Of a DNA stretch of 64,000 nucleotides, positions 1-64,000 are shown in pieces. This stretch comes from a bacterium. Its GTDB lineage: Bacteria; Patescibacteriota; Minisyncoccia; Phycocordibacterales; GWA1-40-21. The stretch is from contig JBAXQJ010000004.1 of assembly GCA_037131755.1 (NCBI GenBank), positions 1,094-65,093 on the forward strand. The letters run 5' to 3'. A program made the translations under genes and the position numbers. Numbering within the stretch: the first letter of the stretch is position 1; the number at the start of each line of letters is the position of its first letter. The notes beneath the pieces are model-generated. The model was not told the DNA's origin, searched no databases, and saw only the letters and a list, made by a program, of their open reading frames with translations.

Positions 1-521
1 TATTCAAAAATAGTCTTAGAAACTAAATTCCAAAACTTTTGCGAATGATTAAATTCTTTCAGATGACAAAGCTCATGGACAATTATGTAATTAACTAGTT
101 TATCAGGCAACAGAACAATTTTATAATTAAAATTCAGGTTACCTTTTCTTGAACAGCTACCCCAGCGTGTTTTCTGATTCTTAATATTTATTTTGTTAAA
201 TCTAATCTTATAAATCTTATTGAACTTAGCCACTTTCTTCTCGGCTAACTCCTGAGCTTGCTGTTTATACTTTGTATAATCGGCATCAGAATTTTTAGTA
301 ATAAATGTTTTACTAAATGATCCAAAATAATCGAGCTTATCCAATATCCATTGAGATTTTTTTATTATAAACTGTTCAATTGTGTTCACGGCAATATTGG
401 TCGGAGCAGTAACTACAAAATTACCGTCACAATAAATTGCCAGTCTCATTCTTCGAGCTCGGTTGCTTACCTTTATAGTATATTCAACTTTTCTTTTATG
501 TAGCTCGATGTGTTTTTTCAT
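1..521 (-). CDS. DUF45/YgjP-like zinc metallohydrolase (partial; C-terminus runs off window start)
   Basis: Unlisted minus-strand ORF with ATG at 521-519, 3 nt after the hsdR stop. Own translation: MKKHIELHKRKVEYTIKVSNRARRMRLAIY...TRWGSCSRKGNLNFNYKIVLLPDKLVNYIIVHELCHLKEFNHSQKFW. The HELCH...H (HExxH) motif and TRWGSC segment are typical of DUF45 proteins that often sit beside Type I R-M loci. Confidence 0.6.
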   Translation of the reverse strand, partial: MKKHIELHKRKVEYTIKVSNRARRMRLAIYCDGNFVVTAPTNIAVNTIEQFIIKKSQWILDKLDYFGSFSKTFITKNSDADYTKYKQQAQELAEKKVAKFNKIYKIRFNKINIKNQKTRWGSCSRKGNLNFNYKIVLLPDKLVNYIIVHELCHLKEFNHSQKFWNLVSKTIFE

Positions 522-524
522 AAG

Positions 525-3440
525 CTAGAATTTCTTAATGACAATATCAATTAAACGATTAAGATACTTATTAAAATCTGAAACCTTTATTTGATCTTTA
601 TAATCCTTGAGAATTAGTTCTTGAAGTGTCCGCTTGGCTTCCTTTAAAAACTCTTCACGTTTCGATGAATCCTGCCAGCCGTCATCTAAGATGTCGGCTA
701 ATCGTGCCGCCATTTCTTTAATAAATTCTTTAACAATAGTTTCATCGGAGTCGCTAATAAATTCTTCGGACACGACAAATAACCCATACTCACCGAGCGA
801 ATAACCAAGTCCCTTGGCTTCTTCTGCCTTAGTCTTGATATCATTCATTAATTCATAGTAGCGCTTGATTCGTTCTGCTAAATCTATTTGATGTTTTTCA
901 AATTCTTGTCGAATGGCACTTAGTCTTTCACTGAACTTCTTAAAGGCTGGATGTGTATCGATATTAATCGATATCTCTCGCTTAAGCATCTTCTCAAGAT
1001 TAAGTGCCTTTTCGTCTTCGTTCATCTTGTCCAAGCGTTCAAGTGTATATAAATCATTAACCTTTAATTCTCTAAAATTTTTGGTTATGCCTTCATAGTC
1101 AATTTTTTCCTGAATAAGACTTTTAATTTTGCCGCCATATTCTGCCAAAGAAAAAGCATCGACACCGTCATCATCTTGGAACTCTTTTACAAAGGCTAAA
1201 TAAAAACTAGTAACCCACTCAAAAGTACGAATATACTCCATTAAGAATGGATCAGGCGATAGGATTTCGAATAGCATCTTAAGACGTGCGTATTTGTCCT
1301 TAAAAAATTGCTGCTTATTTTGATTATCAATAAAAATCTTGAGACAACGACGCAAATTATCAATTGATGGGTCTTCAATATTTACACCTGTAAATAATTC
1401 CATCACCTCTTCAATTACTTTAACAAATTCCTTTTTAAGACGTTCAATATCGATCATTGCGCTATCAACCACGCTCTCGTCAAAGTTGAGCGCATCATAA
1501 AGATTTTTGGTAACACCATAATAATCGATAATCTTGCCACACCCTTTATTTGGATAAACTCTATTTGTGCGAGCGATTGCCTGCAGTAGATTATGGTCTC
1601 TTAATGGTTTGTCCAAATACATAACCTGCTCAACTGGAGCATCAAATCCAGTCAATAGCATGTCACAAACTAATAAAAATTTAAGTGGGTGGCTTGCATC
1701 TTTAAACTGCTCTATAACCTTCTCTCGTTTTTGCTTATTAGTATTATATTTTTTTAGATCGTCGCTATCGCTATTAGGATCGCCGGGCGAGTAAACAACT
1801 TCTGACCATTCTGCTGGCACTAACTTATCAAGCATCTCCTTGTATTTTGCAGTTGCTTCACGATCGTAACATACAATCTGTGCTTTAAAACCATTCGGCA
1901 AAACATATAACTTGTAATGCTCAACGATATCCTGAATTACCGCTTCCATGCGTTTTTCAAGTTTAACTAAAGCTTCTTTTTTGCCATATTTTTTCATTAG
2001 CAACTCCCTCTGGCTATCATTGAGATCTGCGGTCATTTCCGCAAACTGCTTATCAAGCTTTTCTTCATCAACAAAAAACTTTGACAGCCTTGCTTCGTAG
2101 GTAACTGGTAATGTTGCGCCATCATCAATAGCTTGTTGAATTGAGTAGTAATCTAAATAACGCTCACCCTCTTCACCAAAGTTGCGGTGGGTATTTAATG
2201 TAAGTTTATCAATAGGGGTACCAGTAAAGCCAAAGAAAAAAGCGTTCTTAAACGCATTGCGCATCTTTATCGCAGAAATACCTTCATTATCACGATGAGC
2301 CTCGTCTGAAAGCACAATCACATTGCCTTCGATAGCTTCTACGTCCTGCAATTCATTAAACTTTTGAATAGTGGAAATAAATATACCCCTGTCAGCTCCC
2401 TTAATCTTTTTCTCTAAATCCTTTCGAGATTCAACTCGAATTAAGTTTTGTCCACCCCATGCTTCAAACTCATCAAAAACTTGTTGGTCTAGATCAATGC
2501 GATCAATTAATATAAATACCTTAGGATTTTTTAGCTGTTCATCAAATCGTAATTTCCAAGCAGCAAAAAACATAGTCAGGGTTTTTCCTGATCCTTGCGT
2601 ATGCCAAATTAAACCCTTCATTAATTCGCCATCCTTAACACGGCTAACAATCTTATTGGTAGCATAAAGTTGCTGATATCGAGCAATCTTCTTTGTATAA
2701 CTATCTTTCTTCTTCTCAAATACAATAAAGTTTTTAATAATATCTAAGACCTGAGTTTTGTCTAACAAATAATGTAGAGTTAAATCTAATTCTTCGTCAT
2801 ACTTCTTATTGCCACCGTGCAAATCTTCACGCCAAGTTAAAAAATATTGTTTTGGAGAATATGTTGCACCATAAACAGTTTTCAGTCCGTCCGTAGAGAT
2901 GTTAAAGCAATTAGGTAAAAATAATTTTGGCGCAACCTTTTCATACCGCTTAATCTGATCAATAGCATTTTCAAAATTAACGCTACTTGAGGCGGTGGGG
3001 CTTTTTGCTTCAATATCGCAAATCGGCAAACCATTGATAAAAATCATTACATCTGGTCGAATGTTTTCTGTCACACCCTCAAAGTAAAACTGATTGGTCA
3101 CAATAAATTGATTATTATCAATATTATCAAAATCAATAATCTTATAATCCTTAAACTGTCCAGAAGCAGGGTCTTTTATGTTTATGCCGTTTCTTAAGAC
3201 GAATAAAAATGACTCATTGGTGTCCAATTTCTTTACTTCACGAACTACGCTTTGAGCGATATCGTCGGTCGAATTATTAATTCTCTTAACTGCCTCTAAA
3301 AGATGTGGTGAAATAATATATTCATTTTCAAATATTCTCAGTTTAGAAAATTCATCAGCGCGAATATATTTATAACCGAGATTATCGGCAATAAATTTAA
3401 TTACATGGTTTTCGATCGTATGTTGTTCGTTAAATTTCAT
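525..3440 (-). CDS. hsdR: Type I restriction enzyme R subunit (HsdR)
   Basis: 971 aa; SF2 helicase motifs (HTQGSGKTLTMF Walker A, VLSDEAHRDNEG DEAH box); N-terminal nuclease-like region; adjacent to HsdM/S gene. Confidence 0.85.
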   Translation of the reverse strand: MKFNEQHTIENHVIKFIADNLGYKYIRADEFSKLRIFENEYIISPHLLEAVKRINNSTDDIAQSVVREVKKLDTNESFLFVLRNGINIKDPASGQFKDYKIIDFDNIDNNQFIVTNQFYFEGVTENIRPDVMIFINGLPICDIEAKSPTASSSVNFENAIDQIKRYEKVAPKLFLPNCFNISTDGLKTVYGATYSPKQYFLTWREDLHGGNKKYDEELDLTLHYLLDKTQVLDIIKNFIVFEKKKDSYTKKIARYQQLYATNKIVSRVKDGELMKGLIWHTQGSGKTLTMFFAAWKLRFDEQLKNPKVFILIDRIDLDQQVFDEFEAWGGQNLIRVESRKDLEKKIKGADRGIFISTIQKFNELQDVEAIEGNVIVLSDEAHRDNEGISAIKMRNAFKNAFFFGFTGTPIDKLTLNTHRNFGEEGERYLDYYSIQQAIDDGATLPVTYEARLSKFFVDEEKLDKQFAEMTADLNDSQRELLMKKYGKKEALVKLEKRMEAVIQDIVEHYKLYVLPNGFKAQIVCYDREATAKYKEMLDKLVPAEWSEVVYSPGDPNSDSDDLKKYNTNKQKREKVIEQFKDASHPLKFLLVCDMLLTGFDAPVEQVMYLDKPLRDHNLLQAIARTNRVYPNKGCGKIIDYYGVTKNLYDALNFDESVVDSAMIDIERLKKEFVKVIEEVMELFTGVNIEDPSIDNLRRCLKIFIDNQNKQQFFKDKYARLKMLFEILSPDPFLMEYIRTFEWVTSFYLAFVKEFQDDDGVDAFSLAEYGGKIKSLIQEKIDYEGITKNFRELKVNDLYTLERLDKMNEDEKALNLEKMLKREISINIDTHPAFKKFSERLSAIRQEFEKHQIDLAERIKRYYELMNDIKTKAEEAKGLGYSLGEYGLFVVSEEFISDSDETIVKEFIKEMAARLADILDDGWQDSSKREEFLKEAKRTLQELILKDYKDQIKVSDFNKYLNRLIDIVIKKF

Positions 3441-3460
3441 ATTTTTAGCAGCCTGAAAGA

Positions 3461-5725
3461 TTAGATCTTTTTGTTAAATAAACTATTTATCAATCCTCTT
3501 TTTCTCTGCATATACTTATCTAGCAATTGTTGTCTTAACTCCGCTTCACGCTTTACAGCTTCAAGTATGCTCGCTATTTCTTTTTGTTCATCTTCAGATG
3601 TGGGCAAATACAAGCTTTTTGACAAAAATTTTGTATTTGAAATATTGATAGTATTTTTTGCACCTTTTGATACTATGGTTTGTAGGTAATTATTTGTATT
3701 AATATTAGATTCAAAATACGCATCCAATATTACTCCTATAAAGTAATTTTTCGGCTCAAAAACTCCATACAAAGGAGAAACGATAGCATCCGTAGTAATT
3801 TTGCTTTGTTTAATTATACCGTAAGGGAAATCTCCTGTTGGACTCTTTGTATATATAATATCTCCAGGTCTAACAAGTTTATATTTTGAAGTGTCTTTTG
3901 CTGAATATGATCTGCCCAAATGCTCTATTTGGTTTACGACTCCCTTTTTTACAGATACAGAATGAACCTCTTCTTTTCCTGTGCTGAACAACTTATGTTC
4001 AGTTAAAACATCGCTAAGAAGAGTGTCCTTCCATTTATCCTTAGTAACTTGGCGCTTAGTTAAATCCAGGATACTAGCTTTGTATTTCTTTAGCTCCTCC
4101 TCAATAGAGTTTATTTCATTTTCTAAAGCTTCCAAGTCAACATCGATCTCTTTTTTAGAGGTGTCAACATAGCGCCTAATATCTAAATTAAAATCATTCT
4201 CAATAATTTTATTAAGAGATACTATTTCTGAATAATTTTTTATTGACTCAAATGACTCAAATGTATTAATAATTTTTTTTATATCTGATACACGCAATCT
4301 ATTTTGTTTTTTATCAATCTCAAAACCTTCCTCTGCACTTATTATCAAAATCTTATTCTTTTTTTCGGGAGATTTATTTTTGTTGAGAATAACAATTACA
4401 GCCGGAATTTTTGTTCCATAAAATAACTTTTGTGGCAATGATATAATTCCTTCTATGAGATCATTATTTAGAATAGCCTCCCTAATTTTTCCCTCAGAAC
4501 CGCCACGAAATAATACTCCATGTGGCAAAACAATTCCTGCACGACCATTTTCATTCATAGACTTAATTATATGCAAGATGAAAGCAAAGTCCGCATTTTT
4601 ATCTGGTGGCATTTCATATCCAGCTAGTCTGCCATATTTATTTGTTTTAAATACTTCCCACTCCCAATCTTTAATCGAATAGGGAGGATTTGCAACTACT
4701 ATATCAAAGCTCTGTAGCCCACCATGTTGGTTTAAAAATTGAGGATTAGCCAAGGTGTCGCCTCGACGAATATCAGCACTATCAAGACCATGAAGGAACA
4801 TATTTATACGAGCAATTGCAAAAGTACTTAAATTTACCTCCTGGCCATAGAGATATAAGGTTTTTGCTATTTTTTCACCAGATTTATTTTTTAGATAATC
4901 ATATGCCTCAAGCAAAAACCCACCCGAACCGACTGTTGGGTCGTATATGTGATCTTTCTGGTGTGGCTTTAATATGCCAATAATAACTTTTTCAACTTCT
5001 CTCGGAGTGTAAAATTCACCACCTTTTTTTCCTGCATCTGCTGCAAATTGTTTTATTAGGTATTCATAAGCATCACCAAGCAAATCTGAGCTGATATAGT
5101 TACTTCCAAAATTATATTGCGAAAAATGATTAATAAGTTTCTGCAGAGTTTCGTTTGGAAAGCGATCCTTGTTAGCAAAATCAAGATCGTCAAAAATTTT
5201 GTCGAGTTTAGGACTATTGGCATTGGTTAGCTTTTCAAAAATCTCATTTAGCTTTTGACCGATACCATCAGCTTGTTCTGTGATTACAGTCCAACGACAA
5301 TCTTTAGGAACTTGGAAACGATGATTGTAGTCAGCACGGGCTATATCTTCATTATTATATTCGTCCATTACTTTCTGATATTCTTCATCCCAAACATCGC
5401 TGATACGTTTATAAAACAACAATCCAAAGATATATTTTTTATAATCCGAGCTGTCAATTTTGCCACGCAAGATGTCAGCACTTTTCCAAAGCATTGCCTC
5501 GAGTTGGGGTAGTGTAAGTTGACTACCCATTTTATCAACGATGGCTTCAATGTCTTGTGGGCGATATTTGCGATCACCACGTTTTCCAGCTCTAAGTGGA
5601 ACCAAAATTCCATCCTTTTCCCAATTACGAAGAGTGTCTTGATGAATTGAGAAAATTTCAGCTACCTGACTAATAGAAAGAAGCTCTGGCATGCCTTTTA
5701 ATTTTTCTTGTATGTCTTTGCGCAT
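3461..5725 (-). CDS. hsdM: Type I R-M methyltransferase fused to a single HsdS target-recognition domain, with N-terminal MerR/Xis-like HTH
   Basis: 754 aa. N-terminal LSISQVAEIFSIHQDTLRNWEKDGILVPLR helix-turn-helix; HsdM N-domain (LWKSADILRG...LLFYKRISD); N6-adenine MTase motif VVANPPYS; C-terminal about 230 aa resemble an HsdS TRD plus conserved helix (LVRPGDIIYT...ISNTKFLSKSLYLPTSEDEQKEIASILEAV). Confidence 0.75.
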   Translation of the reverse strand: MRKDIQEKLKGMPELLSISQVAEIFSIHQDTLRNWEKDGILVPLRAGKRGDRKYRPQDIEAIVDKMGSQLTLPQLEAMLWKSADILRGKIDSSDYKKYIFGLLFYKRISDVWDEEYQKVMDEYNNEDIARADYNHRFQVPKDCRWTVITEQADGIGQKLNEIFEKLTNANSPKLDKIFDDLDFANKDRFPNETLQKLINHFSQYNFGSNYISSDLLGDAYEYLIKQFAADAGKKGGEFYTPREVEKVIIGILKPHQKDHIYDPTVGSGGFLLEAYDYLKNKSGEKIAKTLYLYGQEVNLSTFAIARINMFLHGLDSADIRRGDTLANPQFLNQHGGLQSFDIVVANPPYSIKDWEWEVFKTNKYGRLAGYEMPPDKNADFAFILHIIKSMNENGRAGIVLPHGVLFRGGSEGKIREAILNNDLIEGIISLPQKLFYGTKIPAVIVILNKNKSPEKKNKILIISAEEGFEIDKKQNRLRVSDIKKIINTFESFESIKNYSEIVSLNKIIENDFNLDIRRYVDTSKKEIDVDLEALENEINSIEEELKKYKASILDLTKRQVTKDKWKDTLLSDVLTEHKLFSTGKEEVHSVSVKKGVVNQIEHLGRSYSAKDTSKYKLVRPGDIIYTKSPTGDFPYGIIKQSKITTDAIVSPLYGVFEPKNYFIGVILDAYFESNINTNNYLQTIVSKGAKNTINISNTKFLSKSLYLPTSEDEQKEIASILEAVKREAELRQQLLDKYMQRKRGLINSLFNKKI

Positions 5726-5785
5726 ATTTTATGGATTAATAATCTTAATCCTAGTATACATCAAATATTTTGTAAAGTCAATCGT

Positions 5786-5805
5786 TCATAGGTTATCATA
5801 GGTTA
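5786..5805. promoter_or_regulatory. tandem direct repeat tcataggtta x2 in divergent hsdM / recombinase promoter region
   Basis: Perfect 10-bp tandem duplication in the 181-bp intergenic region between divergent genes. Confidence 0.3.
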
Positions 5806-5906
5806 AGATAATTTATCACTATATTTATTATAGTAATATTAGGCATTTTTAAGGGACTTGGGACGCTCTGGACTCTTCTGTAGATATGCGTCATCAATGT
5901 TAGTAT

Positions 5907-7226
5907 ATGAATACAATACAAATGCCCGTAGGGGTGACGAGCAAAATAATCACCCCAGTTAAGGCAAAATACTGCCTTTATGCCCGAAAATCGACCGAAA
6001 GCGAGGAAAGGCAGGTCTTATCAATAGATAGCCAAATTAAGGAGATGCTTGAGCTGGCTGAACGAGAGCAACTGGACATCGTAGAACTCAAAAGAGAGTC
6101 TCACAGCGCTAAAGAGGCTGGACAGCGACCAGTTTTTAATGAAATTATAGCCGAGATAAAGGAGGGTAAATTTAATGCCATTTTGACATGGGCTCCTGAC
6201 CGTATATCAAGAAATGCAGGCGACCTAGGCAAAATTGTGGATTTAATGGATTCTGGTGCCCTGCTTGAGATAAGGACATATGGTCAGAAATTTAGCAATA
6301 ACCCGAACGAGAAGTTTCTGCTCATGATTCTCGGATCACAAGCCAAACTTGAAAACGACAACAGAGGCATTAATGTCAGACGAGGACTAAGGACTAGGGC
6401 TGAGATGGGTTTGTGGGTAGGTCTAGCACCGCTAGGCTATCTGAACCAAAGACGGATGGACAAGAAGTGCCAAGTGGTAGTTGATCCGCTACGTGCGCCA
6501 GCCATCAAGCAGATGTTTGAGAAAATGGCTTACGAAAAGTTTAGTGGGCGAAAATTATTCAACTGGCTCAAACATGATCTAAACTTTTACACCCGAGGCA
6601 ACAAGCCGCTAACGTTGGCTGGTGTTTATAGAATAATAAATAATCCATTCTACTACGGCGTATTTGAGCGACCAGTCGGTAGTGGCAACTGGTATCAAGG
6701 AAAACATAAGCCTCTAATTAGTAAGGACTTATACGACAAAGCACAAGCTCAATTAAAACGAGATCAAATTGTTAGAGAAAATAAAGAGTTTGCATTCACT
6801 AAACTATTCACTTGCGGTTATTGTGGCTCGGGCATATCGGCAGAGGAAAAATACAAACCGCTCAAGGACGGAACACATGCAAGATACATCTACTACTCCT
6901 GTTCGAGGGCACGAGATCGCAATTGCAAGAATAAATACATAAGAGAAGAAGAATTGATTACTGAACTGCTAAAAATATTAGACAAGGTAAATATTAACGA
7001 GCTAGGAATGCGGCAAAAACTGGAAGATGAAATTGCCAGATTCAATATCTTCCAACGATCAGTGCTTGGCGCAACTGATAAAATCAAAACCAACAAAGAA
7101 ATGGATATTAGAAACTATGCTAAATATCTACTCAAAGAGGGAGCGACATCGGATAAGCGAGAGTTGCTCGGAAATTTAAGGTCGAAGATAATGTACAAGG
7201 ATAAAGTATTAACTTTGATTGAATAG
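5907..7226 (+). CDS. large serine recombinase (resolvase/integrase family)
   Basis: 439 aa; N-terminal resolvase catalytic domain (CLYARKSTESEERQVLSIDSQ, catalytic Ser); recombinase domain; Cys-rich zinc ribbon (CGYCGSG...YYSCSRARDRNC). Confidence 0.8.
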   Translation: MNTIQMPVGVTSKIITPVKAKYCLYARKSTESEERQVLSIDSQIKEMLELAEREQLDIVELKRESHSAKEAGQRPVFNEIIAEIKEGKFNAILTWAPDRISRNAGDLGKIVDLMDSGALLEIRTYGQKFSNNPNEKFLLMILGSQAKLENDNRGINVRRGLRTRAEMGLWVGLAPLGYLNQRRMDKKCQVVVDPLRAPAIKQMFEKMAYEKFSGRKLFNWLKHDLNFYTRGNKPLTLAGVYRIINNPFYYGVFERPVGSGNWYQGKHKPLISKDLYDKAQAQLKRDQIVRENKEFAFTKLFTCGYCGSGISAEEKYKPLKDGTHARYIYYSCSRARDRNCKNKYIREEELITELLKILDKVNINELGMRQKLEDEIARFNIFQRSVLGATDKIKTNKEMDIRNYAKYLLKEGATSDKRELLGNLRSKIMYKDKVLTLIE

Positions 7227-7238
7227 CATTTAGCACCA

Positions 7239-8591
7239 TCAATAAGCTTTGAATAGACGGCGAATTAATTTTTTAAAATACCGTTTTAAAGAATTATCTC
7301 TATTTAGATATTTTGAAATAAAATCATTGGCGCTTTTTATTTCCACGCTTTTTAGCCAACTAATTATTTCTTTATTAATTTTGAGTGTTTCTATAGCGTC
7401 TTGATTATTCAACTCCTTGCCTCTATGTATTACTTCATTTCGTATTTTATCGTAATTTGTGCACCATCCATTCCATAGAATCGCACTTTCTTTTGATAAT
7501 TTTTTTTCAGATACTTCGAATACAAGATCTTTTATTCTGTCTTTTGTATTCCATTTTCTATTCAATATTGCTTGAACATCTTCGGGGCTCAACCCCTTTT
7601 TTATATAGGCAGAAAAAAGAAAATTTTCTAAAAATATTTCGAATGCTTGAAAAATTTTAACGACTGCTAAAGTATACGCCTTTTTACTAATAGACGACGC
7701 CCCGTCTAGCAATAATAACTCATACAACAATGGCATCTCGTCATTTTTTAGCATCAACTCAATCGTCTTGAGCATGTTTAACGGTCTATTCATTATCGCA
7801 TCACCTATGCCATACCCCAATGAACTTATATATAGATGATTGTTGTGATCAACAAAATATACGTTATTTATGTTCAAAGAACCTAATCTCTCAACATAAT
7901 CTTCTTGCGTAACATATCTATACACATCCAAAAGCTTATTAATAACCTCGAGTGAAATTTCTGAGATTGTATTAATCACAGAACTAATATTCTTATTTAT
8001 TTCTTCAATCTTAAAGTCAGTATCTATTTGAATAATGACTTTTGTGTATCTGAACGTCCCATTAGCATCTCTTTCTTTTTCAATGTTTTTACCAGTCCAA
8101 TGTTGTTGCCAACCAAGACTTTCATTTATGGGAAATTGGGGACCAGTCAATACCGTATCTTTGAAATAAGTAGTTTTATTTTCAGCTAAATAATCAGCAT
8201 AATCTGAGTCAACTGTTGAAGTAGTCCAGATTTTTTGAAGTCGGACGTTAGCGACATGTTCTTTCCCCTTGTAGTTAATATCAAAATCGTAGTTATTTGG
8301 CACATGTAGACAATATGGCAGAGTCGCTTCAATAATGGTATTACAATCAAATTCTTCTTTCAAAAATGATGGATCAGTCAATTGATAAACTGGCGATGTA
8401 GTTGTGATTATAAACGCCTTTTCTAGGTTTACTTTATTTAAATCATTAGTTAGCAATTGTTTCTGCTGATCTGACGATAATTTTTCAAATTCTTTTTTGT
8501 TAACCAAAACATAAAAATTAACCACCTCCTGTTTATTTTTAAGGTGGGACTTGGCTTGTATTTCTAATAATTGCCAATCTTTTTCAGTCAT
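7239..8591 (-). CDS. hypothetical protein with C-terminal HEPN-like motif (candidate Abi/defence effector)
   Basis: 450-aa ORF with no recognisable enzymatic domain apart from RNEVIHRG (Rx4H) near the C-terminus in a helical region. Sits in the island between the recombinase and tRNA-Ser. Confidence 0.5.
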   Translation of the reverse strand: MTEKDWQLLEIQAKSHLKNKQEVVNFYVLVNKKEFEKLSSDQQKQLLTNDLNKVNLEKAFIITTTSPVYQLTDPSFLKEEFDCNTIIEATLPYCLHVPNNYDFDINYKGKEHVANVRLQKIWTTSTVDSDYADYLAENKTTYFKDTVLTGPQFPINESLGWQQHWTGKNIEKERDANGTFRYTKVIIQIDTDFKIEEINKNISSVINTISEISLEVINKLLDVYRYVTQEDYVERLGSLNINNVYFVDHNNHLYISSLGYGIGDAIMNRPLNMLKTIELMLKNDEMPLLYELLLLDGASSISKKAYTLAVVKIFQAFEIFLENFLFSAYIKKGLSPEDVQAILNRKWNTKDRIKDLVFEVSEKKLSKESAILWNGWCTNYDKIRNEVIHRGKELNNQDAIETLKINKEIISWLKSVEIKSANDFISKYLNRDNSLKRYFKKLIRRLFKAY

Positions 8592-8655
8592 ATGTATATT
8601 ATACCAAAAATGCCCCTAATAGGGGCATTCGGGTCTATCCGATACTAAATTGTAT

Positions 8656-8747
8656 TGGCGGAGACGGCGAGATTCGAACTCGCGGAGCCCTATAAGAGGC
8701 TCACCTCTTTAGCAAAGAGGCACATTAGACCACTCTGACACGTCTCC
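8656..8747 (-). tRNA. tRNA-Ser (anticodon GCU), CCA encoded
   Basis: Manual fold of GGAGACGTGTCAGAGTGGTCTAATGTGCCTCTTTGCTAAAGAGGTGAGCCTCTTATAGGGCTCCGCGAGTTCGAATCTCGCCGTCTCCGCCA: 7-bp acceptor, anticodon loop TTGCTAA, long variable arm, TTCGAAT T-loop. Confidence 0.8.
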
Positions 8748-8794
8748 AGAAACTGTTTATTCAATTGTTATATCTTCAAAAGAATCAACGTCTG

Positions 8795-8932
8795 GGTCCT
8801 CTTTAGCAAAGAGGCACATTAGGTCACAAGTTTTTGTCTGCTGACAAAACTCGCGACCCCGACTCGCGCCGTCGCGCTCCGTCTTTGATTTGCTCCACGT
8901 ATTCGCAAAGCAACACCCTGACACGTCTCCAA
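8795..8932 (-). pseudogene. duplicated 5' half of tRNA-Ser interrupted by about 96-bp insertion in the D-loop
   Basis: cctctttagcaaagaggcacattag (8795-8820) and ctgacacgtctcca (8919-8932) are identical to the intact tRNA segments 8705-8749; the 6 nt between them are replaced by about 96 nt. Confidence 0.5.
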
Positions 8933-9098
8933 AAATCATAACAAAATAAGACTATCATATTAAATCCGTTTTTTCTAGTCACGCTCTTAAACAAAGATCT
9001 GACTGATCTCAAGCTGATCTTCTCGGTCCGTCTCTCGCCTATCAGGAAAAACTTAACAAGAAAAACACCCGGTCAAAACCAGGTGCGAAAGCCATTAT

Positions 9099-9485
9099 TT
9101 AATTCTGTTGATTTCTCCGACGAAAGATCTCCTGGCGGACTTCGAGCAATTTAGGCAGAACTTTCTTCCAAACAACCTCTTCATACTCGTAAAAATGGAT
9201 AACCAGCACCGCGACGACCATTCTCGGATGATGATTCTTAAACCTGGTCGCGGCCACCCAACTTGATTTTACCTGCACGTACAGAGAACCGATGTCTCGC
9301 GTTTCCACCACGAGATCAATCCCGCGGGTATCCTCTTCCTTCGTGGCAAATCGCACAGTCTTGAACCAGTCAAGACCATAGGCAAATTTTAATATGGCTT
9401 CAAATGTCCGTTCTTCCGCCTTCTTACCCTTGGCCAATTCGACATGGCCGAGCCGGCGATCGGCAAAAACAGCTTGATTGTTCAT
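9099..9485 (-). CDS. hypothetical protein
   Basis: 128-aa ORF; no confident domain assignment. Confidence 0.45.
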   Translation of the reverse strand: MNNQAVFADRRLGHVELAKGKKAEERTFEAILKFAYGLDWFKTVRFATKEEDTRGIDLVVETRDIGSLYVQVKSSWVAATRFKNHHPRMVVAVLVIHFYEYEEVVWKKVLPKLLEVRQEIFRRRNQQN

Positions 9486-9567
9486 AATCCCCCTTCCTTT
9501 CCTAAGTTTAAATTACCTTAAATTTACCAAAATGTCTAGGGTGAGGAAACTGTGGACCGATTTTATC

Positions 9568-10023
9568 TTACTTCAAATCACCGACATAGTACTGGTCCAA
9601 CAGACTGTTCGCATATGAGGAATGCGGTCGGCCGCCGGGACGGCCTTTGGTGTCAAACGCCACGGTGGCATCCTTTCCGCAATACGAGTCGATGGTGTAA
9701 GTTCCTCCGGGATGATTGATGTCGTAATTGCTCAAATCATAGACTTTGGCGTTTATGATCATCCAGCAATCTGAAGCCGTACTGTGCTTTGCCACTTCAG
9801 CCGCATTCAGGACGACTGTCTTGCCGGAAGTCGGTTTAATTGAAGTTGCAGTTGAGGCACTTCTGGTATTACCGCCGGCTTTCAAATTATTATTTTGATA
9901 AAAAACCAAGCCCGCCGTCAGAATAGCGGTGACAACGCAGAAAAATATGAACAATGATACGCCAGTTAATTTCTTCATTTGATTACAACATGCTAAATTC
10001 TTCAGCGTGAATATTTTTATCAT
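9568..10023 (-). CDS. membrane-anchored cytochrome b5-like heme-binding domain protein
   Basis: N-terminal TM helix; C-terminal DCWMIINAKVYDLSNYDINHPGG...GKDATVAFD matches the cytochrome b5 HPGG heme-binding signature. Overlaps the downstream reductase gene by 41 nt. Confidence 0.6.
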   Translation of the reverse strand: MIKIFTLKNLACCNQMKKLTGVSLFIFFCVVTAILTAGLVFYQNNNLKAGGNTRSASTATSIKPTSGKTVVLNAAEVAKHSTASDCWMIINAKVYDLSNYDINHPGGTYTIDSYCGKDATVAFDTKGRPGGRPHSSYANSLLDQYYVGDLK

Positions 10024-11287
10024 TTACGCCTAGGCTGATAAACTGCTCGGTCAATGATTTCATAAAAGCCGACGGACCGCAAATATAGATTTCTTCCCTG
10101 ATCAGATTACCGCTTTGGGTGGCAATCTCTTTGGCACTTATCCTTCCCTGCTCCTTGGAAATCCACGGCAAAACCCGAAACTTCTTGTTGGCCGACATGA
10201 CCGTCTGAAGCTCCGCCAGCAATACCAACTCTTTCTTTTCCGCCACGCAATAATACAAATCGATATTATGATTTCCCTCTTTCAGACTTCGCGCCATGCT
10301 CAGAAACGGCGTGATGCCGACCCCGCCAGCAATCCAGATTTCTTTTTTATCGCTTTGGCTATCTTCAAAAAAACTGCCGAAAGGTCCCTCGATCATCACC
10401 TTCATGCCGGTACGCATTTTGTCAAAATCGCTGGTAAAATCGCCGAGAGACTTGATCACGAGCTTGATTTTTTCCTCACTGACCGATGAAGAAATGGAAA
10501 AAGGATGCGGTTCGGAACTGATACCGGTGGCGACAAATCGGATATAGATAAACTGGCCGGGACGGAAATCCATCGCTCGTTCATTTGGTTTCAATTCAAG
10601 TTCGACGATTTTGTCGTGCAAAACCCTGACGGCTTTTATCTCATACTCGTAGTCATTATTGAAAAACTTTCGGAAAAAAGAGCGATACGCTCCAGCAAGT
10701 AAGCCCCAGACTGAAAAGAACAAAATATAGTAACGGATAAACAAGTCGCGCGAGATATCGCTAGTGATAAGGAAGGTGTGGACTAGGGCAAAAACAAAAA
10801 CGACGACCATCACCTTGTGCGATATTCGCCAAACATGATACTTAATTTTTACGAAGATGGTCAGGATCAGGAGAATAATCATGAGAGTCAACGCCCAAAT
10901 GCCGGCGTCCATCGCCAAACCATTTCCCGGCAGCAAGAACAGGGCCGCGCTTCTCACCGAAACAGAAACATATTTCACCACCAGAAACAGAGGGTGGAAT
11001 AAGAGCAGAGAAAAAGACAAAGACCCGAGGAATCGATGGGCGCCATAAAAGCGATGCAGACCGCCGAAAATCCGATCAAAGAAAGTTGAACGACTGCTTA
11101 AAATAAGATTGATGGCAAAAATAGTCATACCCAAAAGACCGGCTATTTGCCCAAGACTGGTCATCGTCGTGTTCAGATTCAGAAATCTCAGAGACAACGG
11201 TTCAAGGAAAAACCAACGGGCAATCGGGACCAGACATAGGACTGCCAAGACGGCAGTCGGAAGACTTTTTGATTTAATCAATTTCAT
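9983..11287 (-). CDS. ferric reductase / NOX-like transmembrane flavocytochrome (FRD TM domain + FAD + NAD(P) binding)
   Basis: 434 aa; about 6 TM helices with paired His (GLHRFYGAHRF; YHVWRISHKV...LVHTF); FAD-binding HPFSISSS motif; NAD-binding GGVGITPF motif. Confidence 0.7.
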   Translation of the reverse strand: MKLIKSKSLPTAVLAVLCLVPIARWFFLEPLSLRFLNLNTTMTSLGQIAGLLGMTIFAINLILSSRSTFFDRIFGGLHRFYGAHRFLGSLSFSLLLFHPLFLVVKYVSVSVRSAALFLLPGNGLAMDAGIWALTLMIILLILTIFVKIKYHVWRISHKVMVVVFVFALVHTFLITSDISRDLFIRYYILFFSVWGLLAGAYRSFFRKFFNNDYEYEIKAVRVLHDKIVELELKPNERAMDFRPGQFIYIRFVATGISSEPHPFSISSSVSEEKIKLVIKSLGDFTSDFDKMRTGMKVMIEGPFGSFFEDSQSDKKEIWIAGGVGITPFLSMARSLKEGNHNIDLYYCVAEKKELVLLAELQTVMSANKKFRVLPWISKEQGRISAKEIATQSGNLIREEIYICGPSAFMKSLTEQFISLGVNDKNIHAEEFSML

Positions 11288-11311
11288 ACGGTAAATGGAA
11301 TGCGCCGCCGC

Positions 11312-11773
11312 TTAATCCCTTTCCTCGTTGTTGTAAGATAGCTTCTTTAGTCCTTTTTCAAGGAACCAAAAAATCGTAAAGATAATCAAGGTAAGGCCAG
11401 TGGCGATTGCCGCTGGAACATAATAGCCGAATCCGCACGCCATACCGACTCCAGCCGAAACCCACAGGCCGGCGGCGCTGGTCAGACCGGAAACTTTTGA
11501 CTCCTTATGAAAAACCAAGCCGGCACCGATAAAGCCGATACCGGAGATGATGGCTGGTCCGAGGAAAATCGGGTTGAAGGCAACCGTTCCGGTCAATTTT
11601 TCACCCATAAGAAGCGAAATGAGAGCAAACAAAGCTGAGCCCATACCCGCCAAAGCGTACGTGCGCATTCCGGCGCTTTTGCCAGCCAGCGTCCTTTCTA
11701 TTCCAACCAGACCGCCAAGGGCGACCGCAATACTGAGACGAATCAAGATATCAATAGTCGTTAGTTCTAACAT
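11312..11773 (-). CDS. mgtC: MgtC/SapB family membrane protein
   Basis: 153 aa; N-terminal LIRLSIAVALGGLVGIERTLAGKSAGMRTYALAG is characteristic of the MgtC family. Confidence 0.7.
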   Translation of the reverse strand: MLELTTIDILIRLSIAVALGGLVGIERTLAGKSAGMRTYALAGMGSALFALISLLMGEKLTGTVAFNPIFLGPAIISGIGFIGAGLVFHKESKVSGLTSAAGLWVSAGVGMACGFGYYVPAAIATGLTLIIFTIFWFLEKGLKKLSYNNEERD

Positions 11774-11981
11774 TGTAAAAATTAATTAAATCTTATATAA
11801 GCAATATTTTAACATATTTTTTACAAATCGAAAATCAAGACCGCTTTCGCTAGTTTTAGTAGACGGCGTCATGTGTCCCGTCGCCAAAGCGATGGCGACG
11901 TGTGATTAAAACCAAGCTTCAGCGAGTCAAGCCCGACTTCGCCTGTTCGTATTATGGAAAGACTTTTGCTATGATACAGCA

Positions 11982-14222
11982 ATGTTACTCCAAGATCCGA
12001 TAGATAAAAATTTCCGTTTGCAGGGCGATCAAAAGGCGGCCTTAAAGAAAATCGGCATCAAGACGATCGAGGATTTGCTCTACCATTTCCCGACTCGCTA
12101 CGGCGATACGGCGGAAATAAAAAATATCAGCACTTTAGTAGCTGGAGAAACGGCAGTGATTTATGGACGGATTACCAATCTCAAAACTGGCAAGGCTTTT
12201 ATCAAGAAGACGTCGATTTCCGACGCCTACATCGAGGACGAAAGCGGGAAAATAAAAGTGATCTGGTTCCATCAGCCCTACATTGCCAAGATAATTCACG
12301 AAGGCGCTTTTGTCCGAGTGGAAGGCAAGGTCTCCGAAAAGAAATCCTCTATACCAAGGCTAAACCTTGGTATAGACCAAGGTTTAGCCTTGGTCGGTGG
12401 GGAGAAAAAGATTTTGTCTTTTATCAACCCCAAAATCGAAACGGTGGCCAAAATACCGATCGGCGTCGGCGAGTCACTCTTTGGGGAAGATGGCGAAGAA
12501 CATTCGCTTTATCCGGTTTACCCCGAGAGCAAAGGCATCACTTCCAATTGGCTGTATCATGGCATACAGAAAATCCTCAAGGATGGAATTCTCGACCAAA
12601 TCACCGATCCGATACCCGATTTTATTCTCAAAACTTACAATCTCCCCTCGCTCGCCACGGCCCTGGTCTGGATCCATGCGCCCAAAAAACAAACCGACGC
12701 TCTGGCGGCCCGCAAGCGCTTTGCTTTTGAAGAAGTTTTTTACATCCAGCTCCAGAAAAAGAAAGATAAAAAAACTTGGGAAATCGATCCGGCGTTTAAA
12801 ATAGAGAAGGATCAAAAAGATATCGATTCCTTTACCAAACGCTTCCCATTTGAAGCCACTGGCGCACAAAAGAAAGCGATCGACCAAATTCTCTCGGATA
12901 TGAGGCGCGGTTTTGCGATGGGTCGGTTACTTGAAGGCGATGTCGGCTCTGGCAAGACGGCTGTCGCTGCGGCCGCTGTTTTTGCCACGACCACTTCCCG
13001 TCCATTTGGCCAAAATTTTGGCGCCCTGCAAACCGCCTATATGTGCCCGACCGAAATCCTGGCCAAACAGCAGTTCGAATCTTTCATAAAATATTTTACT
13101 TATCTCGGTATCAATATCGGACTCATTACTTCAAGCGGTTGCCGAAAATTCCCATCCAAAGTCAATCCAAATGGCTGGACCGATATCTCGCGCACCCAGC
13201 TTTTGAAATGGGTAGCCAATGGCGAGATCCCGATTCTGGTCGGAACGCACTCCTTGATCCAGAAAACGATTAAATTCAAGCACTTGGCTTTCGTGATCAT
13301 CGATGAACAGCATCGGTTCGGGACTAATCAAAGGCAAAAATTATTCAAGAAGAACGAGCCGGATGGCAAACCCAACCCTCACCTGCTTTCGATGACGGCG
13401 ACTCCGATTCCCCGCACTCTGGCGCTCACCGTCTATGGCGATTTGGATCTGTCCGTCCTCGACGAAATGCCGGCCGGCCGCAAACCGATCATCACGGAAA
13501 TTGTCTTACCCAAAGAGGAAACGCGCCAAGAGACTTATGAAAAAATCCGCGCCGAATTAAGATCCGGTCGACAAGTCTATATCATCTGTCCGCGCATCGA
13601 CGAACCGGATCCCAACAAAGAAATGGCCGTGCTGGCAAAATCAGTGACGGAAGAAGCCAAGCGTCTCAAAGAAAAGATCTTTCCGGAATACGAGATCGGC
13701 GTTCTCCACGGTAAGATGAAAGACGATGAAAAAGAAGAGGTGATGGCCGAATTTTCGGCTGGTAAAATTCACATCCTTTGTGCCACCTCGGTCGTGGAAG
13801 TCGGCGTGAATGTGCCGAACGCGACTGTCATCGTGATCGAGGGTGCCGAACGTTTCGGCCTGGCCCAGCTCCATCAGCTTCGCGGCCGGGTTATTCGTGG
13901 CAACCATCAGGCTTACTGCTACATTTTTGCCGATACCAAAACCGACAAGACGATACAGCGCTTGCGGGCATTTAAGAATTCCGCAAACGGTTTCGAGTTG
14001 GCGGAGTTCGATCTCAAACTCCGCGGTCCGGGCGAGCTCGGCGGCAACAAACAATGGGGCATTTCGGATATCGGCATGGAGGCGCTCAAAAATATCAAAA
14101 TGGTCGAAGCCGCCCGCGCGGAAGCTGGATATCTTTTGGAAAATGATTTTGAGTTGCAAAAATACCCCCTGCTAAAAGAAAAATTAAAATGCAGAAAGAC
14201 TGAAGAAATTCATTTTGAATAG
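11982..14222 (+). CDS. recG: ATP-dependent DNA helicase RecG
   Basis: 746 aa; wedge/OB N-domain; helicase motifs (GDVGSGKT, IIDEQHRFG DEQH box); C-terminal helicase lobe. Confidence 0.85.
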   Translation: MLLQDPIDKNFRLQGDQKAALKKIGIKTIEDLLYHFPTRYGDTAEIKNISTLVAGETAVIYGRITNLKTGKAFIKKTSISDAYIEDESGKIKVIWFHQPYIAKIIHEGAFVRVEGKVSEKKSSIPRLNLGIDQGLALVGGEKKILSFINPKIETVAKIPIGVGESLFGEDGEEHSLYPVYPESKGITSNWLYHGIQKILKDGILDQITDPIPDFILKTYNLPSLATALVWIHAPKKQTDALAARKRFAFEEVFYIQLQKKKDKKTWEIDPAFKIEKDQKDIDSFTKRFPFEATGAQKKAIDQILSDMRRGFAMGRLLEGDVGSGKTAVAAAAVFATTTSRPFGQNFGALQTAYMCPTEILAKQQFESFIKYFTYLGINIGLITSSGCRKFPSKVNPNGWTDISRTQLLKWVANGEIPILVGTHSLIQKTIKFKHLAFVIIDEQHRFGTNQRQKLFKKNEPDGKPNPHLLSMTATPIPRTLALTVYGDLDLSVLDEMPAGRKPIITEIVLPKEETRQETYEKIRAELRSGRQVYIICPRIDEPDPNKEMAVLAKSVTEEAKRLKEKIFPEYEIGVLHGKMKDDEKEEVMAEFSAGKIHILCATSVVEVGVNVPNATVIVIEGAERFGLAQLHQLRGRVIRGNHQAYCYIFADTKTDKTIQRLRAFKNSANGFELAEFDLKLRGPGELGGNKQWGISDIGMEALKNIKMVEAARAEAGYLLENDFELQKYPLLKEKLKCRKTEEIHFE
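12350..12395. repeat. palindromic repeat element (two inverted units) lying in-frame inside recG
   Basis: tataccaaggctaaaccttggtata + gaccaaggtttagccttggtc; the 27-mer ctataccaaggctaaaccttggtatag is identical to the copy at 53347-53373; translated as IPRLNLGIDQGLALVG within RecG. Confidence 0.7.
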
Positions 14223-14288
14223 AATAATATCGGAAAGATAAGCCTGATTGCGATAAGCCTTTTTTTACGCTAATATCCATAGGTAAAT

Positions 14289-14361
14289 GCGCGTGTAGCT
14301 CAGTTGGTAGAGCGGTCGTCTTATACACGACTGGTCCCAGGTTCGAATCCTGGCACGCGCA
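14289..14361 (+). tRNA. tRNA-Ile (anticodon UAU)
   Basis: Manual cloverleaf of GCGCGTGTAGCTCAGTTGGTAGAGCGGTCGTCTTATACACGACTGGTCCCAGGTTCGAATCCTGGCACGCGCA: perfect 7-bp acceptor, 5-bp anticodon stem GTCGT/ACGAC, loop CTTATAC (U33, anticodon TAT, A37), discriminator A, no encoded CCA. Confidence 0.75.
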
Positions 14362-14476
14362 CAAACTAAAGCCGGGTTTTCATCAGATGAAAACCCGGCT
14401 GAGTATTTTATATGATTGGTCGCCAAGGTCTCACCTTTCCCGTCGCCGACTCCTCCCCAAGGAGAGACCTTGTCGC

Positions 14477-16462
14477 CTAGTTTTGATGCTCAATATCCTG
14501 TTTCTTCTTCAAAGGGATGCCGTGCGCCACGATTATTTTTTCATATTCATCGCGTTCGATCGTCTCTACCTCGATCAACCTCTTAGCAATCACATCGAGA
14601 AGTGGACGATGGGTTGTCAAAATTTCCTCGGCCCGGCCCAAATTGTTTTCCATAATCGCCGAGACTTCGGCATCGATTTGCGCGCCGACTTTTTCCGAGT
14701 AGTCATGATCGCCCACGCCTTTGCCATACAAGGCCCGGCCACCCTCACCTTCCAAGGCTACGGCCCCCATTTTGTCGGACATGCCGTACTTCGTCACCAT
14801 ATCGCGAGCCAAGGCGGTCGACACCTGCAAATCATTTGACGGCCCGGTGGTGATATCTTTGAAAATCATTTTTTCGGCCACATACCCGCCCAAAGAAACG
14901 GCAATGTCATCCAAAAATTCTTTCTTGCTCTGCAACTTTCTGTCTTGTAATGGCAAATGCAAGGTGTAACCGGCGGCCCGACCGCGGGAGATAATCGAAA
15001 TCTTGTGCACCGGATCGGCATAAAGCAAAACCGATGAAACCAAGGCGTGACCGGCTTCGTGATAAGCGGTAATTTCTTTTTCTTTCTTGGACAACAAATG
15101 GCTTTTTCTCTCCGGACCCATCATCACTTTTTCGATCGAACGGATCAAATCGAACTGCGCCACTTTCTGTCTGTTTTCTCGAGCAGCCAGGATTGCCGCT
15201 TCATTCATCAGTGAGAACAAATCCGCACCGGAAAAACCAGGCGTTCTCTCCGCGATCACCACCAAATTTACATCTTCGGCAAACGGCTTTTCCTTGGCAT
15301 GCACTTTCAAAATCGCCTCGCGATCATTTCGATCCGGCAGATCGATCACCACTCGGCGATCAAACCGGCCCGGTCGGAGCAAAGCGGGATCCAAAACATC
15401 CGGACGATTAGTCGCCGCCATCACAATCACTTTTTCATTGGGTTCAAAGCCGTCCATCTCCACCAGGATCTGATTCAAGGTTTGCTCGCGTTCGTCATTG
15501 CCACCGCCCATTCCCGCTCCGCGCACTCGGCCGACGGCATCGATTTCATCCACAAAGATAATCGCTGGCGCCATCTGCTTGGCCATCTTGAACAAGTCGC
15601 GAACACGGCTGGCACCCACACCGACGAACATTTCCACGAATTCAGAACCGGAAATAGAAAAGAAAGCTACGCCCGCCTCCCCAGCGACGGCTCGAGCGAG
15701 CAAGGTTTTTCCCGTACCCGGCGCGCCCATCAAAAGTATACCTTTGGGAATTCGCGCTCCGATTTCCAAAAATTTCTTGGGATTTTTCAAAAAATCAACG
15801 ACTTCGGATAATTCTTCTTTCGCTTCTTTGGCTCCGGCCACATCGGCAAAAGTTATTTTTTGTTTCTTGTCCGACGGCAAGATCATTCGCGCCTTGGATT
15901 GACCGAAACTGAAAGCCTGCATACCAGCCCCTTTCACCTGTCGAGTGAGCAGCCAAAATATGAAAGCGATAACCAGAAGCGGCAGCACAAACGGCGCCAA
16001 GGCCAAAAACCAATAACTGAATCCGCCCTCGGCCACGACATCGATTTTCACGTTCGCCATCTTTTCCGGAGCGACTTTGTAGTTGGCCAAAGTTTGAGAT
16101 AAAGCTGTCGCATCTTCTTTTTGCGAACTTTTTATCACCGGCGTACCGCTCGCTACCGGATTGTAAGTTATCGACAAATCATTGCCACTCACTTCAATTT
16201 TTTGCACTAGGCCGGCGGAGATATCGGTCGCCAGTTGGGAAATCGGAATTTGCTCAACCTTTTTTGACCCGCTGCCAAGCATCGAATACAAGGTGATGAT
16301 GACTAATAAAATCAAGATGACATTTATGATATTGGAAACTAGTCCGCCGCCAAAATTTGGCATTTTGGGTATTCCCCGCCCGCCTTTCTTGGGTGAAGAC
16401 ATGTTTGGACCCTTTGCCGGGCCTTTGGTTTTAAGTATTTGCATATGAGGATAATAACACAA
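14477..16462 (-). CDS. ftsH: ATP-dependent zinc metalloprotease FtsH
   Basis: 661 aa; N-terminal TM helices; AAA+ module ([14 protein letters not shown]); zinc-binding HEAGHALV. Confidence 0.9.
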
Positions 16463-16525
16463 AATATGCCTTCCGTTAAACCCACTGGAATTCCCAATCT
16501 ACCAGACTTCTGTTAAGATAGCGTT

Positions 16526-16972
16526 ATGAGTGCGACACTTATCCAAAACAAAAAAGCTTTCTTCAACTACGAAATCACGGAAAAATTTACCGCCGGCGTG
16601 GAGCTTTTTGGTTATGAAGTAAAGACCTTGCGTTCCAAGCAAGGCTCGCTTGATGGCGCTTATATTATCGTCCGGGGTGGCGAAGCGTATCTCGTCGGTT
16701 CAAACATACCCGCCTACCAACCCAAAAACGCGCCCAAAGAATACGACTCCAAGAGAAACCGCCGACTCCTTTTGTCCAAGAAAGAGATTTCTTACCTCTC
16801 AAACGCCGGCGACGCCCAGGGATTGACAATAGTGCCTATAGAGTTATATAATAGTGGGAAGTTTATCAAGCTGTCTTTCGGCATCGGCAAAGGAAAAAAG
16901 AAGTTTGATAAGCGCGAAGATATCAAAAAGCGCGAATCAAATCGCGACATTGAAAGAACTTTGAAATATTAG
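16526..16972 (+). CDS. smpB: SsrA-binding protein SmpB
   Basis: 148 aa; KKAFFNYEITEKFTAGVELFGYEVKTLRSKQGSLDGAYI matches SmpB. Confidence 0.9.
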   Translation: MSATLIQNKKAFFNYEITEKFTAGVELFGYEVKTLRSKQGSLDGAYIIVRGGEAYLVGSNIPAYQPKNAPKEYDSKRNRRLLLSKKEISYLSNAGDAQGLTIVPIELYNSGKFIKLSFGIGKGKKKFDKREDIKKRESNRDIERTLKY

Positions 16973-16980
16973 CTGGTATT

Positions 16981-17050
16981 TTGTAGACAGTAGATTGTAG
17001 ACAGAAAGAAATTTCTTCACACAGTATACGCTCTACCACATACTATCTAC
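16981..17050 (+). promoter_or_regulatory. GTAGATTGTAG-family promoter-proximal motif upstream of tmRNA
   Basis: ttgtagacagtagattgtagacag ... ctatctacaa inverted arrangement, with TTCACA / TACTAT -35/-10-like hexamers immediately upstream of the tmRNA 5' end. Confidence 0.35.
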
Positions 17051-17055
17051 AAAAT

Positions 17056-17473
17056 GGGGATGCATGTTTTGACAAAAAACCAAACCCTTTCGTGCAAAGC
17101 AGAGCTCCAACAACTCTTTAAAAGGTTGGAAATTGTAATTGCAAACACATTAGTTGCAAAGGCAAAGTCTCTTGTTTCTCCATATTTTGGAGTACAGGAT
17201 CTTGCTTTCGCCTACGTTGCTTAATCTTTTTAGATTAGCCTAGGCGGCGTCTCTCTCGCCTATTTCGCGGAGACGGGACGAGGCGTAATATACGCGAATA
17301 TATTTTGCAGTAGTCTCGACTGCAAACCGAGAACAAGAGAATCGGCTTATGATCATTTTTCTGATTTTGAAATCATAAGCTAAAATCCGTCACAAGACGG
17401 GACTAAATCAGATACGCTTTGTAGACTCGTCTGTGTTAATTTTTTGGACGCGGTTTCAATACCGCCATCTCCA
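17056..17473 (+). ncRNA. ssrA: putative tmRNA (SsrA)
   Basis: Begins GGGGATGCATGTTTTGAC (tmRNA-like 5' end) downstream of smpB. The 3' end CATCTCC-A can pair with 5' GGGGATG (one G-U) to form a tRNA-like acceptor, preceded by a T-arm-like GCGGTTTCAATACCGC. An internal ORF ends ...DLAFAYVA-TAA at 17222-17224. Not covariance-model verified. Confidence 0.5.
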
Positions 17474-17712
17474 CACTTTCAAAAATCCGCTCATTCTGAT
17501 GGGCGATTTTTGTTGTGTGGATATGAGCAAGCAAACTGCTTTGCTTGCGGGCGGTATTGAAAAGATTGGCGCTGTTTTGTCGGCAAAACCGCCAATCACG
17601 CGCCGTGGGCGGCAATTACCGCCATGTTTCTCAAACCCATTGACGAAACAACTGGAATGTGATAATTTTTTGACTGGAGTTTAAACCAAAAAAGTTAGAG
17701 AGGAATTGATAA

Positions 17713-18072
17713 ATGAACATGTATTTTGAGACGAGGACGGTCGGTCGGTTGATCTGCAATTTCGCAGGGTATGTCTTGGCGCTGATGCTTATCATCGCCT
17801 TGACCCTCCCCGCCTGGCCCTGTTCAACCGCAAATGAATTCGCCAAAATGGCGACGGGGTTTGTCCACCTCGGTATTTCGGTCTTTTTAATCTCGATTGC
17901 GACCTACTTGCGATCGAACCGCAATACTTATCACTGGGCGGAAAACAAGCCGGGTGGAACACGCTGGGACAAAATATCGCCAGTTGAACAAAAAATGTTC
18001 CAGTTTTCCCTCATTTTCTTTATTGCCGCCATTGGCACCTTTGCCTGCTTCATGTTGAGCAAGTTTCTGTAA
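17713..18072 (+). CDS. hypothetical membrane protein
   Basis: 119 aa with 3 predicted hydrophobic helices; followed by an intrinsic terminator. Confidence 0.45.
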   Translation: MNMYFETRTVGRLICNFAGYVLALMLIIALTLPAWPCSTANEFAKMATGFVHLGISVFLISIATYLRSNRNTYHWAENKPGGTRWDKISPVEQKMFQFSLIFFIAAIGTFACFMLSKFL

Positions 18073-18091
18073 GTTTCAAGGATGTTCCTTG

Positions 18092-18121
18092 GCCCACCCT
18101 AAACCGGTGGGCTGTTTTTTG
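18092..18121 (+). terminator. rho-independent terminator
   Basis: gcccacc-ctaaacc-ggtgggc stem-loop followed by TTTTTT. Confidence 0.6.
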
Positions 18122-18140
18122 CCTAAAATTTTCCACGTAA

Positions 18141-18177
18141 AAAGCCAAAATTTTATCAATAAAATTTTGGCTTTTTA
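18141..18177. terminator. bidirectional AT-rich terminator hairpin
   Basis: aaagccaaaatttt ... aaaattttggcttttt near-perfect palindrome flanked by A-run and T-run, between convergent genes. Confidence 0.5.
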
Positions 18178-18222
18178 GCTCACCCGTTCGGGCAGAGGAT
18201 CGTCATTTTGGATAAACATGGC

Positions 18223-18528
18223 TTATTCAGTGACCAAAGAATGATTCTCTAGTTTGGATGAAGCCTGTTTTCTTTTTCTGCTTTTGCGGGCAGTTTCGAA
18301 GTTTGATAGATAGCTCGACAGCATTGTACCGACGGCGCAACCGAGAGCATATGATACAACCAAGTACCAATTGTCCAGGTCGTCGACAAAAATTCGCAGG
18401 ACGTAGAACCAAATCAGAACGTTTACGACAGTCACCAGACCACTCATATAAGTTCGGGATTCGGCCACGGTTTTTGTCCAATAAGCCACCACAAACATCT
18501 CCACTACGCCTAATATAAAAAGAAGCAT
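18223..18528 (-). CDS. hypothetical small membrane protein
   Basis: 101 aa, two hydrophobic helices, basic C-terminus. Confidence 0.45.
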   Translation of the reverse strand: MLLFILGVVEMFVVAYWTKTVAESRTYMSGLVTVVNVLIWFYVLRIFVDDLDNWYLVVSYALGCAVGTMLSSYLSNFETARKSRKRKQASSKLENHSLVTE

Positions 18529-18742
18529 AGCTTTTCCTTAATTACAAATTGTTAAAGTTCGACCAGATCTGGACGATTTTGCCGCCAGATCCCGGTTTTT
18601 AGGCCGAGTAAACAAAATATGCCCTTTCGTGGCATATTCAAATTTACCCATATATTATACCTGAATTATTGCAAAAATCAAGCCTTTATGATACCATAGC
18701 GTCTGGTTTTTAAACAATGTTTTTCAGAAAGAGGAGGCTGGT

Positions 18743-19081
18743 TTGAAAAAAATTGGTATAAATGTTCCTTGCAATAAGGCGTCGGGACTATGGTCCGCCA
18801 TAATCTTGATGGCCATGTCGGTAGTGACACCGCTGTTTTGGGTGGGCTTGTTCTGGGCGACAGCCTGGCTGTCCAAGCAATTGCTCTACTACGGCTGTGT
18901 CAGTGAGAGCGTTTGGATCGAATGGTCGATGAAGGGCTTGATTATAGGCCTTTTTGGTACCGAGATTTTCTTGCTAGGTGCCAACATTAAGGGCTCGGAA
19001 ATGTGGCGGCGATTCAAGCTTTTGTTTCAAAAACAAGCCCAGGCCGACAATGGATTCCGTCGGTGGAAAAGCAGTCTTTGA
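18743..19081 (+). CDS. hypothetical membrane protein
   Basis: 112 aa; GAGG RBS-like aagaggagg upstream; hydrophobic helices. Confidence 0.45.
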   Translation: MKKIGINVPCNKASGLWSAIILMAMSVVTPLFWVGLFWATAWLSKQLLYYGCVSESVWIEWSMKGLIIGLFGTEIFLLGANIKGSEMWRRFKLLFQKQAQADNGFRRWKSSL

Positions 19082-19100
19082 AAACGTCAGACAGAGGTTG

Positions 19101-19132
19101 GCTGCGGACTTAATTGTCCGCAGCTTTTTTGT
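19101..19132 (+). terminator. rho-independent terminator
   Basis: gctgcggac-ttaatt-gtccgcagc followed by TTTTTTGTT. Confidence 0.65.
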
Positions 19133-19250
19133 TATCAAAGCCCGGTTTTCTTGCTTTCAGCCTCTATCTATGCTATAAATATAGGCGTCTCATTCCACTC
19201 TTTAGTTATAAGGAATAGATGTTTTACTCTTAAAAGTAGGTCTCTACTTT

Positions 19251-19832
19251 TTGCGAATACAACATATTGGACGATGTTATCGTTCAAAAAGAGACGTTAA
19301 TCAATTTAATAAATTGAGTAATATAAAAGTCAGAATAAATCATCAGATCAGAGCGCTGGAATTGCGTGTGATTGGCCCTCAAGGTGAAAACTTTGGTGTC
19401 ATTTCTCACCGCGATGCCCTGGCCAAGGCTCAAGAATTGAATTTGGATTTGATAGAAATATCGCCAAATGCCAATCCTCCGATTGCCAAGATCACCGATT
19501 TCGGCAAGTGGCAATACGATGAAAAGAAGAAACAGAAAGTCGCCAAAACCAAACTTCATACCGTCGAGACCAAAAGTCTCCAGGTGAAAATTGGAACCGA
19601 CGAACACGATCTTCTGCTCAAAGCCTCCAAGGCTTCAGCTTGGCTCAAAGAAGGCCATCGCATCAAAATCGATCTCTTCCTCACCGGTCGCTCCAAGTAC
19701 ATGGATTTCAAATTCTTAAACGAAAGACTGGATCGAATCTTGAAACTGATTACTGAGAAATTCAAGGTTGCCGAACCGGCCAAAAAAGGCTTGAAAGGTT
19801 TGACAATGGTGATAGAAAAAAGCGCCAATTAA
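19251..19832 (+). CDS. infC: translation initiation factor IF-3 (start codon uncertain; ORF begins with TTG)
   Basis: RINHQIRALELRVIGPQGENFGVISHRDALAKAQELNLDLIEISPNANPPIAKITDFGKWQYD matches IF-3 N- and C-domains. The true start is probably internal/non-canonical, as IF-3 commonly is. Confidence 0.8.
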   Translation: MRIQHIGRCYRSKRDVNQFNKLSNIKVRINHQIRALELRVIGPQGENFGVISHRDALAKAQELNLDLIEISPNANPPIAKITDFGKWQYDEKKKQKVAKTKLHTVETKSLQVKIGTDEHDLLLKASKASAWLKEGHRIKIDLFLTGRSKYMDFKFLNERLDRILKLITEKFKVAEPAKKGLKGLTMVIEKSAN

Positions 19833-19886
19833 AAATTATTTATTAATCGATCGGGAAAAAATTAATAATTCCCTATCAAAAACAGG

Positions 19887-20072
19887 ATGAAAACAAACAA
19901 ATCATTTACCAAAAGATTGAAGGTGACACGAAGAGGCAAGGTTATCGGCCGAGTTGCCGGACAAGGACACTTTAATTCCAAAGAAAGCCGCCGTAGCCAG
20001 TTGGCCAAAAAACGAACAGTGGCGGTCAAATTTAAAAACAAAGATCTGGGACGCTTCCTATCAAACGCATAA
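19887..20072 (+). CDS. rpmI: 50S ribosomal protein L35
   Basis: 61 aa, basic; position between infC and rplT. Confidence 0.8.
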   Translation: MKTNKSFTKRLKVTRRGKVIGRVAGQGHFNSKESRRSQLAKKRTVAVKFKNKDLGRFLSNA

Positions 20073-20100
20073 TTTAAATATTAGTTAAACACACAAAACA

Positions 20101-20445
20101 ATGACAAGAGTAAAAAGAGGAGTATTAAAGACCAAGACCCGAAGAAACCTGTTGAAGCAAGTCAAAGGTTATCGTTTTGCCCGATCCAAAAAAGAGTCCG
20201 CAGCTTTTGAAGCTTTGGCTCATGCCGGGGCTTATGCGTTTGCCCACCGCCGAGACAAGAAAGGTTCTGCTCGCCGACTATGGAATGTGAAGATCAATGC
20301 TTCTCTCCGACCGCTTGGTTTTTCTTATAGCAAGTTCATCGGGGCAATGAAAAAGAAAGGCATGACCGTTGACCGAAAGATCCTCGCTGATTTGGCCATG
20401 AATAATCCTGAGACTTTCTCAAGATTTGTCGGCCAGGTAAAGTAA
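20101..20445 (+). CDS. rplT: 50S ribosomal protein L20
   Basis: MTRVKRGVLKTKTRRNLLKQVKGYRFARSK... matches L20. Confidence 0.9.
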   Translation: MTRVKRGVLKTKTRRNLLKQVKGYRFARSKKESAAFEALAHAGAYAFAHRRDKKGSARRLWNVKINASLRPLGFSYSKFIGAMKKKGMTVDRKILADLAMNNPETFSRFVGQVK

Positions 20446-20470
20446 TATCAATATTTTCAATAAGAAATCA

Positions 20471-20506
20471 AAAGAGCGGTTGGGCAAGGCCCAACCGCTC
20501 TTTTGA
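20471..20506. terminator. bidirectional terminator between rplT and RNase J
   Basis: aaagagcggttgggc-aag-gcccaaccgctcttt, 15-bp stem with A/T runs on both sides. Confidence 0.65.
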
Positions 20507-20528
20507 TTTCTGTTGATTGAGATTCTTA

Positions 20529-21905
20529 TTAATCCAATTCCACGGAATCACCGAGCTGGGGATGATAAGCATCAACGCCAACATAATCCCGGAGACGCTG
20601 GACCAAAAATAGCGCGGATTTAGGCTCGCCCATTACCGCAAAAACCTTTGTTAGTTTGTGATTATTTTCGGCAGTCTCAACAAATTCGATCAAGTGATCA
20701 GAGTCCTTATGTGATGAATAACCGGAAATAGAATCGATTTTCGCCCGGACGTCCTTTTTCTCACCAAAGATTTCTACCGTCTTGGCACCGTCTTGCAACT
20801 GTCGTCCCAGACTGCCGGCTGCTTGATAACCGACAAGTAGGATCTCGGCATTGGGATTGGTCATGTAATGATTCTCATGCATTACTACCCGCCCACCGAC
20901 CGACATTCCCGAACCGGCCATGATGATTTTAGGGTTCGGCACATGCTCAATCGCCATCGACTCCTCGGTCCGAACCGTAAATTTCAGGCGGGGAAAACTA
21001 AAAATATCGTCGCCAGAATGAATATCCGCCAAAGCCTTGTTATTGAAATCTTTCTCGTACCGCCTGTAAACATCGGTAATCTTGGCCGCCAAAGGCGAGT
21101 CGATAAAAACCGGCACTTGCTGCTTGATTTCTCCGCCCTCGAACAACTCATTCATTTCATAAATAATCATCTGTGTTCTCTCCAGGGAAAAAGCCGGAAT
21201 GATCAGGGTGCGCTTGTATTTTATCGCATCCATAATCGCTTGTTTCAATTTTTTGCGACGCTCTTCTTTTGGCTCATGATTTCTGTCACCGTAGACGCTT
21301 TCCATTACCAAGTAATCAGCATCCGTGATGTCTTCGGTATCTCGCAAAAGCAAAGATGGTGAGTTACCCAAATCGCCAGTAAAAACAATTCTCTTGGCTT
21401 CTCCGGCATCGTTTTTGTATGATAGTTCAATCATCGCTGAACCTAAGATATGGCCGGAGTCCTTCATATACATTGAAACACCGTCCTTTAATTCATGGTG
21501 GGTGTGATAAGGTACGGTTTCCCAAAGCTTTAAAGATTGAACAACGTCCTTTTCTTCATAAATCGGCAAGACTCCATGATGCTGGGCGTTGCTTTGCAAA
21601 ATCCGCACGGTGTCATCCAACAATAGCGCGGCCAGGTCTCTTGTCTCTGGAGTGCTCAAGATTTGGCCACGGAAACCATCTTTGACCAATTTAGGAATAC
21701 GACCGATGTGATCGATGTGGGCATGTGTTATCAATAAAAAATCAATCGTCGCCGGATTATAGGAAAAATCTGAACGGTTAAAATTCTCTGATTCCCCATT
21801 GCCCTGTTCCAGACCGCAATCAATTAAAATTTTCACTTCGGAGTTTTCCAGCAAAAAATTGGCGCCCGTTACCGTTCCTGTTCCTCCATAAAATGTTAAT
21901 TTCAT
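20529..21905 (-). CDS. rnj: beta-CASP metallo-beta-lactamase ribonuclease (RNase J-like)
   Basis: 458 aa; MBL motif HAHIDHIG; beta-CASP region; typical size for a compact RNase J. Confidence 0.7.
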   Translation of the reverse strand: MKLTFYGGTGTVTGANFLLENSEVKILIDCGLEQGNGESENFNRSDFSYNPATIDFLLITHAHIDHIGRIPKLVKDGFRGQILSTPETRDLAALLLDDTVRILQSNAQHHGVLPIYEEKDVVQSLKLWETVPYHTHHELKDGVSMYMKDSGHILGSAMIELSYKNDAGEAKRIVFTGDLGNSPSLLLRDTEDITDADYLVMESVYGDRNHEPKEERRKKLKQAIMDAIKYKRTLIIPAFSLERTQMIIYEMNELFEGGEIKQQVPVFIDSPLAAKITDVYRRYEKDFNNKALADIHSGDDIFSFPRLKFTVRTEESMAIEHVPNPKIIMAGSGMSVGGRVVMHENHYMTNPNAEILLVGYQAAGSLGRQLQDGAKTVEIFGEKKDVRAKIDSISGYSSHKDSDHLIEFVETAENNHKLTKVFAVMGEPKSALFLVQRLRDYVGVDAYHPQLGDSVELD

Positions 21906-21937
21906 TATTCGTAATAATTAAGCGGTGAATAAATACC

Positions 21938-22399
21938 CTAGGCCTTATAATCAACTATTCCTCCCTTGATATCTGGTGGACAAGACAAACCACTAACCGG
22001 CACGCACTTCTTTGTCTTGGTAAAATAAAGGTAAGCCAAGAACGAGCCAATGATACCACTCACAATGTCCCCGATCGTGTCCAAACCATAGCCTGGTTGA
22101 TAAACTGAGGTTATCCCCGCTTTGATCTCGTATACTTCCCACAAAAAACCAGCAGCAGCTGAAATCAAGATCGCAATAGCAAAACTTTTAAACTTGTAAT
22201 CTCTTAATGAATTGATTTGATTAAAGATAAACAGTACCCACAAGACCAATAACGATAACCACAAACCGCCTAAGACATGAACCACTATATCTAGCCAACG
22301 GAAAGACCAGTACCAATGATAATAAGTGGCCAGAAAATGCAGGGTCAGAAAAGTTATTAAGACAAGAATTGAGAATGGAAACGGCCTTTGCTTGAACAT
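21938..22399 (-). CDS. hypothetical integral membrane protein
   Basis: 153 aa, 4 hydrophobic helices. Confidence 0.5.
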   Translation of the reverse strand: MFKQRPFPFSILVLITFLTLHFLATYYHWYWSFRWLDIVVHVLGGLWLSLLVLWVLFIFNQINSLRDYKFKSFAIAILISAAAGFLWEVYEIKAGITSVYQPGYGLDTIGDIVSGIIGSFLAYLYFTKTKKCVPVSGLSCPPDIKGGIVDYKA

Positions 22400-22416
22400 A
22401 GGAATATTATACCCTA

Positions 22417-22458
22417 TCCTAATTAAAAAATCATTCCGAAGAATGATTTTTTAATTAG
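22417..22458. other. perfect 19-bp AT-rich inverted repeat (possible terminator/attenuator)
   Basis: cctaattaaaaaatcattc-cgaa-gaatgattttttaattagg. Confidence 0.35.
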
Positions 22459-22622
22459 GATTGTTATGAGATATTCTCCTAGAAATATATCTAGGTGGGT
22501 GTCCGCAGATAGACGACCAAGGCCGCTACCGATGTAGAACTCCCGTGCAAAATTATTTAAGCTAGAAAATATCCCTAACAACCCTACCTATATTATACAC
22601 CCAAATAAACAAAAGCAAATGG

Positions 22623-23390
22623 TCAATAAACCCTTAAAATAGATATGATTCCGCTGGCACCGGTAGATACTCCGATGGTATCCACATTAGAGATAACGAT
22701 AGGCGTATTGGCCGGCACGGTCAATAAATTAGTTCCGGCTGACGTAGCCGAACTGACAATCCTGTCGTTACCGCAGAAACCATATAAACTCGTCGGCACG
22801 ACGGTCACTCCATTAATCGTCAGGTAATCATCGGCGCTGATATCTGTCTTAGCTTTCAAAATGACATCAAAAGGATACTGCTCGGTAGTGGTAGACCTGG
22901 AGGACTGAACGCACACCCCAGTACCCCTTGACGGAAACATCGCGCTTAAATTCAAAGTAGCAATCTCCTCCGGTAGACGAACACAAGTCCCCACCACTCC
23001 GAACAGGCTGGTGCCGGTGGCAATGTTAGCGGCAATTAGGTTTGGTTCAGCCGTCGATAACGACGAAGTCGAATAAAAGCCAGCATCGATAACCCCTGAG
23101 TTGTTTAGGCTTCGCCAAGAGACGGTGTTCCAGATGTCAGTCAGAGTATTGAGAGAGGGAGTGGGAATAGTCGCTGGCGCAAAAGCATGATTAGCCAAAG
23201 TAGCTCCGGTATTTGAGGAGATTTTGTTGAGGATATCATCCAAAGTGTACATCGACGCGGCGGGAGAGGAGGCAGGAACAAGAGAGCCGGCAATAACGGG
23301 GATTGTCAAAACAAAAGTAACGATCAGGGGTATGAGGATTTTCTGTCTGATATTTCCTTTTATCATAAGGCTATTATAGCAATTTAACAA
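22623..23390 (-). CDS. secreted protein, paralog family member A (shared N-terminal module)
   Basis: Signal peptide; the motifs SLVPASSP...YTLDDILNKISS and NIATGTSLFGVVGT are shared with the next two genes. Confidence 0.6.
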   Translation of the reverse strand: MLNCYNSLMIKGNIRQKILIPLIVTFVLTIPVIAGSLVPASSPAASMYTLDDILNKISSNTGATLANHAFAPATIPTPSLNTLTDIWNTVSWRSLNNSGVIDAGFYSTSSLSTAEPNLIAANIATGTSLFGVVGTCVRLPEEIATLNLSAMFPSRGTGVCVQSSRSTTTEQYPFDVILKAKTDISADDYLTINGVTVVPTSLYGFCGNDRIVSSATSAGTNLLTVPANTPIVISNVDTIGVSTGASGIISILRVY

Positions 23391-23417
23391 ACAAAAATCA
23401 TCATCCGCCTGTTAGAC

Positions 23418-24527
23418 TTATTGCACCAGGCTTCGGCCAGAGCCAGCATTGTAAAGATTGGCAATCTCCGTCTCAGTCAAAGTGCGATTCCAAATGGCCC
23501 CTTCATCAACATCACCATAATAATATCTCAAAAACGGTGCGCCGCTTTCCCCCGACCGATAATAGCCGCCCGGGAAATGACCAAGATGGGTATAGGCGCT
23601 CATTGTTCCGTCAACAGTCAAACTATTGGGAACTTTTACGCCGTCGACATAGACATTCAAAGTGGTGCCGTTAGCGGTAGCGGCAAAATGATGCCAATTC
23701 AGATCGGTAAGATGATAACCGGTACCTTTCCAATAGCCATTTAATACCATCAACTGGTTTGAAGAGACATCGCCATAGCTGTCACCGCCACCGATCATTA
23801 GAGCAAAAGTATCGGCACTCCAATCATGACCCCAGCCGATCATCTGACCGTTCCTCATGTTCAGCTGACTGGCCTTGGCCCAGACAGAAACACTGAAAAT
23901 TTCCTGCGTTGGCATATTATTCATATTCAGACTCACTTCACGCGCCCCATTGAAAGCAAAAGCATTGGCAAATTTGCCGGCACTGTAAGCAGCACTGCCA
24001 ATCGTCCAGGACGCATTATTGGAATTACCGGAATTATCGTCGGTATTGTCATTGCCAGGCCAATAGCCGATCATTCCGGCTCTTAAACCGCTCACGATCT
24101 GACCTTCCGTTGGCTGACACGCTGGCGGCACATAAGTGCCCACCACTCCGAACAGACTGGTGCCGGTAGCAATGTTGGCTGGCTGGAGATCGGTATCGAT
24201 ATCGGATAAGGTGGCAGTCGGGTAAATCCCCTTTTCTAAGATTGAGCTATCTGGATTAATGGTTTTATGGGAAGGAATGTTGTTCCAAAGTTCAGCTAGA
24301 GTCAAAAAAGTTCCAGCCGGAATCAGCTCGGGATTGTAAGCATGCGAAGAAACGGAAAAAGTACTGGAGGAAATCCGATTATTGATATCCGAAAGCGTGT
24401 AGGCAAAAGTGCCAGGAGAAATTGTTGGCGTAAGGGAGCCCGCAAAAGCGGAAAGCGTAAACAAAATGGCGCCAGACAGCAGATTGATCAGAATTTTGTT
24501 CGGCATTGTATTTAAGATTACTGGCAT
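23418..24527 (-). CDS. secreted protein, paralog B, with C-terminal LamG/concanavalin-like domain
   Basis: Signal peptide; shared N-module (YTLSDINNRISS...NIATGTSLFGVVGT); C-terminal jelly-roll-like segment (LNVYVDGVKV...LTETEIANLYN). Confidence 0.6.
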   Translation of the reverse strand: MPVILNTMPNKILINLLSGAILFTLSAFAGSLTPTISPGTFAYTLSDINNRISSSTFSVSSHAYNPELIPAGTFLTLAELWNNIPSHKTINPDSSILEKGIYPTATLSDIDTDLQPANIATGTSLFGVVGTYVPPACQPTEGQIVSGLRAGMIGYWPGNDNTDDNSGNSNNASWTIGSAAYSAGKFANAFAFNGAREVSLNMNNMPTQEIFSVSVWAKASQLNMRNGQMIGWGHDWSADTFALMIGGGDSYGDVSSNQLMVLNGYWKGTGYHLTDLNWHHFAATANGTTLNVYVDGVKVPNSLTVDGTMSAYTHLGHFPGGYYRSGESGAPFLRYYYGDVDEGAIWNRTLTETEIANLYNAGSGRSLVQ

Positions 24528-24922
24528 AGCAGACTGCCAGTCACGCCCAAAATGGTGGTGCTGGCTTTGATATTGCTGGGCACCAAATCAGTGTCGACTT
24601 GTGCTAAATTTGTTTGATCATAGATACCAGCCTCGATCGAGACAGTCGAGCTTGAAACTGTTTTGTGGGGTGGAATGGCGTTGTAAATTTCTTCCAAAGA
24701 CGGCATGGAGACAGCATTGGTCGCCACGGTTGGCTTCAAATCGTGTCCGGCTGAAACATAACCAGGGGTGGTAAGTTTTTGATAGATATCATTTAGGGTA
24801 TAGTAATTGGAAATCAAAGGGACGCTCGCTGTTGGCACAAGCTTGTCAGCGATTACCACGCCGCCAACGACAAAAAAGATGGCGACTAGATTGATTAGGA
24901 TGTTTTTGAATAAAGTATTCAT
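24518..24922 (-). CDS. secreted protein, paralog C (N-module only)
   Basis: Signal peptide; YTLNDIYQKLTT ... TTILGVTGSLLCQ resembles the N-module of paralogs A and B. Confidence 0.55.
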   Translation of the reverse strand: MNTLFKNILINLVAIFFVVGGVVIADKLVPTASVPLISNYYTLNDIYQKLTTPGYVSAGHDLKPTVATNAVSMPSLEEIYNAIPPHKTVSSSTVSIEAGIYDQTNLAQVDTDLVPSNIKASTTILGVTGSLLCQ

Positions 24923-24955
24923 ACCTGTATTATAGCAAACATTATCGCTTATGGA

Positions 24956-25576
24956 CTATTCCAAAATTCCGTCCAAATTCACATCGTAAAGGATCTCGTC
25001 CTGAATCAGACGATAATTCAGAAGCTCTTCCTCGGTAAACCAGAGATTTATTTCGTTCTGAGCCTCTTCCACCGAACCGGAAGCGTGGACCAGGTTACGA
25101 ATGGCTCGGCCATCGGTATCGGCAATGACATAAGAATCAATGACAAAATCACCGCGGATCGTACCGACATCGGAGGTGAGCGGCTCGGTACCGCCAGTCA
25201 GCTTTCGAACGACAGCAACGGCATTTACCCCCTGCCAGCACATGACCACGACCGGACCGCTCGTCATATAGCTTGTCAGGTTTTTCAAGACGCGGTTACC
25301 GACTTCGATTGGGTCCATTGAGGGCGGGGTCAGGCCTTTCTTTTGATAACTGCCGATGGATTTCTCACCGACTTTTCGCACCCATTCCGGGTCCAAAGTA
25401 TAATGTTTTTCGGCCATTTCCGCCTTGGGTATCAGGAATTTCAGGCCGGTCAATTTCAGACCGACTCGTTCATAACGGCCGATGATTTCCCCGATCAACG
25501 TTCGCTGAACGCCATCTGGTTTGATGATTACGAAAGTCCTTTCGTTTTTCATATGAGTGCTTTGCGGTATAGCCAT
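24956..25576 (-). CDS. ndk: nucleoside diphosphate kinase with terminal extensions
   Basis: FVIIKPDGVQRTLIGEIIGRYE...GDFVID...NLVHASGS(V) NDK motifs. Confidence 0.8.
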   Translation of the reverse strand: MAIPQSTHMKNERTFVIIKPDGVQRTLIGEIIGRYERVGLKLTGLKFLIPKAEMAEKHYTLDPEWVRKVGEKSIGSYQKKGLTPPSMDPIEVGNRVLKNLTSYMTSGPVVVMCWQGVNAVAVVRKLTGGTEPLTSDVGTIRGDFVIDSYVIADTDGRAIRNLVHASGSVEEAQNEINLWFTEEELLNYRLIQDEILYDVNLDGILE

Positions 25577-25659
25577 AAATTTAAAATAGTTAATAGCGAG
25601 TAATGTAGAAATTATAGTACCGAACAGGCAAAGAGTCCAGGCGGTCTATTCTAAACTTT

Positions 25660-25752
25660 AACCGGTCGTCTGTTGATTTTTAAGTGTCTGGTTGAGGCTA
25701 TTTCCATAGCCGACCCGATGACCGAAAAAATCAACAGGCGACCGGTTTATTT
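25660..25752. other. long inverted repeat / structured element between ATPase and ndk
   Basis: accggtcgtctgttgattttt ... aaaaatcaacaggcgaccggt (21-bp arms, 1 mismatch), about 44-nt spacer containing a ggctat-ttcc-atagcc hairpin, followed by a T-run. Confidence 0.4.
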
Positions 25753-25761
25753 TTTTAATGG

Positions 25762-28596
25762 CTAAATCTTAAACGGCGACACGGCCGGAGCTGGCGGGGG
25801 CGGAACGTCTTTTTTTTCATATTTTTTCACAATCTCTTTTTCTACCTCTTCCCGCTCCCGGCCAAACTTGAGATAGGACAATTCTTTGAGTTTGGAAATG
25901 ATAGTTGGATCACCTTTTGGCGGCAGCATATTTTGGATATTGAACGGCTTGACCGGCACTCCTTTGGCCAGCATTTTTAGATAACAGTTGAAATTATCGA
26001 TATTCATAATGTCTCGGGCCGTAAAGACCGGCGCAAATTGTTTTTCCAAAAATTCGGCATCTTCGGAACCGACCCGGAAAGCCGCGATGGAACCAACGTT
26101 GCCAAAGACGGAGTCTTTGATCTTTTCATCGAGTTGTTTGATATATTGATGAGCGATATTGAGTGACAGTTTGTATTTTCGCGCTTCGGACAAAATTGTT
26201 GAGATCGAATCAGTGGTAATGTTTTGGAATTCATCGATGTACAAATAAAACGGCGGGGTATCGGTGCCCAGAGAATCGACTCGCGACAGGGCCGCCATCA
26301 AAATCTTGCCGACGACGATCAAACCGATCAGGTTGGCATTGATATCTCCCAGACGGCCTTTGGACAAATTGACCAGCAGGATTTTCTTGTTATCCATGAT
26401 TTCGCGAAAATTGAAAGATGATTTTTCCTGGGCTACCACCGGTCGCATAATCTCGTTTGCCAAGAAAACATCAAACTTGCTGGTGATATACGGCACGATA
26501 TTGGCGAGCGACGCTTCGCCGCCAGCCTTTTCCGCCACCTCCCGCCAGAACTGAACCACAACTGGGTTTTTACAATGAGACAGTTTTAGCTCGCGAAACT
26601 GCTTATTGGCCAGAACCCGCGAAACATCCAAAAGAGTGTTGCCGGTTTCTGGATCTTCCAAGACCAGCATTGTCGCGTTGCGGAAATACTGCTCGAACAT
26701 CGGTCCACCCGCCACTTTCATATCAAACAATTTATTAAAAATCGACAGCATTTCGTTTACCACAAAAGTCTTTTGTTCCGGGAAACGAACATCGTACTCG
26801 AGCATATTGAGGGCCATCGGTCGTGGCGTATAGGCCGGATCGAAATAAATCACATCTTCGTAACGCTCCTTGGGAATGATCGATAAGATATCCTGAATAT
26901 CCGAACCGTGCGGATCGATCATACAGACACCGTCACCGTTTTTAATATCCTGGGCGATCATATTCTTGAGCAGAGTCGTCTTACCAGTACCAGTCTGACC
27001 GATGGCATAGAAATGTCGGAGGCGATCCTCTTTGGCCATATAGATTTTGGTCTCAACGTTTCGGTTTGTGTTTGTTCCCAAGAGAATTCCCTCCGTTGGT
27101 AGGCCAAGCGGCGCCGGTGCCGTCCCGCTCTTGGAGATTTTCACGCCCGGTGAAGCACGCATCTCGCCCGATGGTAAATGCAACATCGTTGTGATTTCCC
27201 GGATATTCAAAGGCATTTTCTGACTATTTTCGAACACTCGAAAGGAAAACTCCCGGAGGACTTTTTTGAGCTCCCGGCCTTTCATTCGGGCAAAGGATAC
27301 TCGATTACTGCCGGTATTTTCAAACTGATTAAAAGCTGATTCAAGGTCAATCAGGATTCTTTCGGCTTCGGACTCGGTTGGGGCGGAAGCAACTAATCGG
27401 ATATTGGTTTCGACGGTTGGTGACTGGATCTTGGCATTCAAATTTTCCAAGATCGCCTTGTCCGGCAAATTCCTTGGGTCTTCGCCTTTTTTGTCTTTTT
27501 CCTTATCCTTGTCTTTCTTGTTTTTTTCCGCTGACTTAAAAAGGGCTTTGCCGAAATCCTTCACTACCGACTTGAGCATGCCGGCAAAAGTCAGACGGTC
27601 CATCTTGATCGCGTCCTTCAGTTTCATCCCCTTATCAATATCTTGCAAAGCTCGCTTGTAGAAACGGGTGTAATGCTCCCCGACCGGCTTGAACACCAGC
27701 TGAATGGCGGCACCGGCGCCGTCTTTGCTGATTTTTGAGAAAGCGTTCAAGATTATATTTAGCGGATCATAATCAAAATGCTCATAATATTTGATCGGAT
27801 AAAAATGATTGGCGAGCTGTTTACCACAAGATACGACCGACTTACCGGTTTCATTAAAAATATTATAATCGTCTTTCTTCTCGAAAATCTTGGCGTTGGG
27901 GAAAATGGCCAGGATCTGTTTTTCAAACAAACCGACCTTGCTGTTAGGTACGGCGACATAGAAAACCGTTTCCTCACTGCCATTACTGTTAGCCAGTTCC
28001 ACCGTAAAATACTGCGGACCGTCCGTCTCATCAGAAACAGCAATCATGCCGGCATAAAACTGCTCCATTTTGGAAATTAATTCTTTCAAGTTACGCTGCT
28101 TGTCTTTTTCTTCTGTCGGTTCCGGCAAAGAAACTTCAAACAAGGTCATCTTGAGCGACCTGAAGAAAGGCGATTTTTCCAATCGGCCGGCAATCGGCAA
28201 GCCCGCCTTGATATATTGAACCAAGAAGCGGTGGAAATCGTCATCCAAATGCGAATCGTTCATTTTTTCCACGATGGACAAGGCATTCATCAGGCCTTTG
28301 GATTGCAAAACGGTCACCAGCTCTTCCATTTTGGTATCATGCTCTTCCGGCATTAAATCCAGGACGATTGCGTCAATTTCTTTTGGTTGCAACTGATACT
28401 CCGGTTCCAAGACTTTCTCTGGTTTTTCGGCTTTGTAGTCGATGATCTTTTCGGTAATCACCGCTTCACGAACCGGCTCTAGACCTTTTTCCGCAATCGT
28501 CTTTTCGTGCTTGGCCACCTGGGCGCGCAAAAAATTCAATTCCTCCTGGGGAGAACTGAATTTCTGTTCCATTTTTTCAAAACTACCTTCGGTCAT
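25762..28596 (-). CDS. VirB4/TraC/VirD4-superfamily P-loop ATPase (FtsK/HerA-like) with large N-terminal domain of unknown function
   Basis: 944 aa; Walker A AIGQTGTGKTTL; Walker B LYIDEF; downstream R-finger/HQ...QL region; no N-terminal TM helices. Confidence 0.6.
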   Translation of the reverse strand: MTEGSFEKMEQKFSSPQEELNFLRAQVAKHEKTIAEKGLEPVREAVITEKIIDYKAEKPEKVLEPEYQLQPKEIDAIVLDLMPEEHDTKMEELVTVLQSKGLMNALSIVEKMNDSHLDDDFHRFLVQYIKAGLPIAGRLEKSPFFRSLKMTLFEVSLPEPTEEKDKQRNLKELISKMEQFYAGMIAVSDETDGPQYFTVELANSNGSEETVFYVAVPNSKVGLFEKQILAIFPNAKIFEKKDDYNIFNETGKSVVSCGKQLANHFYPIKYYEHFDYDPLNIILNAFSKISKDGAGAAIQLVFKPVGEHYTRFYKRALQDIDKGMKLKDAIKMDRLTFAGMLKSVVKDFGKALFKSAEKNKKDKDKEKDKKGEDPRNLPDKAILENLNAKIQSPTVETNIRLVASAPTESEAERILIDLESAFNQFENTGSNRVSFARMKGRELKKVLREFSFRVFENSQKMPLNIREITTMLHLPSGEMRASPGVKISKSGTAPAPLGLPTEGILLGTNTNRNVETKIYMAKEDRLRHFYAIGQTGTGKTTLLKNMIAQDIKNGDGVCMIDPHGSDIQDILSIIPKERYEDVIYFDPAYTPRPMALNMLEYDVRFPEQKTFVVNEMLSIFNKLFDMKVAGGPMFEQYFRNATMLVLEDPETGNTLLDVSRVLANKQFRELKLSHCKNPVVVQFWREVAEKAGGEASLANIVPYITSKFDVFLANEIMRPVVAQEKSSFNFREIMDNKKILLVNLSKGRLGDINANLIGLIVVGKILMAALSRVDSLGTDTPPFYLYIDEFQNITTDSISTILSEARKYKLSLNIAHQYIKQLDEKIKDSVFGNVGSIAAFRVGSEDAEFLEKQFAPVFTARDIMNIDNFNCYLKMLAKGVPVKPFNIQNMLPPKGDPTIISKLKELSYLKFGREREEVEKEIVKKYEKKDVPPPPAPAVSPFKI

Positions 28597-28639
28597 TTGA
28601 AGAAATTATATCATATAAATATGCCTAATGGAAAAATAA

Positions 28640-29611
28640 TCATCTGTTTATTATTTTACCCATAAGCTTATATCCATTTCCATGACTTAACATCCCTAAA
28701 TATGATGCCGCTGTTTCTTTTTTCTGACTTTCCTCTAATCTCTTAAACATTTTGTTTTTAGTACTTGTCCTTAATACCCTATGATTCGGAAAATGCACCC
28801 AGCCCAAAAAATCCATACCAGATGCCAGGGTTTTTATAAAAATCTTTTGGGGATGCATACGCAATTTTAATTTTTGCTCCAGAAATTTGCTGATTATAGG
28901 CACCAGTTTTTCCAATTCACTTTTATCCTGCGAGAAAAAAACAAAATCATCGGCATACCTTATGTAATATCCTGCTTTCAACTTATGCTTTACAAATTGG
29001 TCAAATTCGTTCAGATACACATTCACCAAGAGCTGAGAGGTTAAATTACCGAGCGGCAAGCCCTTATAAATCATACCGCTATGGAAACTTTTAATGATAG
29101 TTCGCAATAAAACAAGAACATTCCGGTCTTTTATATTTTTCTTCAGAATTTCAAACAGTATTTTCTGATCAATGGACGCAAAACACTTCCTGATATCCCC
29201 TTTCAAAATCCAAACGGTTTTAGTGTGATTAAAAGACGCCCTTTTGCCAAAATTCCTGAACCTATCTAGGGCTTTGTGTGTTCCTTTTCCTAACCGGCAA
29301 GAATACGAATCAAAAATAAATTTTCGGTCAAAAAACGGATACAAAATCCGGTAAACCGCCCGGTGCAACACCCTGTCCCGCACGCTTGCCTTGTGTATGT
29401 CTCTCGGCTTCGGATCATTTACCTTGAAATTCTCGTAATTGTCATGAACATAAGTTTTGTTTTTCAAATCATCATGCAGGTCAATCAGATTGTCCATCAA
29501 TCTCAGTTTGAATTCCGGCACATCTTTCTTATCCTTTTTACCCCTTGAAAATTCCTGCCAGGCAAGGAGTAAGTTTTCCAAAGATATGATATGGTCATAG
29601 GCATGAGTCAA
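28640..29611 (-). CDS. diversity-generating retroelement reverse transcriptase
   Basis: 323 aa, RT domains only; YADD box (YIRYADDFVFF); DGR-type motif 4 LPLGNLTSQ ([I/L]GxxxSQ) in place of the group II QGxxxSP; TTG start at 29611. Confidence 0.8.
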   Translation of the reverse strand: MTHAYDHIISLENLLLAWQEFSRGKKDKKDVPEFKLRLMDNLIDLHDDLKNKTYVHDNYENFKVNDPKPRDIHKASVRDRVLHRAVYRILYPFFDRKFIFDSYSCRLGKGTHKALDRFRNFGKRASFNHTKTVWILKGDIRKCFASIDQKILFEILKKNIKDRNVLVLLRTIIKSFHSGMIYKGLPLGNLTSQLLVNVYLNEFDQFVKHKLKAGYYIRYADDFVFFSQDKSELEKLVPIISKFLEQKLKLRMHPQKIFIKTLASGMDFLGWVHFPNHRVLRTSTKNKMFKRLEESQKKETAASYLGMLSHGNGYKLMGKIINR

Positions 29612-29633
29612 AAATTTTCTAACAATAATGTCA

Positions 29634-29647
29634 CCCCCCCCCCCCCC
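29634..29647. repeat. homopolymeric C14 (G14 on minus strand) tract
   Basis: 14 consecutive C, 22 nt upstream of the RT start codon and between an ATG (29628) and the Avd-like reading frame. Confidence 0.9.
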
Positions 29648-29781
29648 GCAACACCCTGCCCGTCATTAACAGCCTGAAAGACGCTTATTTTCTCTGGATT
29701 TCCTATTTTGTCCATCTGCCTAATATACACAAATATTCGCTTGGTGAAAATGTTAGCAAATTATTTATTGAGACTATTGAA

Positions 29782-30006
29782 ATGACGGCTTATGCCGAGT
29801 TTTTGACCAGAACGGAAAAATTACCTTATATAAAAGTAGCAGTACGAAAATTAGATACACTAAAAGTTATGATTCAAATAGTCTGGGAAATAAAGGCTTT
29901 GGACGAGAAAAAATATATTGCTTTGTCAGAAAAACTGAACGAGACCGGCAAGATGCTTGGTGGCTGGCATAATAAATTAGCCAAAGAAAACTCCCCGACT
30001 AAATAA
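29782..30006 (+). CDS. avd: Avd-like accessory protein (four-helix-bundle family), N-terminally truncated in this frame; frame extends upstream to 29629 without a start codon
   Basis: C-terminus EKKYIALSEKLNETGKMLGGW resembles the Avd/TIGR02436 family. In-frame upstream segment ENAYFLWISYFVHLPNIHKYSLGENVSKLFIETIE also resembles the family N-terminus but lacks an ATG. The ATG at 29628 is in the -1 frame, across the C14 tract. Confidence 0.5.
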   Translation: MTAYAEFLTRTEKLPYIKVAVRKLDTLKVMIQIVWEIKALDEKKYIALSEKLNETGKMLGGWHNKLAKENSPTK

Positions 30007-30028
30007 TCGGGGAGAAATAAAGAGAGTA

Positions 30029-30150
30029 GCGGGACCGAGAAGGCAAACCCATTGTCACTGTTCCACCTGTTGTCAGGGTTACCGTTGTAGGCATTGAGCC
30101 TGTAGTCGTTGTACCGGTTCGTACCGAGCACGTTCGGGTTGCCGTCAGAA
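30029..30150 (-). repeat. DGR template repeat (TR)
   Basis: 122 bp, 109/122 identical to 30648-30769; all 13 mismatches are A (minus strand) in this copy. Confidence 0.85.
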
Positions 30151-30631
30151 ATCGTAATGAAACCATCTGTAGCGTTACCCTGGAATACTCGTCGGGACGC
30201 ATAAGTCTGTGTGATCTAAAATCACCCAGTTTCATTACCAAGTATCTTTATTTTTTATAAAGTGTCTGCATAAATCCTCTGTCTCAAACCGTGGCCCAAA
30301 ACATTCTCAACTTATGGATACTGGATTCGGCGGCAACAAACCTTGGCCTGTTACTTATACTCGCCTACTACCGATTTTATTCTAGCACAAAACTGTATTT
30401 TATCTGAAAAACGAAACCACCCTTTTAAAGGTGGTATTCTCGGAGTCTTTCGGCCATTTGTATTACAAGTGTAGCAAGTATAGAGAGATAGTCAATAATA
30501 AAATTTGAGCATTTTAAAACCCCATACTTTCGTATGAGGTTCCGATTCTACGCTGTATTCGGAAAGCGTTGTGACTTTGTCACATTTTTTCGAAGCCAAG
30601 GACAAAGACTCCGAGTGCCAGCGCCTAAATC

Positions 30632-31300
30632 CTAGGCCTGAGCACCAACTTGCGGGACCGAGAAGGCAAACCCACCGCCACCGCTCCACCTGCGGTCAGG
30701 GTTACCGTGGCAGGCAAAGAGCCTGTAGTCGTTGTACCGGTTCGTACCGAGCACGACCGGGTTGCCGTCAGAATCAGGAATAGGTTCGTGCATGGTGATA
30801 ATCCAGTCCAAACCCATTTCCTTGATTTCCTCATCCGAGAACATGTCCCGGATCAAGCAGGCTACTTCGGCATGCGGATCAGTCATCTTCCGTTTCTTGG
30901 CGTTACCACGAATATTCTTCGTGATTCGGTCATTGTCGGAGAACAACTTTCCAGGGATAACACCAATCTGGTGAACCGTCCCTGCCTTGGTCGGCTTAAA
31001 GTTCTTGTGTCGGAGCACGCTTTGGGCGTAACTGCCAACAGGTAAACCTTTGCCATTCAAGTGAACGATCCACTCTTCGCCGGTTTTCCCGTTCGAGACG
31101 ACCGTGAAATAAATCACGCCGTCCGCGTCTCGGGTCCACTTCATACCATCATTGAACCGCCCCTCGATTGCCCGCTGGAGAAAAGCATCAAGTTTTTCCG
31201 GATCAAATCCGTATTCCTTCTGAAGGAAAACCTGACGACCGATTTCCGCCAACTTACCGCCCAGTCTCGCCTGCAGATCGCCATTAAGTTTTGTACTCAT
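30632..31300 (-). CDS. DGR target (variable) protein, probable C-type-lectin-like fold with C-terminal VR
   Basis: 222 aa; the VR encodes the C-terminal NPD.R...GFAFSV segment, which resembles CLec-type VRs; no signal peptide. Confidence 0.7.
   Translation of the reverse strand: MSTKLNGDLQARLGGKLAEIGRQVFLQKEYGFDPEKLDAFLQRAIEGRFNDGMKWTRDADGVIYFTVVSNGKTGEEWIVHLNGKGLPVGSYAQSVLRHKNFKPTKAGTVHQIGVIPGKLFSDNDRITKNIRGNAKKRKMTDPHAEVACLIRDMFSDEEIKEMGLDWIITMHEPIPDSDGNPVVLGTNRYNDYRLFACHGNPDRRWSGGGGFAFSVPQVGAQA
30648..30769 (-). repeat. DGR variable repeat (VR) at 3' end of target gene
   Basis: Counterpart of the TR. The 13 differences all fall at TR adenines, mostly within AAC codons: TR peptide LGTNRYNDYRLNAYNGNPDNRWNSDNGFAFSVP versus VR LGTNRYNDYRLFACHGNPDRRWSGGGGFAFSVP. 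Confidence 0.85.
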
Positions 31301-31550
31301 GACAATCTCCTTTCTGTTTTACCCGCCATTATGACAGGTTTGGTTATGTTTGCTGGACTCTTCGCCACAGCTTTTAAGTGATTTTCTAAAAACCAACTAA
31401 AAGCTGTGGCGAATTTGCCTATCTCCTCGTCTTTTTAAGGTTCGGTTTATCTGTAACAAGTATAGCACCTATTACAATATTTGTCAATACTTACCAAGTT
31501 CCGTCAAGACCCACAAAGGACCGACCTTTGTATGTCCTTATTTAAGGCCA

Positions 31551-31575
31551 CATACCAAGGTTTAGCCTTGGTATG
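31551..31575. repeat. palindromic repeat element copy (loop in opposite orientation)
   Basis: cataccaaggtttagccttggtatg, 36 nt downstream of map. Confidence 0.65.
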
Positions 31576-31586
31576 ACTTTAGTGGG

Positions 31587-32360
31587 TTATAACATAGTCA
31601 ATATTTCCGCTCCGTCTTTGGTTATCACAATCGTATGCTCAAAATGAGCGCTTCTCTTGCCATCGGCGGTCCGATAGGTGTAGTCGTCATCATCTTGGAT
31701 AATATGCTTACTCCCCTCGTTTAACATCGGTTCAATGGCCAGCACCATGCCGACTTTCAATTTCTCCCCTTTTTCTTCCAGGCAATAGTTTGGCACATAA
31801 GGATCTTCGTGGGGCTTGTAGCCGACACCGTGGCCGCACAATTCCTCCACAATCCCATAGCGGAGCGGTCGGACATATTTTTCAATCGCATAGCTGATAT
31901 CGCGGACATGGTTACCCGCGAGAGCAGCAGCGATTCCCTCGTCCAAAGCGCTTTTTGTGACACTGATTAATTTTTGTGCCGCCTCATCGATTTTTCCCAC
32001 TGGTACAGTAACAGCATGATCAGTAAAAAGGCCTTTGTGATTTAACCCCATGTCGAGTGACACAATATCACCCTCTTTCAAGATAATCGGCTTTTCGTTG
32101 GGAATACCGTGAACAATCACATCGTTGACCGACACGCAAATAGCGGCTGGGTAAGCACGCTTGACCCCCGGCGGTCGATAATTCAGAAAGGCTGCTTTAT
32201 CACCATTTTCTTCGGCTAGTTTGATGGCCAGATCGTTTAAATCATTAGTGGATACTCCGGGTTTTACCGCTTTGGCCACTTGGCTCACGATAAAAGCTAG
32301 GCGTTTCCCGCCCTCGCGCAGTATCTCTATTTCTTCTGGTGTTTTAATCGTAACCGCCAT
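31587..32360 (-). CDS. map: methionine aminopeptidase type I
   Basis: 257 aa; the metal-ligand pattern (D, D, H, E, E) typical of MAP is conserved. Confidence 0.9.
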   Translation of the reverse strand: MAVTIKTPEEIEILREGGKRLAFIVSQVAKAVKPGVSTNDLNDLAIKLAEENGDKAAFLNYRPPGVKRAYPAAICVSVNDVIVHGIPNEKPIILKEGDIVSLDMGLNHKGLFTDHAVTVPVGKIDEAAQKLISVTKSALDEGIAAALAGNHVRDISYAIEKYVRPLRYGIVEELCGHGVGYKPHEDPYVPNYCLEEKGEKLKVGMVLAIEPMLNEGSKHIIQDDDDYTYRTADGKRSAHFEHTIVITKDGAEILTML

Positions 32361-32410
32361 AATAATGCTAATTATTACAGCCGATAGCTAAAATAGCAAG
32401 TCTGGATAGC

Positions 32411-32603
32411 AAGAGCGAGCCTTTGCCGCTTGGAAAATTCTCTAAGGCAAAGCGAGTTATTGCTTTTTGCGGGTTAGCGGAGCCAGCTTAGAAAATTAAA
32501 GAATTTTTTAGAAAAATCAAACTGTTTGAGGAATATTCTGATATGACGAGTTTTTGATTTTTCGTTAAGAAAAATGACTTAATTTTCAAGCTGGCGCAGC
32601 GCT
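32411..32603. repeat. MITE/ERIC-like intergenic repeat, copy 1
   Basis: About 135-bp core (gcgggttagcggagccagcttagaaaattaaag ... gatatgacgagtttttgatttttcg ... ttaattttcaagctggcgcagcgc) is more than 85% identical to 44892-45025; internal terminal inverted repeats ccagcttagaaaattaa / ttaattttcaagctgg. Confidence 0.7.
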
Positions 32604-32604
32604 A

Positions 32605-32633
32605 GGCCCGCCCAAATCAGATTTGGGCGGGCC
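32605..32633. other. GC-rich 13-bp perfect stem-loop downstream of adk
   Basis: ggcccgcccaaat-cag-atttgggcgggcc; no adjacent U-run. Confidence 0.4.
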
Positions 32634-32661
32634 GTAAGCAAAAGGTAATGACGAGCGATCC

Positions 32662-33294
32662 TTATAGTCCCAATTTATTTATTATCTCCTGATGGACTTC
32701 TTCAATGGTTTTTTCACCATTGATATCCAAGAAAATATAATTGGTATTGTCTTTGTAATAATTGATCGTTGGCATCACTTCGGCATCAAACCATTTCAGC
32801 CTTTTTTCAATCGCCTCCTGTTTGTCATCCTTGCGGGCCCGGCCTTCCAATCTCTTTTTTGCCCACTCCCGGCTAACATTCATATAAATGACTACCGGTA
32901 AAGACACCTTGTAGAAAGTCAAAGCCGAATCAAGCAATTGCGCTTCGTGCAATTTTCGAGGACAGCCATCAAAAAGAAGATTCTCTTTGCCGGTATAATG
33001 GGTGAACAAATAATTTTCCCATAATGCGACCATCACTGCCTCCGGCATCAAACCGCCAGCTTCCATAATCTCTTTCGATAATTTCTGGGTGTAGGTCTTA
33101 CCCTTCACAAATTCGCGAAGGAAAGCGCCGGTTTCGATATGCAGGGTCTGGCAAGATTTATCTTTTTCACACAGGAATTTTGATAGTAAATCCGCCTGAG
33201 TCCCCTTGCCGCAACCAGATCGGCCAATAAAAATATAAGCGCGTGGAATAGACCACATCGGTTCCTTCTTTTCTCGTTTAAAAAAATTTAACAT
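32662..33294 (-). CDS. adk: adenylate kinase
   Basis: 210 aa; P-loop GRSGCGKGTQ; lid/NMP-binding regions. Confidence 0.85.
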   Translation of the reverse strand: MLNFFKREKKEPMWSIPRAYIFIGRSGCGKGTQADLLSKFLCEKDKSCQTLHIETGAFLREFVKGKTYTQKLSKEIMEAGGLMPEAVMVALWENYLFTHYTGKENLLFDGCPRKLHEAQLLDSALTFYKVSLPVVIYMNVSREWAKKRLEGRARKDDKQEAIEKRLKWFDAEVMPTINYYKDNTNYIFLDINGEKTIEEVHQEIINKLGL

Positions 33295-33402
33295 GGGAAA
33301 ATTATAACATATTTTAAAAAGTTAGTGTTATTGAAAGTAGTGAGATATTGCTTTTTAAAAGCATTACGGAGTGAAATTTATAGCAATAAATTTCATGAGT
33401 AT

Positions 33403-33432
33403 AGAAAAAGTGCCGCGTCGGCGGCACTTTTA
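33403..33432 (-). terminator. rho-independent terminator after rplE (operon ends here)
   Basis: gtgccgc-gtcg-gcggcac with flanking A5/T4 runs, about 30 nt downstream of the rplE stop. Confidence 0.55.
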
Positions 33433-33464
33433 TCGTGGTTTTAAAAAGTAATATCGAACGGTTT

Positions 33465-34022
33465 TTATTTCTTAGCATCGTCAGCTTTGAATGGGAAGCC
33501 GAGATATTCCAGGAAGGCAGCTGCTTCAGCCTTATTCTTTGCTGTTGTATTTACCGTAATAGTCATCCCGAAAACATCTTTCAGTTCTTCATCGGCTGTT
33601 TCTGGGAAAATAGTGTTTTCTTTGATACCAATGGAATAGTTACCCATTTCATCAATACCTTTTCTTAGGATACCACGAAAGTCTTTAGTTCGAGGGAAAG
33701 CCACCAAAACCATTTTATCGACAAAAGCCATCATTCTGTCGCCACGCAAAGTGACAACCAAGCCAACCGGGTCACCTTGTCGAACTTTGAACGAAGCGAT
33801 CGACTTCTTGGCCCCGCGAAGCGCCGGCTTCTGGCCGGTAATTTTGACCACTCGATCAGTAATAGTTTCGATTTTCTTCTTATCCTTGAGGGAACCGATA
33901 CCAACATTCACCACCACCTTCTGGAGCTTTGGCACCTGCATGATATTTTTGTAACCCATCTTACCCTTTAGGGCTTCAAAGGTTTTCTCCTGCTTTTCTT
34001 TGGTTGTAATAATTTTTGACAT
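33465..34022 (-). CDS. rplE: 50S ribosomal protein L5
   Basis: 185 aa; matches the L5 family. Confidence 0.9.
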   Translation of the reverse strand: MSKIITTKEKQEKTFEALKGKMGYKNIMQVPKLQKVVVNVGIGSLKDKKKIETITDRVVKITGQKPALRGAKKSIASFKVRQGDPVGLVVTLRGDRMMAFVDKMVLVAFPRTKDFRGILRKGIDEMGNYSIGIKENTIFPETADEELKDVFGMTITVNTTAKNKAEAAAFLEYLGFPFKADDAKK

Positions 34023-34087
34023 AATTTTTATTTAAAATTCTTGATTCCTGCTTTCGCAGGAATGACAGAAAACATTGCGCAATTTTC

Positions 34088-34387
34088 TTATATTTCCTTG
34101 CCGGTCTTCTTGCTGATGCGAACGTTTTTGCCACCAATTTCCTTCTTGCCAATACGTACGCCTTTCTTCCCTTCCAAAATCATAACATTGGAAACATGGA
34201 TCGGAAGAGCTTTTTCGACGATCTGGCCTTTGGAATTAGCTTTGGTTGCTCGCTGGTGTTTCTTTTTCATATTGACACCCTCGATAATCACTTTGTCTTC
34301 ACGAGGAAAAGCGACAATCACTTTGCCTGTTTTGCCCTTGTCTTTTCCGGCGATCACTATTACATTGTCATTTTTCTTTATTTTCAT
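34088..34387 (-). CDS. rplX: 50S ribosomal protein L24
   Basis: KOW motif IKKNDNVIVIAGKDKGKTGKVI. Confidence 0.9.
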   Translation of the reverse strand: MKIKKNDNVIVIAGKDKGKTGKVIVAFPREDKVIIEGVNMKKKHQRATKANSKGQIVEKALPIHVSNVMILEGKKGVRIGKKEIGGKNVRISKKTGKEI

Positions 34388-34567
34388 ATATTTTCTTGGC
34401 GAGCGAAGCGAGTCTTTGAAAATAATGACCCTCGCACCAATTTTACTGAATTTAAGCTGTTAATTTATCGTGTGTTTGTGTTGTTAAACCTTTATCTATC
34501 ATCCTCCATAACTCTGTGAAATTGGTGTTAGGGTTTGATAAATATATTCACTTTGCTCATTATTTAT

Positions 34568-34939
34568 CTAAACTATTTCCGGTGCCTTTGAAGCAATACC
34601 CTGAAAACCTTTTTCTGAGATTTCTCGGGGAATCGGACCGAAGACGCGTCCAGCCAGAGGCTCACCCTTGGCTTTATCAATAGTCACCACGGCATTCTCA
34701 TCAAATCGAATATATGAACCGTCTTTTCGTCGGAAAGGAAATCGCTGTCGAACGACAACGGCGTACAAGACGTCTTTCTTCTTTACGGATTTTCGTGGCT
34801 CCGCCTTCTGGACTGACAACATGACCACATCGCCGATCTGGGCAATCGCCTTCTTTGATGATCCAAGCACCTTGAAGATACGTCCAATCTTGGCGCCGGT
34901 GTTGTCTGCTATTTGAACTAGGGATCTATCTTGAATCAT
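34568..34939 (-). CDS. rplN: 50S ribosomal protein L14
   Basis: MIQDRSLVQIADNTGAK... matches L14. Confidence 0.9.
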   Translation of the reverse strand: MIQDRSLVQIADNTGAKIGRIFKVLGSSKKAIAQIGDVVMLSVQKAEPRKSVKKKDVLYAVVVRQRFPFRRKDGSYIRFDENAVVTIDKAKGEPLAGRVFGPIPREISEKGFQGIASKAPEIV

Positions 34940-34964
34940 CTTTTTTGAATTAAATTTTTAAATC

Positions 34965-35225
34965 TTATTTCTCTACCACTTTGAAACATTTATCCTTGGA
35001 AATCGGTCTGGTCTCGATAATCTCTACCACTTCGCCCTCCTTGTGCTTATTGCCAGCATCATGAGCCTTGAACTTTTTCTGTCGGCGGAGGAATTTGCCA
35101 TACATCGGGTGTTTGGTAAATCTTTCAACCAGGACGACGACGGTGTCTTTCATTTTAGCTGAAACAATCTTGCCGGAAAGTACCTTTCCACCCTTCTCTT
35201 CTTTTGTTTGTATTTTCTTTTCCAT
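34965..35225 (-). CDS. rpsQ: 30S ribosomal protein S17
   Basis: 86 aa; matches the S17 family. Confidence 0.85.
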
Positions 35226-35236
35226 TGTTTTATAAA

Positions 35237-35422
35237 TTATTCAGCTTTCTTAGTATTTAGGATGGTCATGATCTGGGCAATTTCTTTTTTCAAATTCTTG
35301 CCTTCTTTCAAATTTCGAGTCTTGCTTCCGGCCAAGCCAAATCGAAAAACTCGAACGGCCTCCTTCTTTTCCGCCAACAAAGCTTTCAACTCTTTTTCTG
35401 TTTTTTTAAGTAATTCTTTCAT
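35237..35422 (-). CDS. rpmC: 50S ribosomal protein L29
   Basis: 61 aa, helical; matches L29. Confidence 0.8.
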
Positions 35423-35431
35423 GGCTTTATA

Positions 35432-35857
35432 TTAGATCAAATCTCGGCTAATTATTTTCACTTTGACACGGATCTTGGTACCGCCCTTTCGCAGAGCTTC
35501 GCGAGCGGTCTTTTCATCAGCTCCATCCACTTCAAACAAGACTCGGCCAGGATTGATAACCGCCTCATAACCCTGAGGATCTCCTTTACCCTTACCCATT
35601 TTCACTTCGGCTGGCTTCTGGGTATATGGTCGGTCAGGAAAGATTCTGGTCCACAACTTACCGGTTTTACCAAGGGAGTGAGAAATAGTCTTTCGAGCCG
35701 CTTCGATTTCGGTGGAACGGATTCGGCCGGCAGAAGTCGCCTTCAAGCCAAAAGAGCCAAAAGAAACTTTTGTTCCTCTGGTAGCGTTGGGAATTTTTTT
35801 AGGATTCTCACGACCGGTATGCCACTTTCGATATTTTACTTTCTTTGGTAATAACAT
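35432..35857 (-). CDS. rplP: 50S ribosomal protein L16
   Basis: MLLPKKVKYRKWHTGR... matches L16. Confidence 0.9.
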   Translation of the reverse strand: MLLPKKVKYRKWHTGRENPKKIPNATRGTKVSFGSFGLKATSAGRIRSTEIEAARKTISHSLGKTGKLWTRIFPDRPYTQKPAEVKMGKGKGDPQGYEAVINPGRVLFEVDGADEKTAREALRKGGTKIRVKVKIISRDLI

Positions 35858-35871
35858 GTTTTTAAATAAGA

Positions 35872-36564
35872 TTATTTCTGAACTTCTTTCTTGGCGTTTT
35901 GGACATTACGAGCCGCAAAGATTTGACCCTTGTAAATCCAAACCTTGATACCAATATCACCATAAGTCATGTGAGCTTTCTCCTGGGCGTAATCGATATC
36001 CGCTCGCAAAGTCTGAAGCGGAATTCTCCCCTTCTTCAACTCTTCGGATCGAGCCATTTCCGCACCGCCAAGTCGTCCACCCATATAAATCTTGACTCCT
36101 TGGACTTCTCGGTTGGCCATAACTTTTTCGATCGTCTGTTTCAAAACACGGCGGAAAGGCATACGCTTTTCCAAACCTTCGGCGACCATATAAGCCACGA
36201 CGGCGGCGTTTGATTCTGGCGATTTGATTTCTTCAATGTCCAGCTTAAAATCCTGAGCCAAAGCCAACTTGTGTCGCTTCATGAATTTGACAATGTCGTT
36301 TCGCAACTTGTCTGAACCCTCGCCGTTTCGGCCAATAAGGACGCCCGGTCGTGAAGTCTTGACGATCACCTTGAATGACTTTTGGTTTCGCTCCATTTCA
36401 ATAGAACCGATATACATGCCGCGGAGTTTCTTCTCCAAATATTCTCGCAACAAAATATCCGCCTTCAAAGCGTCGCGAAAATCCTTGTTAGAAGAAAACC
36501 AGCGAGATTTCCAATCTCTCAAGATTCCGAGTCTATGTGAATATGGGTGAACTGTATGGGACAT
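35872..36564 (-). CDS. rpsC: 30S ribosomal protein S3
   Basis: 230 aa; KH domain; matches S3. Confidence 0.9.
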   Translation of the reverse strand: MSHTVHPYSHRLGILRDWKSRWFSSNKDFRDALKADILLREYLEKKLRGMYIGSIEMERNQKSFKVIVKTSRPGVLIGRNGEGSDKLRNDIVKFMKRHKLALAQDFKLDIEEIKSPESNAAVVAYMVAEGLEKRMPFRRVLKQTIEKVMANREVQGVKIYMGGRLGGAEMARSEELKKGRIPLQTLRADIDYAQEKAHMTYGDIGIKVWIYKGQIFAARNVQNAKKEVQK

Positions 36565-36597
36565 ATAAAATTAAATATTAAATATAAAAACCAAGGA

Positions 36598-36990
36598 TTA
36601 TTTCTTTTTAGCGGCCTTCTTGACCGGTTTGACGGATTTTGCCACGACTGGGGCCTCCTCTTTTGTGCTCAAAACCAAAGCAACATGGCTGGTTCGCTTG
36701 CGGATCGGATAAGCCACACCACGAGCGCGAGGCATTCTTCGGTACAAGATCTGACCACCATCAACAGTAAAAGACTTGACGATCAAGTCTTCTTTTTCAA
36801 TACCAAAATTATTCTTAGCATTGGCCACCGCTGACAAGAGTAATGATAGTAATGGATCAGCCGCTCGCTTGACAGCATAGGTCAAAGTGGTGATAGCATC
36901 CTCTACTTTTTTGCCCTTAACTAGATCAGATACCAATCTGACTTTTCGTGGGGACTGTCTATAATCATTTAATTTTGCGGTGATGTTCAT
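36598..36990 (-). CDS. rplV: 50S ribosomal protein L22
   Basis: 130 aa; matches L22. Confidence 0.85.
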   Translation of the reverse strand: MNITAKLNDYRQSPRKVRLVSDLVKGKKVEDAITTLTYAVKRAADPLLSLLLSAVANAKNNFGIEKEDLIVKSFTVDGGQILYRRMPRARGVAYPIRKRTSHVALVLSTKEEAPVVAKSVKPVKKAAKKK

Positions 36991-37013
36991 TGTTTTTTAT
37001 TCTCTTATATCTG

Positions 37014-37049
37014 CCAATCTACTTTCTACTAACTACAATCTACTTTTTA
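37014..37049 (-). promoter_or_regulatory. GTAGATTGTAG-family motif between rpsS and rplV
   Basis: Minus-strand reading gtagattgtagttagtagaaagtagattgg; homologous to 62751-62788, 16981-17005 and 45541-45600. Confidence 0.35.
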
Positions 37050-37381
37050 GTTTCGACAGTGGCTTTAGCAGACTGAGCGGCTGAGATTTCAGCTTCTTTC
37101 TTCTTGATATCCAATTCTTTCTGCATCTTACCACCATGGCGATGGAATTTCCTGGTTGGAGAAAATTCGCCCAATCGATGGCCAACCATATCTTCGGTCA
37201 CCAAAACTTCGATGTGCTCTCGGCCATTGTAAACGCCAAAATTGAATCCCACCATTTCTGGAGCGATTTGGCAGCGTCGGACCCAAGTCTTAATAACACC
37301 GGTTTCAATCGGCTTTTTCCCTTCTATCTTTTTTAGAAGTCTTTCGTCAACGTATGGTCCTTTTTTAATTGATCTTGCCAC
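37040..37381 (-). CDS. rpsS: 30S ribosomal protein S19
   Basis: [19 protein letters not shown]... matches S19 with a C-terminal extension. Confidence 0.9.
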
Positions 37382-37654
37382 GGTATTAAAATTAAAGATT
37401 AAAAATCAAAACGTAAAATATTGAGTCCGCCCAAGCGAACAAATATCCTGAATTCCTCTCATCTGTAGACAGACAAAACGATCCAGAATCCATCTTCGTA
37501 ACTCTTAGCGTTAAAAAAACAGAGCTCTTTCAAGCTCCGAGTATATTAGCAGAGGACGATTCAGAAGTCAAGCAAAATAAAAGCGGTATTTATCTCGGAG
37601 CGAGGTACCTGCCCATAAGGAGCTCGACCACATCTCGTCCTACGTTGCCGATAA

Positions 37655-37684
37655 CAAAAACAACCCCCGAAGGGGTTGTTTTTG
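37655..37684. terminator. strong bidirectional intrinsic terminator hairpin inside the rplB-rpsS spacer
   Basis: caaaaacaacccc-cgaa-ggggttgtttttg, 13-bp stem with U-runs readable on both strands. Confidence 0.55.
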
Positions 37685-37791
37685 CTTAAAAATAAAAGCG
37701 GTATGAACCCTTATATTGCCTTCCTCGGCTCGGAAATGGAAAAGATTACTTTTTCATTTCGCTCGCTCTACGTCGGCAATAAGTTTTGAAA

Positions 37792-38643
37792 TTACTTCTC
37801 GTCCTTATTCTTTCCAACCTTTCGGCGGGAAACTATCAGATAATTGGAGTATTTCTTAGGAGTTCGTGACTTCTGACCCTTACCGACATGTCGGCCGGTC
37901 GCCGTCTTGGCATAACGCAAACCTCTACCCTGTCGCTGTTCACCTCCACCGTATGGGTGATCGACTGGGTTCATCACTGAGGCTCTCACGGTTGGCCTGA
38001 TACCTAACCAGCGAGAACGACCAGCTTTACCAATGTTCACCAATTTATTTTCATTGTTTGAAACTTCACCAACGCAAGCATAACAGCTTTCTGGGACCTT
38101 TCGGACTTCAGTTGAAGGCAGTTTCAGGTGGGTATAACCGGCATCGTTTGCAATGACCTGGACGAAGTTTCCTCCGGCTCGGCCAAGCTTGCCACCGTTT
38201 CCCGGCTTGAGCTCGACATTGTAAACAAAGGTACCGACACCGATCTTTTTGAGCGGCAAACGGTTACCAGGCTTGATTTCAGCATTTTCTGAGACGATGA
38301 AAGTATCTCCGACTTTGACTGATTTTGGCAAGACGACATAGCGTTTCTCGCCATCAGCATAAACCGCTAGGCCGATAAAGGCTGTTCGGTTTGGATCGTA
38401 CTCGACAGAGACGATCTTGGCTGGCACGTCGAACTTATCGTAAGTGAAATCCACTTCGCGCATCAAGCGCTTGTGTCCGCCACCTCGGCATTTCATCGTG
38501 ACGCGACCGTAATTGTTACGGCCAACGCTTCGCTTTCGTCCGAAAGTGAGGGCTTTGAGCGGTTCGTTGGTGGTGATCACCTGTCGGTAATCAATACCGG
38601 TCATCTGTCGTCGACTTGGACTTGTAGGATTGTATCTTTTCAT
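37792..38643 (-). CDS. rplB: 50S ribosomal protein L2
   Basis: 283 aa; matches L2. Confidence 0.9.
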   Translation of the reverse strand: MKRYNPTSPSRRQMTGIDYRQVITTNEPLKALTFGRKRSVGRNNYGRVTMKCRGGGHKRLMREVDFTYDKFDVPAKIVSVEYDPNRTAFIGLAVYADGEKRYVVLPKSVKVGDTFIVSENAEIKPGNRLPLKKIGVGTFVYNVELKPGNGGKLGRAGGNFVQVIANDAGYTHLKLPSTEVRKVPESCYACVGEVSNNENKLVNIGKAGRSRWLGIRPTVRASVMNPVDHPYGGGEQRQGRGLRYAKTATGRHVGKGQKSRTPKKYSNYLIVSRRKVGKNKDEK

Positions 38644-38653
38644 GGTAGTTGTA

Positions 38654-39019
38654 TTAGATAAATGCTATCTTATCCCCTTTCTTCAAGAAGACAACGGCTT
38701 TTTTGACGCCCGACATAGAACCTTTTTTGCCTTTGGCAAAAACTTTCTTGGAAGGTAATTTGGTTATATTCACCTTCACTGCATCAACTTTGTATAATTC
38801 TTTTATCGCCTTGGCGACAGTTTTCTTCGTCGCAACGGCGGTAATTTCGAAAGTGTAAACACCTTCGCTCTCAGCCTTGATCCCTGACTTTTCAGTAATT
38901 CTTGGCTTTTTGATGATCGCACCGGCATCAAAAGATCCGGAATTGATCACGCTAGGGCTATTCGTAGAAGCTTTCGCTTCTTTTGCAGCTCCTTTGTTTT
39001 TTTTCATTTCTGTTTTCAT
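38654..39019 (-). CDS. rplW: 50S ribosomal protein L23 (N-terminally extended)
   Basis: C-terminal 90 aa match L23; about 30-aa Lys/Ala-rich N-terminal extension. Confidence 0.8.
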   Translation of the reverse strand: MKTEMKKNKGAAKEAKASTNSPSVINSGSFDAGAIIKKPRITEKSGIKAESEGVYTFEITAVATKKTVAKAIKELYKVDAVKVNITKLPSKKVFAKGKKGSMSGVKKAVVFLKKGDKIAFI

Positions 39020-39146
39020 TAATGTATTTCTGGTAATTAGGGCGAGTTATTGTCTTTTTAGAGACTAGCGAGCGCGACGGCGCAAGCTCGAGGAAAAATT
39101 TAGCAAAATTTTATCCGTGCTCTAAAAAGATAATAACGAGCGACTT

Positions 39147-39884
39147 TTATTTAATCTTGTTAGCCAAGAATTTGACTGAATCAGCGGCGTTTTCGATAAT
39201 CAGATATTTATGATTCAAAACATCCAAAGTGTTGATATTTCTTGATTCATCAACAAAGATGTTACCGAAATTTCGGAAACTCTTTTCGACGGCCTTATCC
39301 TTTTTGGCGATGGCGATGTAAGCCGAGTTATTCTTCTTTGACAAAATATTCTCACAACCTGGAATCTTGGCAAAGTTTGAAAGAGTAGCAAGGGCGTCTT
39401 TCGTCTTTGGAGCAGCAAAGCTGATCTTGTCGACAAATATAACCTCGCCATCCTTGTATTTTCGAGACAAGATCGTGAAGAGAGCTTTCGCATTCATCTT
39501 CTTGTTGACCTTTCTTGAATAATCTTTGTCATTTCGAGGACCGTGAGCGACACCTCCACCCACCCAAATCGGTGATCGGGTTGAGCCGTGTCGAGCGCGT
39601 CCAAGGCCTTTCTGCTGCCATGGCTTCTTGCCTCCTCCGGAGACATCGCCGCGATTCTTGGTGTGGGCAATGTTGGCTCGCTTGTTGGACATAAGAGACA
39701 CCACTACCTGATGAACCAAGTCGGCATTCCAAGGCAACGCGAAAATCGATTCTGGCAATTTGATGGTATCCACGGCCTTGCCTTTCTGGTCATAAATTTT
39801 TGAATCCAAAGAGATTTCCGTCTTTTTAGCGGCGGCTTTCTCTTTTCTTGGAGTCTTGATCTTTTTTAGTATTTTTTCTGTCAT
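39147..39884 (-). CDS. rplD: 50S ribosomal protein L4
   Basis: 245 aa; matches L4. Confidence 0.85.
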   Translation of the reverse strand: MTEKILKKIKTPRKEKAAAKKTEISLDSKIYDQKGKAVDTIKLPESIFALPWNADLVHQVVVSLMSNKRANIAHTKNRGDVSGGGKKPWQQKGLGRARHGSTRSPIWVGGGVAHGPRNDKDYSRKVNKKMNAKALFTILSRKYKDGEVIFVDKISFAAPKTKDALATLSNFAKIPGCENILSKKNNSAYIAIAKKDKAVEKSFRNFGNIFVDESRNINTLDVLNHKYLIIENAADSVKFLANKIK

Positions 39885-39888
39885 GGTT

Positions 39889-40506
39889 TTATCCGATTAT
39901 TTCCAACAAGGTTCCTCTTCGACCGGCGACGGCGCCAGAGATGAGAAGTTCGTTGGTGGCTGAATCAATTTGCACGACCTTTAGACCTTTCATGGTAATC
40001 ATATCCGAACCCATTCGGCCGGCCATGCGCATGCCCACTGGCACTTTGTTTCGCAAACCGCCACCGATGGAACCTGGGGCTCTTTCACAGTGCTTCTGAC
40101 CATGGCTTCGTGGCTGACCAGCAAAACCGTGGCGCTTGATAACACCCTGAAAACCCTTACCTTTGGAAATCGATGAAACGCAGATATTGTCCCCTTCTTT
40201 AAAAACAGACAAATCCACCTTGTCTCCAACTTTCAAATCCATTTTGTCTTTCGCATCAAAAAATCTGAATTCTTTGATGAAGCGGAAATTGCCATTGTTT
40301 TTGCAGTGGCCTTTGACCGCTTTGCTGATGTTCTTTTCCTTTTTTACGCCAAAGCCAACCTGAATGGCATCATAACCATCAGATTCTTTGGTCTTAACTT
40401 GAGTCACGACAACCGGTCCGGCATCCACCACAGTAACGGGGACGACGTTTCCTTTATCATCGAAAACCTGAGTCATATTCTTTTTTACTCCCAGTATGAA
40501 TTTCAT
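39889..40506 (-). CDS. rplC: 50S ribosomal protein L3
   Basis: 205 aa; matches L3. Confidence 0.9.
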   Translation of the reverse strand: MKFILGVKKNMTQVFDDKGNVVPVTVVDAGPVVVTQVKTKESDGYDAIQVGFGVKKEKNISKAVKGHCKNNGNFRFIKEFRFFDAKDKMDLKVGDKVDLSVFKEGDNICVSSISKGKGFQGVIKRHGFAGQPRSHGQKHCERAPGSIGGGLRNKVPVGMRMAGRMGSDMITMKGLKVVQIDSATNELLISGAVAGRRGTLLEIIG

Positions 40507-40514
40507 GGTATTCT

Positions 40515-40883
40515 TTAAATCATTTTCACATCTATGTTCACACCTGATGGCAAACTTAGATTGGTCAAGGCTTCGATAACCTTTGCCGATGGATTAATAA
40601 TATCGATCAATCGCTTGTGCACTCTCATCTCAAACTGTTCTCGCGCATTTTTATAGACGAAAGAAGCTCTGTTGACTGTATACTTTTTAATCTCTGTTGG
40701 CAGAGGTATTGGTCCCAGGACTTTAACGTCAAACCGCAAGGCAGTATCGATGATTTGTCGCACAGACGCATCAAGGATCTTGCTGTCATAAGCGCGAACG
40801 CGAATTCGGAGTTTTGATCCGGCATCTTTGGCGGCGGCGCTTTTAGCAGTCTTTTTAACGATCTTTTTAGTAGTTTTTTCCAT
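40515..40883 (-). CDS. rpsJ: 30S ribosomal protein S10 (N-terminally extended)
   Basis: C-terminal 100 aa match S10 (LRIRVRAYDSKILD...). Confidence 0.85.
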   Translation of the reverse strand: MEKTTKKIVKKTAKSAAAKDAGSKLRIRVRAYDSKILDASVRQIIDTALRFDVKVLGPIPLPTEIKKYTVNRASFVYKNAREQFEMRVHKRLIDIINPSAKVIEALTNLSLPSGVNIDVKMI

Positions 40884-40884
40884 A

Positions 40885-40916
40885 TTTAGCTTATTAGCTT
40901 TTTAGCTTATTAGCTT
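40885..40916. repeat. 16-bp tandem direct repeat tttagcttattagctt x2 immediately upstream of rpsJ
   Basis: Perfect tandem duplication in the promoter/leader region. Confidence 0.5.
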
Positions 40917-41043
40917 GTGGCCTCTTAGGCGGATTTTTATGTCCGGCCTAAAAAGCCAAGAAGCTACTTCCCTAAAAGCTGCAGAAACCCGATCCGACGA
41001 GGGACGTACCTCTTCTGGACCAGTTTCCGCTATTTAATATTTA

Positions 41044-42237
<1,194 letters not shown>

Positions 42238-42563
42238 ATTTTTATGGGCCGACTTTACTTGCTTAAGCGGAGCGCGCGAGAACGTTGGCTCTGCCTATTC
42301 AACTAAAGCGACTAAAAATTATTTTGCCTTCCATTTTACAATGGAGAGCGATTAATAAATCGACTTATAATGGTGTAAATTAATTTACACAGCGAAATCC
42401 GCCCGCTCGAACATATACCAGTTCATCAGCGAGAAAATTACGGTTTGGTAATATTAACAAATTAAGAAAAAATGTCAAATACAGCGCTTCGGCCCTGGTC
42501 AGGCAGTCTCCTCCCCCGCCCACGATTATCATAGAAAGGTTCGAACTGGGTAATTTAATAAAC

Positions 42564-42600
42564 AAAATAGCGGGTTTGGCTACGCCAAACCCGCTATTTT
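42564..42600 (-). terminator. rho-independent terminator downstream of fusA
   Basis: aaaatagcgggtttggc-tac-gccaaacccgctatttt, 17-bp stem with U-run on the minus strand. Confidence 0.55.
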
Positions 42601-42615
42601 AAAATTATAAAATCT

Positions 42616-44757
42616 CTATTTTCTCGCTTCCGCTATCTCCTTGGCGACGTTAGGCGGTACAATATCATAGTGATCAAACTCCATGTTTACGGAGGCACGG
42701 CCCTCAGTCATCGAACGCAAGGTCGTAATATAACCGAACATTTCTGACAACGGAACCTTGGCATCAATCACTTTATTCATACCGCGTTCACCCATTTCTT
42801 CAATCACCCCTCGCTTGGAGTTTAGATGGCCAGCGACATCACCCATGAATTTCTCTGGGACAACGACTTCAACCTTCATGATCGGTTCCAAAATAACCGG
42901 TCGAGCACGCTTGGCAGCGTCTTGGAAAGCCTGTGACGCAGCGATCTTGTAGGCGATTTCTGACGAATCCACGTCGTGGTACGAACCGAACAAAAGTTCG
43001 ACGGAAATATCCACCATTTTGTAACCAGCCGACACACCGCGCTCCATTCCTTCGACAACACCCTTTTCGACAGCTGGGATGAATTCCTGAGGAATAACAC
43101 CACCCTTGATCGAATCGATGAATTCAAAACCGTCAACCCGGTGAACGTTCTTGGGGATTTTCTCGCCTTCAACCAATTTCTCCAAAGGCTTGATTTTCAA
43201 TTTGACGTGACCGTACTGACCCTTACCTCCAGACTGCTTGATGTATTTGTATTCAGCTTCCGCTTCGCCGGTAATGGTTTCCTTGTAGGCCACTTGTGGC
43301 TTGCCAACGTTGGCTTCCACACCGAATTCTCGCTTCATACGATCAACGAGAATTTCCAAGTGCAATTCACCCATACCTTTGATCACCGTCTCGCCAGTAT
43401 CACCATCGGAGACAATTTTGAAAGTTGGATCTTCATCAGAAAGTTTCTTCAAAGCCATACCCATCTTTTCCTGATCAGCCTTAGTCTTTGGCTCGATTTT
43501 CAAGGAAATAACAGGTTCTGGGAAGACAATCTGATCAAGAATGATTGGATTTTCTTCATCGCAGAAAGTATGAGAGGTCTTGGCATCTTTCAAACCGACA
43601 GCCGCCGCGATTTCTCCGGCATAGACGATCTCCACTTCTTCTCGCTTGTCTGCCTGCATTCGCACGATACGGCCAAGCCTTTCTTTCTTGCCGGTCGTTG
43701 AGTTGTAAATATAGATTCCTGGGGTAACAGAACCTGAGTAGACTCGGAAATAGGTCAGCTGTCCGACGAATGGGTCAGTCTGCAACTTGAAAGCCAGGGC
43801 TGCAAACGGCTCTTCGTTTGAAGCATGTCGGAACACTTCCTCTCCCGTATTTGGATTGATACCTTTGACCGGAGGAATATCGGTTGGCGCTGGCAAATAA
43901 TCCACCACGGCATCCAAAACCAATTGAACACCCTTATTCTTCAAGGCGGAACCAGTCATAACCGGGACCAAAGTATTGGCAATGGTCGCCTTTCGCAAAA
44001 TCGTTTTCAAAGTCTCGATTGGGATTTCTTTACCATCCAGATAGTCAGCCATCGCTGCTTCATCTTGCTCCACGATCTTTTCAACGGTTTCCGCTCGGTA
44101 TTTCTTGGCCTTTTCCAAATATTCGGCTGGGATTTCCTTTTCAACCAAAACATTACCCATATCACCCTCAAAATAGACAGCCTTCATTTTCAGCAAGTCG
44201 ATGACCGCTTCAAAAGCGTCCTCCTCGCCGATCGGGATCTGCATTCGGATGGCATTCTTGGTCAAACGGCTCAAAATAGACTGGTATGATCGCTCAAAAG
44301 AACCGCCGGTTCGATCGAGTTTGTTGATGAAACAGATTCGAGGCACTTTTCCGTCATCCGCATAGCGCCAGTTGGTTTCTGACTGCGGTTCCACGCCGGC
44401 CACGCCGTCAAACACCACCACAGCACCATCGAGCACACGAAGAGAACGCTTCACCTCGGCGGTAAAGTCGATGTGTCCAGGAGTATCGATGATGTTGAAC
44501 ATCACCTTTCGGCTGATATCCTTGCCCATATAGGATGGGTTCCAAAAACACGTGATGGCCGCCGAGCAGATAGTGATTCCTCTCTCTCGTTCCTGTTCCA
44601 TCCAGTCGGTGGTCGTCTCACCATCGTGCACTTCACCGATTTTGTGCGACTGTCCGGTATAATACAAAATACGTTCAGACGTCGTTGTCTTACCAGCATC
44701 GATGTGGGCGATGATTCCGAAATTTCGAACTTTTTCTAGAGGATATAGGCGTGCCAT
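42616..44757 (-). CDS. fusA: elongation factor G
   Basis: 713 aa; [14 protein letters not shown], domains II-V. Confidence 0.95.
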
Positions 44758-44837
44758 ATAATAAAATTGTTAATATAAATAAAACCAGGTTTAATTGGTG
44801 ACTGTAGGATACATTAAAAATAAGTAAAAAGCAAACA

Positions 44838-44866
44838 AATAACCGTCCGAGGACGGTTATTTGTTA
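44838..44866. other. stem-loop between rpsG and fusA (possible attenuator/terminator)
   Basis: aaataaccgtc-cgag-gacggttattt. Confidence 0.4.
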
Positions 44867-44870
44867 AGAC

Positions 44871-45053
44871 GAGAGCGAGGTTTCTTGTTTTACGTGTTAG
44901 CGGAGCTGGTTTAGGAAATCAACGAGCTTTTTAGAAAAATCAAACTGTTTGAGGAATATTCTGATATGACGAGTTTTTGATTTTTCGTGAAGAAAAGCGA
45001 CTTGATTTTCAAACTGGCGCAGCGCGGAAAGCAAAACAAGAAACCGAGCGTCC
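44871..45053. repeat. MITE/ERIC-like intergenic repeat, copy 2 (flanked by 13-bp inverted repeats ggtttcttgtttt / aaaacaagaaacc)
   Basis: Core 44892-45025 aligns base-for-base with 32469-32602, including gatatgacgagtttttgatttttcg and ctggcgcagcgc. Confidence 0.7.
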
Positions 45054-45054
45054 T

Positions 45055-45525
45055 TTACCAGGCAAAGTGAGCAAAAGCCTTGTTGGCTTCGGCCATTTTG
45101 TGGGTATTTTCTCGCTTGCGGACAGCTTCACCTTCGTTTTTAGAAGCGGCAATGATTTCATCGGCCAATTTCTTGGCGATTGGCGCACCCTTCTTGCCTC
45201 GAGCAGCTTCGATAATCCATTTCATGGAGACGGCTTGTCGTCGTTCTGGTCGAACCTCGACTGGCACCTGATAGTTGGCACCACCGACTCGCTTGGATCG
45301 CACCTCCACGTTTGGAGCGGTATTAGACAAAGCTAATTCAAAGGTTTCCAAAGGGTTGGAAGTCTTGGTCTTTTCTTTGATCTCGTCAAAAGCACCGTAA
45401 ACAATCTTGGTGGCAATGCTTTTCTCGCCGGCCAACATCATATAATTGATGAACTTGGCGACTTTAGGTGAATTGTACTTAAGATCTGGCTGTATGTCTT
45501 TCTTTGTTTTTAGTTTTCTTCGCAT
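45055..45525 (-). CDS. rpsG: 30S ribosomal protein S7
   Basis: 156 aa; matches S7. Confidence 0.9.
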
Positions 45526-45540
45526 TGTTTTGTATATAGT

Positions 45541-45600
45541 AGTTCGTAGATTGTAGAGAGTATTTCTATATACTATCTACAATATACTGTCTACAAATTA
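45541..45600 (-). promoter_or_regulatory. GTAGATTGTAG-family motif between rpsL and rpsG
   Basis: Minus-strand reading ttgtagacagtatattgtagatagtata...ctctacaatctacgaact. Confidence 0.35.
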
Positions 45601-46014
45601 TTTTGCGGCCTTTGGTTTCTTGGCACCATACTGGCTGCGACCTTTCATTCTCTTCTCTACCCCGCCGGCATCAAGCACGCCACGGACGATTTGATAACGC
45701 AAACCGACATCTTTTACACGACCGCCTCGGAGCATAACCACGGAGTGTTCCTGCAAATTGTGTCCCATACCGGGGATATAAGCGGTGACTTCCAAACCAT
45801 TGGTAAGCTTGACACGAGCGATCTTTCGGATAGCGGAGTTAGGCTTCTTCGGGGTCTTGGTCGTCACTTTTGTACAAACGCCTCGTTTAAACGGAGCATT
45901 ATAAAAAGTCGGTCGGTTTTCCAAACGATTGAATCCTTTGGTCAAAGCCACAGACTTTGGCTTTCGCGCCACCTTTCGGCGATTCTTTTTGATTAACTGA
46001 TTGATTGTTGGCAT
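45598..46014 (-). CDS. rpsL: 30S ribosomal protein S12
   Basis: 138 aa; matches S12, which includes the PKKPNSA motif. Confidence 0.9.
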
Positions 46015-46300
46015 AAATGATTTTTAAAGAGTGAAACGATTATAAAAATCTTTACCCTGTCAAATACCGCTTCACGGTAATCCGCCCTGGGCGGATTATT
46101 TGACGGGGTTGAAAATATATTCGTCAAGCTCATTATTTTCTAATAAATCTCAAACAAAACCACAGAAGTCTTTAAACTTCTGCAACTCGTTTAAATTCAA
46201 CTCATAAAGCGACAAAATCGCTTAGAAACGCAGGCATACAGCCAAGTAGCTAACGTTGCCGAGCACTATAGCATAGGTTTTGGCCAAATGTAAAGCTCGG

Positions 46301-46906
46301 TTAAACCAGTAACTTAAACAGCCACCCCACGACCACACCGACAATCGAGCTAAAAAACAAAATGAAAGCGATCAGGACGATAAAACCATACTTTTCGATT
46401 GATTGCATAAAACGCTCATAACGATAAGGGATAAATGACATCAAGATTTTTGATCCGTCCAAGGGCGGGATCGGCACGAGATTGAAGACAGCCAAGACTA
46501 GGTTGATCATTATGATATAGCCAATCAGACTGACCGTCTCGACAGAAAGACCGAAAGCAAGGCCAAAACGCAAGATAATCGCAAATGCAACGGCGATCAA
46601 AAAGTTGGTAGCAATACCGGCAATTGACACCATAAACTCCCCAACCCGGCGATTTCTCAGATTATAAGGATTATACGGTACTGGCTTGGCCCAGCCAAAA
46701 ACAAAACCGGCATTGGTGGCAATCAGAATAAAAGGGACCAGGACAGAACCAAACCAATCGATATGCTTTAAGGGGTTCAAGGTCAGACGCCCTTGGTATT
46801 TGGCCGTCGAATCGCCAAAGGCATAGGCCATCGCTCCATGAGCGACTTCGTGAGCCATCACAGAGACAATTAAAATTGCGATTTGAAAGAAAATATTTAT
46901 ATCCAT
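46301..46906 (-). CDS. M50 family (site-2 protease-like) membrane metalloprotease
   Basis: 201 aa; HEVAHG HExxH in the first TM helix; multiple TM helices. Confidence 0.7.
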   Translation of the reverse strand: MDINIFFQIAILIVSVMAHEVAHGAMAYAFGDSTAKYQGRLTLNPLKHIDWFGSVLVPFILIATNAGFVFGWAKPVPYNPYNLRNRRVGEFMVSIAGIATNFLIAVAFAIILRFGLAFGLSVETVSLIGYIIMINLVLAVFNLVPIPPLDGSKILMSFIPYRYERFMQSIEKYGFIVLIAFILFFSSIVGVVVGWLFKLLV

Positions 46907-47029
46907 TTTTATGTTTTAGATTTAAGGTCTTGCTTTTTTGAAATTATATGATAGCATACGGGGACGTAAAACATAAGTCTTTGACGGTATTATTAATTTG
47001 ACTTAGTCGTTATTCGTTAAATAAATCCC

Positions 47030-47275
47030 ATGGCAAAAGTTTGTGCAATAACAAGAAAAAGTTCACTCGTCGGCGGCGGCTATTCAAACCGAACCCGTGC
47101 CACCAAATTCAACCCGACCGGTAAGGTTCGAAAATATGTCAATCTTCAGAAAAAGAAGGTTTTTGTACCAGAACTGAACAAGTCATTCAACCTCGTCATT
47201 TCCACTCGCGCGATCAAGACTATCCAGAAAAACGGCGCTTATGCGACTTTGAAAAAAGCAGGGGTGATCAAATAA
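47030..47275 (+). CDS. rpmB: 50S ribosomal protein L28
   Basis: MAKVCAITRKSSLVGGGYSNRTRATK... matches L28. Confidence 0.85.
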   Translation: MAKVCAITRKSSLVGGGYSNRTRATKFNPTGKVRKYVNLQKKKVFVPELNKSFNLVISTRAIKTIQKNGAYATLKKAGVIK

Positions 47276-47290
47276 GATAAGATTCAAACA

Positions 47291-47330
47291 AAACAGGCGG
47301 GTCGCTTCGCGACCCGCCTGTTTTGTTTTT
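47291..47330 (+). terminator. rho-independent terminator after rpmB
   Basis: aaacaggcgggtcgc-ttc-gcgacccgcctgttt followed by TGTTTTT. Confidence 0.7.
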
Positions 47331-47337
47331 ATATATA

Positions 47338-47367
47338 AAAACAAGGGCGACCCAGTGAGTCGCCCTT
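47338..47367 (-). terminator. rho-independent terminator for the convergent minus-strand gene
   Basis: aagggcgac-ccagtga-gtcgccctt with U-run on the minus strand. Confidence 0.55.
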
Positions 47368-47389
47368 TCAATATCAAACCGTCAAAAGA

Positions 47390-47932
47390 TCATCCAACCT
47401 TGGGAAGACGCGACATATCCGGTCGCGGTCCGTACTTCTTCGGAGGGGCTTCCTTGGGTTCAACCTTGGTTTGCCGGCCAAGCAGTTTGTCCGCTTCGAC
47501 CACGCTCCGCTTCAAAACCTTCAAGGTCTGGAGTTCGGTCACGAACGATTCCTTGGGCTTGCCGCCCTTGAGATCTTCCGGCTGGACCGAAGCATAAAGC
47601 AAGCCGCCGATCCGTTCCGAGATGGCAACCACCACTCCCTCCTGGCCAGACACGACATCCTTGGCGCGATCGCCGAGCTTGGCACCGTCGGGAACAGCCA
47701 AAGGTTTGGCCGGCGACGAAACTTTTCCGCGCGTACAGACCAGTAGCTGGGCTTCATCGAAAGTCTGCGTTGAATCTTCAACCTTGAGATCGCCGGCGAG
47801 CGGAGTCTGTACTCCGACGCGCACGCATCCCAACAGGTGTTCGGCCCGAAAGACGACAATACCCCGGAAACCCGTGATAATGTCTTTCACTTCATCGCCC
47901 GGACGCACCAAGACAGGTTCAAACTTACTCAT
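47390..47932 (-). CDS. hypothetical protein with two KOW-like motifs
   Basis: 180 aa; VRPGDEVKDIITGFRGIVV and AKLGDRAKDVVSGQEGVVVA resemble tandem KOW/SH3-like elements; Lys/Pro-rich C-terminus. Confidence 0.5.
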   Translation of the reverse strand: MSKFEPVLVRPGDEVKDIITGFRGIVVFRAEHLLGCVRVGVQTPLAGDLKVEDSTQTFDEAQLLVCTRGKVSSPAKPLAVPDGAKLGDRAKDVVSGQEGVVVAISERIGGLLYASVQPEDLKGGKPKESFVTELQTLKVLKRSVVEADKLLGRQTKVEPKEAPPKKYGPRPDMSRLPKVG

Positions 47933-48007
47933 CAGTCCTCCTTTTTGTATTTACCATACTTATCCAAGCGCTCGCCTAGATTTCGGAATTATTATACTCA
48001 GTAAAAT

Positions 48008-48913
48008 CTAAATGTCAAGACTGACCTTAATTCCGTCGGATTGAAATCTGACCATTCCCCCATTCATCGTCTCTAAGACGTTATCCTTGAATTTATTAAA
48101 CATGTCCAGAACTTCTTTGTTGGGGTGACCGTATTTATTATTCAAGCCGGCCGAGACGACAGCATACATCGGCGAGACATAGCCAACGAACAATTCCGAG
48201 TTGGAACTTTTCGACCCATGGTGGCCGGCTTTGTAAACGTCGCTATCAAGCAAGTTTCCGTATTTCGAAACCAGATATTTTTCAACGGCGATTGGCGAAT
48301 CACCAGTAAACAAAAAAGAGTTCTTGCCGTAGACCAGCTTGCCGACAATCGATGAGGTGTTTGTCTCCCAGTGAGCAGCGTCTTTGTCCGGAAACAAGAT
48401 TTCAAAGTCGGCGCCACCACCCAAAGAAATATCTTCTGGCCGATCGATTATTTCTTCTTTGATTTTCTTATCTTCAACAATCTTCATTAGTTCCCGATAA
48501 ACCGCCGAACTTGAAGTAGCGCCGGTATGGACGAATAAGCCCACCGAATACCGATTCAATACTGAAACGAGCCCGGCAATATGGTCTTGGTCAGGATGGG
48601 TTGCCACAACCACATCAATTGACCGATCGTAAAACGGCATCACTTTGCCCAATTCTGCGAGCACGCTGTTATCAGGGCCGCCGTCGATCAGCATTTGCCT
48701 TGCACTAGGAGAACTAATAAAAATCGCATCCCCCTGCCCGATGTCCAAAAATGATACCCGCAGCAAAGAATCGCTCTTTTGGTAAACGGCATAGAAAATA
48801 AGCGAATTGATGATCAGTATTCCCAGAAGGGAAAATAATTTCAGTTTGGATATTTTCACCAAATAATAATAACATAATCTCCCGACAGCCACGCCGATAT
48901 TTGACACATACAA
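48008..48913 (-). CDS. ComEC/Rec2-type metallo-beta-lactamase domain protein (stand-alone, membrane-anchored)
   Basis: 301 aa; N-terminal TM helix; GQGDAIFI...ATHPDQDHIAGL MBL motifs typical of the ComEC C-terminal domain. Confidence 0.65.
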   Translation of the reverse strand: MYVSNIGVAVGRLCYYYLVKISKLKLFSLLGILIINSLIFYAVYQKSDSLLRVSFLDIGQGDAIFISSPSARQMLIDGGPDNSVLAELGKVMPFYDRSIDVVVATHPDQDHIAGLVSVLNRYSVGLFVHTGATSSSAVYRELMKIVEDKKIKEEIIDRPEDISLGGGADFEILFPDKDAAHWETNTSSIVGKLVYGKNSFLFTGDSPIAVEKYLVSKYGNLLDSDVYKAGHHGSKSSNSELFVGYVSPMYAVVSAGLNNKYGHPNKEVLDMFNKFKDNVLETMNGGMVRFQSDGIKVSLDI

Positions 48914-48956
48914 TTATGTATGATAATGTGTTTCCAAACAAACCAAGGAGATCATT

Positions 48957-49178
48957 GTGAAGAAAAGGACAGCCAAAGATATTGTGAAGGAAAATGTCGA
49001 CGCTTGGGGCGAAGGGAAACCGCGCTACCAGATCGACATCGACGACCTGAGAATTCTGCTCGCCGATCCGAACAGTACCAAAGTCTGCATCGACCACGAC
49101 AACGGCGACGGCACTTACTTTTCGGAAGTGCAGAACAGCGGACGGTTCTTTGCTTGTTCCTCCAAGGAACAGGTTTGA
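48957..49178 (+). CDS. hypothetical small protein
   Basis: 73 aa; GTG start 6 nt after AAGGAG RBS; followed by an intrinsic terminator. Confidence 0.5.
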   Translation: MKKRTAKDIVKENVDAWGEGKPRYQIDIDDLRILLADPNSTKVCIDHDNGDGTYFSEVQNSGRFFACSSKEQV

Positions 49179-49195
49179 AACAAAAAAACAAAACA

Positions 49196-49230
49196 GGCGG
49201 GCCATCAGATGGCTCGCCGTATTTTTTTAT
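49196..49230 (+). terminator. rho-independent terminator
   Basis: ggcgggccatc-a-gatggctcgcc stem (one G-U) followed by TATTTTTTTAT. Confidence 0.55.
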
Positions 49231-49235
49231 AAAAA

Positions 49236-49661
49236 TTAATTCAAATCAATCGCCTGCGACAAAGGGAAACCTTTACTCACCCGGCAGGCAAAATCCGCAA
49301 TGTATTCGGCTTGGTCGCTCGCCATCGCAGTTCGCTGTTTCCCGACAACCATCAAAGCAATCTGATTGTGCAACTCCCTTCTCGCCGGATCAGACCCTGG
49401 TAGTCTAGATAATTCCGGATTGATGACAATATTTATGTATTTTTCACAAGTCTTGAACAACCGCTCTTCCACCGGTGAACCCTCTTTGGGCGGATTACCC
49501 TTGAAACCAAATTTTTTCCAGAGAATTTTCAACCTCTCGCTTCTTTCCGTTGACTCATTTTTTGTCAAAACCTTTTCCGCTTCAAAAGACGTCTCCGCTT
49601 TGGGCAATTCGCTCTTATCGACGTAAGCTTCCGGATCAAAAAAGTTACCTTCAAAATTCAT
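49236..49661 (-). CDS. hypothetical protein
   Basis: 141-aa ORF; no recognisable domain. Confidence 0.5.
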   Translation of the reverse strand: MNFEGNFFDPEAYVDKSELPKAETSFEAEKVLTKNESTERSERLKILWKKFGFKGNPPKEGSPVEERLFKTCEKYINIVINPELSRLPGSDPARRELHNQIALMVVGKQRTAMASDQAEYIADFACRVSKGFPLSQAIDLN

Positions 49662-49755
49662 AGACTCAGTATAACACCAAAAATGATAAAAAATAATTGA
49701 CTAATGCAAAATCATAAGTTACTTTGTTAAGAGATAAACAACAAAGGGGGAAATA

Positions 49756-50058
49756 ATGCCAGAAATTCATCCGAAAGATCTTTATGCCTTTGATTTGGAT
49801 TGTCGCCGAATCAATCCCGAATTACACAGGAAGTTCAAAGAAACCGTCCTGGCCGCCATTCAAACCGACGAAGCCAGACTGGTCTTTTTGCGAGAGTTGG
49901 TCAGTTCCAACCCGTCAACCGGGTCAAAAATAGTTTTTGATGGGCACAAGCAGGCTTTCAAGAAACAGAAAGCGATCCTAAAAATTGCCTGTGATTTCCA
50001 TAAGGTTAAGATGCCGGATTTCTCCTATTTGGAGATACTGGCCTGGAAAGCGATGTAA
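49756..50058 (+). CDS. hypothetical protein
   Basis: 100 aa; AAAGGGGGA RBS; followed by a terminator. Confidence 0.5.
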   Translation: MPEIHPKDLYAFDLDCRRINPELHRKFKETVLAAIQTDEARLVFLRELVSSNPSTGSKIVFDGHKQAFKKQKAILKIACDFHKVKMPDFSYLEILAWKAM

Positions 50059-50076
50059 CGGCAACGAACAAGTGAG

Positions 50077-50107
50077 TGCTCGAAAACCTCGAGCATTTAT
50101 TTTTTTG
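50077..50107 (+). terminator. rho-independent terminator
   Basis: tgctcga-aaacc-tcgagca followed by TTTATTTTTTT. Confidence 0.65.
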
Positions 50108-51623
50108 CCAAATTTTCCCGAAGAATGACCAGGCCATAGAAGACATAGATGAAGATCAACAAAGATAAGCTAAAATTAGTTACTTGTAAAATTGCAAAAG
50201 GTAAATGGGCGAAAAAACCGATGACTTTTAGCATATAAATGAGCAACCAGTAGCTGATAAAAGCGACTGGCAAAGCCAAGATCGGCGAGATAAAAGCTAA
50301 AGATCCGGTCAAAAAACCGGCAAGCATCACGGTTGGGATTAGAGGCAAAATTAATAAGTTGGCCGGCAAAGAAACCAGGGACAGGACGCCCATCTTGTAA
50401 AGCAAGAAAGGCAAAACAAAGATTTGCGTGGCAATCGTCGCCATAATCAGCTCACGAAGCTGAAACTTGGCCGTGATAAAGCCCAACCTCTTTTCAACGA
50501 TTGGCGAAACAAAAATCAAAGCCAGGGTGGCCATAAATGACAACTGAAACGAAGTGTCAAAAACCAGAATTTTCGGGTTTTGAATAAGCATAAAAACGCC
50601 AGCCACGAGAAGAGCGCGAGTGATGTCATAAGTCCGGGCCGTCGCCTTTGACAAAATGACGAGCAGAGCCATCACCGAAGCCCGGATTACCGTCGCCGAA
50701 CCGCCGGTCATCAAAGCAAAAAGCAGTATTCCGATGGCGCCAAAAGACATCGAAATTGCCCGCGGGAGAAAAGCAAAAAACGCCATAATTCCTTCGGCGA
50801 CGATTGTGATGTTGTAGCCGGACAAGGCGACAATATGGATCACGCCGGCGTTCCGAAAATCATTTTGCAAATCTTTGGGAAAGGAACTTTTTGCCCCCAA
50901 GAGCAGGCCGCCCAAAAAAGTCGACTCCGGCTCGCTAATCAAATTATTAATCTTCGTCATAAAGGCGTTTTTGATTTTAAACATCAATCCCTTGATATAA
51001 CTCCCCTGCCCGCCTTCAAGGTATTTTATTTGCGCAAAACTGACCTGGTAATAAATATCGTCTTTCGCCAAGTAGCTTTCGTAGTCAAAAACCTTGTCAC
51101 TGGTAGTAGAAAAATTTTCCACCATCTGTAATTCACCGCTTACCGCCAACCGGTCGCCGTATTGGTATTCCGGAATCAACCCCGTTCTGACCAAAATCTT
51201 CCCGGAAATTTCTTTACCATCTCCGTCCGCCAGTATTTTTTCAGCGGAAATGACTAGTTGAGTGCCATTTTCTTTGACATTCGGCTCGTCAGAAACCACT
51301 CCAACGATTTGTATCTTTTGATCGGCATATTCCGTAAAATTATTATCTGAACGGCCCAGATCTTTTATCTCATAACGCAAGATACCCAAAGCAAGAAACA
51401 TGATAAATAGGCCGATCAGAACCAAGGACGGTTTTCGGGAGCCGCTCCCGAAAACCGTCCTTGGTGATTCGCCGACTGATATGAATTTAACGTAGGCAAG
51501 AACAGCTGCGGACAAAAGGCATAATAAAAGAAAAAATGAAAAGCCAAATTTCGTAAACGAGCTAGCAAAAATACCGAGCGCAAACCCGGCAATGGCCGTG
51601 TAAAAAAATGATTGATTTCCCAT
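50097..51623 (-). CDS. comEC: ComEC/Rec2-like competence membrane channel (N-terminal plus competence domains, no MBL domain)
   Basis: 508 aa; about 10 TM helices; architecture and hydropathy typical of the ComEC core. The MBL domain is encoded separately at 48008-48913. Confidence 0.6.
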   Translation of the reverse strand: MGNQSFFYTAIAGFALGIFASSFTKFGFSFFLLLCLLSAAVLAYVKFISVGESPRTVFGSGSRKPSLVLIGLFIMFLALGILRYEIKDLGRSDNNFTEYADQKIQIVGVVSDEPNVKENGTQLVISAEKILADGDGKEISGKILVRTGLIPEYQYGDRLAVSGELQMVENFSTTSDKVFDYESYLAKDDIYYQVSFAQIKYLEGGQGSYIKGLMFKIKNAFMTKINNLISEPESTFLGGLLLGAKSSFPKDLQNDFRNAGVIHIVALSGYNITIVAEGIMAFFAFLPRAISMSFGAIGILLFALMTGGSATVIRASVMALLVILSKATARTYDITRALLVAGVFMLIQNPKILVFDTSFQLSFMATLALIFVSPIVEKRLGFITAKFQLRELIMATIATQIFVLPFLLYKMGVLSLVSLPANLLILPLIPTVMLAGFLTGSLAFISPILALPVAFISYWLLIYMLKVIGFFAHLPFAILQVTNFSLSLLIFIYVFYGLVILRENLAKK

Positions 51624-51722
51624 AATATCAAATATAGCTGTGTCATTCCCGCGCAGACAGGAATCCAGTTCTGATTTTTCTGGATCCCCGCATTCGCGAG
51701 GATGACAGATAAAAATACAAGA

Positions 51723-52433
51723 TTATGCCCTCCAGCTCTTGATTATTTCTTCCTCATTCTCCGGCGAAACAGATTTCTGAAATTTTACCCCCTTGACCCC
51801 CTTCACTCTCCTTTCACATTCCGCCCAGGTCGCATCCTTATAGACTACCCCGCCAACCAGACTCACGTAGGAATAGGCTTTGGCATTGGAATTGGTTTTT
51901 TTGATTTTTTTCACGGTATCATGACCGACGTTATGAATATCGATTTTGTAATCAGAGATTTTCCCAGCAAATAATTTTACTTTCTCACCGAGAGCCAAAC
52001 CCGAAGCAATCTCGTCACAGCGTTCATTGCCAGCCACGCCAATATGCCCGCCGACATAATTCCATTTTATCTTTTTCCCTTGAGCCGCTGTCGCCAATTT
52101 TTCCCACAAATCGCGATTGGAAACATCCTCTTTGTTTTTCGTTTGCCAGCCGTTTTTCTGCCAGCCAAAAACCCACCCCGTCATGCCGTTGATCACGTAT
52201 TTAGAATCCGTATTAACTACGATGTTTTCCTTTACCCCTTGTTTATCAACCAAACTCAAGGCTTCCAGCGCTCCGGTCAATTCCATCCGATTATTGGTCG
52301 TATGCTTGTCGAATCCCCCCAGTTCCACCACCCGATCACCCACGACCACGATCGCTCCCCACCCGCCAGGACCGGGATTACCTTTGGAGGCACCGTCAGA
52401 GAAAATAATTACTTTATCAGTCATAAACGACAT
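51723..52433 (-). CDS. rnhA: ribonuclease HI with C-terminal hybrid-binding (HBD/viroplasmin-like) domain
   Basis: RNase H catalytic residues (FSDGASKGNPGPGGWG, ...E..., ...D..., HIGVAGNERCD); C-terminal AYSYVSLVGGVVYKDATWAECERRVKGVKGVKFQKSV matches the HBD consensus. Confidence 0.8.
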   Translation of the reverse strand: MSFMTDKVIIFSDGASKGNPGPGGWGAIVVVGDRVVELGGFDKHTTNNRMELTGALEALSLVDKQGVKENIVVNTDSKYVINGMTGWVFGWQKNGWQTKNKEDVSNRDLWEKLATAAQGKKIKWNYVGGHIGVAGNERCDEIASGLALGEKVKLFAGKISDYKIDIHNVGHDTVKKIKKTNSNAKAYSYVSLVGGVVYKDATWAECERRVKGVKGVKFQKSVSPENEEEIIKSWRA

Positions 52434-52511
52434 TATAGCCTAATTTTAAAACAAAAAGAAAGGCGGCCTCGTAGTAGAGGTCGCCTTGTGAGACTTGCGT
52501 CTCGTTTCGGG

Positions 52512-53228
52512 TCAGAACTTGCGGGAAATATCTGCTCCCCAGACAAGCTGTTCGCCCCGTGATGCATCATCCTGAAGCGGTGCCGTGAACTGGAGGCTCA
52601 ACACCTTTACGGTCCACAGTCCTCGCTGCAAGCTGAGATCGGAAGATCCACCCAAGATCCAGTTCGGAGTTCCATTGTATGTGCCGTCGTCTTTGGTCAG
52701 ACCAACATCACAATTCAACGAAGCTCCACCACCCAGGTCCCAGGATTCACGGTGTCCGACGGTGACGTACGTTCCGCAATCATAACTGCTACCACCTGTC
52801 GGCAGTGCCAGTTCGACTCGGACATAACAGACGTTGCCGCCGATTTCCCAGTGAGGAGCAAAGATGCTGTCGGACCATTTCCGGAACGTATTGGAAAAGT
52901 CATAATAACTTATCCCCACGTCCGTAGAAAATCCGTTGATCTTGCCCGCCCAGCCGTAGCAGATGTCGGTCTCATTTCCCGCGTCCGTATTCAGGCCAGT
53001 GGAGTTCCACAGGCCGAAATAGACGGAACCGTCTTCGATAGGCGAAGGCAGTTTTTTCTCAGTCGTGAAATTGATCCCCGACTGAACCGCCGGACCGTCC
53101 GTAAAGACTGTCCCCGACTGCTTGCCAACGTACTTGCTGACAAAGCCGGAGTTCACCGACAAGTCAGAACCGTAGCTGGAAACCGACGCCAACACCGCAA
53201 ACACCAAACCCAACATCGTTTTTTTCAT
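52512..53228 (-). CDS. secreted beta-rich hypothetical protein (possible beta-barrel; C-terminal Phe)
   Basis: 238 aa; signal peptide MKKTMLGLVFAVLASVSS; alternating hydrophobic pattern; terminal ...ISRKF. Confidence 0.5.
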   Translation of the reverse strand: MKKTMLGLVFAVLASVSSYGSDLSVNSGFVSKYVGKQSGTVFTDGPAVQSGINFTTEKKLPSPIEDGSVYFGLWNSTGLNTDAGNETDICYGWAGKINGFSTDVGISYYDFSNTFRKWSDSIFAPHWEIGGNVCYVRVELALPTGGSSYDCGTYVTVGHRESWDLGGGASLNCDVGLTKDDGTYNGTPNWILGGSSDLSLQRGLWTVKVLSLQFTAPLQDDASRGEQLVWGADISRKF

Positions 53229-53346
53229 CTTTTATCCTTCTCTATTTTTCTGTCCGCCAGCACACTATGTGCCAGCAAGGAACTTTTATACCCTCAATTA
53301 TAGCATAATATATAGCCTTTTGTCAAGCAATAATTCCGCCAAGCTT

Positions 53347-53373
53347 CTATACCAAGGCTAAACCTTGGTATAG
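53347..53373. repeat. palindromic repeat element copy
   Basis: ctataccaaggctaaaccttggtatag, identical to 12348-12374. Confidence 0.7.
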
Positions 53374-53414
53374 TGGCTTAAAATATGAGTTTCTGGAAGA
53401 TTGTCCTTGGGATT

Positions 53415-55205
53415 TTAGGAAATATCGACAATCCGGAGACGGAGTTCGTCGAAACCACGGAAAGTCGACTTTTCAAAGTTGGCTAGGAGGCTTATTTTAT
53501 CACCCTTTTTAAGTTCCCCCTCTCCCACTTCGCCAGGCCTTCCGGGGACAGGCCAACCAGTAGCTTTCATAAAAAATCCAATGGCTTTTACCGGTCGTCC
53601 TTTTGAATTATTAAAAGTCAGTTCTAAATGATTATTCTCCTTGCCGAAGATCTTTACGTTTTCTATGATTGACCCTTCAAACAAAAACAAGGGTTTGGGA
53701 TTGCCGGTACCAAACGGCGCCAGTTTTTCGATCAATTTGTAATTATCTCGCGTCACGTCATCAAAAGTAATCTCAGCATCAGCTAATACTTCCTCTTTGA
53801 TAATAGTTCCTTTCAAAATCACTTTTTCGTAAGCGAGCTGCAATTTCTCTTCCAGCAAATGCACTTTTTCCTGCACAACGGCAAAACCGCCAGACATGCT
53901 GTGGCCGCCAAACTCGATAAATATTCCCGTCTCGACTTCGTTCATCAAATCCAAAGTACTGACACAGCCATCGCCCCGACAGGAACCTTTTAAAATATTT
54001 CCGCCGTCACGGCCCCACAAAAAAACCGGCCGGTTGTGATCATCCACCAGAGAATTCGCCACGAGTCCCAGAAGCGACGGCTTCCACTCGGGATTGCCGA
54101 TCACAACCACTTTGTGATCGAAACCGTCATCATAACGCTTCTTCATTATCTTTCGAACCTCTTTGACGATGCTCGCAACCGTCCCCTTTCTTTCATTATT
54201 TATATGATCCAGGTGTTTGGCACAAACGTCCGCTTCCGCATCGGTTTCGGCAACAAAAAGCCTGAAGGCATCTTCCGGACTGCCCATCCGGGAAGCGGCA
54301 TTGATCCGCGGTGAAATGGAAAAGCCGACATCGTCTTCGGTGATTTGCTTTTGATCGATTTTCAATAAGCGCAATAATTTCAGCAAGCCCAAACGCGGAC
54401 TTTTGCGCAACACTTTCAGACCATAATAAGCCAAGGCTCGATTTTCGCCGACCAAAGGAACCATATCCGACAAAGTCGCAATACCGACCATATCCAGCAA
54501 CCATTTTTCCATGCCTTCCTTCAGGCCAAAATCTTTTTTCTTTAGAATAGCCTGTACCAGCTTGAAAGCAACGCCGGCCCCGCACAATTCCCTAAAAGGG
54601 TACCTGGAATCTGATCTTTTGGTATCAATGACCGCGACGCAGTTGGGAATATTTTCTATTCGCTCGTCCGGACAACTTTTGTCAGAACAAATACTGACGG
54701 GCATATGATGATCGGTGATGATTACCTCGATACCCTGTTCCTTAGCTCGAATGACTTCCTCAATGTCGGCGATACCGCAATCGACAGTGATGACCAGCCT
54801 TACTCCGACTCCTTTCAGTTTTTCAACCGCTTCATGGTTCAGGCCGAAACCCTCCAAGTGCCGATGCGGGATGTAATTGATAAAATTTTCATAACCAATT
54901 TTTTTAAAAAAATCATGCAAAATGACTCCGCCGGGAATGCCGTCGGCATCATAGTCGCTGTAAATGGCAATTTTCTCGTCTCCGGCAATGGCGTTTAAGA
55001 TCCTTTCCACGGCCTTATCCATATCTGGCAAAAGAAAAGGGTCATTCAAATCCCTTTCATAATCGGGCTGCAAAAAAGCTTCGGCAGCCTCTCGGGTTTC
55101 AATCCCCCGATTCAAAAGCAATCGCTTAAGCAATTCCGGATAGCCGGCCAGTTTCTCCAAGTCTTTTTCGTCCCGTTTTTTGCTCAAAAAAGTCATTGGT
55201 TTCAT
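53415..55205 (-). CDS. recJ: single-stranded-DNA-specific exonuclease RecJ
   Basis: 596 aa; DHH motifs (DYDADG, ITDHH); DHHA1 and OB-fold C-terminus. Confidence 0.85.
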
Positions 55206-55609
55206 TATACCAAATCTGGCAAAAATGTTATTATTTAGCGATGAAAGACAATAATTGTATTTTTTGCAAAATAGTCAGCAAGGAAATTCCAGCCAATATC
55301 GTCTATGAAGACGACAAATTCCTGGCTTTCTTGGATATCAATCCCCGCTCGCCCGGCCACACTCAGGTAATTCCCAAGGACCATTATCGCTGGGTCTGGG
55401 ACATACCAAATGCCGGCGAATATTTCGAGGTAGCAAAAAAGATTGCCCTGGCTCAAAAGAAAGCTTTTAATACCGAATCCGTCTGGAGTCGGATCAATGG
55501 CGAAGAAATACCGCACGCCCATATTTGGATTTTCCCGGCCGATGGCACGCCCGGCGACAAAAAAGATTTTGCAGAAAATCTGGCCAAAATCAAAACCGCC
55601 CTGGACTAG
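55196..55609 (+). CDS. HIT family hydrolase
   Basis: 137 aa; CIFCKI...; histidine triad [10 protein letters not shown]. Confidence 0.75.
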
Positions 55610-55666
55610 GGGCGGTTTTTCGATACAGAGGGGAATCAAAAATTTCTTCTCTTGGAGATAAAAAGG

Positions 55667-56434
55667 CTACAAGCTATCCACCGACTTTAACAATTGTGAA
55701 AACTTATCGGTCTGACGGCTTTCGTGGCCAACCAGAAGACCTTGAATTTCTCCGCCTCTCACGATATCGACGGCATTATTTTTGCTGACTGAGCCACCGT
55801 AAAGAATTGGAATGTCGATGATGGCTTTGTGGGTGTAGATCTCGCTCAACACCTTTTTAATAAAGATGGTGGTCGTATGGACATCTTCCGGCTTCATCGC
55901 CTCATCATCGCTCTTGCCGATCGCCCAGACCGGTTCGTAAGCGACGACTAGCTTTGCCAGATATCTTTTTTGCAATTTGCCCAAGGAATTTACTATCTGG
56001 GCCCGCAAAAGGTGCAAATATTCACCGTGGTCATCGCGGGATTTTTCCCCGACACATAAGACAACCCGCAAACCGGCTTTCAAGGCCGTGCTGATTTTCT
56101 TGGCGACCATCTCGTCCGTTTCGCCAAGCTCACGCCTCTCCGAATGGCCGATGATTACATAGCCTTCGCCTTCTTTCTTAAGCATGGTCGGACTGATTTC
56201 ACCAGTAAAAGATCCGCTCTTCTCCCAGAAGACGTCCTGGGCGCCCAAGATTACTCCGCCGTTGCTGATTTTTTCCAAATCAGACAAGTAGACGAACGGC
56301 GGACAAATCACAACATTGGTATTTTTTAAGTCTTTGGCGGTTTTTTGCGTGTCACGAAAAATTTCTTTGGCTTTTTCAACCGTTTCGGGGTTCATCTTCC
56401 AGTTGGCGACAATTAACTTCTTGTTCTTTTTCAT
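55667..56434 (-). CDS. tpiA: triosephosphate isomerase
   Basis: VANWKMN, IGHSERR, AYEPVWAIG, ILYGGSV motifs. Confidence 0.9.
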   Translation of the reverse strand: MKKNKKLIVANWKMNPETVEKAKEIFRDTQKTAKDLKNTNVVICPPFVYLSDLEKISNGGVILGAQDVFWEKSGSFTGEISPTMLKKEGEGYVIIGHSERRELGETDEMVAKKISTALKAGLRVVLCVGEKSRDDHGEYLHLLRAQIVNSLGKLQKRYLAKLVVAYEPVWAIGKSDDEAMKPEDVHTTTIFIKKVLSEIYTHKAIIDIPILYGGSVSKNNAVDIVRGGEIQGLLVGHESRQTDKFSQLLKSVDSL

Positions 56435-56502
56435 CCGACAATTATATCACAGCTGCAGGAGTTTTTTCCATCACCGCAAAAAACCGGACGTGAAAATTTA
56501 GA

Positions 56503-57789
56503 TTACTCCGTTTCCTTGTATTTAGTCACCGTATAACCACCAGCGGGACCGGTGACGAAATTAGGATTAATCAAACCAGTATCATAATCTATTACCGTCG
56601 AGCCAGGCATGATTATTTTATTTGCCGTCGCCTCCTTGGCGTGAGCGCTGCCACTAAAATATAATGTGCCTTTTTGCGCATTCAGAACGACTGCTCCGAC
56701 TGAACCACTGATCTTGATCGCATACTCACCACCACAAGCTGTTCCATCACAAGTGCTGTTCGTCGCCATTAAGATGAAGCTGCCGGCACTGCCAGTTCCT
56801 TGGACGGAAGCGCTGCCACCAATCTCCACTCGACCGTCAGACACAATAATGCCGGCATTAGATCCGTAAGTGGAACTTAATTTTATTTTAGCTGAACCAT
56901 CAACAATAATTTTTCCTTTAACATACAAAGTACCAGTCATGGTCAGCTCTCCGCTGCCACCCACATTCAAGTCGCCGGTAATCACTTTTGGACCAAGCGA
57001 TACTTTGTCATTTCCGCCAACGCTGTAATTACCGGTGTAGGTACCGCCAAGCAAGGCATCGGCCTTCCAGTCAGCGATCTTATCATCAGGAACCGGCATA
57101 TCTACCAAAGCTGGATCAGCGCTAGAAATACAACTTTTATTATTATAAGTACCAGACTGACATTTTATCAGACCAGCCGCATTGGTATAATTTACGGTAT
57201 GGGCCCAAGCATCTCCCACCCCGCCAGTTCCGACCGTAAAACGATTCCATTGGCCCTCTCCAGTTATAAGACCGCTTGGTCCGGCCGAGATGGCCGTTCC
57301 GGTAATAACACAGCTACTGCATCCGTTGATTGATCCGCTAGAATAAACACTGCCATTGACTCGGGAACTGCCAGTCATCACAAAACCGCCATTTCCCACC
57401 TGGATGCCATAACTGAAAGACACTCCTTCACCAGCGGTCACTTTCGTCTCCAAATTCCTAAAATAATTGGAATTGTTCCCGATCGAAGTGATGATTTTTC
57501 CGCCCAAATCATCCAAAATAGTAGTAGTCGCAAACAAATTATCCAAAGACACCAAATTCGTGCCGCCAAAACGGAGATTATTTTTTACGCGGTAAACCGA
57601 ATCACCAAGAGCCGAGTCGGACAGATAAAAAGACCGCTTGGAATTAAACAAATCTGAAGAATTTTTTATATTCCTAACAGTCGGACCGATCAGGCCGGAA
57701 ATGATCAAGGCCGATACCGCAACAAACAGAACCAGAGTGATAATCATCACCTGGCCACGATTATTTGTTTTTTTTCTCAAGGAATTCAT
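56503..57789 (-). CDS. large pilin/pseudopilin-like protein (N-terminal TM anchor, Gly/Ser/Thr-rich beta region)
   Basis: 428 aa; N-terminal RGQVMIITLVLFVAVSALIISGL; located in the pilin cluster. Confidence 0.5.
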   Translation of the reverse strand: MNSLRKKTNNRGQVMIITLVLFVAVSALIISGLIGPTVRNIKNSSDLFNSKRSFYLSDSALGDSVYRVKNNLRFGGTNLVSLDNLFATTTILDDLGGKIITSIGNNSNYFRNLETKVTAGEGVSFSYGIQVGNGGFVMTGSSRVNGSVYSSGSINGCSSCVITGTAISAGPSGLITGEGQWNRFTVGTGGVGDAWAHTVNYTNAAGLIKCQSGTYNNKSCISSADPALVDMPVPDDKIADWKADALLGGTYTGNYSVGGNDKVSLGPKVITGDLNVGGSGELTMTGTLYVKGKIIVDGSAKIKLSSTYGSNAGIIVSDGRVEIGGSASVQGTGSAGSFILMATNSTCDGTACGGEYAIKISGSVGAVVLNAQKGTLYFSGSAHAKEATANKIIMPGSTVIDYDTGLINPNFVTGPAGGYTVTKYKETE

Positions 57790-57796
57790 TTTTTAC

Positions 57797-58318
57797 TTAA
57801 TTATTCAGACGCAAAGTTATCGAATCATAAAATTTTTCGGCTTTCTGGTAAGTGCTTGTCCCGGCCATCAAATCCAATTCCATTTTAATCAAAGTAGAGG
57901 TGGAAGTCGTCGCGATATTGAAAATCAAAGCGGTCGAGGTGGCACTATTGGTCATCAGCGGGCCAAAATACAGGCCATCAATATCCATTTTGACCTGGCC
58001 GGAATTCTGATAAAACTTGGTCACGTGAGGCACATCAGAAACATCGACGGTATTCAACTGCAAGACTCCACTCGAGGTGGCAAAGGTGCTGCTCGCAACA
58101 TTTACGCTAATCGCTTCTCGTGTCTCCTTGGTAATCCTTTCAAAAACGGAAACGGCATTTGTCGACAAGCCACTCAAGACGGCAACATTTCGATTCGTTT
58201 TTTGTATCGCAAACAGCAGGTCGATAATGCCGGCACTAATCAAGATGAAAATCGCCAAATAAATGAGAGTTTCGATCAGAGTAAATCCGGAGTTTGTTTT
58301 TTTGTTCAGCTTGATCAT
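57797..58318 (-). CDS. type IV pilin-like protein (prepilin N-terminal motif)
   Basis: GFTLIETLIYLAIFILIS class III signal/N-methylation motif. Confidence 0.65.
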   Translation of the reverse strand: MIKLNKKTNSGFTLIETLIYLAIFILISAGIIDLLFAIQKTNRNVAVLSGLSTNAVSVFERITKETREAISVNVASSTFATSSGVLQLNTVDVSDVPHVTKFYQNSGQVKMDIDGLYFGPLMTNSATSTALIFNIATTSTSTLIKMELDLMAGTSTYQKAEKFYDSITLRLNN

Positions 58319-58788
58319 GGTTTTGTTATATAAGCGGAGATCGACTTCGTGGTGGTGCTGCCAGCGTCTGACCAGGTTACCAAAACGGAAACCTTTTTGG
58401 TGTTTTGATCGAGCGAACCGCCAGTCGAAACGATGTTGTCGTTGCCATCCCGATTGACGCTGCTCACCACAAAAGCCCGCTGATAAGCATTGTCAATCAA
58501 AGCGCTTGTCGTCGTTGCCTGCCAGGTGGTACCCGTCCATCGGAAATAATACGAAGTGGCGCCGGCCGCGGGGAAATTAGTCCAATCAGAATTCTTTAAG
58601 AAAATTACTGCTTCCTGGCCTTCTTCCAAGAGATAGGTGGCTTTCACGCTCTTGAGGCTGGCAGCGGCTGTCTTGTAATAAATCGAATTGGCACTGATCA
58701 AAATGACAAAAACCAAAAGGACGACCGCCGAAGCAACAATGACTTCCGCCAGACTCATCCCTCTTTTGTCAGATTTTAAATATTTCAT
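58315..58788 (-). CDS. type IV pilin/pseudopilin-like protein
   Basis: RGMSLAEVIVASAVVLLVFVIL prepilin-like N-terminus. Confidence 0.6.
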   Translation of the reverse strand: MKYLKSDKRGMSLAEVIVASAVVLLVFVILISANSIYYKTAAASLKSVKATYLLEEGQEAVIFLKNSDWTNFPAAGATSYYFRWTGTTWQATTTSALIDNAYQRAFVVSSVNRDGNDNIVSTGGSLDQNTKKVSVLVTWSDAGSTTTKSISAYITKP

Positions 58789-58792
58789 ACGA

Positions 58793-59269
58793 TTAATATT
58801 GGATCACGCCCGTCTGAAAGACCGTCAGGGATTTTAGGCTTGAAGTGCTGGAAACCAAGACTAGTGAGACGGTCCCGGTCGCGCTGGCATAGCCAGTAAT
58901 TTTATTAAAGACGATATTGGACGTTCCCCCAGTCAGAGAAATGCCGGAAATTTTTGTTCGCGCGTTCAAATAATAAGTTTCCAGCGAGGAAGTGGCCGAG
59001 TAGCTTGGCCCGCTGAATAGGGTGGCGGAAGTCGAGGCAAAATGAACGCCAAAACTGCTGTCGTTCTTTGAATTCATCGACATGGACCGGGAACGTTCCG
59101 TGAGAGCGACGACCGATGAAAAGTCTTTGCTCAAGCTTTGGCTGGATAGGAGATTATAAAAAGCAAAGATCACCAGCGAAGCCATAACAATGCTAATGGC
59201 GATAATGACCAGCAATTCAATCAGAGTAAAACCAGAAAGTGATTTTTGACTAGTGAGACTTTTTTTCAT
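58793..59269 (-). CDS. type IV pilin-like protein
   Basis: SGFTLIELLVIIAISIVMASL prepilin motif. Confidence 0.65.
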   Translation of the reverse strand: MKKSLTSQKSLSGFTLIELLVIIAISIVMASLVIFAFYNLLSSQSLSKDFSSVVALTERSRSMSMNSKNDSSFGVHFASTSATLFSGPSYSATSSLETYYLNARTKISGISLTGGTSNIVFNKITGYASATGTVSLVLVSSTSSLKSLTVFQTGVIQY

Positions 59270-59453
59270 TTATCTTATTATACAAAAAAACCCAGAACTA
59301 AGCGAGGGCAAGAGTAGCTTCTTAGCTGGTAGCTTGTAGGAAGATAATTTTAATACATTATGAGTCTGTTCATTTTGCGTGTTAACGGAGCCGGCTTAGA
59401 AAATTAAAGAGGTTTTTAATAAAACAAAGCATTAGATACACCGTTCTCAATTA

Positions 59454-59623
59454 AGCGAGTATTTGGGTTTTTGCGAGTTAGCGTAGTGATAGTTAAAAAT
59501 CAAGATAATTTTTAGAAAAATTCATCTGTCTGACGAGTCTGCGAGGAGTTATGAATTTTTTGTAAAGAAAATTATCTATGATTTTTCTATCACGAAGCGC
59601 TTTAGCAAAAACCCAAATACGAG
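59454..59623. repeat. MITE/ERIC-like repeat, diverged copy 3, bounded by 17-bp terminal inverted repeats
   Basis: cgagtatttgggttttt ... aaaaacccaaatacgag flank a core related to copies 1 and 2 (ttgcgagttagcg..., tttttagaaaaat, ctgacgag). A further partial copy (gcgtgttaacggagccggcttagaaaattaaag) lies at 59377-59409. Confidence 0.55.
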
Positions 59624-60838
59624 CTATATCTTATCCATCACCGAATAAATCGGCGAGATCATTGAGATAGCAAAGAAACCAACAGCCGCACCGATTAGTA
59701 CCATGAGAACCGGTTCGATGATTGTCGACATATCTTTAGTCCGCTGATCGACATCGGCCTCATAGAAAATCGCTACCTCTGACAGCATGCTTGCCATTTT
59801 ACCGGTTTCCTCACCAACGCTCATCATTTCGCCGACAAACGGCGGATAGAGATCCGGACTCTTCATAAAAATCGTCGAGATATTCTCGCCTTTTTCCACA
59901 ACCGATTTCGCTTCAATCAAGACTTTCTTGTAATAATAATTACCCATCACTTCGGCCGTGATCTCAATTGCCTGGGCAAAAGGCACTCCAGCCTCGAGCA
60001 AGGAAGACAAGGTTCGGGCGACGCGCGCCGTATTGGTTTCGCGCACCAGTTCTCCAATCAAAGGAGCCTTGATTGCGATAAGATTCATCGTCCGACTGCC
60101 TTGAGGAGTCTTTGCCCAGACATAAATTACAGAAATGGTCGTCAACAAAATAATGATCGCATACAGCCAATGGGCCGACAAAAAGTCGCTCAGCATGATG
60201 ATAAATTGCGTACTGGCCGGCAAATCCGTACCGGCATCCCGGAAAGTACCAACGAGACCGGGTACAACGTAAATAAACATGAGGACTCCGACGACAAGCA
60301 TCACGGAAATTATGACGGCCGGATAGATCATCGCCCCTTTCACTTTCTTTTGGATTTTATAGGTCTTGTCCATTTGTTCGGCGATATTATTCAAAGACTT
60401 GGACAAGCTGCCCCCCTCCTCTCCCGCTCGGACCATCGAGACAAACAGTCCGGAAAATACTGAGGGTTGAGTCTTCATCGCTTCGCTGAAAGTTTTTCCC
60501 TTCTTTATTTCCAGGTTCAGGGCGGCCATCACCTTGGAAAATCTCGCGTTTTTTATCTGGCGCTCCAACACCGACAAAGCCCGAGTGAGGGACAGTCCGG
60601 CATCGAGCATCAAGCCGAGGTTTTTGGCAAAGGCGATTTTCTGGGCGACAGAAACCCTGCCAATGATGGAATTGACAATAGACATGAGATCAAAACTGTT
60701 CTTCTTGACCTCCTCGGCCGAAATAAGCATCGCTTCTTCGGACTTGATGTCGTTGTACAAGTCCAAACGGTTTTGGGCTTCTTTGATTCCCTCAACCCTT
60801 TCCCCGTTATTTTTTATCGCCTTATACTTGAATTTCAT
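59624..60838 (-). CDS. pilC: type IV pilus assembly platform protein PilC (GspF family)
   Basis: 404 aa; two GspF repeats; 3 TM segments. Confidence 0.8.
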   Translation of the reverse strand: MKFKYKAIKNNGERVEGIKEAQNRLDLYNDIKSEEAMLISAEEVKKNSFDLMSIVNSIIGRVSVAQKIAFAKNLGLMLDAGLSLTRALSVLERQIKNARFSKVMAALNLEIKKGKTFSEAMKTQPSVFSGLFVSMVRAGEEGGSLSKSLNNIAEQMDKTYKIQKKVKGAMIYPAVIISVMLVVGVLMFIYVVPGLVGTFRDAGTDLPASTQFIIMLSDFLSAHWLYAIIILLTTISVIYVWAKTPQGSRTMNLIAIKAPLIGELVRETNTARVARTLSSLLEAGVPFAQAIEITAEVMGNYYYKKVLIEAKSVVEKGENISTIFMKSPDLYPPFVGEMMSVGEETGKMASMLSEVAIFYEADVDQRTKDMSTIIEPVLMVLIGAAVGFFAISMISPIYSVMDKI

Positions 60839-60845
60839 ATGACTT

Positions 60846-62600
60846 TTATTCGGTTATGACGCGCATCACTTCTTCGATCGTTGTGAGGCCTTGGGCCGCT
60901 TTGAAAATTCCATCTTCAAACATCGTCATCATCCCTTCTTTCTTGGCCTGTTCAGCAATGACGCCGTCTGGCTCGCCCTTCAAGACCAGCTCTTTGATCG
61001 TCGAGCTCATTTTCAAGACTTCATTGATACAAATTCGGCCGCTAAAACCGTCCTTGGATTCAGGATTTTCTTTTGGTTTATAGAAAGGAATTTTGTCCCA
61101 CGTCGCATCCTTGAAAATATTTTCCTGCTTCAGCGCCAGCAGAATTTTATCCAGGTCGACAGTCTTGCCCAGAGCCTCTATTTCCGTTTTGGACAGGTAA
61201 TACTTTTCCTTGATATTGCATAACTTGCGGATAAGTCGCTGACCGATCACCACGTTCACCGTTGAGACGATCAGGAAAGGTTCGATCTTCATATCAATGA
61301 GTCGAGGCATCGCGCCGGCGGCCGAGTTGGTGTGCAAAGTAGAAAGCACCAAGTGACCAGTGAGCGAAGCGTTGACAGCGAGGGAAGCCGTCTCCGTGTC
61401 GCGGATTTCTCCCACCATCACAATGTCGGGGTCTTGTCGCACTAGCGAGCGGAGGCCATTGGCAAAAGTAAAACCGATTTCCGGCTTGACTTGGGTTTGG
61501 TTGACCCGGTTCATCTGGTATTCGATCGGGTCCTCAATCGTGGAAATATTCACGTTGGGCGTATTTAAAATATCGAGCAAGGTATAAAGAGTGGTGGTTT
61601 TACCGGAACCGGTCGGACCGGTAGTCAGGATCATGCCGGTCGTCTGTTTGATCGCTTCGTGCAGTTTCTCCAAGCCTTCCCCGTGGAAACCCATCGCTTC
61701 CAAAGTAAAACCGGAGACGCTTTCGCGCAAGAGACGCATGACGGCCTTCTCACCAAAATAAGTCGGCAGCAAAGACACGCGGAAAGAAACTTTTTCGTCA
61801 TTGACTTCCATTTTGAAGCGGCCGTCTTGCGGCAAACGCTTTTCATCCAACTTTAAATTCGCCAAGACTTTGATGCGGGCAATGACGCTGGTCGCAATAT
61901 CCTTGGGCAGCACCATCGCGTCATGTAAGATGCCGTCGATTCGATAACGGACCAACAATTGATTCTCCAGCACTTCCACGTGAATATCGGAAGCATTTTG
62001 CGTGATGGCGTGCTTGAGCAAGGTCTCCAAAATACGCACCACCGGCAAATCTTCAGCCATTTTTTTCAAATCCGCTTCGCTGTTGTCGCTGTTTTTGCCA
62101 CTCATCATTACCTTGAGGGCATTGGCGTCTTTTTGAATAATATCGCCAAATTCCGCCCGAAGGCTTTTTTGATACTGCAAAAGAACGGCCTTGATCGAGT
62201 CGCTGTCGGTAAGGCGCGAGACAATGCGCAGACCGACTTTCTTCTTAATAAAATCAATCGCCGTCAGATCTTTTGGATCAAGCAGCGCCACCTCGAGCGC
62301 ATCATCGGTCTTTTTAAAGGCGACAATGTTATTTTTTCGGGCAATCGGCTCGGGAATCAGAGACAGGACATTCGGATCGACTTTCTGGGTTTTCAAGCTG
62401 ACAAAAGGAATTCCGAAGACGTACGCCTCGGCACGACGGAAATCGTTTTCACTTATTTTACCTAGATTGATCAAGATGTGACCTGGACTTTGTTTGTCTT
62501 TGCTTTTCGCCGACTCGGCTTCGGCTTCATCATAATCGACTTCGGTGACCAGACCGGAATCGATCAAAAATTCTTTTAGTTGTTTGTCTTGGGTGGACAT
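60846..62600 (-). CDS. pilB: type IV pilus assembly ATPase PilB (GspE family)
   Basis: 584 aa; Walker A GPTGSGKTTTLY; Asp box; His box; N-terminal GSPII-like domain. Confidence 0.85.
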   Translation of the reverse strand: MSTQDKQLKEFLIDSGLVTEVDYDEAEAESAKSKDKQSPGHILINLGKISENDFRRAEAYVFGIPFVSLKTQKVDPNVLSLIPEPIARKNNIVAFKKTDDALEVALLDPKDLTAIDFIKKKVGLRIVSRLTDSDSIKAVLLQYQKSLRAEFGDIIQKDANALKVMMSGKNSDNSEADLKKMAEDLPVVRILETLLKHAITQNASDIHVEVLENQLLVRYRIDGILHDAMVLPKDIATSVIARIKVLANLKLDEKRLPQDGRFKMEVNDEKVSFRVSLLPTYFGEKAVMRLLRESVSGFTLEAMGFHGEGLEKLHEAIKQTTGMILTTGPTGSGKTTTLYTLLDILNTPNVNISTIEDPIEYQMNRVNQTQVKPEIGFTFANGLRSLVRQDPDIVMVGEIRDTETASLAVNASLTGHLVLSTLHTNSAAGAMPRLIDMKIEPFLIVSTVNVVIGQRLIRKLCNIKEKYYLSKTEIEALGKTVDLDKILLALKQENIFKDATWDKIPFYKPKENPESKDGFSGRICINEVLKMSSTIKELVLKGEPDGVIAEQAKKEGMMTMFEDGIFKAAQGLTTIEEVMRVITE

Positions 62601-62700
62601 ATGGAAATATCAAAAAAAATTAAATATCAAAATGTAAAGATGAAAAACAAAATTACTAACAATATTATATCGCAGAAAGACACTAGCGCCAAGTACAGAA

Positions 62701-62737
62701 AGCCGGCGGTTTGTTCTGAACAAACCGCCGGCTTTAT
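62701..62737. other. 17-bp perfect stem hairpin downstream of the FN3 gene (possible terminator)
   Basis: aaagccggcggtttgtt-ctg-aacaaaccgccggcttt. Confidence 0.4.
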
Positions 62738-62750
62738 TAATTCTTTTCTT

Positions 62751-62788
62751 CTGTCTACTTTATCTACTAACTACTGCCACAATCTACG
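62751..62788 (-). promoter_or_regulatory. GTAGATTGTAG-family motif upstream of pilB
   Basis: Minus-strand reading cgtagattgtggcagtagttagtagataaagtagacag; the TAACTAC...AATCTAC architecture is shared with 37014-37049. Confidence 0.35.
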
Positions 62789-62790
62789 TA

Positions 62791-63999
62791 TTACTGCTCC
62801 TGGATTCCCCCCGAATAAATGACGGTGGATGAAGTAGCGGTACAGTTGGCGGTGTATTGCGAATTGTATACCGACAGACCGAGAGTCTTCAAACCCAAGG
62901 TTGTAAATATCTTATTCAATGGATTCGTATTGATTCCGTAAATATAGCTAATGTTACCAGTCAGCGAGTCAGTCACCGTCCATTTTTTCGCATAAGTGCT
63001 CAAGTTGGTTGCTGGTGAAGTAGTAGCGGTCCATTGCGTACTGCTATTTACGTAGCTTCTGACTGGAGGAATGATTTTACAAGTAAACGGAGTTGAACAG
63101 GTGGTACTGTTGGACAGTTTGATTGAGGCTGACTCTCTTGATGAAACTATGCCGTCCGAACTTGTAGCTGTTAGCCTGTATTTATACCATTTATTGAGAG
63201 GTAAACCGGTATCGATCCAAGCACCATCATTGTCTGGGTTCACCTGAACCCAACTATTCCAACTTGGACAATTTGCATCTCCATCGGAAACGTTCTGTAT
63301 GCACTGCGCTCTATCTAATCGATACGTCTGGCTATCATATGTCCACGACAGGTCTATACGACCCCCACAGAGAGCCGTAGCGGATATGCTGGTGACGGGT
63401 GCGGGGCAGGATCCTGAGGAAGTTATATTCATTGGCGTTGTTGTCGAAAAGACTGACGACAAGGCTCCATCGACATTCTGGGATTTCATCTTGTAGCCAT
63501 GGCTGGATGCGACTGCTGACACGATAGTTACATAAGTAGAACTGGTTGAAGCGACTTCCGTCGTACCATTGCTTTCATAAATCCTGTACTTAACTGCTCC
63601 AGGAACCGCATCCCAATACAATGATGTCTTTCCTCCACAATATCCAGGTTGACCACTCATATAGACACCCCCAGAACTGCCCCCACCAGTATATATTATA
63701 ACCGGGGTCGGTGGAGCAACTATTGGGGCACAATCAGCAGAAGATGTAACGGCTACAGGACTCGAGGTGGCGGAGCTACCATAGTCACTAACTCCTTTGA
63801 TTGAATATTGATAATTAGTACTGGTGGCTAAACCTATGTCAGTAAAAGATAAGCTAGTCGTTGATGTTAACAAGACATTATTTCGATAAAGATTATAACT
63901 TGTAGCGTCTGTGGCATTATTCCAGGATAAATTAACTTTTCCGCCACAAGCACCAGTTATAGCGGTAAGAACAGGGACAGCCGGAATAGGGCGAGCCAC
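62791..63999 (-). CDS. fibronectin type III repeat-containing surface protein (partial; N-terminus beyond window end)
   Basis: Repeated CGGK(V/T)(N/S)L(S/Y)W...Y(N/R)(L/I)YR FN3-like units; Ser/Thr-rich. Confidence 0.55.
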   Translation of the reverse strand: MARPIPAVPVLTAITGACGGKVNLSWNNATDATSYNLYRNNVLLTSTTSLSFTDIGLATSTNYQYSIKGVSDYGSSATSSPVAVTSSADCAPIVAPPTPVIIYTGGGSSGGVYMSGQPGYCGGKTSLYWDAVPGAVKYRIYESNGTTEVASTSSTYVTIVSAVASSHGYKMKSQNVDGALSSVFSTTTPMNITSSGSCPAPVTSISATALCGGRIDLSWTYDSQTYRLDRAQCIQNVSDGDANCPSWNSWVQVNPDNDGAWIDTGLPLNKWYKYRLTATSSDGIVSSRESASIKLSNSTTCSTPFTCKIIPPVRSYVNSSTQWTATTSPATNLSTYAKKWTVTDSLTGNISYIYGINTNPLNKIFTTLGLKTLGLSVYNSQYTANCTATSSTVIYSGGIQEQ

Positions 64000-64000
64000 C

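Follow-up and report, generated by a model that had tools for sequence, protein, structure and literature searches.

The S10-spc-alpha ribosomal-protein (r-protein) gene cluster is organized in E. coli in three operons, and in most bacteria rplB and rpsS are co-transcribed and nearly adjacent. Short hairpins located at the start of transcripts are known to act in two ways, as 5'-terminal stem-loops stabilizing the mRNA in the E. coli ompA and the B. subtilis aprE leaders, and as promoter-proximal attenuators, as in the L4-controlled S10 leader of E. coli. The 410-nt spacer found between rplB and rpsS in the DNA analyzed here, which comes from a Taylorbacteria-like member of the Paceibacteria, probably marks, as judged from its sequence and from the comparison with relatives, the point where one transcription unit of the r-protein cluster gives way to the next, and not a block set inside one operon. 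Having a canonical sigma-70 -35 box and an extended -10 box, which are predicted to restart transcription within a conserved gene order, the locus resembles the internal or secondary promoters which split the S10-spc-alpha cluster. Unlike the splits known in E. coli, the break falls at rplB|rpsS, inside the E. coli S10 operon, and is conserved in one Paceibacteria subclade only. The single parts of the locus (terminator, promoter, hairpin, palindromic filler) are ordinary, their placement is unusual, and literature searches found no description of an operon split at rplB|rpsS or of these elements.

In the window (the whole stretch of 64,000 nt analyzed) both genes are carried by the minus strand. 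The rplB reading frame (37792..38643) encodes an L2 protein of 283 aa, Pfam L2_N and L2_C domains being found on the identical public gene; the rpsS reading frame (37040..37381) encodes an S19 protein of 113 aa from a GTG start, and the N-terminus matches, codon for codon, the one starting at ATG in relatives. Probably rplB is the last gene of an upstream unit formed by tuf-rpsJ-rplC-rplD-rplW-rplB, and rpsS is most likely the first gene of a downstream unit including rpsS-rplV-rpsC-rplP and onward. The spacer spans residues 37382-37791. It contains no ORF of 50 aa or more, in line with the sequence-only reading, according to which 410 bp with no ORF separate genes normally adjacent; three ORFs of 33-47 aa are present, and lack any Pfam match. 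Adjacency is indeed the norm, the L2-S19 distance ranging from approximately -12 to 177 nt in 64 non-CPR genomes. In the closest relatives, Taylorbacteria-like genomes whose L2 is 83-86% identical, the spacer is made up by the promoter and a short leader, measures 54 nt, and is thus ~356 nt shorter than in the window. No homologue of the whole spacer was detected by blastn-short in any of the relative loci fetched. The scenario in which relatives share the spacer along with an overlooked gene, set out in the same reading as its refutation, is contradicted by this comparison, relatives being without this spacer. Near-identical strains (L161-L163) have an identical spacer; as they differ around the locus by only 0.10-0.16%, they are powerless as a test of spacer constraint.

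A hairpin resembling an intrinsic terminator, hereafter T1 (37653..37686, minus strand), is located 105 nt past the rplB stop codon. The arms (37655-37667 and 37672-37684) are 13 nt long, 100% complementary, and separated by a 4-nt loop. On the sense strand the stem extends to 15 bp (37686-37653), is closed by a C(UUCG)G loop, and has a folding energy of -22.9 kcal/mol (z = -5.6); on the antisense strand, 13 bp fold at -19.5 kcal/mol. T1 is unique within the 64-kb window, and shuffled sequences gave 0 matches. Since the G+C core is bordered by A-runs and T-runs whichever strand is read, T1 has the form of a bidirectional terminator; the 13-bp hairpin with U-runs on both strands initially reported thus holds up as a perfect stem, and looks like a strong intrinsic terminator in both directions. 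G+C-rich perfect stem, UUCG tetraloop, A-run upstream, U-run downstream and position after a stop codon are all features of Rho-independent bidirectional terminators. This predicted terminator differs from typical ones because located between rplB and rpsS, and because the U-run (UUGUUUUUGUUAU) which follows the G+C core is interrupted, partly within the stem, and for the most part paired with the 5' A-run. T1 was not listed by a consensus terminator scan which requires 5 T past the full stem, and which did list similarly built hairpins where convergent genes end. Hairpins of similar architecture are found in the window after fusA (42601-42563), after rpsG (44865-44834), and between convergent genes (47286-47328). 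Hairpins flanked by an A-tract and a U-tract, and featuring a G+C stem, lie within ~60 nt of the rplB stop in L002, L003, L004, L005, L007, L013, L081, L082, L085, L087, L091, L173 and L174; a terminator-like hairpin just past rplB is a trait of most relatives with a long gap.

A predicted promoter (37543..37571, minus strand) is found 75 nt downstream of the T1 hairpin, and features a TTGACT -35 box (37571-37566), a 17-nt spacer, and an extended -10 box, TGcTAATAT (37551-37543). It matches 9 of the 12 consensus positions, carries TG at -15/-14, has a spacing within the 17±1 nt range of sigma-70 promoters, and is shaped like the other strong canonical sites of the window (TTGACN-N16-18-TAnnnT). 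The motif TTGAC(T/A)-N16/17-TGnTAnnAT is found directly upstream of rpsS in L001, L164-L173, L003-L006, L009, L013, L081, L082 and L086, and the equivalent site is present in at least 16 relatives, whose L2 identity ranges from 61 to 86%. In the 83-86% group the promoter begins at the first base past the rplB stop codon. In deeper CPR relatives rplB and rpsS are separated by 1-24 nt, and no promoter is found. Since at least 16 relatives keep the promoter right ahead of rpsS, this gene most likely starts its own transcription unit in the clade. The initial supposition that a terminator lying inside the S10 operon would have to be read through or attenuated loses ground, given a promoter 75 nt downstream of the hairpin and its conservation.

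Transcripts begun upstream of tuf would accordingly end past rplB at T1, and RNA polymerase would restart 75 nt on, at the clade-conserved extended -10 sigma-70 promoter, with initiation predicted at about 37537. The new transcript would open with a small conserved hairpin and a U-rich tract (37539-37513), and cross a 130-nt extra leader before entering rpsS. The remaining length of the spacer may be accounted for by lineage-specific, non-coding imperfect palindromes, i.e. the element X, its putative remnant X', and the leader hairpins. The same layout is found in the window at fusA|tuf, where a terminator (42601-42563) is followed by a promoter (42478-42451) and a leader of ~200 nt. In relatives the rplB|rpsS gap varies from 54 to 2067 nt and hosts unrelated cargo, either genes (MazEF, DagK, a methylase fragment, MerR, ORFs without assigned function) or a 1-kb non-coding island. 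The junction, being already a break between units, would tolerate insertions. A decayed cargo gene was considered for the window spacer and discarded, as neither tblastx against all the loci nor Pfam searches on the small ORFs gave any match.

The promoter-proximal hairpin (37539-37520, minus strand) has a stem of 8 bp, a GAAA loop and a folding energy of -10.8 kcal/mol, and is followed by a U7 tract (37519-37513). Its AGCUY core starts 6 nt past the -10 hexamer, and the hairpin would therefore occupy the extreme 5' end of the rpsS transcript. The AGCUC-loop-GAGCU hairpin and the T-rich tail are kept in nine relatives (L003, L004, L005, L006, L013, L081, L082, L086 and L173), and in 10 genomes the 5' arm starts 6-10 nt past the -10 hexamer. 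MAFFT alignments of either the hairpin or X misaligned the arms, loops differing in length, and hairpin pairs were counted by a script: all 50 of the 50 core pairs are standard, and loops vary from 3 to 6 nt. Compensatory double changes were found at two pairs, A-U to C-G in L006 and U-A to C-G in L086. The 10 nt after the hairpin hold 6-8 T. Shuffles gave a combined p of 1.5e-6. Hairpin and U-run are also found after the tuf promoter in L003, L004, L005 and L011. A regulatory role of this module is possible. The hairpin may be a 5'-terminal stem-loop which has a protective or tuning effect on the rpsS mRNA, and precedes an A/U-rich region for ribosome loading. Stabilizers of the ompA/aprE type and promoter-proximal attenuators likewise feature a short hairpin a few nucleotides from the predicted 5' end, followed by a U-rich tract and maintained by compensatory changes. 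Differences from the ompA, aprE and S10 leaders are the lack of any sequence or Rfam relationship, the stem of only 5-8 bp, and the loss of the hairpin in the closest relatives.

Between the U7 tract and rpsS, the leader features a lineage-specific extension (37382..37512, minus strand) which includes two hairpins (37489-37445 and 37440-37425) and a 33-codon upstream ORF, or uORF (37493-37392). Relatives have just 0-60 nt in its place. The 5-bp core hairpin is the only conserved part of the 155-nt leader, which is otherwise species-specific. Analyzed alone, the leader does not fold exceptionally (z = -1.9).

The hairpin and the U7 tract, perhaps along with the long leader, may alternatively work as a regulated attenuator, or as an r-protein autoregulatory leader, setting the number of polymerases which enter rpsS and the ~20 downstream genes, for example in response to an r-protein, to NusA/NusG or to UTP levels. 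Such an activity, which would add to the operon boundary and not replace it, seems unlikely. A hairpin and a U7 right after the start site have the form of a terminator, and were flagged as such by the consensus scan; conservation, the two compensatory pairs, the constant presence of a T-rich tail and the reuse of the same design after the tuf promoters of relatives are all in line with attenuation, and, as far as the sequence tells, read-through transcripts could form pairs between a GAGCTC at 37625-37620 and the 3' arm of the hairpin. Yet an efficient terminator at this position would shut off ~20 essential genes, the stem is just 5-8 bp long (-6 to -11 kcal/mol), relatives share no alternative fold that could serve as antiterminator, and no similarity to Rfam leaders was found. 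In L082, L173, L013 and L081 the T-rich tail runs directly to the rpsS ATG, and is better read as an A/U-rich translation-start region. Moreover, the closest relatives are without the hairpin, which is therefore dispensable. We know of no r-protein leader in Paceibacteria. The hairpin and U-run found at rpsS, with the analogous modules at tuf promoters, and the element X might together represent an undescribed cis-regulatory system for r-protein synthesis in these bacteria, the hairpin being a candidate regulated attenuator, or X a candidate binding site for a protein, at the RNA or DNA level, linked to the spacers of the S10 cluster, neither of them padding; this broader proposal is quite doubtful. 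Least probable is the hypothesis that the 33-codon uORF is a missed gene, translated to give either a small hydrophobic peptide or a leader peptide coupled to the rpsS GTG. The uORF starts with an ATG 19 nt past the U7 tract, at about the position of the rpsS ATG in relatives, its stop codon is 10 nt ahead of the rpsS GTG, and the change from ATG to GTG at the rpsS start was observed, among the relatives compared, in this species only. But the uORF has no Pfam match and is present in none of the relatives, the T-rich sequence would give a hydrophobic C-terminus in any frame, and the ORF overlaps the two leader hairpins. No small-protein homologue was found among 1.84 billion representatives, the sole two hits falling on short segments of long proteins (1146 and 3386 aa).

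The upstream half of the spacer hosts an imperfect palindrome of ~80 nt, hereafter X (37708..37788), oriented by homology on the plus strand. X has inverted-repeat ends (CTTATATTGCC...GGCAATAAG) and a central 12-bp hairpin (37733-37760). In the window X is antisense to the r-protein genes, and its complement makes up most of the rplB 3' UTR. Homologues were found in two other Paceibacteria, all in the r-protein sense orientation, opposite to that in the window. In L173, a copy at L4|L23 and a copy in the middle of the rplB|rpsS gap were identified; X is homologous to residues 3771-3850 (Smith-Waterman score 40; shuffles, mean 23.5, max 33) and 1928-2001 of this locus. In L092 the copy (5363-5409; 37 of 46 residues identical, score 52, shuffle max 30) lies 1.5 kb downstream of rplB. 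The core of X matches, at 80% identity, a copy residing in a genome whose L2 is just 60% identical, and this implies selection or recent transfer; padding does not explain such similarity.

X is preceded by a copy of R, a 16-nt direct repeat (AAAATAAAAGCGGTAT, 37689..37704, plus strand), which lies between T1 and X. A second copy (37574..37589, plus strand), reading ATACCGCTTTTATTTT on the sense strand, ends 2 nt upstream of the -35 hexamer, where a T-rich UP element would sit. The copies are both exact, and are the only two matches in the window at up to 2 mismatches (0.13 expected); the duplicated motif of the sequence-only reading is therefore real, though one of its positions, 37690, was one base off. 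In L173 the R motif is also found ahead of X, as AAATAAAAGCAGTA. Downstream of the second R copy, residues 37590..37654 (plus strand) may form X', either a second copy of X that has diverged or a remnant of it. The evidence is weak: X' shares with X the R motif, CTCGG and the 3' end (CTACGTTGCCGATAA), and the X-X' match, 16 of 21 residues, was reached by 18 of 500 shuffles. The first nhmmer model was built from three sequences including X', whose detection by that model is circular; a model built without X' gave no hit to X' at E<=20. Given the exact 16-mer and the marginal second match, a tandem duplication of a ~115-nt unit is possible. The arrangement of X and X', each preceded by R and flanking T1, is consistent with a local duplication, or with the insertion of a small palindromic element. 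In size, palindromic ends, location within operons in intergenic DNA, occurrence in either orientation and presence in several genomes, X is reminiscent of REP/BIME, Correia/NEMIS, RUP, ERIC and MITE-like sequences. Unlike members of REP and MITE-like families, X is present in 64 kb in two adjacent copies only (X and X'), lacks target-site duplications, and its known copies reside in or beside the S10 cluster. A search of Rfam found no family similar to X.

The spacer may mainly be what mobile or inserted DNA left behind, X and X' being copies of a small palindromic element of the MITE/REP type, or the R repeats being att-type traces of the integration and loss of a cargo gene at this hotspot, with T1 and the promoter as the sole functional parts. 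This hypothesis overlaps the operon boundary, from which it differs only as to the origin of the padding, and is to be held as possible, although not probable. The idea of an inserted element, already put forward from the sequence, holds for X, which behaves as such, and X is only part of the spacer. The inverted-repeat ends of X and its occurrence in three genomes, within different spacers and in both orientations, point to mobility, as do the exact direct repeats flanking a 99-nt segment, the cargo genes hosted by relatives at the same junction, and the repeat family Z, found in three other spacers of the window (87% identity over 154 nt). Mobility is less easily reconciled with the paucity of X copies in 64 kb, and with the structure of the insertion: X ends are not flanked by target-site duplications, R flanks T1 and X' and not X, transposase or integrase genes are not found nearby, and no trace of decayed cargo was found at the protein level. 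The location of all known X copies in or beside the S10 cluster could indicate a function, yet all relatives were fetched through L2, and the sample of X locations is therefore biased. A function could be that of a small RNA encoded by X, R, T1 and possibly X', either derived from the rplB 3' UTR and ending at T1, or transcribed antisense from the plus strand. In favour are the good folding of the segment 37800-37640 in either strand (z = -5.0 and -5.6), the 80% identity kept by the X core across a deep divergence, and the strong terminator which follows X in L173. However, within the spacer neither strand has a promoter-like site ahead of X or X', and X changes orientation with respect to the adjacent genes from one genome to another. 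In the window X, the G-U pair of the hairpin favours the plus strand (-12.1 vs -8.1 kcal/mol), a mismatch in the L173 L4-L23 copy, as judged from sequences read by eye, the opposite one, and no consistent transcribed strand therefore emerges. The spacer as a whole has a fold z of -7.3 to -7.8, but values of -4 to -10 are found for many other spacers of this genome, strongly negative scores being the rule, and the spacer fold was consequently dropped as an argument. The small RNA or r-protein leader suggested at first for this region matches no Rfam family: cmscan of the spacer gave nothing at gathering thresholds and, at E-value thresholds, weak matches only (E >= 0.22, best 12.8-19.4 bits vs thresholds of 40-94). 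Similarly, nothing credible was found by Rfam in the L173 island, and neither tRNA nor tmRNA was detected in the spacer. Altogether, a small RNA is decidedly improbable.

Three further relationships of X were considered and rejected. In L092 X abuts an in-frame YVHRIGRTGRAG fragment, but X is not a scrap of a DEAD-box helicase gene, since the helicase motifs expected upstream are lacking and stop codons lie in between. Motifs apparently shared by X and Y, an element located at L4|L23, failed in pattern searches. The X-core pattern matched 120 stretches of viral contigs, none of which matches the X profile at E<1, and these matches are attributed to chance.

If the spacer is an operon boundary, a whole Paceibacteria subclade has split the highly conserved S10 operon at rplB|rpsS, the second half being endowed with its own promoter and a conserved 5' hairpin. 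The split would be a clade marker, would explain the build-up of accessory genes, for example toxin-antitoxin modules and DagK, at the rplB|rpsS junction, and would provide a small, testable candidate for the way r-protein expression is controlled in these reduced genomes in the absence of the known leaders. The rpsS start deserves attention in annotation. No Shine-Dalgarno sequence was seen at the r-protein genes inspected by eye, rpsS included, and the gene, which starts here with GTG, is shortened to 71 aa in public gene calls.

The rplB (37792-38643) and rpsS (37040-37381) genes, both on the minus strand, are separated by exactly 410 nt (37382-37791), as the sequence-only reading had it. 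The spacer lacks ORFs of at least 50 aa and harbors three of 33-47 aa, in line with the same reading, whose description needed two corrections only: the genes run right to left, and one copy of its duplicated motif is displaced by one base. rpsS starts at a GTG, and is truncated in public gene calls to 71 aa, from an internal ATG (L161 4389-4604, L162 1983-2198, both near-identical strains); the full 113-aa product is consequently absent from the record. The truncation is likely caused by the true start being a GTG and lacking a Shine-Dalgarno sequence, none being visible by eye at the r-protein genes read. The fold z-score of the whole spacer is -7.3, a value not special here, since intergenic regions of the same genome often score -4 to -10.

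The predicted hairpin is there. The perfect 13-nt inverted repeat 37655-37667/37672-37684, with a 4-nt loop, occurs once in the 64-kb window. This terminator-like element, T1, folds on the sense strand (that of the r-protein genes) into a 15-bp stem (37686-37653) capped by a C(UUCG)G tetraloop (-22.9 kcal/mol), and on the antisense strand into a 13-bp stem (-19.5 kcal/mol). Its U-run is mostly paired with the A-run, and T1 escaped a simple consensus scan. The same A-run, G+C stem and U-run make up three other hairpins of the window, found directly after fusA (42601-42563, -28.1 kcal/mol), after rpsG (44865-44834, -20.3 kcal/mol) and between convergent genes (47286-47328). Hairpins of this type lie within about 60 nt downstream of the rplB stop in 13 of the 23 relatives folded. 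In the relative L004 a promoter precedes tuf, and no comparable break was noted from tuf to rplB, a stretch which the terminator scan did not cover; the unit ending at rplB is therefore probably tuf-rpsJ-rplC-rplD-rplW-rplB.

A terminator at this site had been thought to require read-through or attenuation. This is not supported, as a predicted rpsS promoter, TTGACT-17-TGcTAATAT (37571-37543, minus strand), sits 75 nt downstream of T1 and is conserved in relatives, which would make rpsS independent of read-through. The promoter shares the form of the other canonical TTGACN-N16-18-TAnnnT sites of the window, and equivalents are found directly upstream of rpsS in L003, L004, L005, L006, L009, L013, L081, L082, L086, L171 and L173. 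The layout terminator, promoter (42478-42451), leader of about 200 nt is repeated between fusA and tuf. Transcripts from the tuf promoter would end at T1, and a new transcript would start from the rpsS promoter at about 37537, to be protected or tuned by a 5' hairpin and translated from the GTG within an A/U-rich context; the remaining spacer elements would be lineage-specific additions (the repeats X and X', the leader hairpins).

The 5' hairpin, CGGAGCUU-GAAA-GAGCUCUG followed by U7 (37539-37513, minus strand, -10.8 kcal/mol), lies directly past the -10 hexamer. AGCUC-loop-GAGCU hairpins occupy the equivalent place in nine relatives (L003, L004, L005, L006, L013, L081, L082, L086, L173). In the ten genomes, window included, the 5' arm begins 6-10 nt past the -10, where the transcript is predicted to start, the core shows standard pairing at all 50 pairs, and 6-8 of the 10 nt after the hairpin are T. 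Double changes are found at two pairs (A-U to C-G in L006, U-A to C-G in L086), wobble changes at two more, and the combined shuffle p-value is 1.5e-6. Loops vary in both sequence and length (3-6 nt), and the variable length argues for an RNA hairpin, not a dimeric operator. The tuf promoters of L003, L004, L005 and L011 also precede a hairpin and a U-run.

Gap length was monitored in relatives fetched by L2 searches, which place the host in Patescibacteria, class Paceibacteria, near Candidatus Taylorbacteria. Near-identical strains in three public datasets have the identical 410-nt spacer, and differ from the window by 0.10-0.16% around the locus, too little to judge constraint. The spacer is 54 nt in all five distinct genomes with L2 83-86% identical, 83 nt at 79% L2 identity, 1040 nt without called gene at 76% (L173), 132-1104 nt at about 69%, and up to 2067 nt at 65%; it measures 1-24 nt in deeper CPR lineages and about -12 to 177 nt in 64 other bacteria. 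The 54-nt spacers feature TTGACT-N16-TGnTA(G/A)TAT from the first base past the rplB stop, then an A/U-rich leader of about 25 nt and the rpsS ATG. They lack the promoter-proximal hairpin, reading TAGTAT|AACGCT where the window has TAATAT|hairpin+U7|AACGCT. This suggests a loss by clean deletion; the arrangement of the window is therefore the older, and the closest relatives are the compacted ones. Long gaps often contain unrelated cargo, such as MazE/MazF (L010), a DagK-type kinase (L013), an N6-methylase fragment (L086), a MerR regulator on the opposite strand (L176), or ORFs without family (L003, L008, L081, L174), and the rplB-rpsS gap is therefore an insertion hotspot in the clade. The L173 island (3356-4395) features three perfect bidirectional terminator hairpins of 18-24 bp, two direct repeat units of about 200 nt, each closed by a long-range helix, and one copy of X, after which come the conserved rpsS promoter and hairpin. 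In L169 (3353-3480; NCBI assembly of Taylorbacteria RIFOXYD2_FULL_36_9) rpsS is not called, and the next gene is shifted along by 53 nt relative to JGI contigs that are otherwise identical, an offset that suggests either a misassembly or a frameshift of rpsS.

Three stretches of the window spacer have no counterpart in most relatives (37791-37687, 37654-37574, 37512-37382). The first, from the rplB stop to T1, houses X (37708-37788), an imperfect palindrome of about 80 nt preceded by a copy of R, the duplicated motif. R is the 16-mer AAAATAAAAGCGGTAT, with two exact copies (37574 and 37689) against about 0.13 expected by chance. The second stretch, between T1 and the promoter, houses X'; the features it has in common with X are R (exact over the 16 nt), a CTCGG and the 3' end (a marginal match, 16/21). 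The plus-strand order R-X'-T1-R-X of the upstream half is consistent with local duplication or insertion into a repeat. The end of R copy 2 is two bases ahead of the -35 hexamer, and this copy may also act as a T-rich UP-like element. The third stretch is an extra rpsS leader of about 105-130 nt with two hairpins and an unremarkable fold (z -1.9). Within the 64 kb, only the two adjacent copies of X are found. Homologues of X (window plus strand) are L173 3771-3850 (score 40, against a shuffle mean of 23.5 and maximum of 33), L173 1928-2001, which lies in the L4-L23 gap, and L092 5363-5409 (37/46 identical, score 52, shuffle maximum 30). As the latter 80% identity involves a genome with L2 60% identical, either selection or recent transfer of X is indicated. 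X is in r-protein sense in L173 and L092, and inverted in the window.

Four main rivals have to be weighed. The 5' hairpin and its U7 might be a regulated attenuator, an alternative compatible with the split. The favoured reading is a stabilising stem-loop at the 5' end with an A/U-rich translation-start region behind it, because in four relatives the T-rich tract leads straight into the rpsS ATG. X/T1 might represent a small RNA, and the spacer had been proposed to encode an sRNA or an r-protein leader. No Rfam match reaches the gathering thresholds in the spacer; those of the window are to a tmRNA (17056-17476, tag AKAKSLVSPYFGVQDLAFAYVA), tRNA-Ile(UAU) (14289-14362) and tRNA-Ser(GCU) (8656-8747), all elsewhere and all called by ARAGORN too, which found nothing in the spacer. 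With the thresholds relaxed, the top spacer matches score 12.8-19.4 bits, the cut-offs being 40-94. The single non-Watson-Crick position of the X central stem points to one strand in the window copy and to the other in L173 (there by reading sequences), so that no transcribed strand is assignable.

The padding might be what a mobile element or an integration left behind, a reading also compatible with an S10 operon split at rplB-rpsS. Scanning viral contigs for X gave chance matches only, and a tblastx comparison of the spacer with all fetched loci revealed no trace of a decayed gene. The region downstream of rplB in L092 (5300-5478) appears to be a mosaic of gene debris and repeats: stop codons and two direct GTTTTCTAAAGAAAACAAAGTCGC copies precede an in-frame remnant of the C-terminus of a DEAD-box helicase (YVHRIGRTGRAGQKGKALTFV), which adjoins the X-like hairpin. 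Finally, the 33-codon ORF (37493-37392, sense) might be a translated uORF. None of the three small ORFs has a Pfam match, and phmmer searches of this one against 1.84 billion representative proteins gave two matches, short stretches within proteins of 1146 and 3386 aa.

Every part of the split is of a known kind (intrinsic bidirectional terminator, extended -10 sigma-70 promoter, 5' stem-loop, palindromic intergenic repeats), and no described family includes any of them. The unusual points are the place, a probable S10 operon split at rplB-rpsS, conserved in a Paceibacteria subclade and also an insertion hotspot, the small conserved hairpin, and the deep conservation of X; the literature searches turned up no account of any of the three. 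The hairpin or X are candidate regulatory elements for r-protein synthesis in this group.

This genome habitually enlarges its spacers by non-coding insertions, since a different repeat of about 150 nt, Z, has colonised other spacers of the window (32451-32602, 44874-45025, 59270-59623). The copies in the spc-type r-protein cluster and in the rpsG-fusA spacer are 87% identical (E 1e-49); weaker copies reside in a third spacer, where a 174-nt self-inverted repeat is found too. The small ORFs of the Z copies arise from reading the repeat in a single frame. Long spacers also interrupt the str operon, normally compact, at fusA-tuf (42238-42615) and rpsG-fusA (44758-45054), each with a perfect A-run/G+C-stem/U-run hairpin just past the upstream stop; the fusA-tuf promoter reads TTGACA-16-TGtTAATAT. 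The 160-nt tuf-rpsJ gap (40884-41043; sense-strand fold -64.6 kcal/mol, z = -7.25) ends with a triple repeat AAGCUAAUAAGCUAAAAAGCUAAUAAGCUAAAU, has no Rfam match at gathering thresholds, and may be an S10 leader. Leaders are A/U-rich, and by eye devoid of Shine-Dalgarno-like purine runs, at rpsS (37381), rplV (36990), rpsC (36564), tuf (42237) and rpsJ (40883), all highly expressed genes. The L4-L23 gap (39020-39146) hosts Y (39055-39128, minus strand), a structured element of about 75 nt made up of AGAGCACGGA-hairpin-CCUCGAGCU-hairpin-CUCGCUAGUCUCU and closed by a 10-bp helix. Y is another lineage-specific insertion, as the closest relatives have about 10-25 nt between L4 and L23. It is homologous to L003 4855-4931, directly past the rplB stop (nhmmer E 1e-20), and the changes in its two small hairpins appear compensatory.

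What the first reader, a model, noticed from the sequence alone, without database searches (positions are those of the whole stretch)
59454..59623. Third, diverged copy of the intergenic repeat with clean 17-bp terminal inverted repeats next to the pilus cluster
The spacer between the pilin gene and pilC carries cgagtatttgggttttt … aaaaacccaaatacgag (perfect 17-bp TIRs) around a core related to the adk/map and rpsG/fusA repeats. A further partial copy lies at 59377-59409. Different TIRs around a conserved core suggest either a MITE family with variable ends or a conserved RNA module that recombines.
Basis: seen in the sequence. Interest (0 to 1): 0.5.

Follow-up and report, generated by a model that had tools for sequence, protein, structure and literature searches.

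The report
Stop-codon-hugging hairpin repeat family in Patescibacteria
The pilC–pilin spacer holds one copy of a previously undescribed family of 100–290-base, rod-shaped non-coding hairpin repeats that sit right after stop codons in tiny "candidate phyla radiation" bacteria and behave like mobile, recombining DNA rather than like a classical transposon or a fixed regulatory RNA.

Summary
Window 59454-59625 is a 172-nt imperfect hairpin. The perfect inverted repeat is 16 bp (59459-59474 / 59605-59620), not 17. The outer "cgag...cgag" are direct repeats.

It belongs to the same family as the adk/map and rpsG/fusA copies: a profile built from those two finds it at E=4e-12, and one built only from other organisms at E=1e-26. 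The partial copy is also real (59362-59428).

The window also holds two short-type members (39042-39141 and 33332-33468). Relatives occur in Paceibacterota and Saccharibacteria genomes. No Rfam family and no paper matches.

Architecture: 5' box GCGAG, a copy-specific closing stem, a conserved covarying core, a 3' box CGAGC, then the neighbour's stop codon.

Evidence of mobility:
- The rpsG/fusA and rplD/rplW sites are empty in close relatives.
- A co-occurring strain carries a different family member in place of this copy.
- Near-identical copies lie at different loci.
- Truncated remnants exist.

No transposase is present, and the "TIRs" are not conserved, so it is not a classical MITE.

Best reading: a new mosaic hairpin-repeat family, like REP/BIME, BOX or Correia elements, probably acting as a single-stranded hairpin. 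The mobilising mechanism is unknown.

The parts
59454..59625 (+). c3: the complete long-type hairpin element of the finding (172 nt)
   Evidence: nhmmer E=2.7e-35 with the family HMM, E=1e-26 with an HMM built from other organisms only
59454..59459 (+). 5' box AGCGAG, conserved outside the variable stem
   Evidence: present in c1, c2, c3, L011, L012, L022, L023, L035, L043 and s1
59459..59474 (+). 5' arm of closing stem P1 (GTATTTGGGTTTTTGC); its outer 8 nt are copy-specific
   Evidence: 16-nt perfect complement of 59605-59620
59473..59486 (+). inner GCGAG followed by the conserved box GTTAGCGTAG
   Evidence: invariant GTTAGCG.AG in 12 of 12 aligned copies; the L035 allele breaks exactly after this inner GCGAG(T)
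59509..59521 (+). conserved box TTTTTAGAAAAAT (junction of two inner helices)
   Evidence: invariant in 12 of 12 copies
59526..59550 (+). apical region CTGTCTGACGAGTCTGCGAGGAGTT with two further CGAG motifs; of variable length in relatives
   Evidence: relatives L004 and L007 carry a roughly 95-nt insert here
59593..59605 (+). conserved 3' box CGAAGCGCTTTAG (pairs with the GCG of the GTTAGCG box)
59605..59620 (+). 3' arm of closing stem P1 (GCAAAAACCCAAATAC)
59620..59625 (+). 3' box CGAGCT; it overlaps the pilC stop codon (CTA at 59624-59626, which reads TAG on the - strand)
59362..59428 (+). c4: truncated 5' half of a c1-like long-type element (remnant). It carries the -35 (59385-59380) of a promoter-like site on the - strand for the pilin gene; the CATAAT -10 hexamer (59362-59357) lies at the remnant's left edge.
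   Evidence: nhmmer E=2e-11; 92% identity to c1 over 38 nt; promoter-like TTAACA-17-CATAAT at 59385->59357 on the - strand
32451..32657 (+). c1: long-type copy between adk and map, with an extra GC hairpin (32606-32632) inserted in its 3' arm
44874..45050 (+). c2: long-type copy between rpsG and fusA
   Evidence: the site is empty in L038/L039, L040 and L036
39042..39141 (+). s1: short-type relative between rplD and rplW, with the same boxes and a P1 like that of c1
   Evidence: the spacer is 4-8 nt in relatives L038 and L040
33332..33468 (+). s2: short-type relative between rplE and adk, with degenerate boxes (GTGAG / CGAAC)
   Evidence: short-type HMM E=8e-37
37728..37768 (-). possible minimal relative: GCGAG-C-12-bp stem-tetraloop-CGAGC, about 30 nt from the rplB stop codon (weak, single observation)
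   Evidence: read from the sequence; not caught by the strict scan
59624..60838 (-). pilC (T2SSF) gene whose stop codon abuts the element
   Evidence: PF00482
58793..59269 (-). pilin-like gene downstream of the spacer
   Evidence: N_methyl motif E=0.002, below the Pfam cut-off; the N-terminus MKKSLTSQKSLSGFTLIELLV is read from the sequence

Best explanation
Window 59454-59625 is one copy of a family of non-coding, rod-shaped hairpin repeats of Patescibacteria. The family is a mosaic intergenic repeat, not a transposase-type MITE and not a fixed regulatory RNA.

Each copy is built, on the strand defined here as +, in this order:
- a short TAAG-like lead-in;
- the box (A)GCGAG;
- a closing stem P1 whose outer ~8 bp are copy-specific;
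- an interior;
- the other arm of P1;
- the box CGAGC(G/T);
- 0-7 nt, and then the stop codon of the gene on the other strand.

The interior is either the conserved, covarying 'long' core (boxes GTTAGCG.AG, TTTTTAGAAAAAT, CTGT.TGAG...CGAGTT, G.AGCGC) or a 'short' core of two small hairpins. The two boxes extend the helix through a tandem G.A / A.G mismatch.

Shown:
- The family inserts into sites that are empty in relatives.
- It is exchanged for another member in a co-occurring strain.
- Near-identical copies exist at different loci.
- It leaves 5' remnants.
- Stems and interiors reassort between copies.

Inferred:
- It propagates or recombines as a single-stranded hairpin of the CGAG-bearing strand (DNA or RNA), recognised by a trans-acting enzyme encoded elsewhere.
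- Exchange happens at the shared CGAG boxes, or by one-sided homologous recombination anchored in the abutting gene.
- New insertions land on the TA of a stop codon, and the element's first purine restores TAA/TAG.

At this locus the element places a -58 kcal/mol hairpin in the pilB-pilC transcript directly after the pilC stop. An older remnant (c4) probably supplies the -35 of the pilin promoter.
For: Family and structure:
- Three long copies plus one remnant are in the window.
- 12 distinct copies from Paceibacterota, Saccharibacteria and metagenomes align.
- In the core helices 93.1% of cells are paired. 13 pairs change on both sides; 0 of 500 shuffles reach the paired-cell percentage or the covariation score (3 of 500 reach the 13-pair count), and slid controls give 40-59%.
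- Every copy closes with a 12-17-bp P1 of different sequence.

Boxes:
- A strict scan for GCGAG + 8-nt stem ... stem + CGAGC gives 3 hits on +, 0 on -, and 0 in reversed or permuted controls.
- CGAG occurs 17 times against CTCG once in 929 nt of elements. Background is 2.9 against 3.4 per kb.

Mobility:
- The rpsG-fusA spacer lacks the element in L038/L039, L040 and L036, whose EF-G is 89-92% identical.
- The rplD-rplW spacer is 4-8 nt in L038 and L040 but 127 nt with s1 in the window.
- 71 kb of those relatives hold no copy.
- L035 has identical pilC and pilin flanks but carries a short-type element instead of c3. It keeps only c3's first 28 nt, up to the inner GCGAG.
- L043, whose PilC is 73% identical, has a short-type element right after the pilC stop.
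- L011 and L012 are about 97% identical copies at different loci. Their homology ends at AAGCGAG and at CGAGCGAT..TTAT.
- The orthologous pair L002/L004 differs by a roughly 95-nt apical insert.

Modularity:
- c2 and L023 share a core at about 95% but have unrelated P1 outer boxes.
- c1 (long) and s1 (short) share a P1 outer box.

Strand:
- G.U to A.C cells are 25:5 in favour of the CGAG strand.
- Fold energies are -92/-69, -62/-49 and -71/-58 kcal/mol for the + and - strands.

Position:
- The right end shows CGAG-N6-TTA(stop) in c1, c2, s1, s2, L023 and L012. The spacing is N0 in c3 and N5 in L043.
- The C-termini of S7 and L4 are unchanged relative to relatives.
Against: - No mobilising enzyme was found. 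Pfam scans of 40 window ORFs, plus the precomputed Pfam families for the 49.6-64 kb stretch, show only a large serine recombinase in an R-M island and a DGR reverse transcriptase.
- The whole genome could not be searched, so copy number and any cognate gene are unknown.
- Loop sequences are conserved across two phyla. That fits a functional RNA as well as a recognition structure for mobilisation.
- The strand that folds better is antisense to the genes in this genome. No promoter was seen for it, and it is the leading-strand template by GC skew. How it would become single-stranded is therefore unexplained.
- Only one remnant junction (L035) falls cleanly on a CGAG box. The L006 junction does not, and the c4/c3 junction could not be placed with significance.
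- L035 is a 1.7-kb, low-coverage contig.
- The G.U:A.C count uses a structure predicted on the + strand, which biases it towards G.U.
Confidence: 0.55

Rival explanations
1. It is a host-serving structured RNA: a cis element of operon transcripts, or a small antisense RNA. Its conserved purine-rich loops would bind a protein, for example to set mRNA 3' ends or stability, or to couple with ribosomes terminating at the adjacent stop codon. The copies would then be paralogous functional sites rather than selfish DNA.
For: - Loop boxes are invariant between Saccharibacteria and Paceibacterota while the stems covary.
- The G.U bias shows that one strand is selected as a single strand.
- The tandem G.A clamp and the GNRA-like internal loop (GUGA/GUAA/GUUA) are read. 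That such motifs are typical of RNA is my own knowledge.
- Spacing to the stop codon is fixed.
- Many neighbours are translation genes: S7/EF-G, L4/L23, L5, EF-P, LepA, S9 and TyrRS.
Against: - The element is absent from the same spacers in relatives with 89-92% identical EF-G.
- It is replaced by a different member in a co-occurring strain.
- In this genome the better-folding strand is antisense to all abutting genes, yet it is sense in L006 and in L002/L004.
- No promoter was found for that strand. On the + strand, c2 is preceded by a hairpin that also looks like a terminator.
- There are truncated remnants and nested inserts.
- No Rfam family matches.
Confidence: 0.22
2. It is a classical non-autonomous transposon (MITE) of a TA-targeting DDE family such as IS630/Tc1-mariner, as proposed for Correia elements. 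It would insert into the TA of stop codons and duplicate it.
For: - TA is present on both sides in 11 of 11 copies examined.
- The first base inside the element is a purine, so TAA/TAG is regenerated.
- In 7 of 11 copies the distal TA is preceded by T or C, as expected for the displaced stop codon (read).
- Size, copy number, non-coding nature and insertion polymorphism all fit.
Against: - The inverted repeats are not conserved between copies.
- The distance from the left TA to the GCGAG box varies from 0 to 8 nt, so there is no defined left terminus.
- The outermost conserved motifs are direct repeats, not inverted ones.
- No DDE transposase is in the window. The one DDE gene seen is in relative L038, which has no copies.
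- TA is common in this AT-rich sequence.
Confidence: 0.13
3. It is an ordinary hairpin, either an intrinsic terminator or chance palindromic low-complexity sequence, and its resemblance to the other two spacers is spurious.
For: The sequence is AT-rich, it lies between two genes, and on either strand it forms a hairpin.
Against: - The terminator scan finds nothing at the element, and no U-tract follows it.
- Profile E-values are 4e-12 and 1e-26.
- A 16-bp perfect inverted repeat is expected about 0.003 times in this window (my own estimate).
- The rpsG-fusA copy is followed by a separate canonical terminator.
Confidence: 0.02

Closest known systems
REP / BIME / REPIN elements of Enterobacteria and Pseudomonas, mobilised by RAYT (TnpA_REP) HUH enzymes
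   Same: Both are intergenic and non-coding, lie just downstream of stop codons inside operons, and form hairpins. Both carry a conserved tetranucleotide at the foot of the hairpin (GTAG there, CGAG here). Both have a mosaic, modular make-up, expand in particular lineages, and have no encoded protein.
   Different: REPs are 20-40-nt units whose sequence is conserved within a genome. REPINs are two inverted REPs, so the tetranucleotide would appear inverted at the far end; here CGAG is direct at both ends and recurs inside. The closing stem varies between copies. The elements are 100-290 nt with a core conserved across phyla. No RAYT gene was seen.
Correia elements (CREE/NEMIS) of Neisseria
   Same: Both measure about 100-160 bp, with long and internally deleted short forms. 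Both have TA at each side, are co-transcribed hairpins in spacers, can create promoters for neighbouring genes, and have no known transposase.
   Different: Correia elements have 26-bp TIRs that are conserved among copies and that define the ends. Here the inverted repeats are copy-specific, and the conserved boxes are direct repeats. Orientation and stop-codon spacing are fixed in this genome.
BOX elements of Streptococcus pneumoniae and NIME/dRS3 mosaic repeats of Neisseria
   Same: Both have a modular build, with conserved terminal modules or short boxes bracketing interchangeable interior modules. The ends pair into a long stem. Both show mosaic reassortment and probably recombination-driven turnover.
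   Different: There is no sequence similarity, and the module grammar differs: GCGAG - variable stem - core - stem - CGAGC. Here the terminal stem itself is the variable part. This family is spread over at least two Patescibacteria phyla.
ERIC/IRU imperfect palindromes of Enterobacteria
   Same: Both are imperfect palindromes of roughly 127 bp in transcribed intergenic regions. Copies vary in size through internal insertions or deletions at fixed points, and function is unknown.
   Different: ERIC copies are conserved along their whole length, including the ends, and lie in either orientation. No flanking box motif or stop-codon spacing is described for them.
IS200/IS605-type single-strand transposition and its protein-less derivatives (PATEs)
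   Same: Both are strand-asymmetric and hairpin-based, lack conventional TIRs, and have a specific tetranucleotide at the junctions. The exchange of a segment bounded by two such tetranucleotides, as in L035, is what that chemistry could produce.
   Different: Those elements have two separate subterminal hairpins rather than one rod. Their active strand lies on the lagging-strand template, whereas here the better-folding strand is the leading-strand template by GC skew. No TnpA gene was seen. This comparison is an analogy only.

Membership tests
Classical MITE | Terminal inverted repeats conserved among copies and shared with an autonomous IS | tested here: not met
   The outer stem differs wholesale between c1, c2, c3, L022 and L023. 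The conserved outermost motifs GCGAG...CGAGC are direct repeats, not inverted.
Classical MITE | Target-site duplication of fixed length flanking every copy | tested here: inconclusive
   TA is present on both sides in 11 of 11 copies. However, the left TA lies 0-8 nt from the GCGAG box, and TA is frequent in this sequence. L022 shows a possible 8-9-bp direct repeat instead.
Classical MITE | Cognate transposase gene in the same genome | not testable with these tools
   None is found in the window ORFs scanned with Pfam or in the precomputed Pfam families for 49.6-64 kb.
Classical MITE | Small, non-coding, multi-copy, with presence/absence polymorphism | tested here: met
   The window holds five full copies and one remnant. 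Sites are empty in L038, L040 and L036. An allele is replaced in L035.
REP / REPIN | 20-40-nt palindromic unit with a conserved 5' GTAG; REPIN = two inverted units | tested here: not met
   There is no GTAG-type unit. CGAG is direct at both ends and recurs 3-5 times on one strand. The element is a single rod of 100-290 nt.
REP / REPIN | Single-copy RAYT gene flanked by the repeats | not testable with these tools
   No Y1/HUH domain is found among the window ORFs scanned.
Any Rfam RNA family (release 15) | Score at or above the family's gathering threshold | tested here: not met
   Whole window: only tmRNA and two tRNAs. E-value mode on c3, c1 and s2: only generic hairpin models far below threshold.
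Intrinsic terminator | G+C-rich stem followed by a T-run | tested here: not met
   No terminator-like site is found at 59454-59625 on either strand. A separate canonical terminator follows c2.
Integron attC site | Complementary R''(RYYYAAC)/R'(GTTRRRY) core sites at the two ends, downstream of a cassette ORF near an integrase | tested here: not met
   The end boxes GCGAG and CGAGC are not complementary. The neighbours are ribosomal and housekeeping genes. No integron integrase was seen.
TIGR arrays (TIGR-Tas) | Tandem array of ~36-nt units (edge repeat, 9-nt spacer A, loop repeat, spacer B) next to a Nop-domain Tas gene | tested here: not met
   The definition is taken from PMC12045711. Here the copies are dispersed single rods of 100-290 nt. 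No Nop-domain protein appears in the Pfam scans.
This family (long type), as defined here | Boxes GTTAGCG.AG, TTTTTAGAAAAAT and G.AGCGC in order, inside a closing stem bracketed by GCGAG/CGAGC | tested here: met
   c3 has all of them: 59477-59486, 59509-59521, 59595-59601, and the boxes at 59455-59459 and 59620-59624.

The most novel reading that the evidence does not exclude
The elements may be a new class of single-strand hairpin mobile element of Patescibacteria. Any segment bounded by the tetranucleotide CGAG next to a hairpin would be cut out and pasted by a still unidentified trans-acting enzyme (HUH-like or other). New copies would be delivered precisely onto stop codons of highly expressed genes. 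The variable closing stem and the interchangeable interiors would then be the footprints of that chemistry.
Probability: 0.15. Interest if true: 0.75.

Novelty: new variant of a known kind. Interest (0 to 1): 0.5.

Why it matters
Patescibacteria (CPR) have tiny, tightly packed genomes, so repeats there are unexpected. I found no description of an intergenic repeat family in them: four literature searches and Rfam gave nothing.

This family has these properties:
- It spans at least two phyla.
- It sits inside core ribosomal-protein operons.
- It is polymorphic between co-occurring strains.
- It breaks short-read assemblies. Several contigs end at copies, and the NCBI contig would start at s2.

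The family gives three things:
- a marker for strain-level variation and recombination, possibly transformation-driven, in uncultured CPR;
- a handle for finding an unknown mobilising enzyme by phyletic profiling;
- a candidate RNA or ssDNA structure with conserved loops for biochemical study.

For the pilus locus itself, it suggests that pilC and the major pilin gene are transcriptionally separated by repeat-derived sequence, including a likely repeat-derived promoter.

Tried and rejected
- **Rfam:** searched at gathering threshold on the whole window and in E-value mode on c3, c1 and s2. Only generic hairpin models scored, far below threshold.
- **Hammerhead-like reading:** the apical CUGA..GACGAG has no matching core and no Rfam hit, so this was rejected.
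- **Intrinsic terminator:** rejected.
- **Integron attC and TIGR-Tas arrays:** both considered and rejected.
- **Phage and plasmid collections:** no meaningful match. The viral contig scan gave only false hits.
- **Cognate transposase:** 40 window ORFs were scanned, plus precomputed Pfam families for 49.6-64 kb. The only recombination or retro-element genes are a large serine recombinase beside a type I R-M system and a 323-aa reverse transcriptase. The latter turned out to belong to a diversity-generating retroelement with its own TR/VR pair, unrelated to the hairpins.
- **Promoter for the better-folding (+) strand:** none found.
- **Variable 8-nt stem box versus neighbouring target sequence (guide-like idea):** nothing convincing by eye.
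- **c4/c3 junction on c4's apical CGAG:** the tail alignment is not better than chance (15 of 35 matches; null maximum 20). The claim was dropped.
- **Orientation versus replication:** GC skew in the CGAG-strand orientation is negative in 11 of 12 loci. This is confounded with gene orientation and with related loci, so it is inconclusive.
- **L5-adk adjacency as a possible mis-assembly through s2:** rejected, because two independent assemblies show it.
- **Population alleles at c1, s1, s2 and c2:** all retrieved contigs carry the same spacers. Only the pilC locus showed a second allele.
- **Not done:** a covariance model was not built, because nhmmer with leave-one-out profiles already answered the membership question.

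Full report
**1. What is at the coordinates**

The spacer between the 404-aa T2SSF/PilC gene (59624-60838, - strand) and a prepilin-like gene (58793-59269, - strand) is 354 nt.

Positions 59454-59625 form a long imperfect hairpin. The repeat finder reports 44-nt arms. The + strand folds at -70.9 kcal/mol (z = -9.4) and the - strand at -57.8 (z = -7.3).

- The perfect inverted repeat is 16 bp, 59459-59474 with 59605-59620.
- The outer 'cgag' at both ends is a direct repeat.
- In the fold those outer bases give C-G, G.A, A.G, G-C.

**2. Relation to the other two copies**

The copies are c1 (32451-32657, adk/map), c2 (44874-45050, rpsG/fusA) and c3 (this finding). They align over their whole length.
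- Identity is c1-c2 79%, c1-c3 64% and c2-c3 59%.
- A profile of c1+c2 alone finds c3 at E=4e-12.
- A profile built only from copies in other organisms finds it at E=1e-26.

The partial copy (c4) is real and longer than stated: 59362-59428, E=2e-11, 92% identical to c1 over 38 nt.

**3. The family is wider**

Exact-pattern scans of public genomes and metagenomes returned true relatives alongside chance hits:
- Saccharibacteria MAGs: L002-L005, L007, L021.
- A Paceibacterota MAG: L006 (= L010).
- Lake metagenomes: L011, L012, L015, L022-L024.

By EF-G similarity the window's organism is a Paceibacterota/Minisyncoccia-type patescibacterium. An identical pilC region lies on NCBI contig CAZXBA010000001.1 of GCA_964638605.1.

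A motif scan (GCGAG + stem ... stem + CGAGC) and a second profile revealed a 'short type' of 100-140 nt with the same end boxes:
- s1: 39042-39141, between rplD and rplW.
- s2: 33332-33468, between rplE and adk.
- One directly after pilC in a relative (L043).
- One in L035.

No Rfam family matches. Four literature searches found nothing relevant. Phage and plasmid collections hold nothing similar.

**4. Anatomy**

Read on the strand that carries CGAG (the + strand in the window), the element runs as follows:
- a TAAG-like lead-in;
- the box (A)GCGAG;
- closing stem P1, 12-17 bp, whose outer ~8 bp are copy-specific and are followed by a T-run;
- the interior;
- the second arm of P1;
- the box CGAGC(G/T);
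- 0-7 nt, then TTA or CTA, which is the stop codon of the gene on the other strand.

The long-type interior has invariant boxes separated by helices that covary: GTTAGCG.AG, TTTTTAGAAAAAT, CTGT.TGAG...CGAGTT, ATTTTTCGT..AGAAAA and CG.AGCGC.
- 93.1% of cells are paired, and 13 pairs change on both sides.
- 0 of 500 shuffles reach the observed paired-cell percentage or the covariation score (3 of 500 reach the 13-pair count), and slid controls give 40-59%.
- The apical loop is a variable-length site. It is 10-25 nt in most copies and carries a roughly 95-nt insert in L004 and L007.
- c1 and its close relatives L011 and L012 carry an extra GC hairpin in the 3' arm.

The motif CGAG punctuates the element. 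It occurs 17 times, against CTCG once, in 929 nt of window elements. Background is 2.9 against 3.4 per kb.

**5. Which strand matters**

- All copies fold better on the CGAG strand.
- In the core helices, G.U cells outnumber A.C cells 25:5, or 17:5 without one conserved U.G column.
- Caveat: the structure was predicted on that strand.
- The end boxes give a tandem G.A mismatch on that strand, but pyrimidine-pyrimidine mismatches on the other.

In the window the CGAG strand is antisense to every abutting gene. By GC skew it is the leading-strand template. I found no promoter for it. In L006 and in L002/L004 the element lies mid-spacer in sense orientation.

So one strand is selected as a single strand, but whether as RNA or as DNA is open.

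**6. Evidence that it moves or recombines**

(a) Empty sites.
- Relatives with 89-92% identical EF-G have rpsG-fusA spacers without the element. L038/L039 have 125 nt: stop codon, terminator, promoter. L040 and L036 carry other inserts.
- In the window the element lies between the unchanged S7 stop codon and a canonical terminator.
- rplD-rplW is 4-8 nt in L038 and L040 but 127 nt with s1 in the window. The L4 C-terminus is unchanged.
- None of the 71 kb from these relatives holds a copy.

(b) Allele replacement.
- L035 has flanks identical to the window on both sides.
- It carries a complete short-type element directly after the pilC stop, then 21 nt of foreign sequence, then only the first 28 nt of c3.
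- The break falls right after c3's inner GCGAG.
- Its short element is not s1 or s2, so this is not a chimera of window loci.

(c) The same site in a distant relative. PilC at 73% identity (L043) is also followed at once by a short-type element.

(d) Recent copies. L011 (the ortholog of c1) and L012 (another locus) are about 97% identical. Homology stops at AAGCGAG and at CGAGCGAT..TTAT.

(e) Remnants keep the 5' side in three cases: c4 before c3, c3's 5' end before the short element in L035, and a short-type 5' piece plus a duplicated 12-nt flank before the long element in L006.

(f) Module reassortment. c2 and L023 share a core at about 95% but have unrelated P1 outer boxes. c1 (long) and s1 (short) share a P1 outer box.

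**7. Position rule**

- In c1, c2, s1, s2, L023 and L012 the spacing is CGAG-N6-TTA(stop).
- In c3 it is N0, with stop CTA. In L043 it is N5.
- TA flanks both sides in 11 of 11 copies, and the first base inside the element is a purine. An insertion into the TA of a stop codon would therefore rebuild TAA/TAG.
- The left TA is not at a fixed distance from the GCGAG box, so a clean TA duplication is not established.

**8. What it is not**

| Rejected reading | Reason |
|---|---|
| Classical MITE | Ends not conserved; conserved boxes are direct repeats; no transposase in the window ORFs scanned or in the precomputed Pfam record |
| REP/REPIN | No GTAG-type unit; boxes not inverted |
| Terminator | |
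| attC site | End boxes not complementary |
| TIGR array | |

The reverse transcriptase 3 kb from c1 belongs to a diversity-generating retroelement.

**9. Most likely mechanism (confidence 0.55)**

I read this as a mosaic hairpin-repeat family that works like REP/BIME, BOX/NIME or Correia elements.

Shown: repeat family, structure, boxes, insertion and replacement polymorphism, modularity, strand asymmetry.

Inferred:
- the active form is a single-stranded hairpin recognised by an enzyme encoded elsewhere;
- exchange occurs at the CGAG boxes, or by homology-facilitated illegitimate recombination anchored in the abutting gene (ComEC and a type IV pilus are encoded here);
- insertion is into stop-codon TA.

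Local consequences (inferred):
- a -58 kcal/mol hairpin sits in the pilB-pilC transcript right after the stop;
- a promoter-like site for the pilin gene, TTAACA-17-CATAAT, has its -35 inside the c4 remnant.

Rivals: a host-serving structured RNA (0.22), a TA-targeting MITE (0.13), and chance or a terminator (0.02).

**10. Verdict**

- The thing is a new, cross-phylum family of intergenic hairpin repeats with unusual grammar.
- It is of moderate interest. The mobilising mechanism and the active strand are the open questions.

Noticed in passing
window 28640-31300 (- strand): A diversity-generating retroelement. It has a 323-aa reverse transcriptase (28640-29611; the LGNLTSQ motif is read from the sequence) and a template repeat at about 29996-30158. 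The variable repeat, at about 30622-30781, forms the C-terminus of a 222-aa target protein (30632-31300). Nearly all core mismatches sit at template adenines. A small Avd-like ORF lies at 29782-30006 on the + strand.
   Followed up: partly
window 525-8950: A type I restriction-modification pair (hsdR at 525-3440, hsdM at 3461-5725) lies beside a large serine recombinase (5907-7226). Next to these is a tRNA (8659-8747, - strand) with partial duplicates of its sequence at about 8799-8823 and 8919-8931. This looks like an integrated island at a tRNA gene.
   Followed up: no
window 25648-25759: Another roughly 110-nt near-perfect hairpin (34-nt arms, 82% complementary) abuts the stop codon of a VirD4/TraD-like ATPase gene (25762-28596). 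It has no GCGAG/CGAGC boxes, so it is a different family of stop-codon-adjacent hairpin.
   Followed up: no
window 59357-59385 (- strand): A promoter-like site, TTAACA-17-CATAAT (10 of 12 matches), lies upstream of the pilin gene. Its -35 comes from the remnant's GTTAACGG box, which is the family's GTTAGCGG with one change. This is possible exaptation of a dead repeat as a promoter.
   Followed up: partly
window 32606-32632: A perfect GC-rich hairpin (CCCGCCCAAATCAGATTTGGGCGGG) is inserted in the 3' arm of c1. It is shared by L011 and L012 and absent from all other family members: a nested insertion inside the repeat.
   Followed up: partly
L036 8500-10000; L040 9290-10000; L038 9875-10001: The rpsG-fusA spacer is an insertion hot spot in this clade. 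One relative carries a Bro-N gene plus a 119-aa ORF there, another carries a PemK-type toxin gene, and a third has nothing.
   Followed up: partly
window 33465-34022 / 32662-33294: rplE (L5) is followed directly by adk and map, without the usual S14...SecY genes in between. Two independent assemblies confirm this (L049, L050), so it is a real operon rearrangement. The s2 repeat sits at the junction.
   Followed up: partly
window 37382-37791 and 42238-42615: There are unusually long spacers inside the ribosomal-protein/EF cluster: 410 nt between rpsS and rplB (54 nt in L038) and 378 nt between tuf and fusA. The first contains a terminator-like hairpin, six CTCG motifs and a mini-hairpin bracketed by GCGAG/CGAGC on the - strand (37728-37768). 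The content is otherwise unexplained.
   Followed up: partly
L023, L006, L003, L022 (flanks of the repeat): Genes next to family members outside the window are often translation-related: EF-P, LepA, ribosomal protein S9 and TyrRS. This hints at a preference for highly expressed genes. The enrichment is weak (about 4 of 9 independent contexts).
   Followed up: partly
L053, L054, L011, L032; NCBI contig CAZXBA010000001.1: Several short-read contigs of this population end at or next to a repeat copy: after rplD at s1, after S7 at c2, and in adk near s2. By coordinate arithmetic the NCBI contig would begin at window position ~33488, just past s2. The repeats evidently break assemblies.
   Followed up: no
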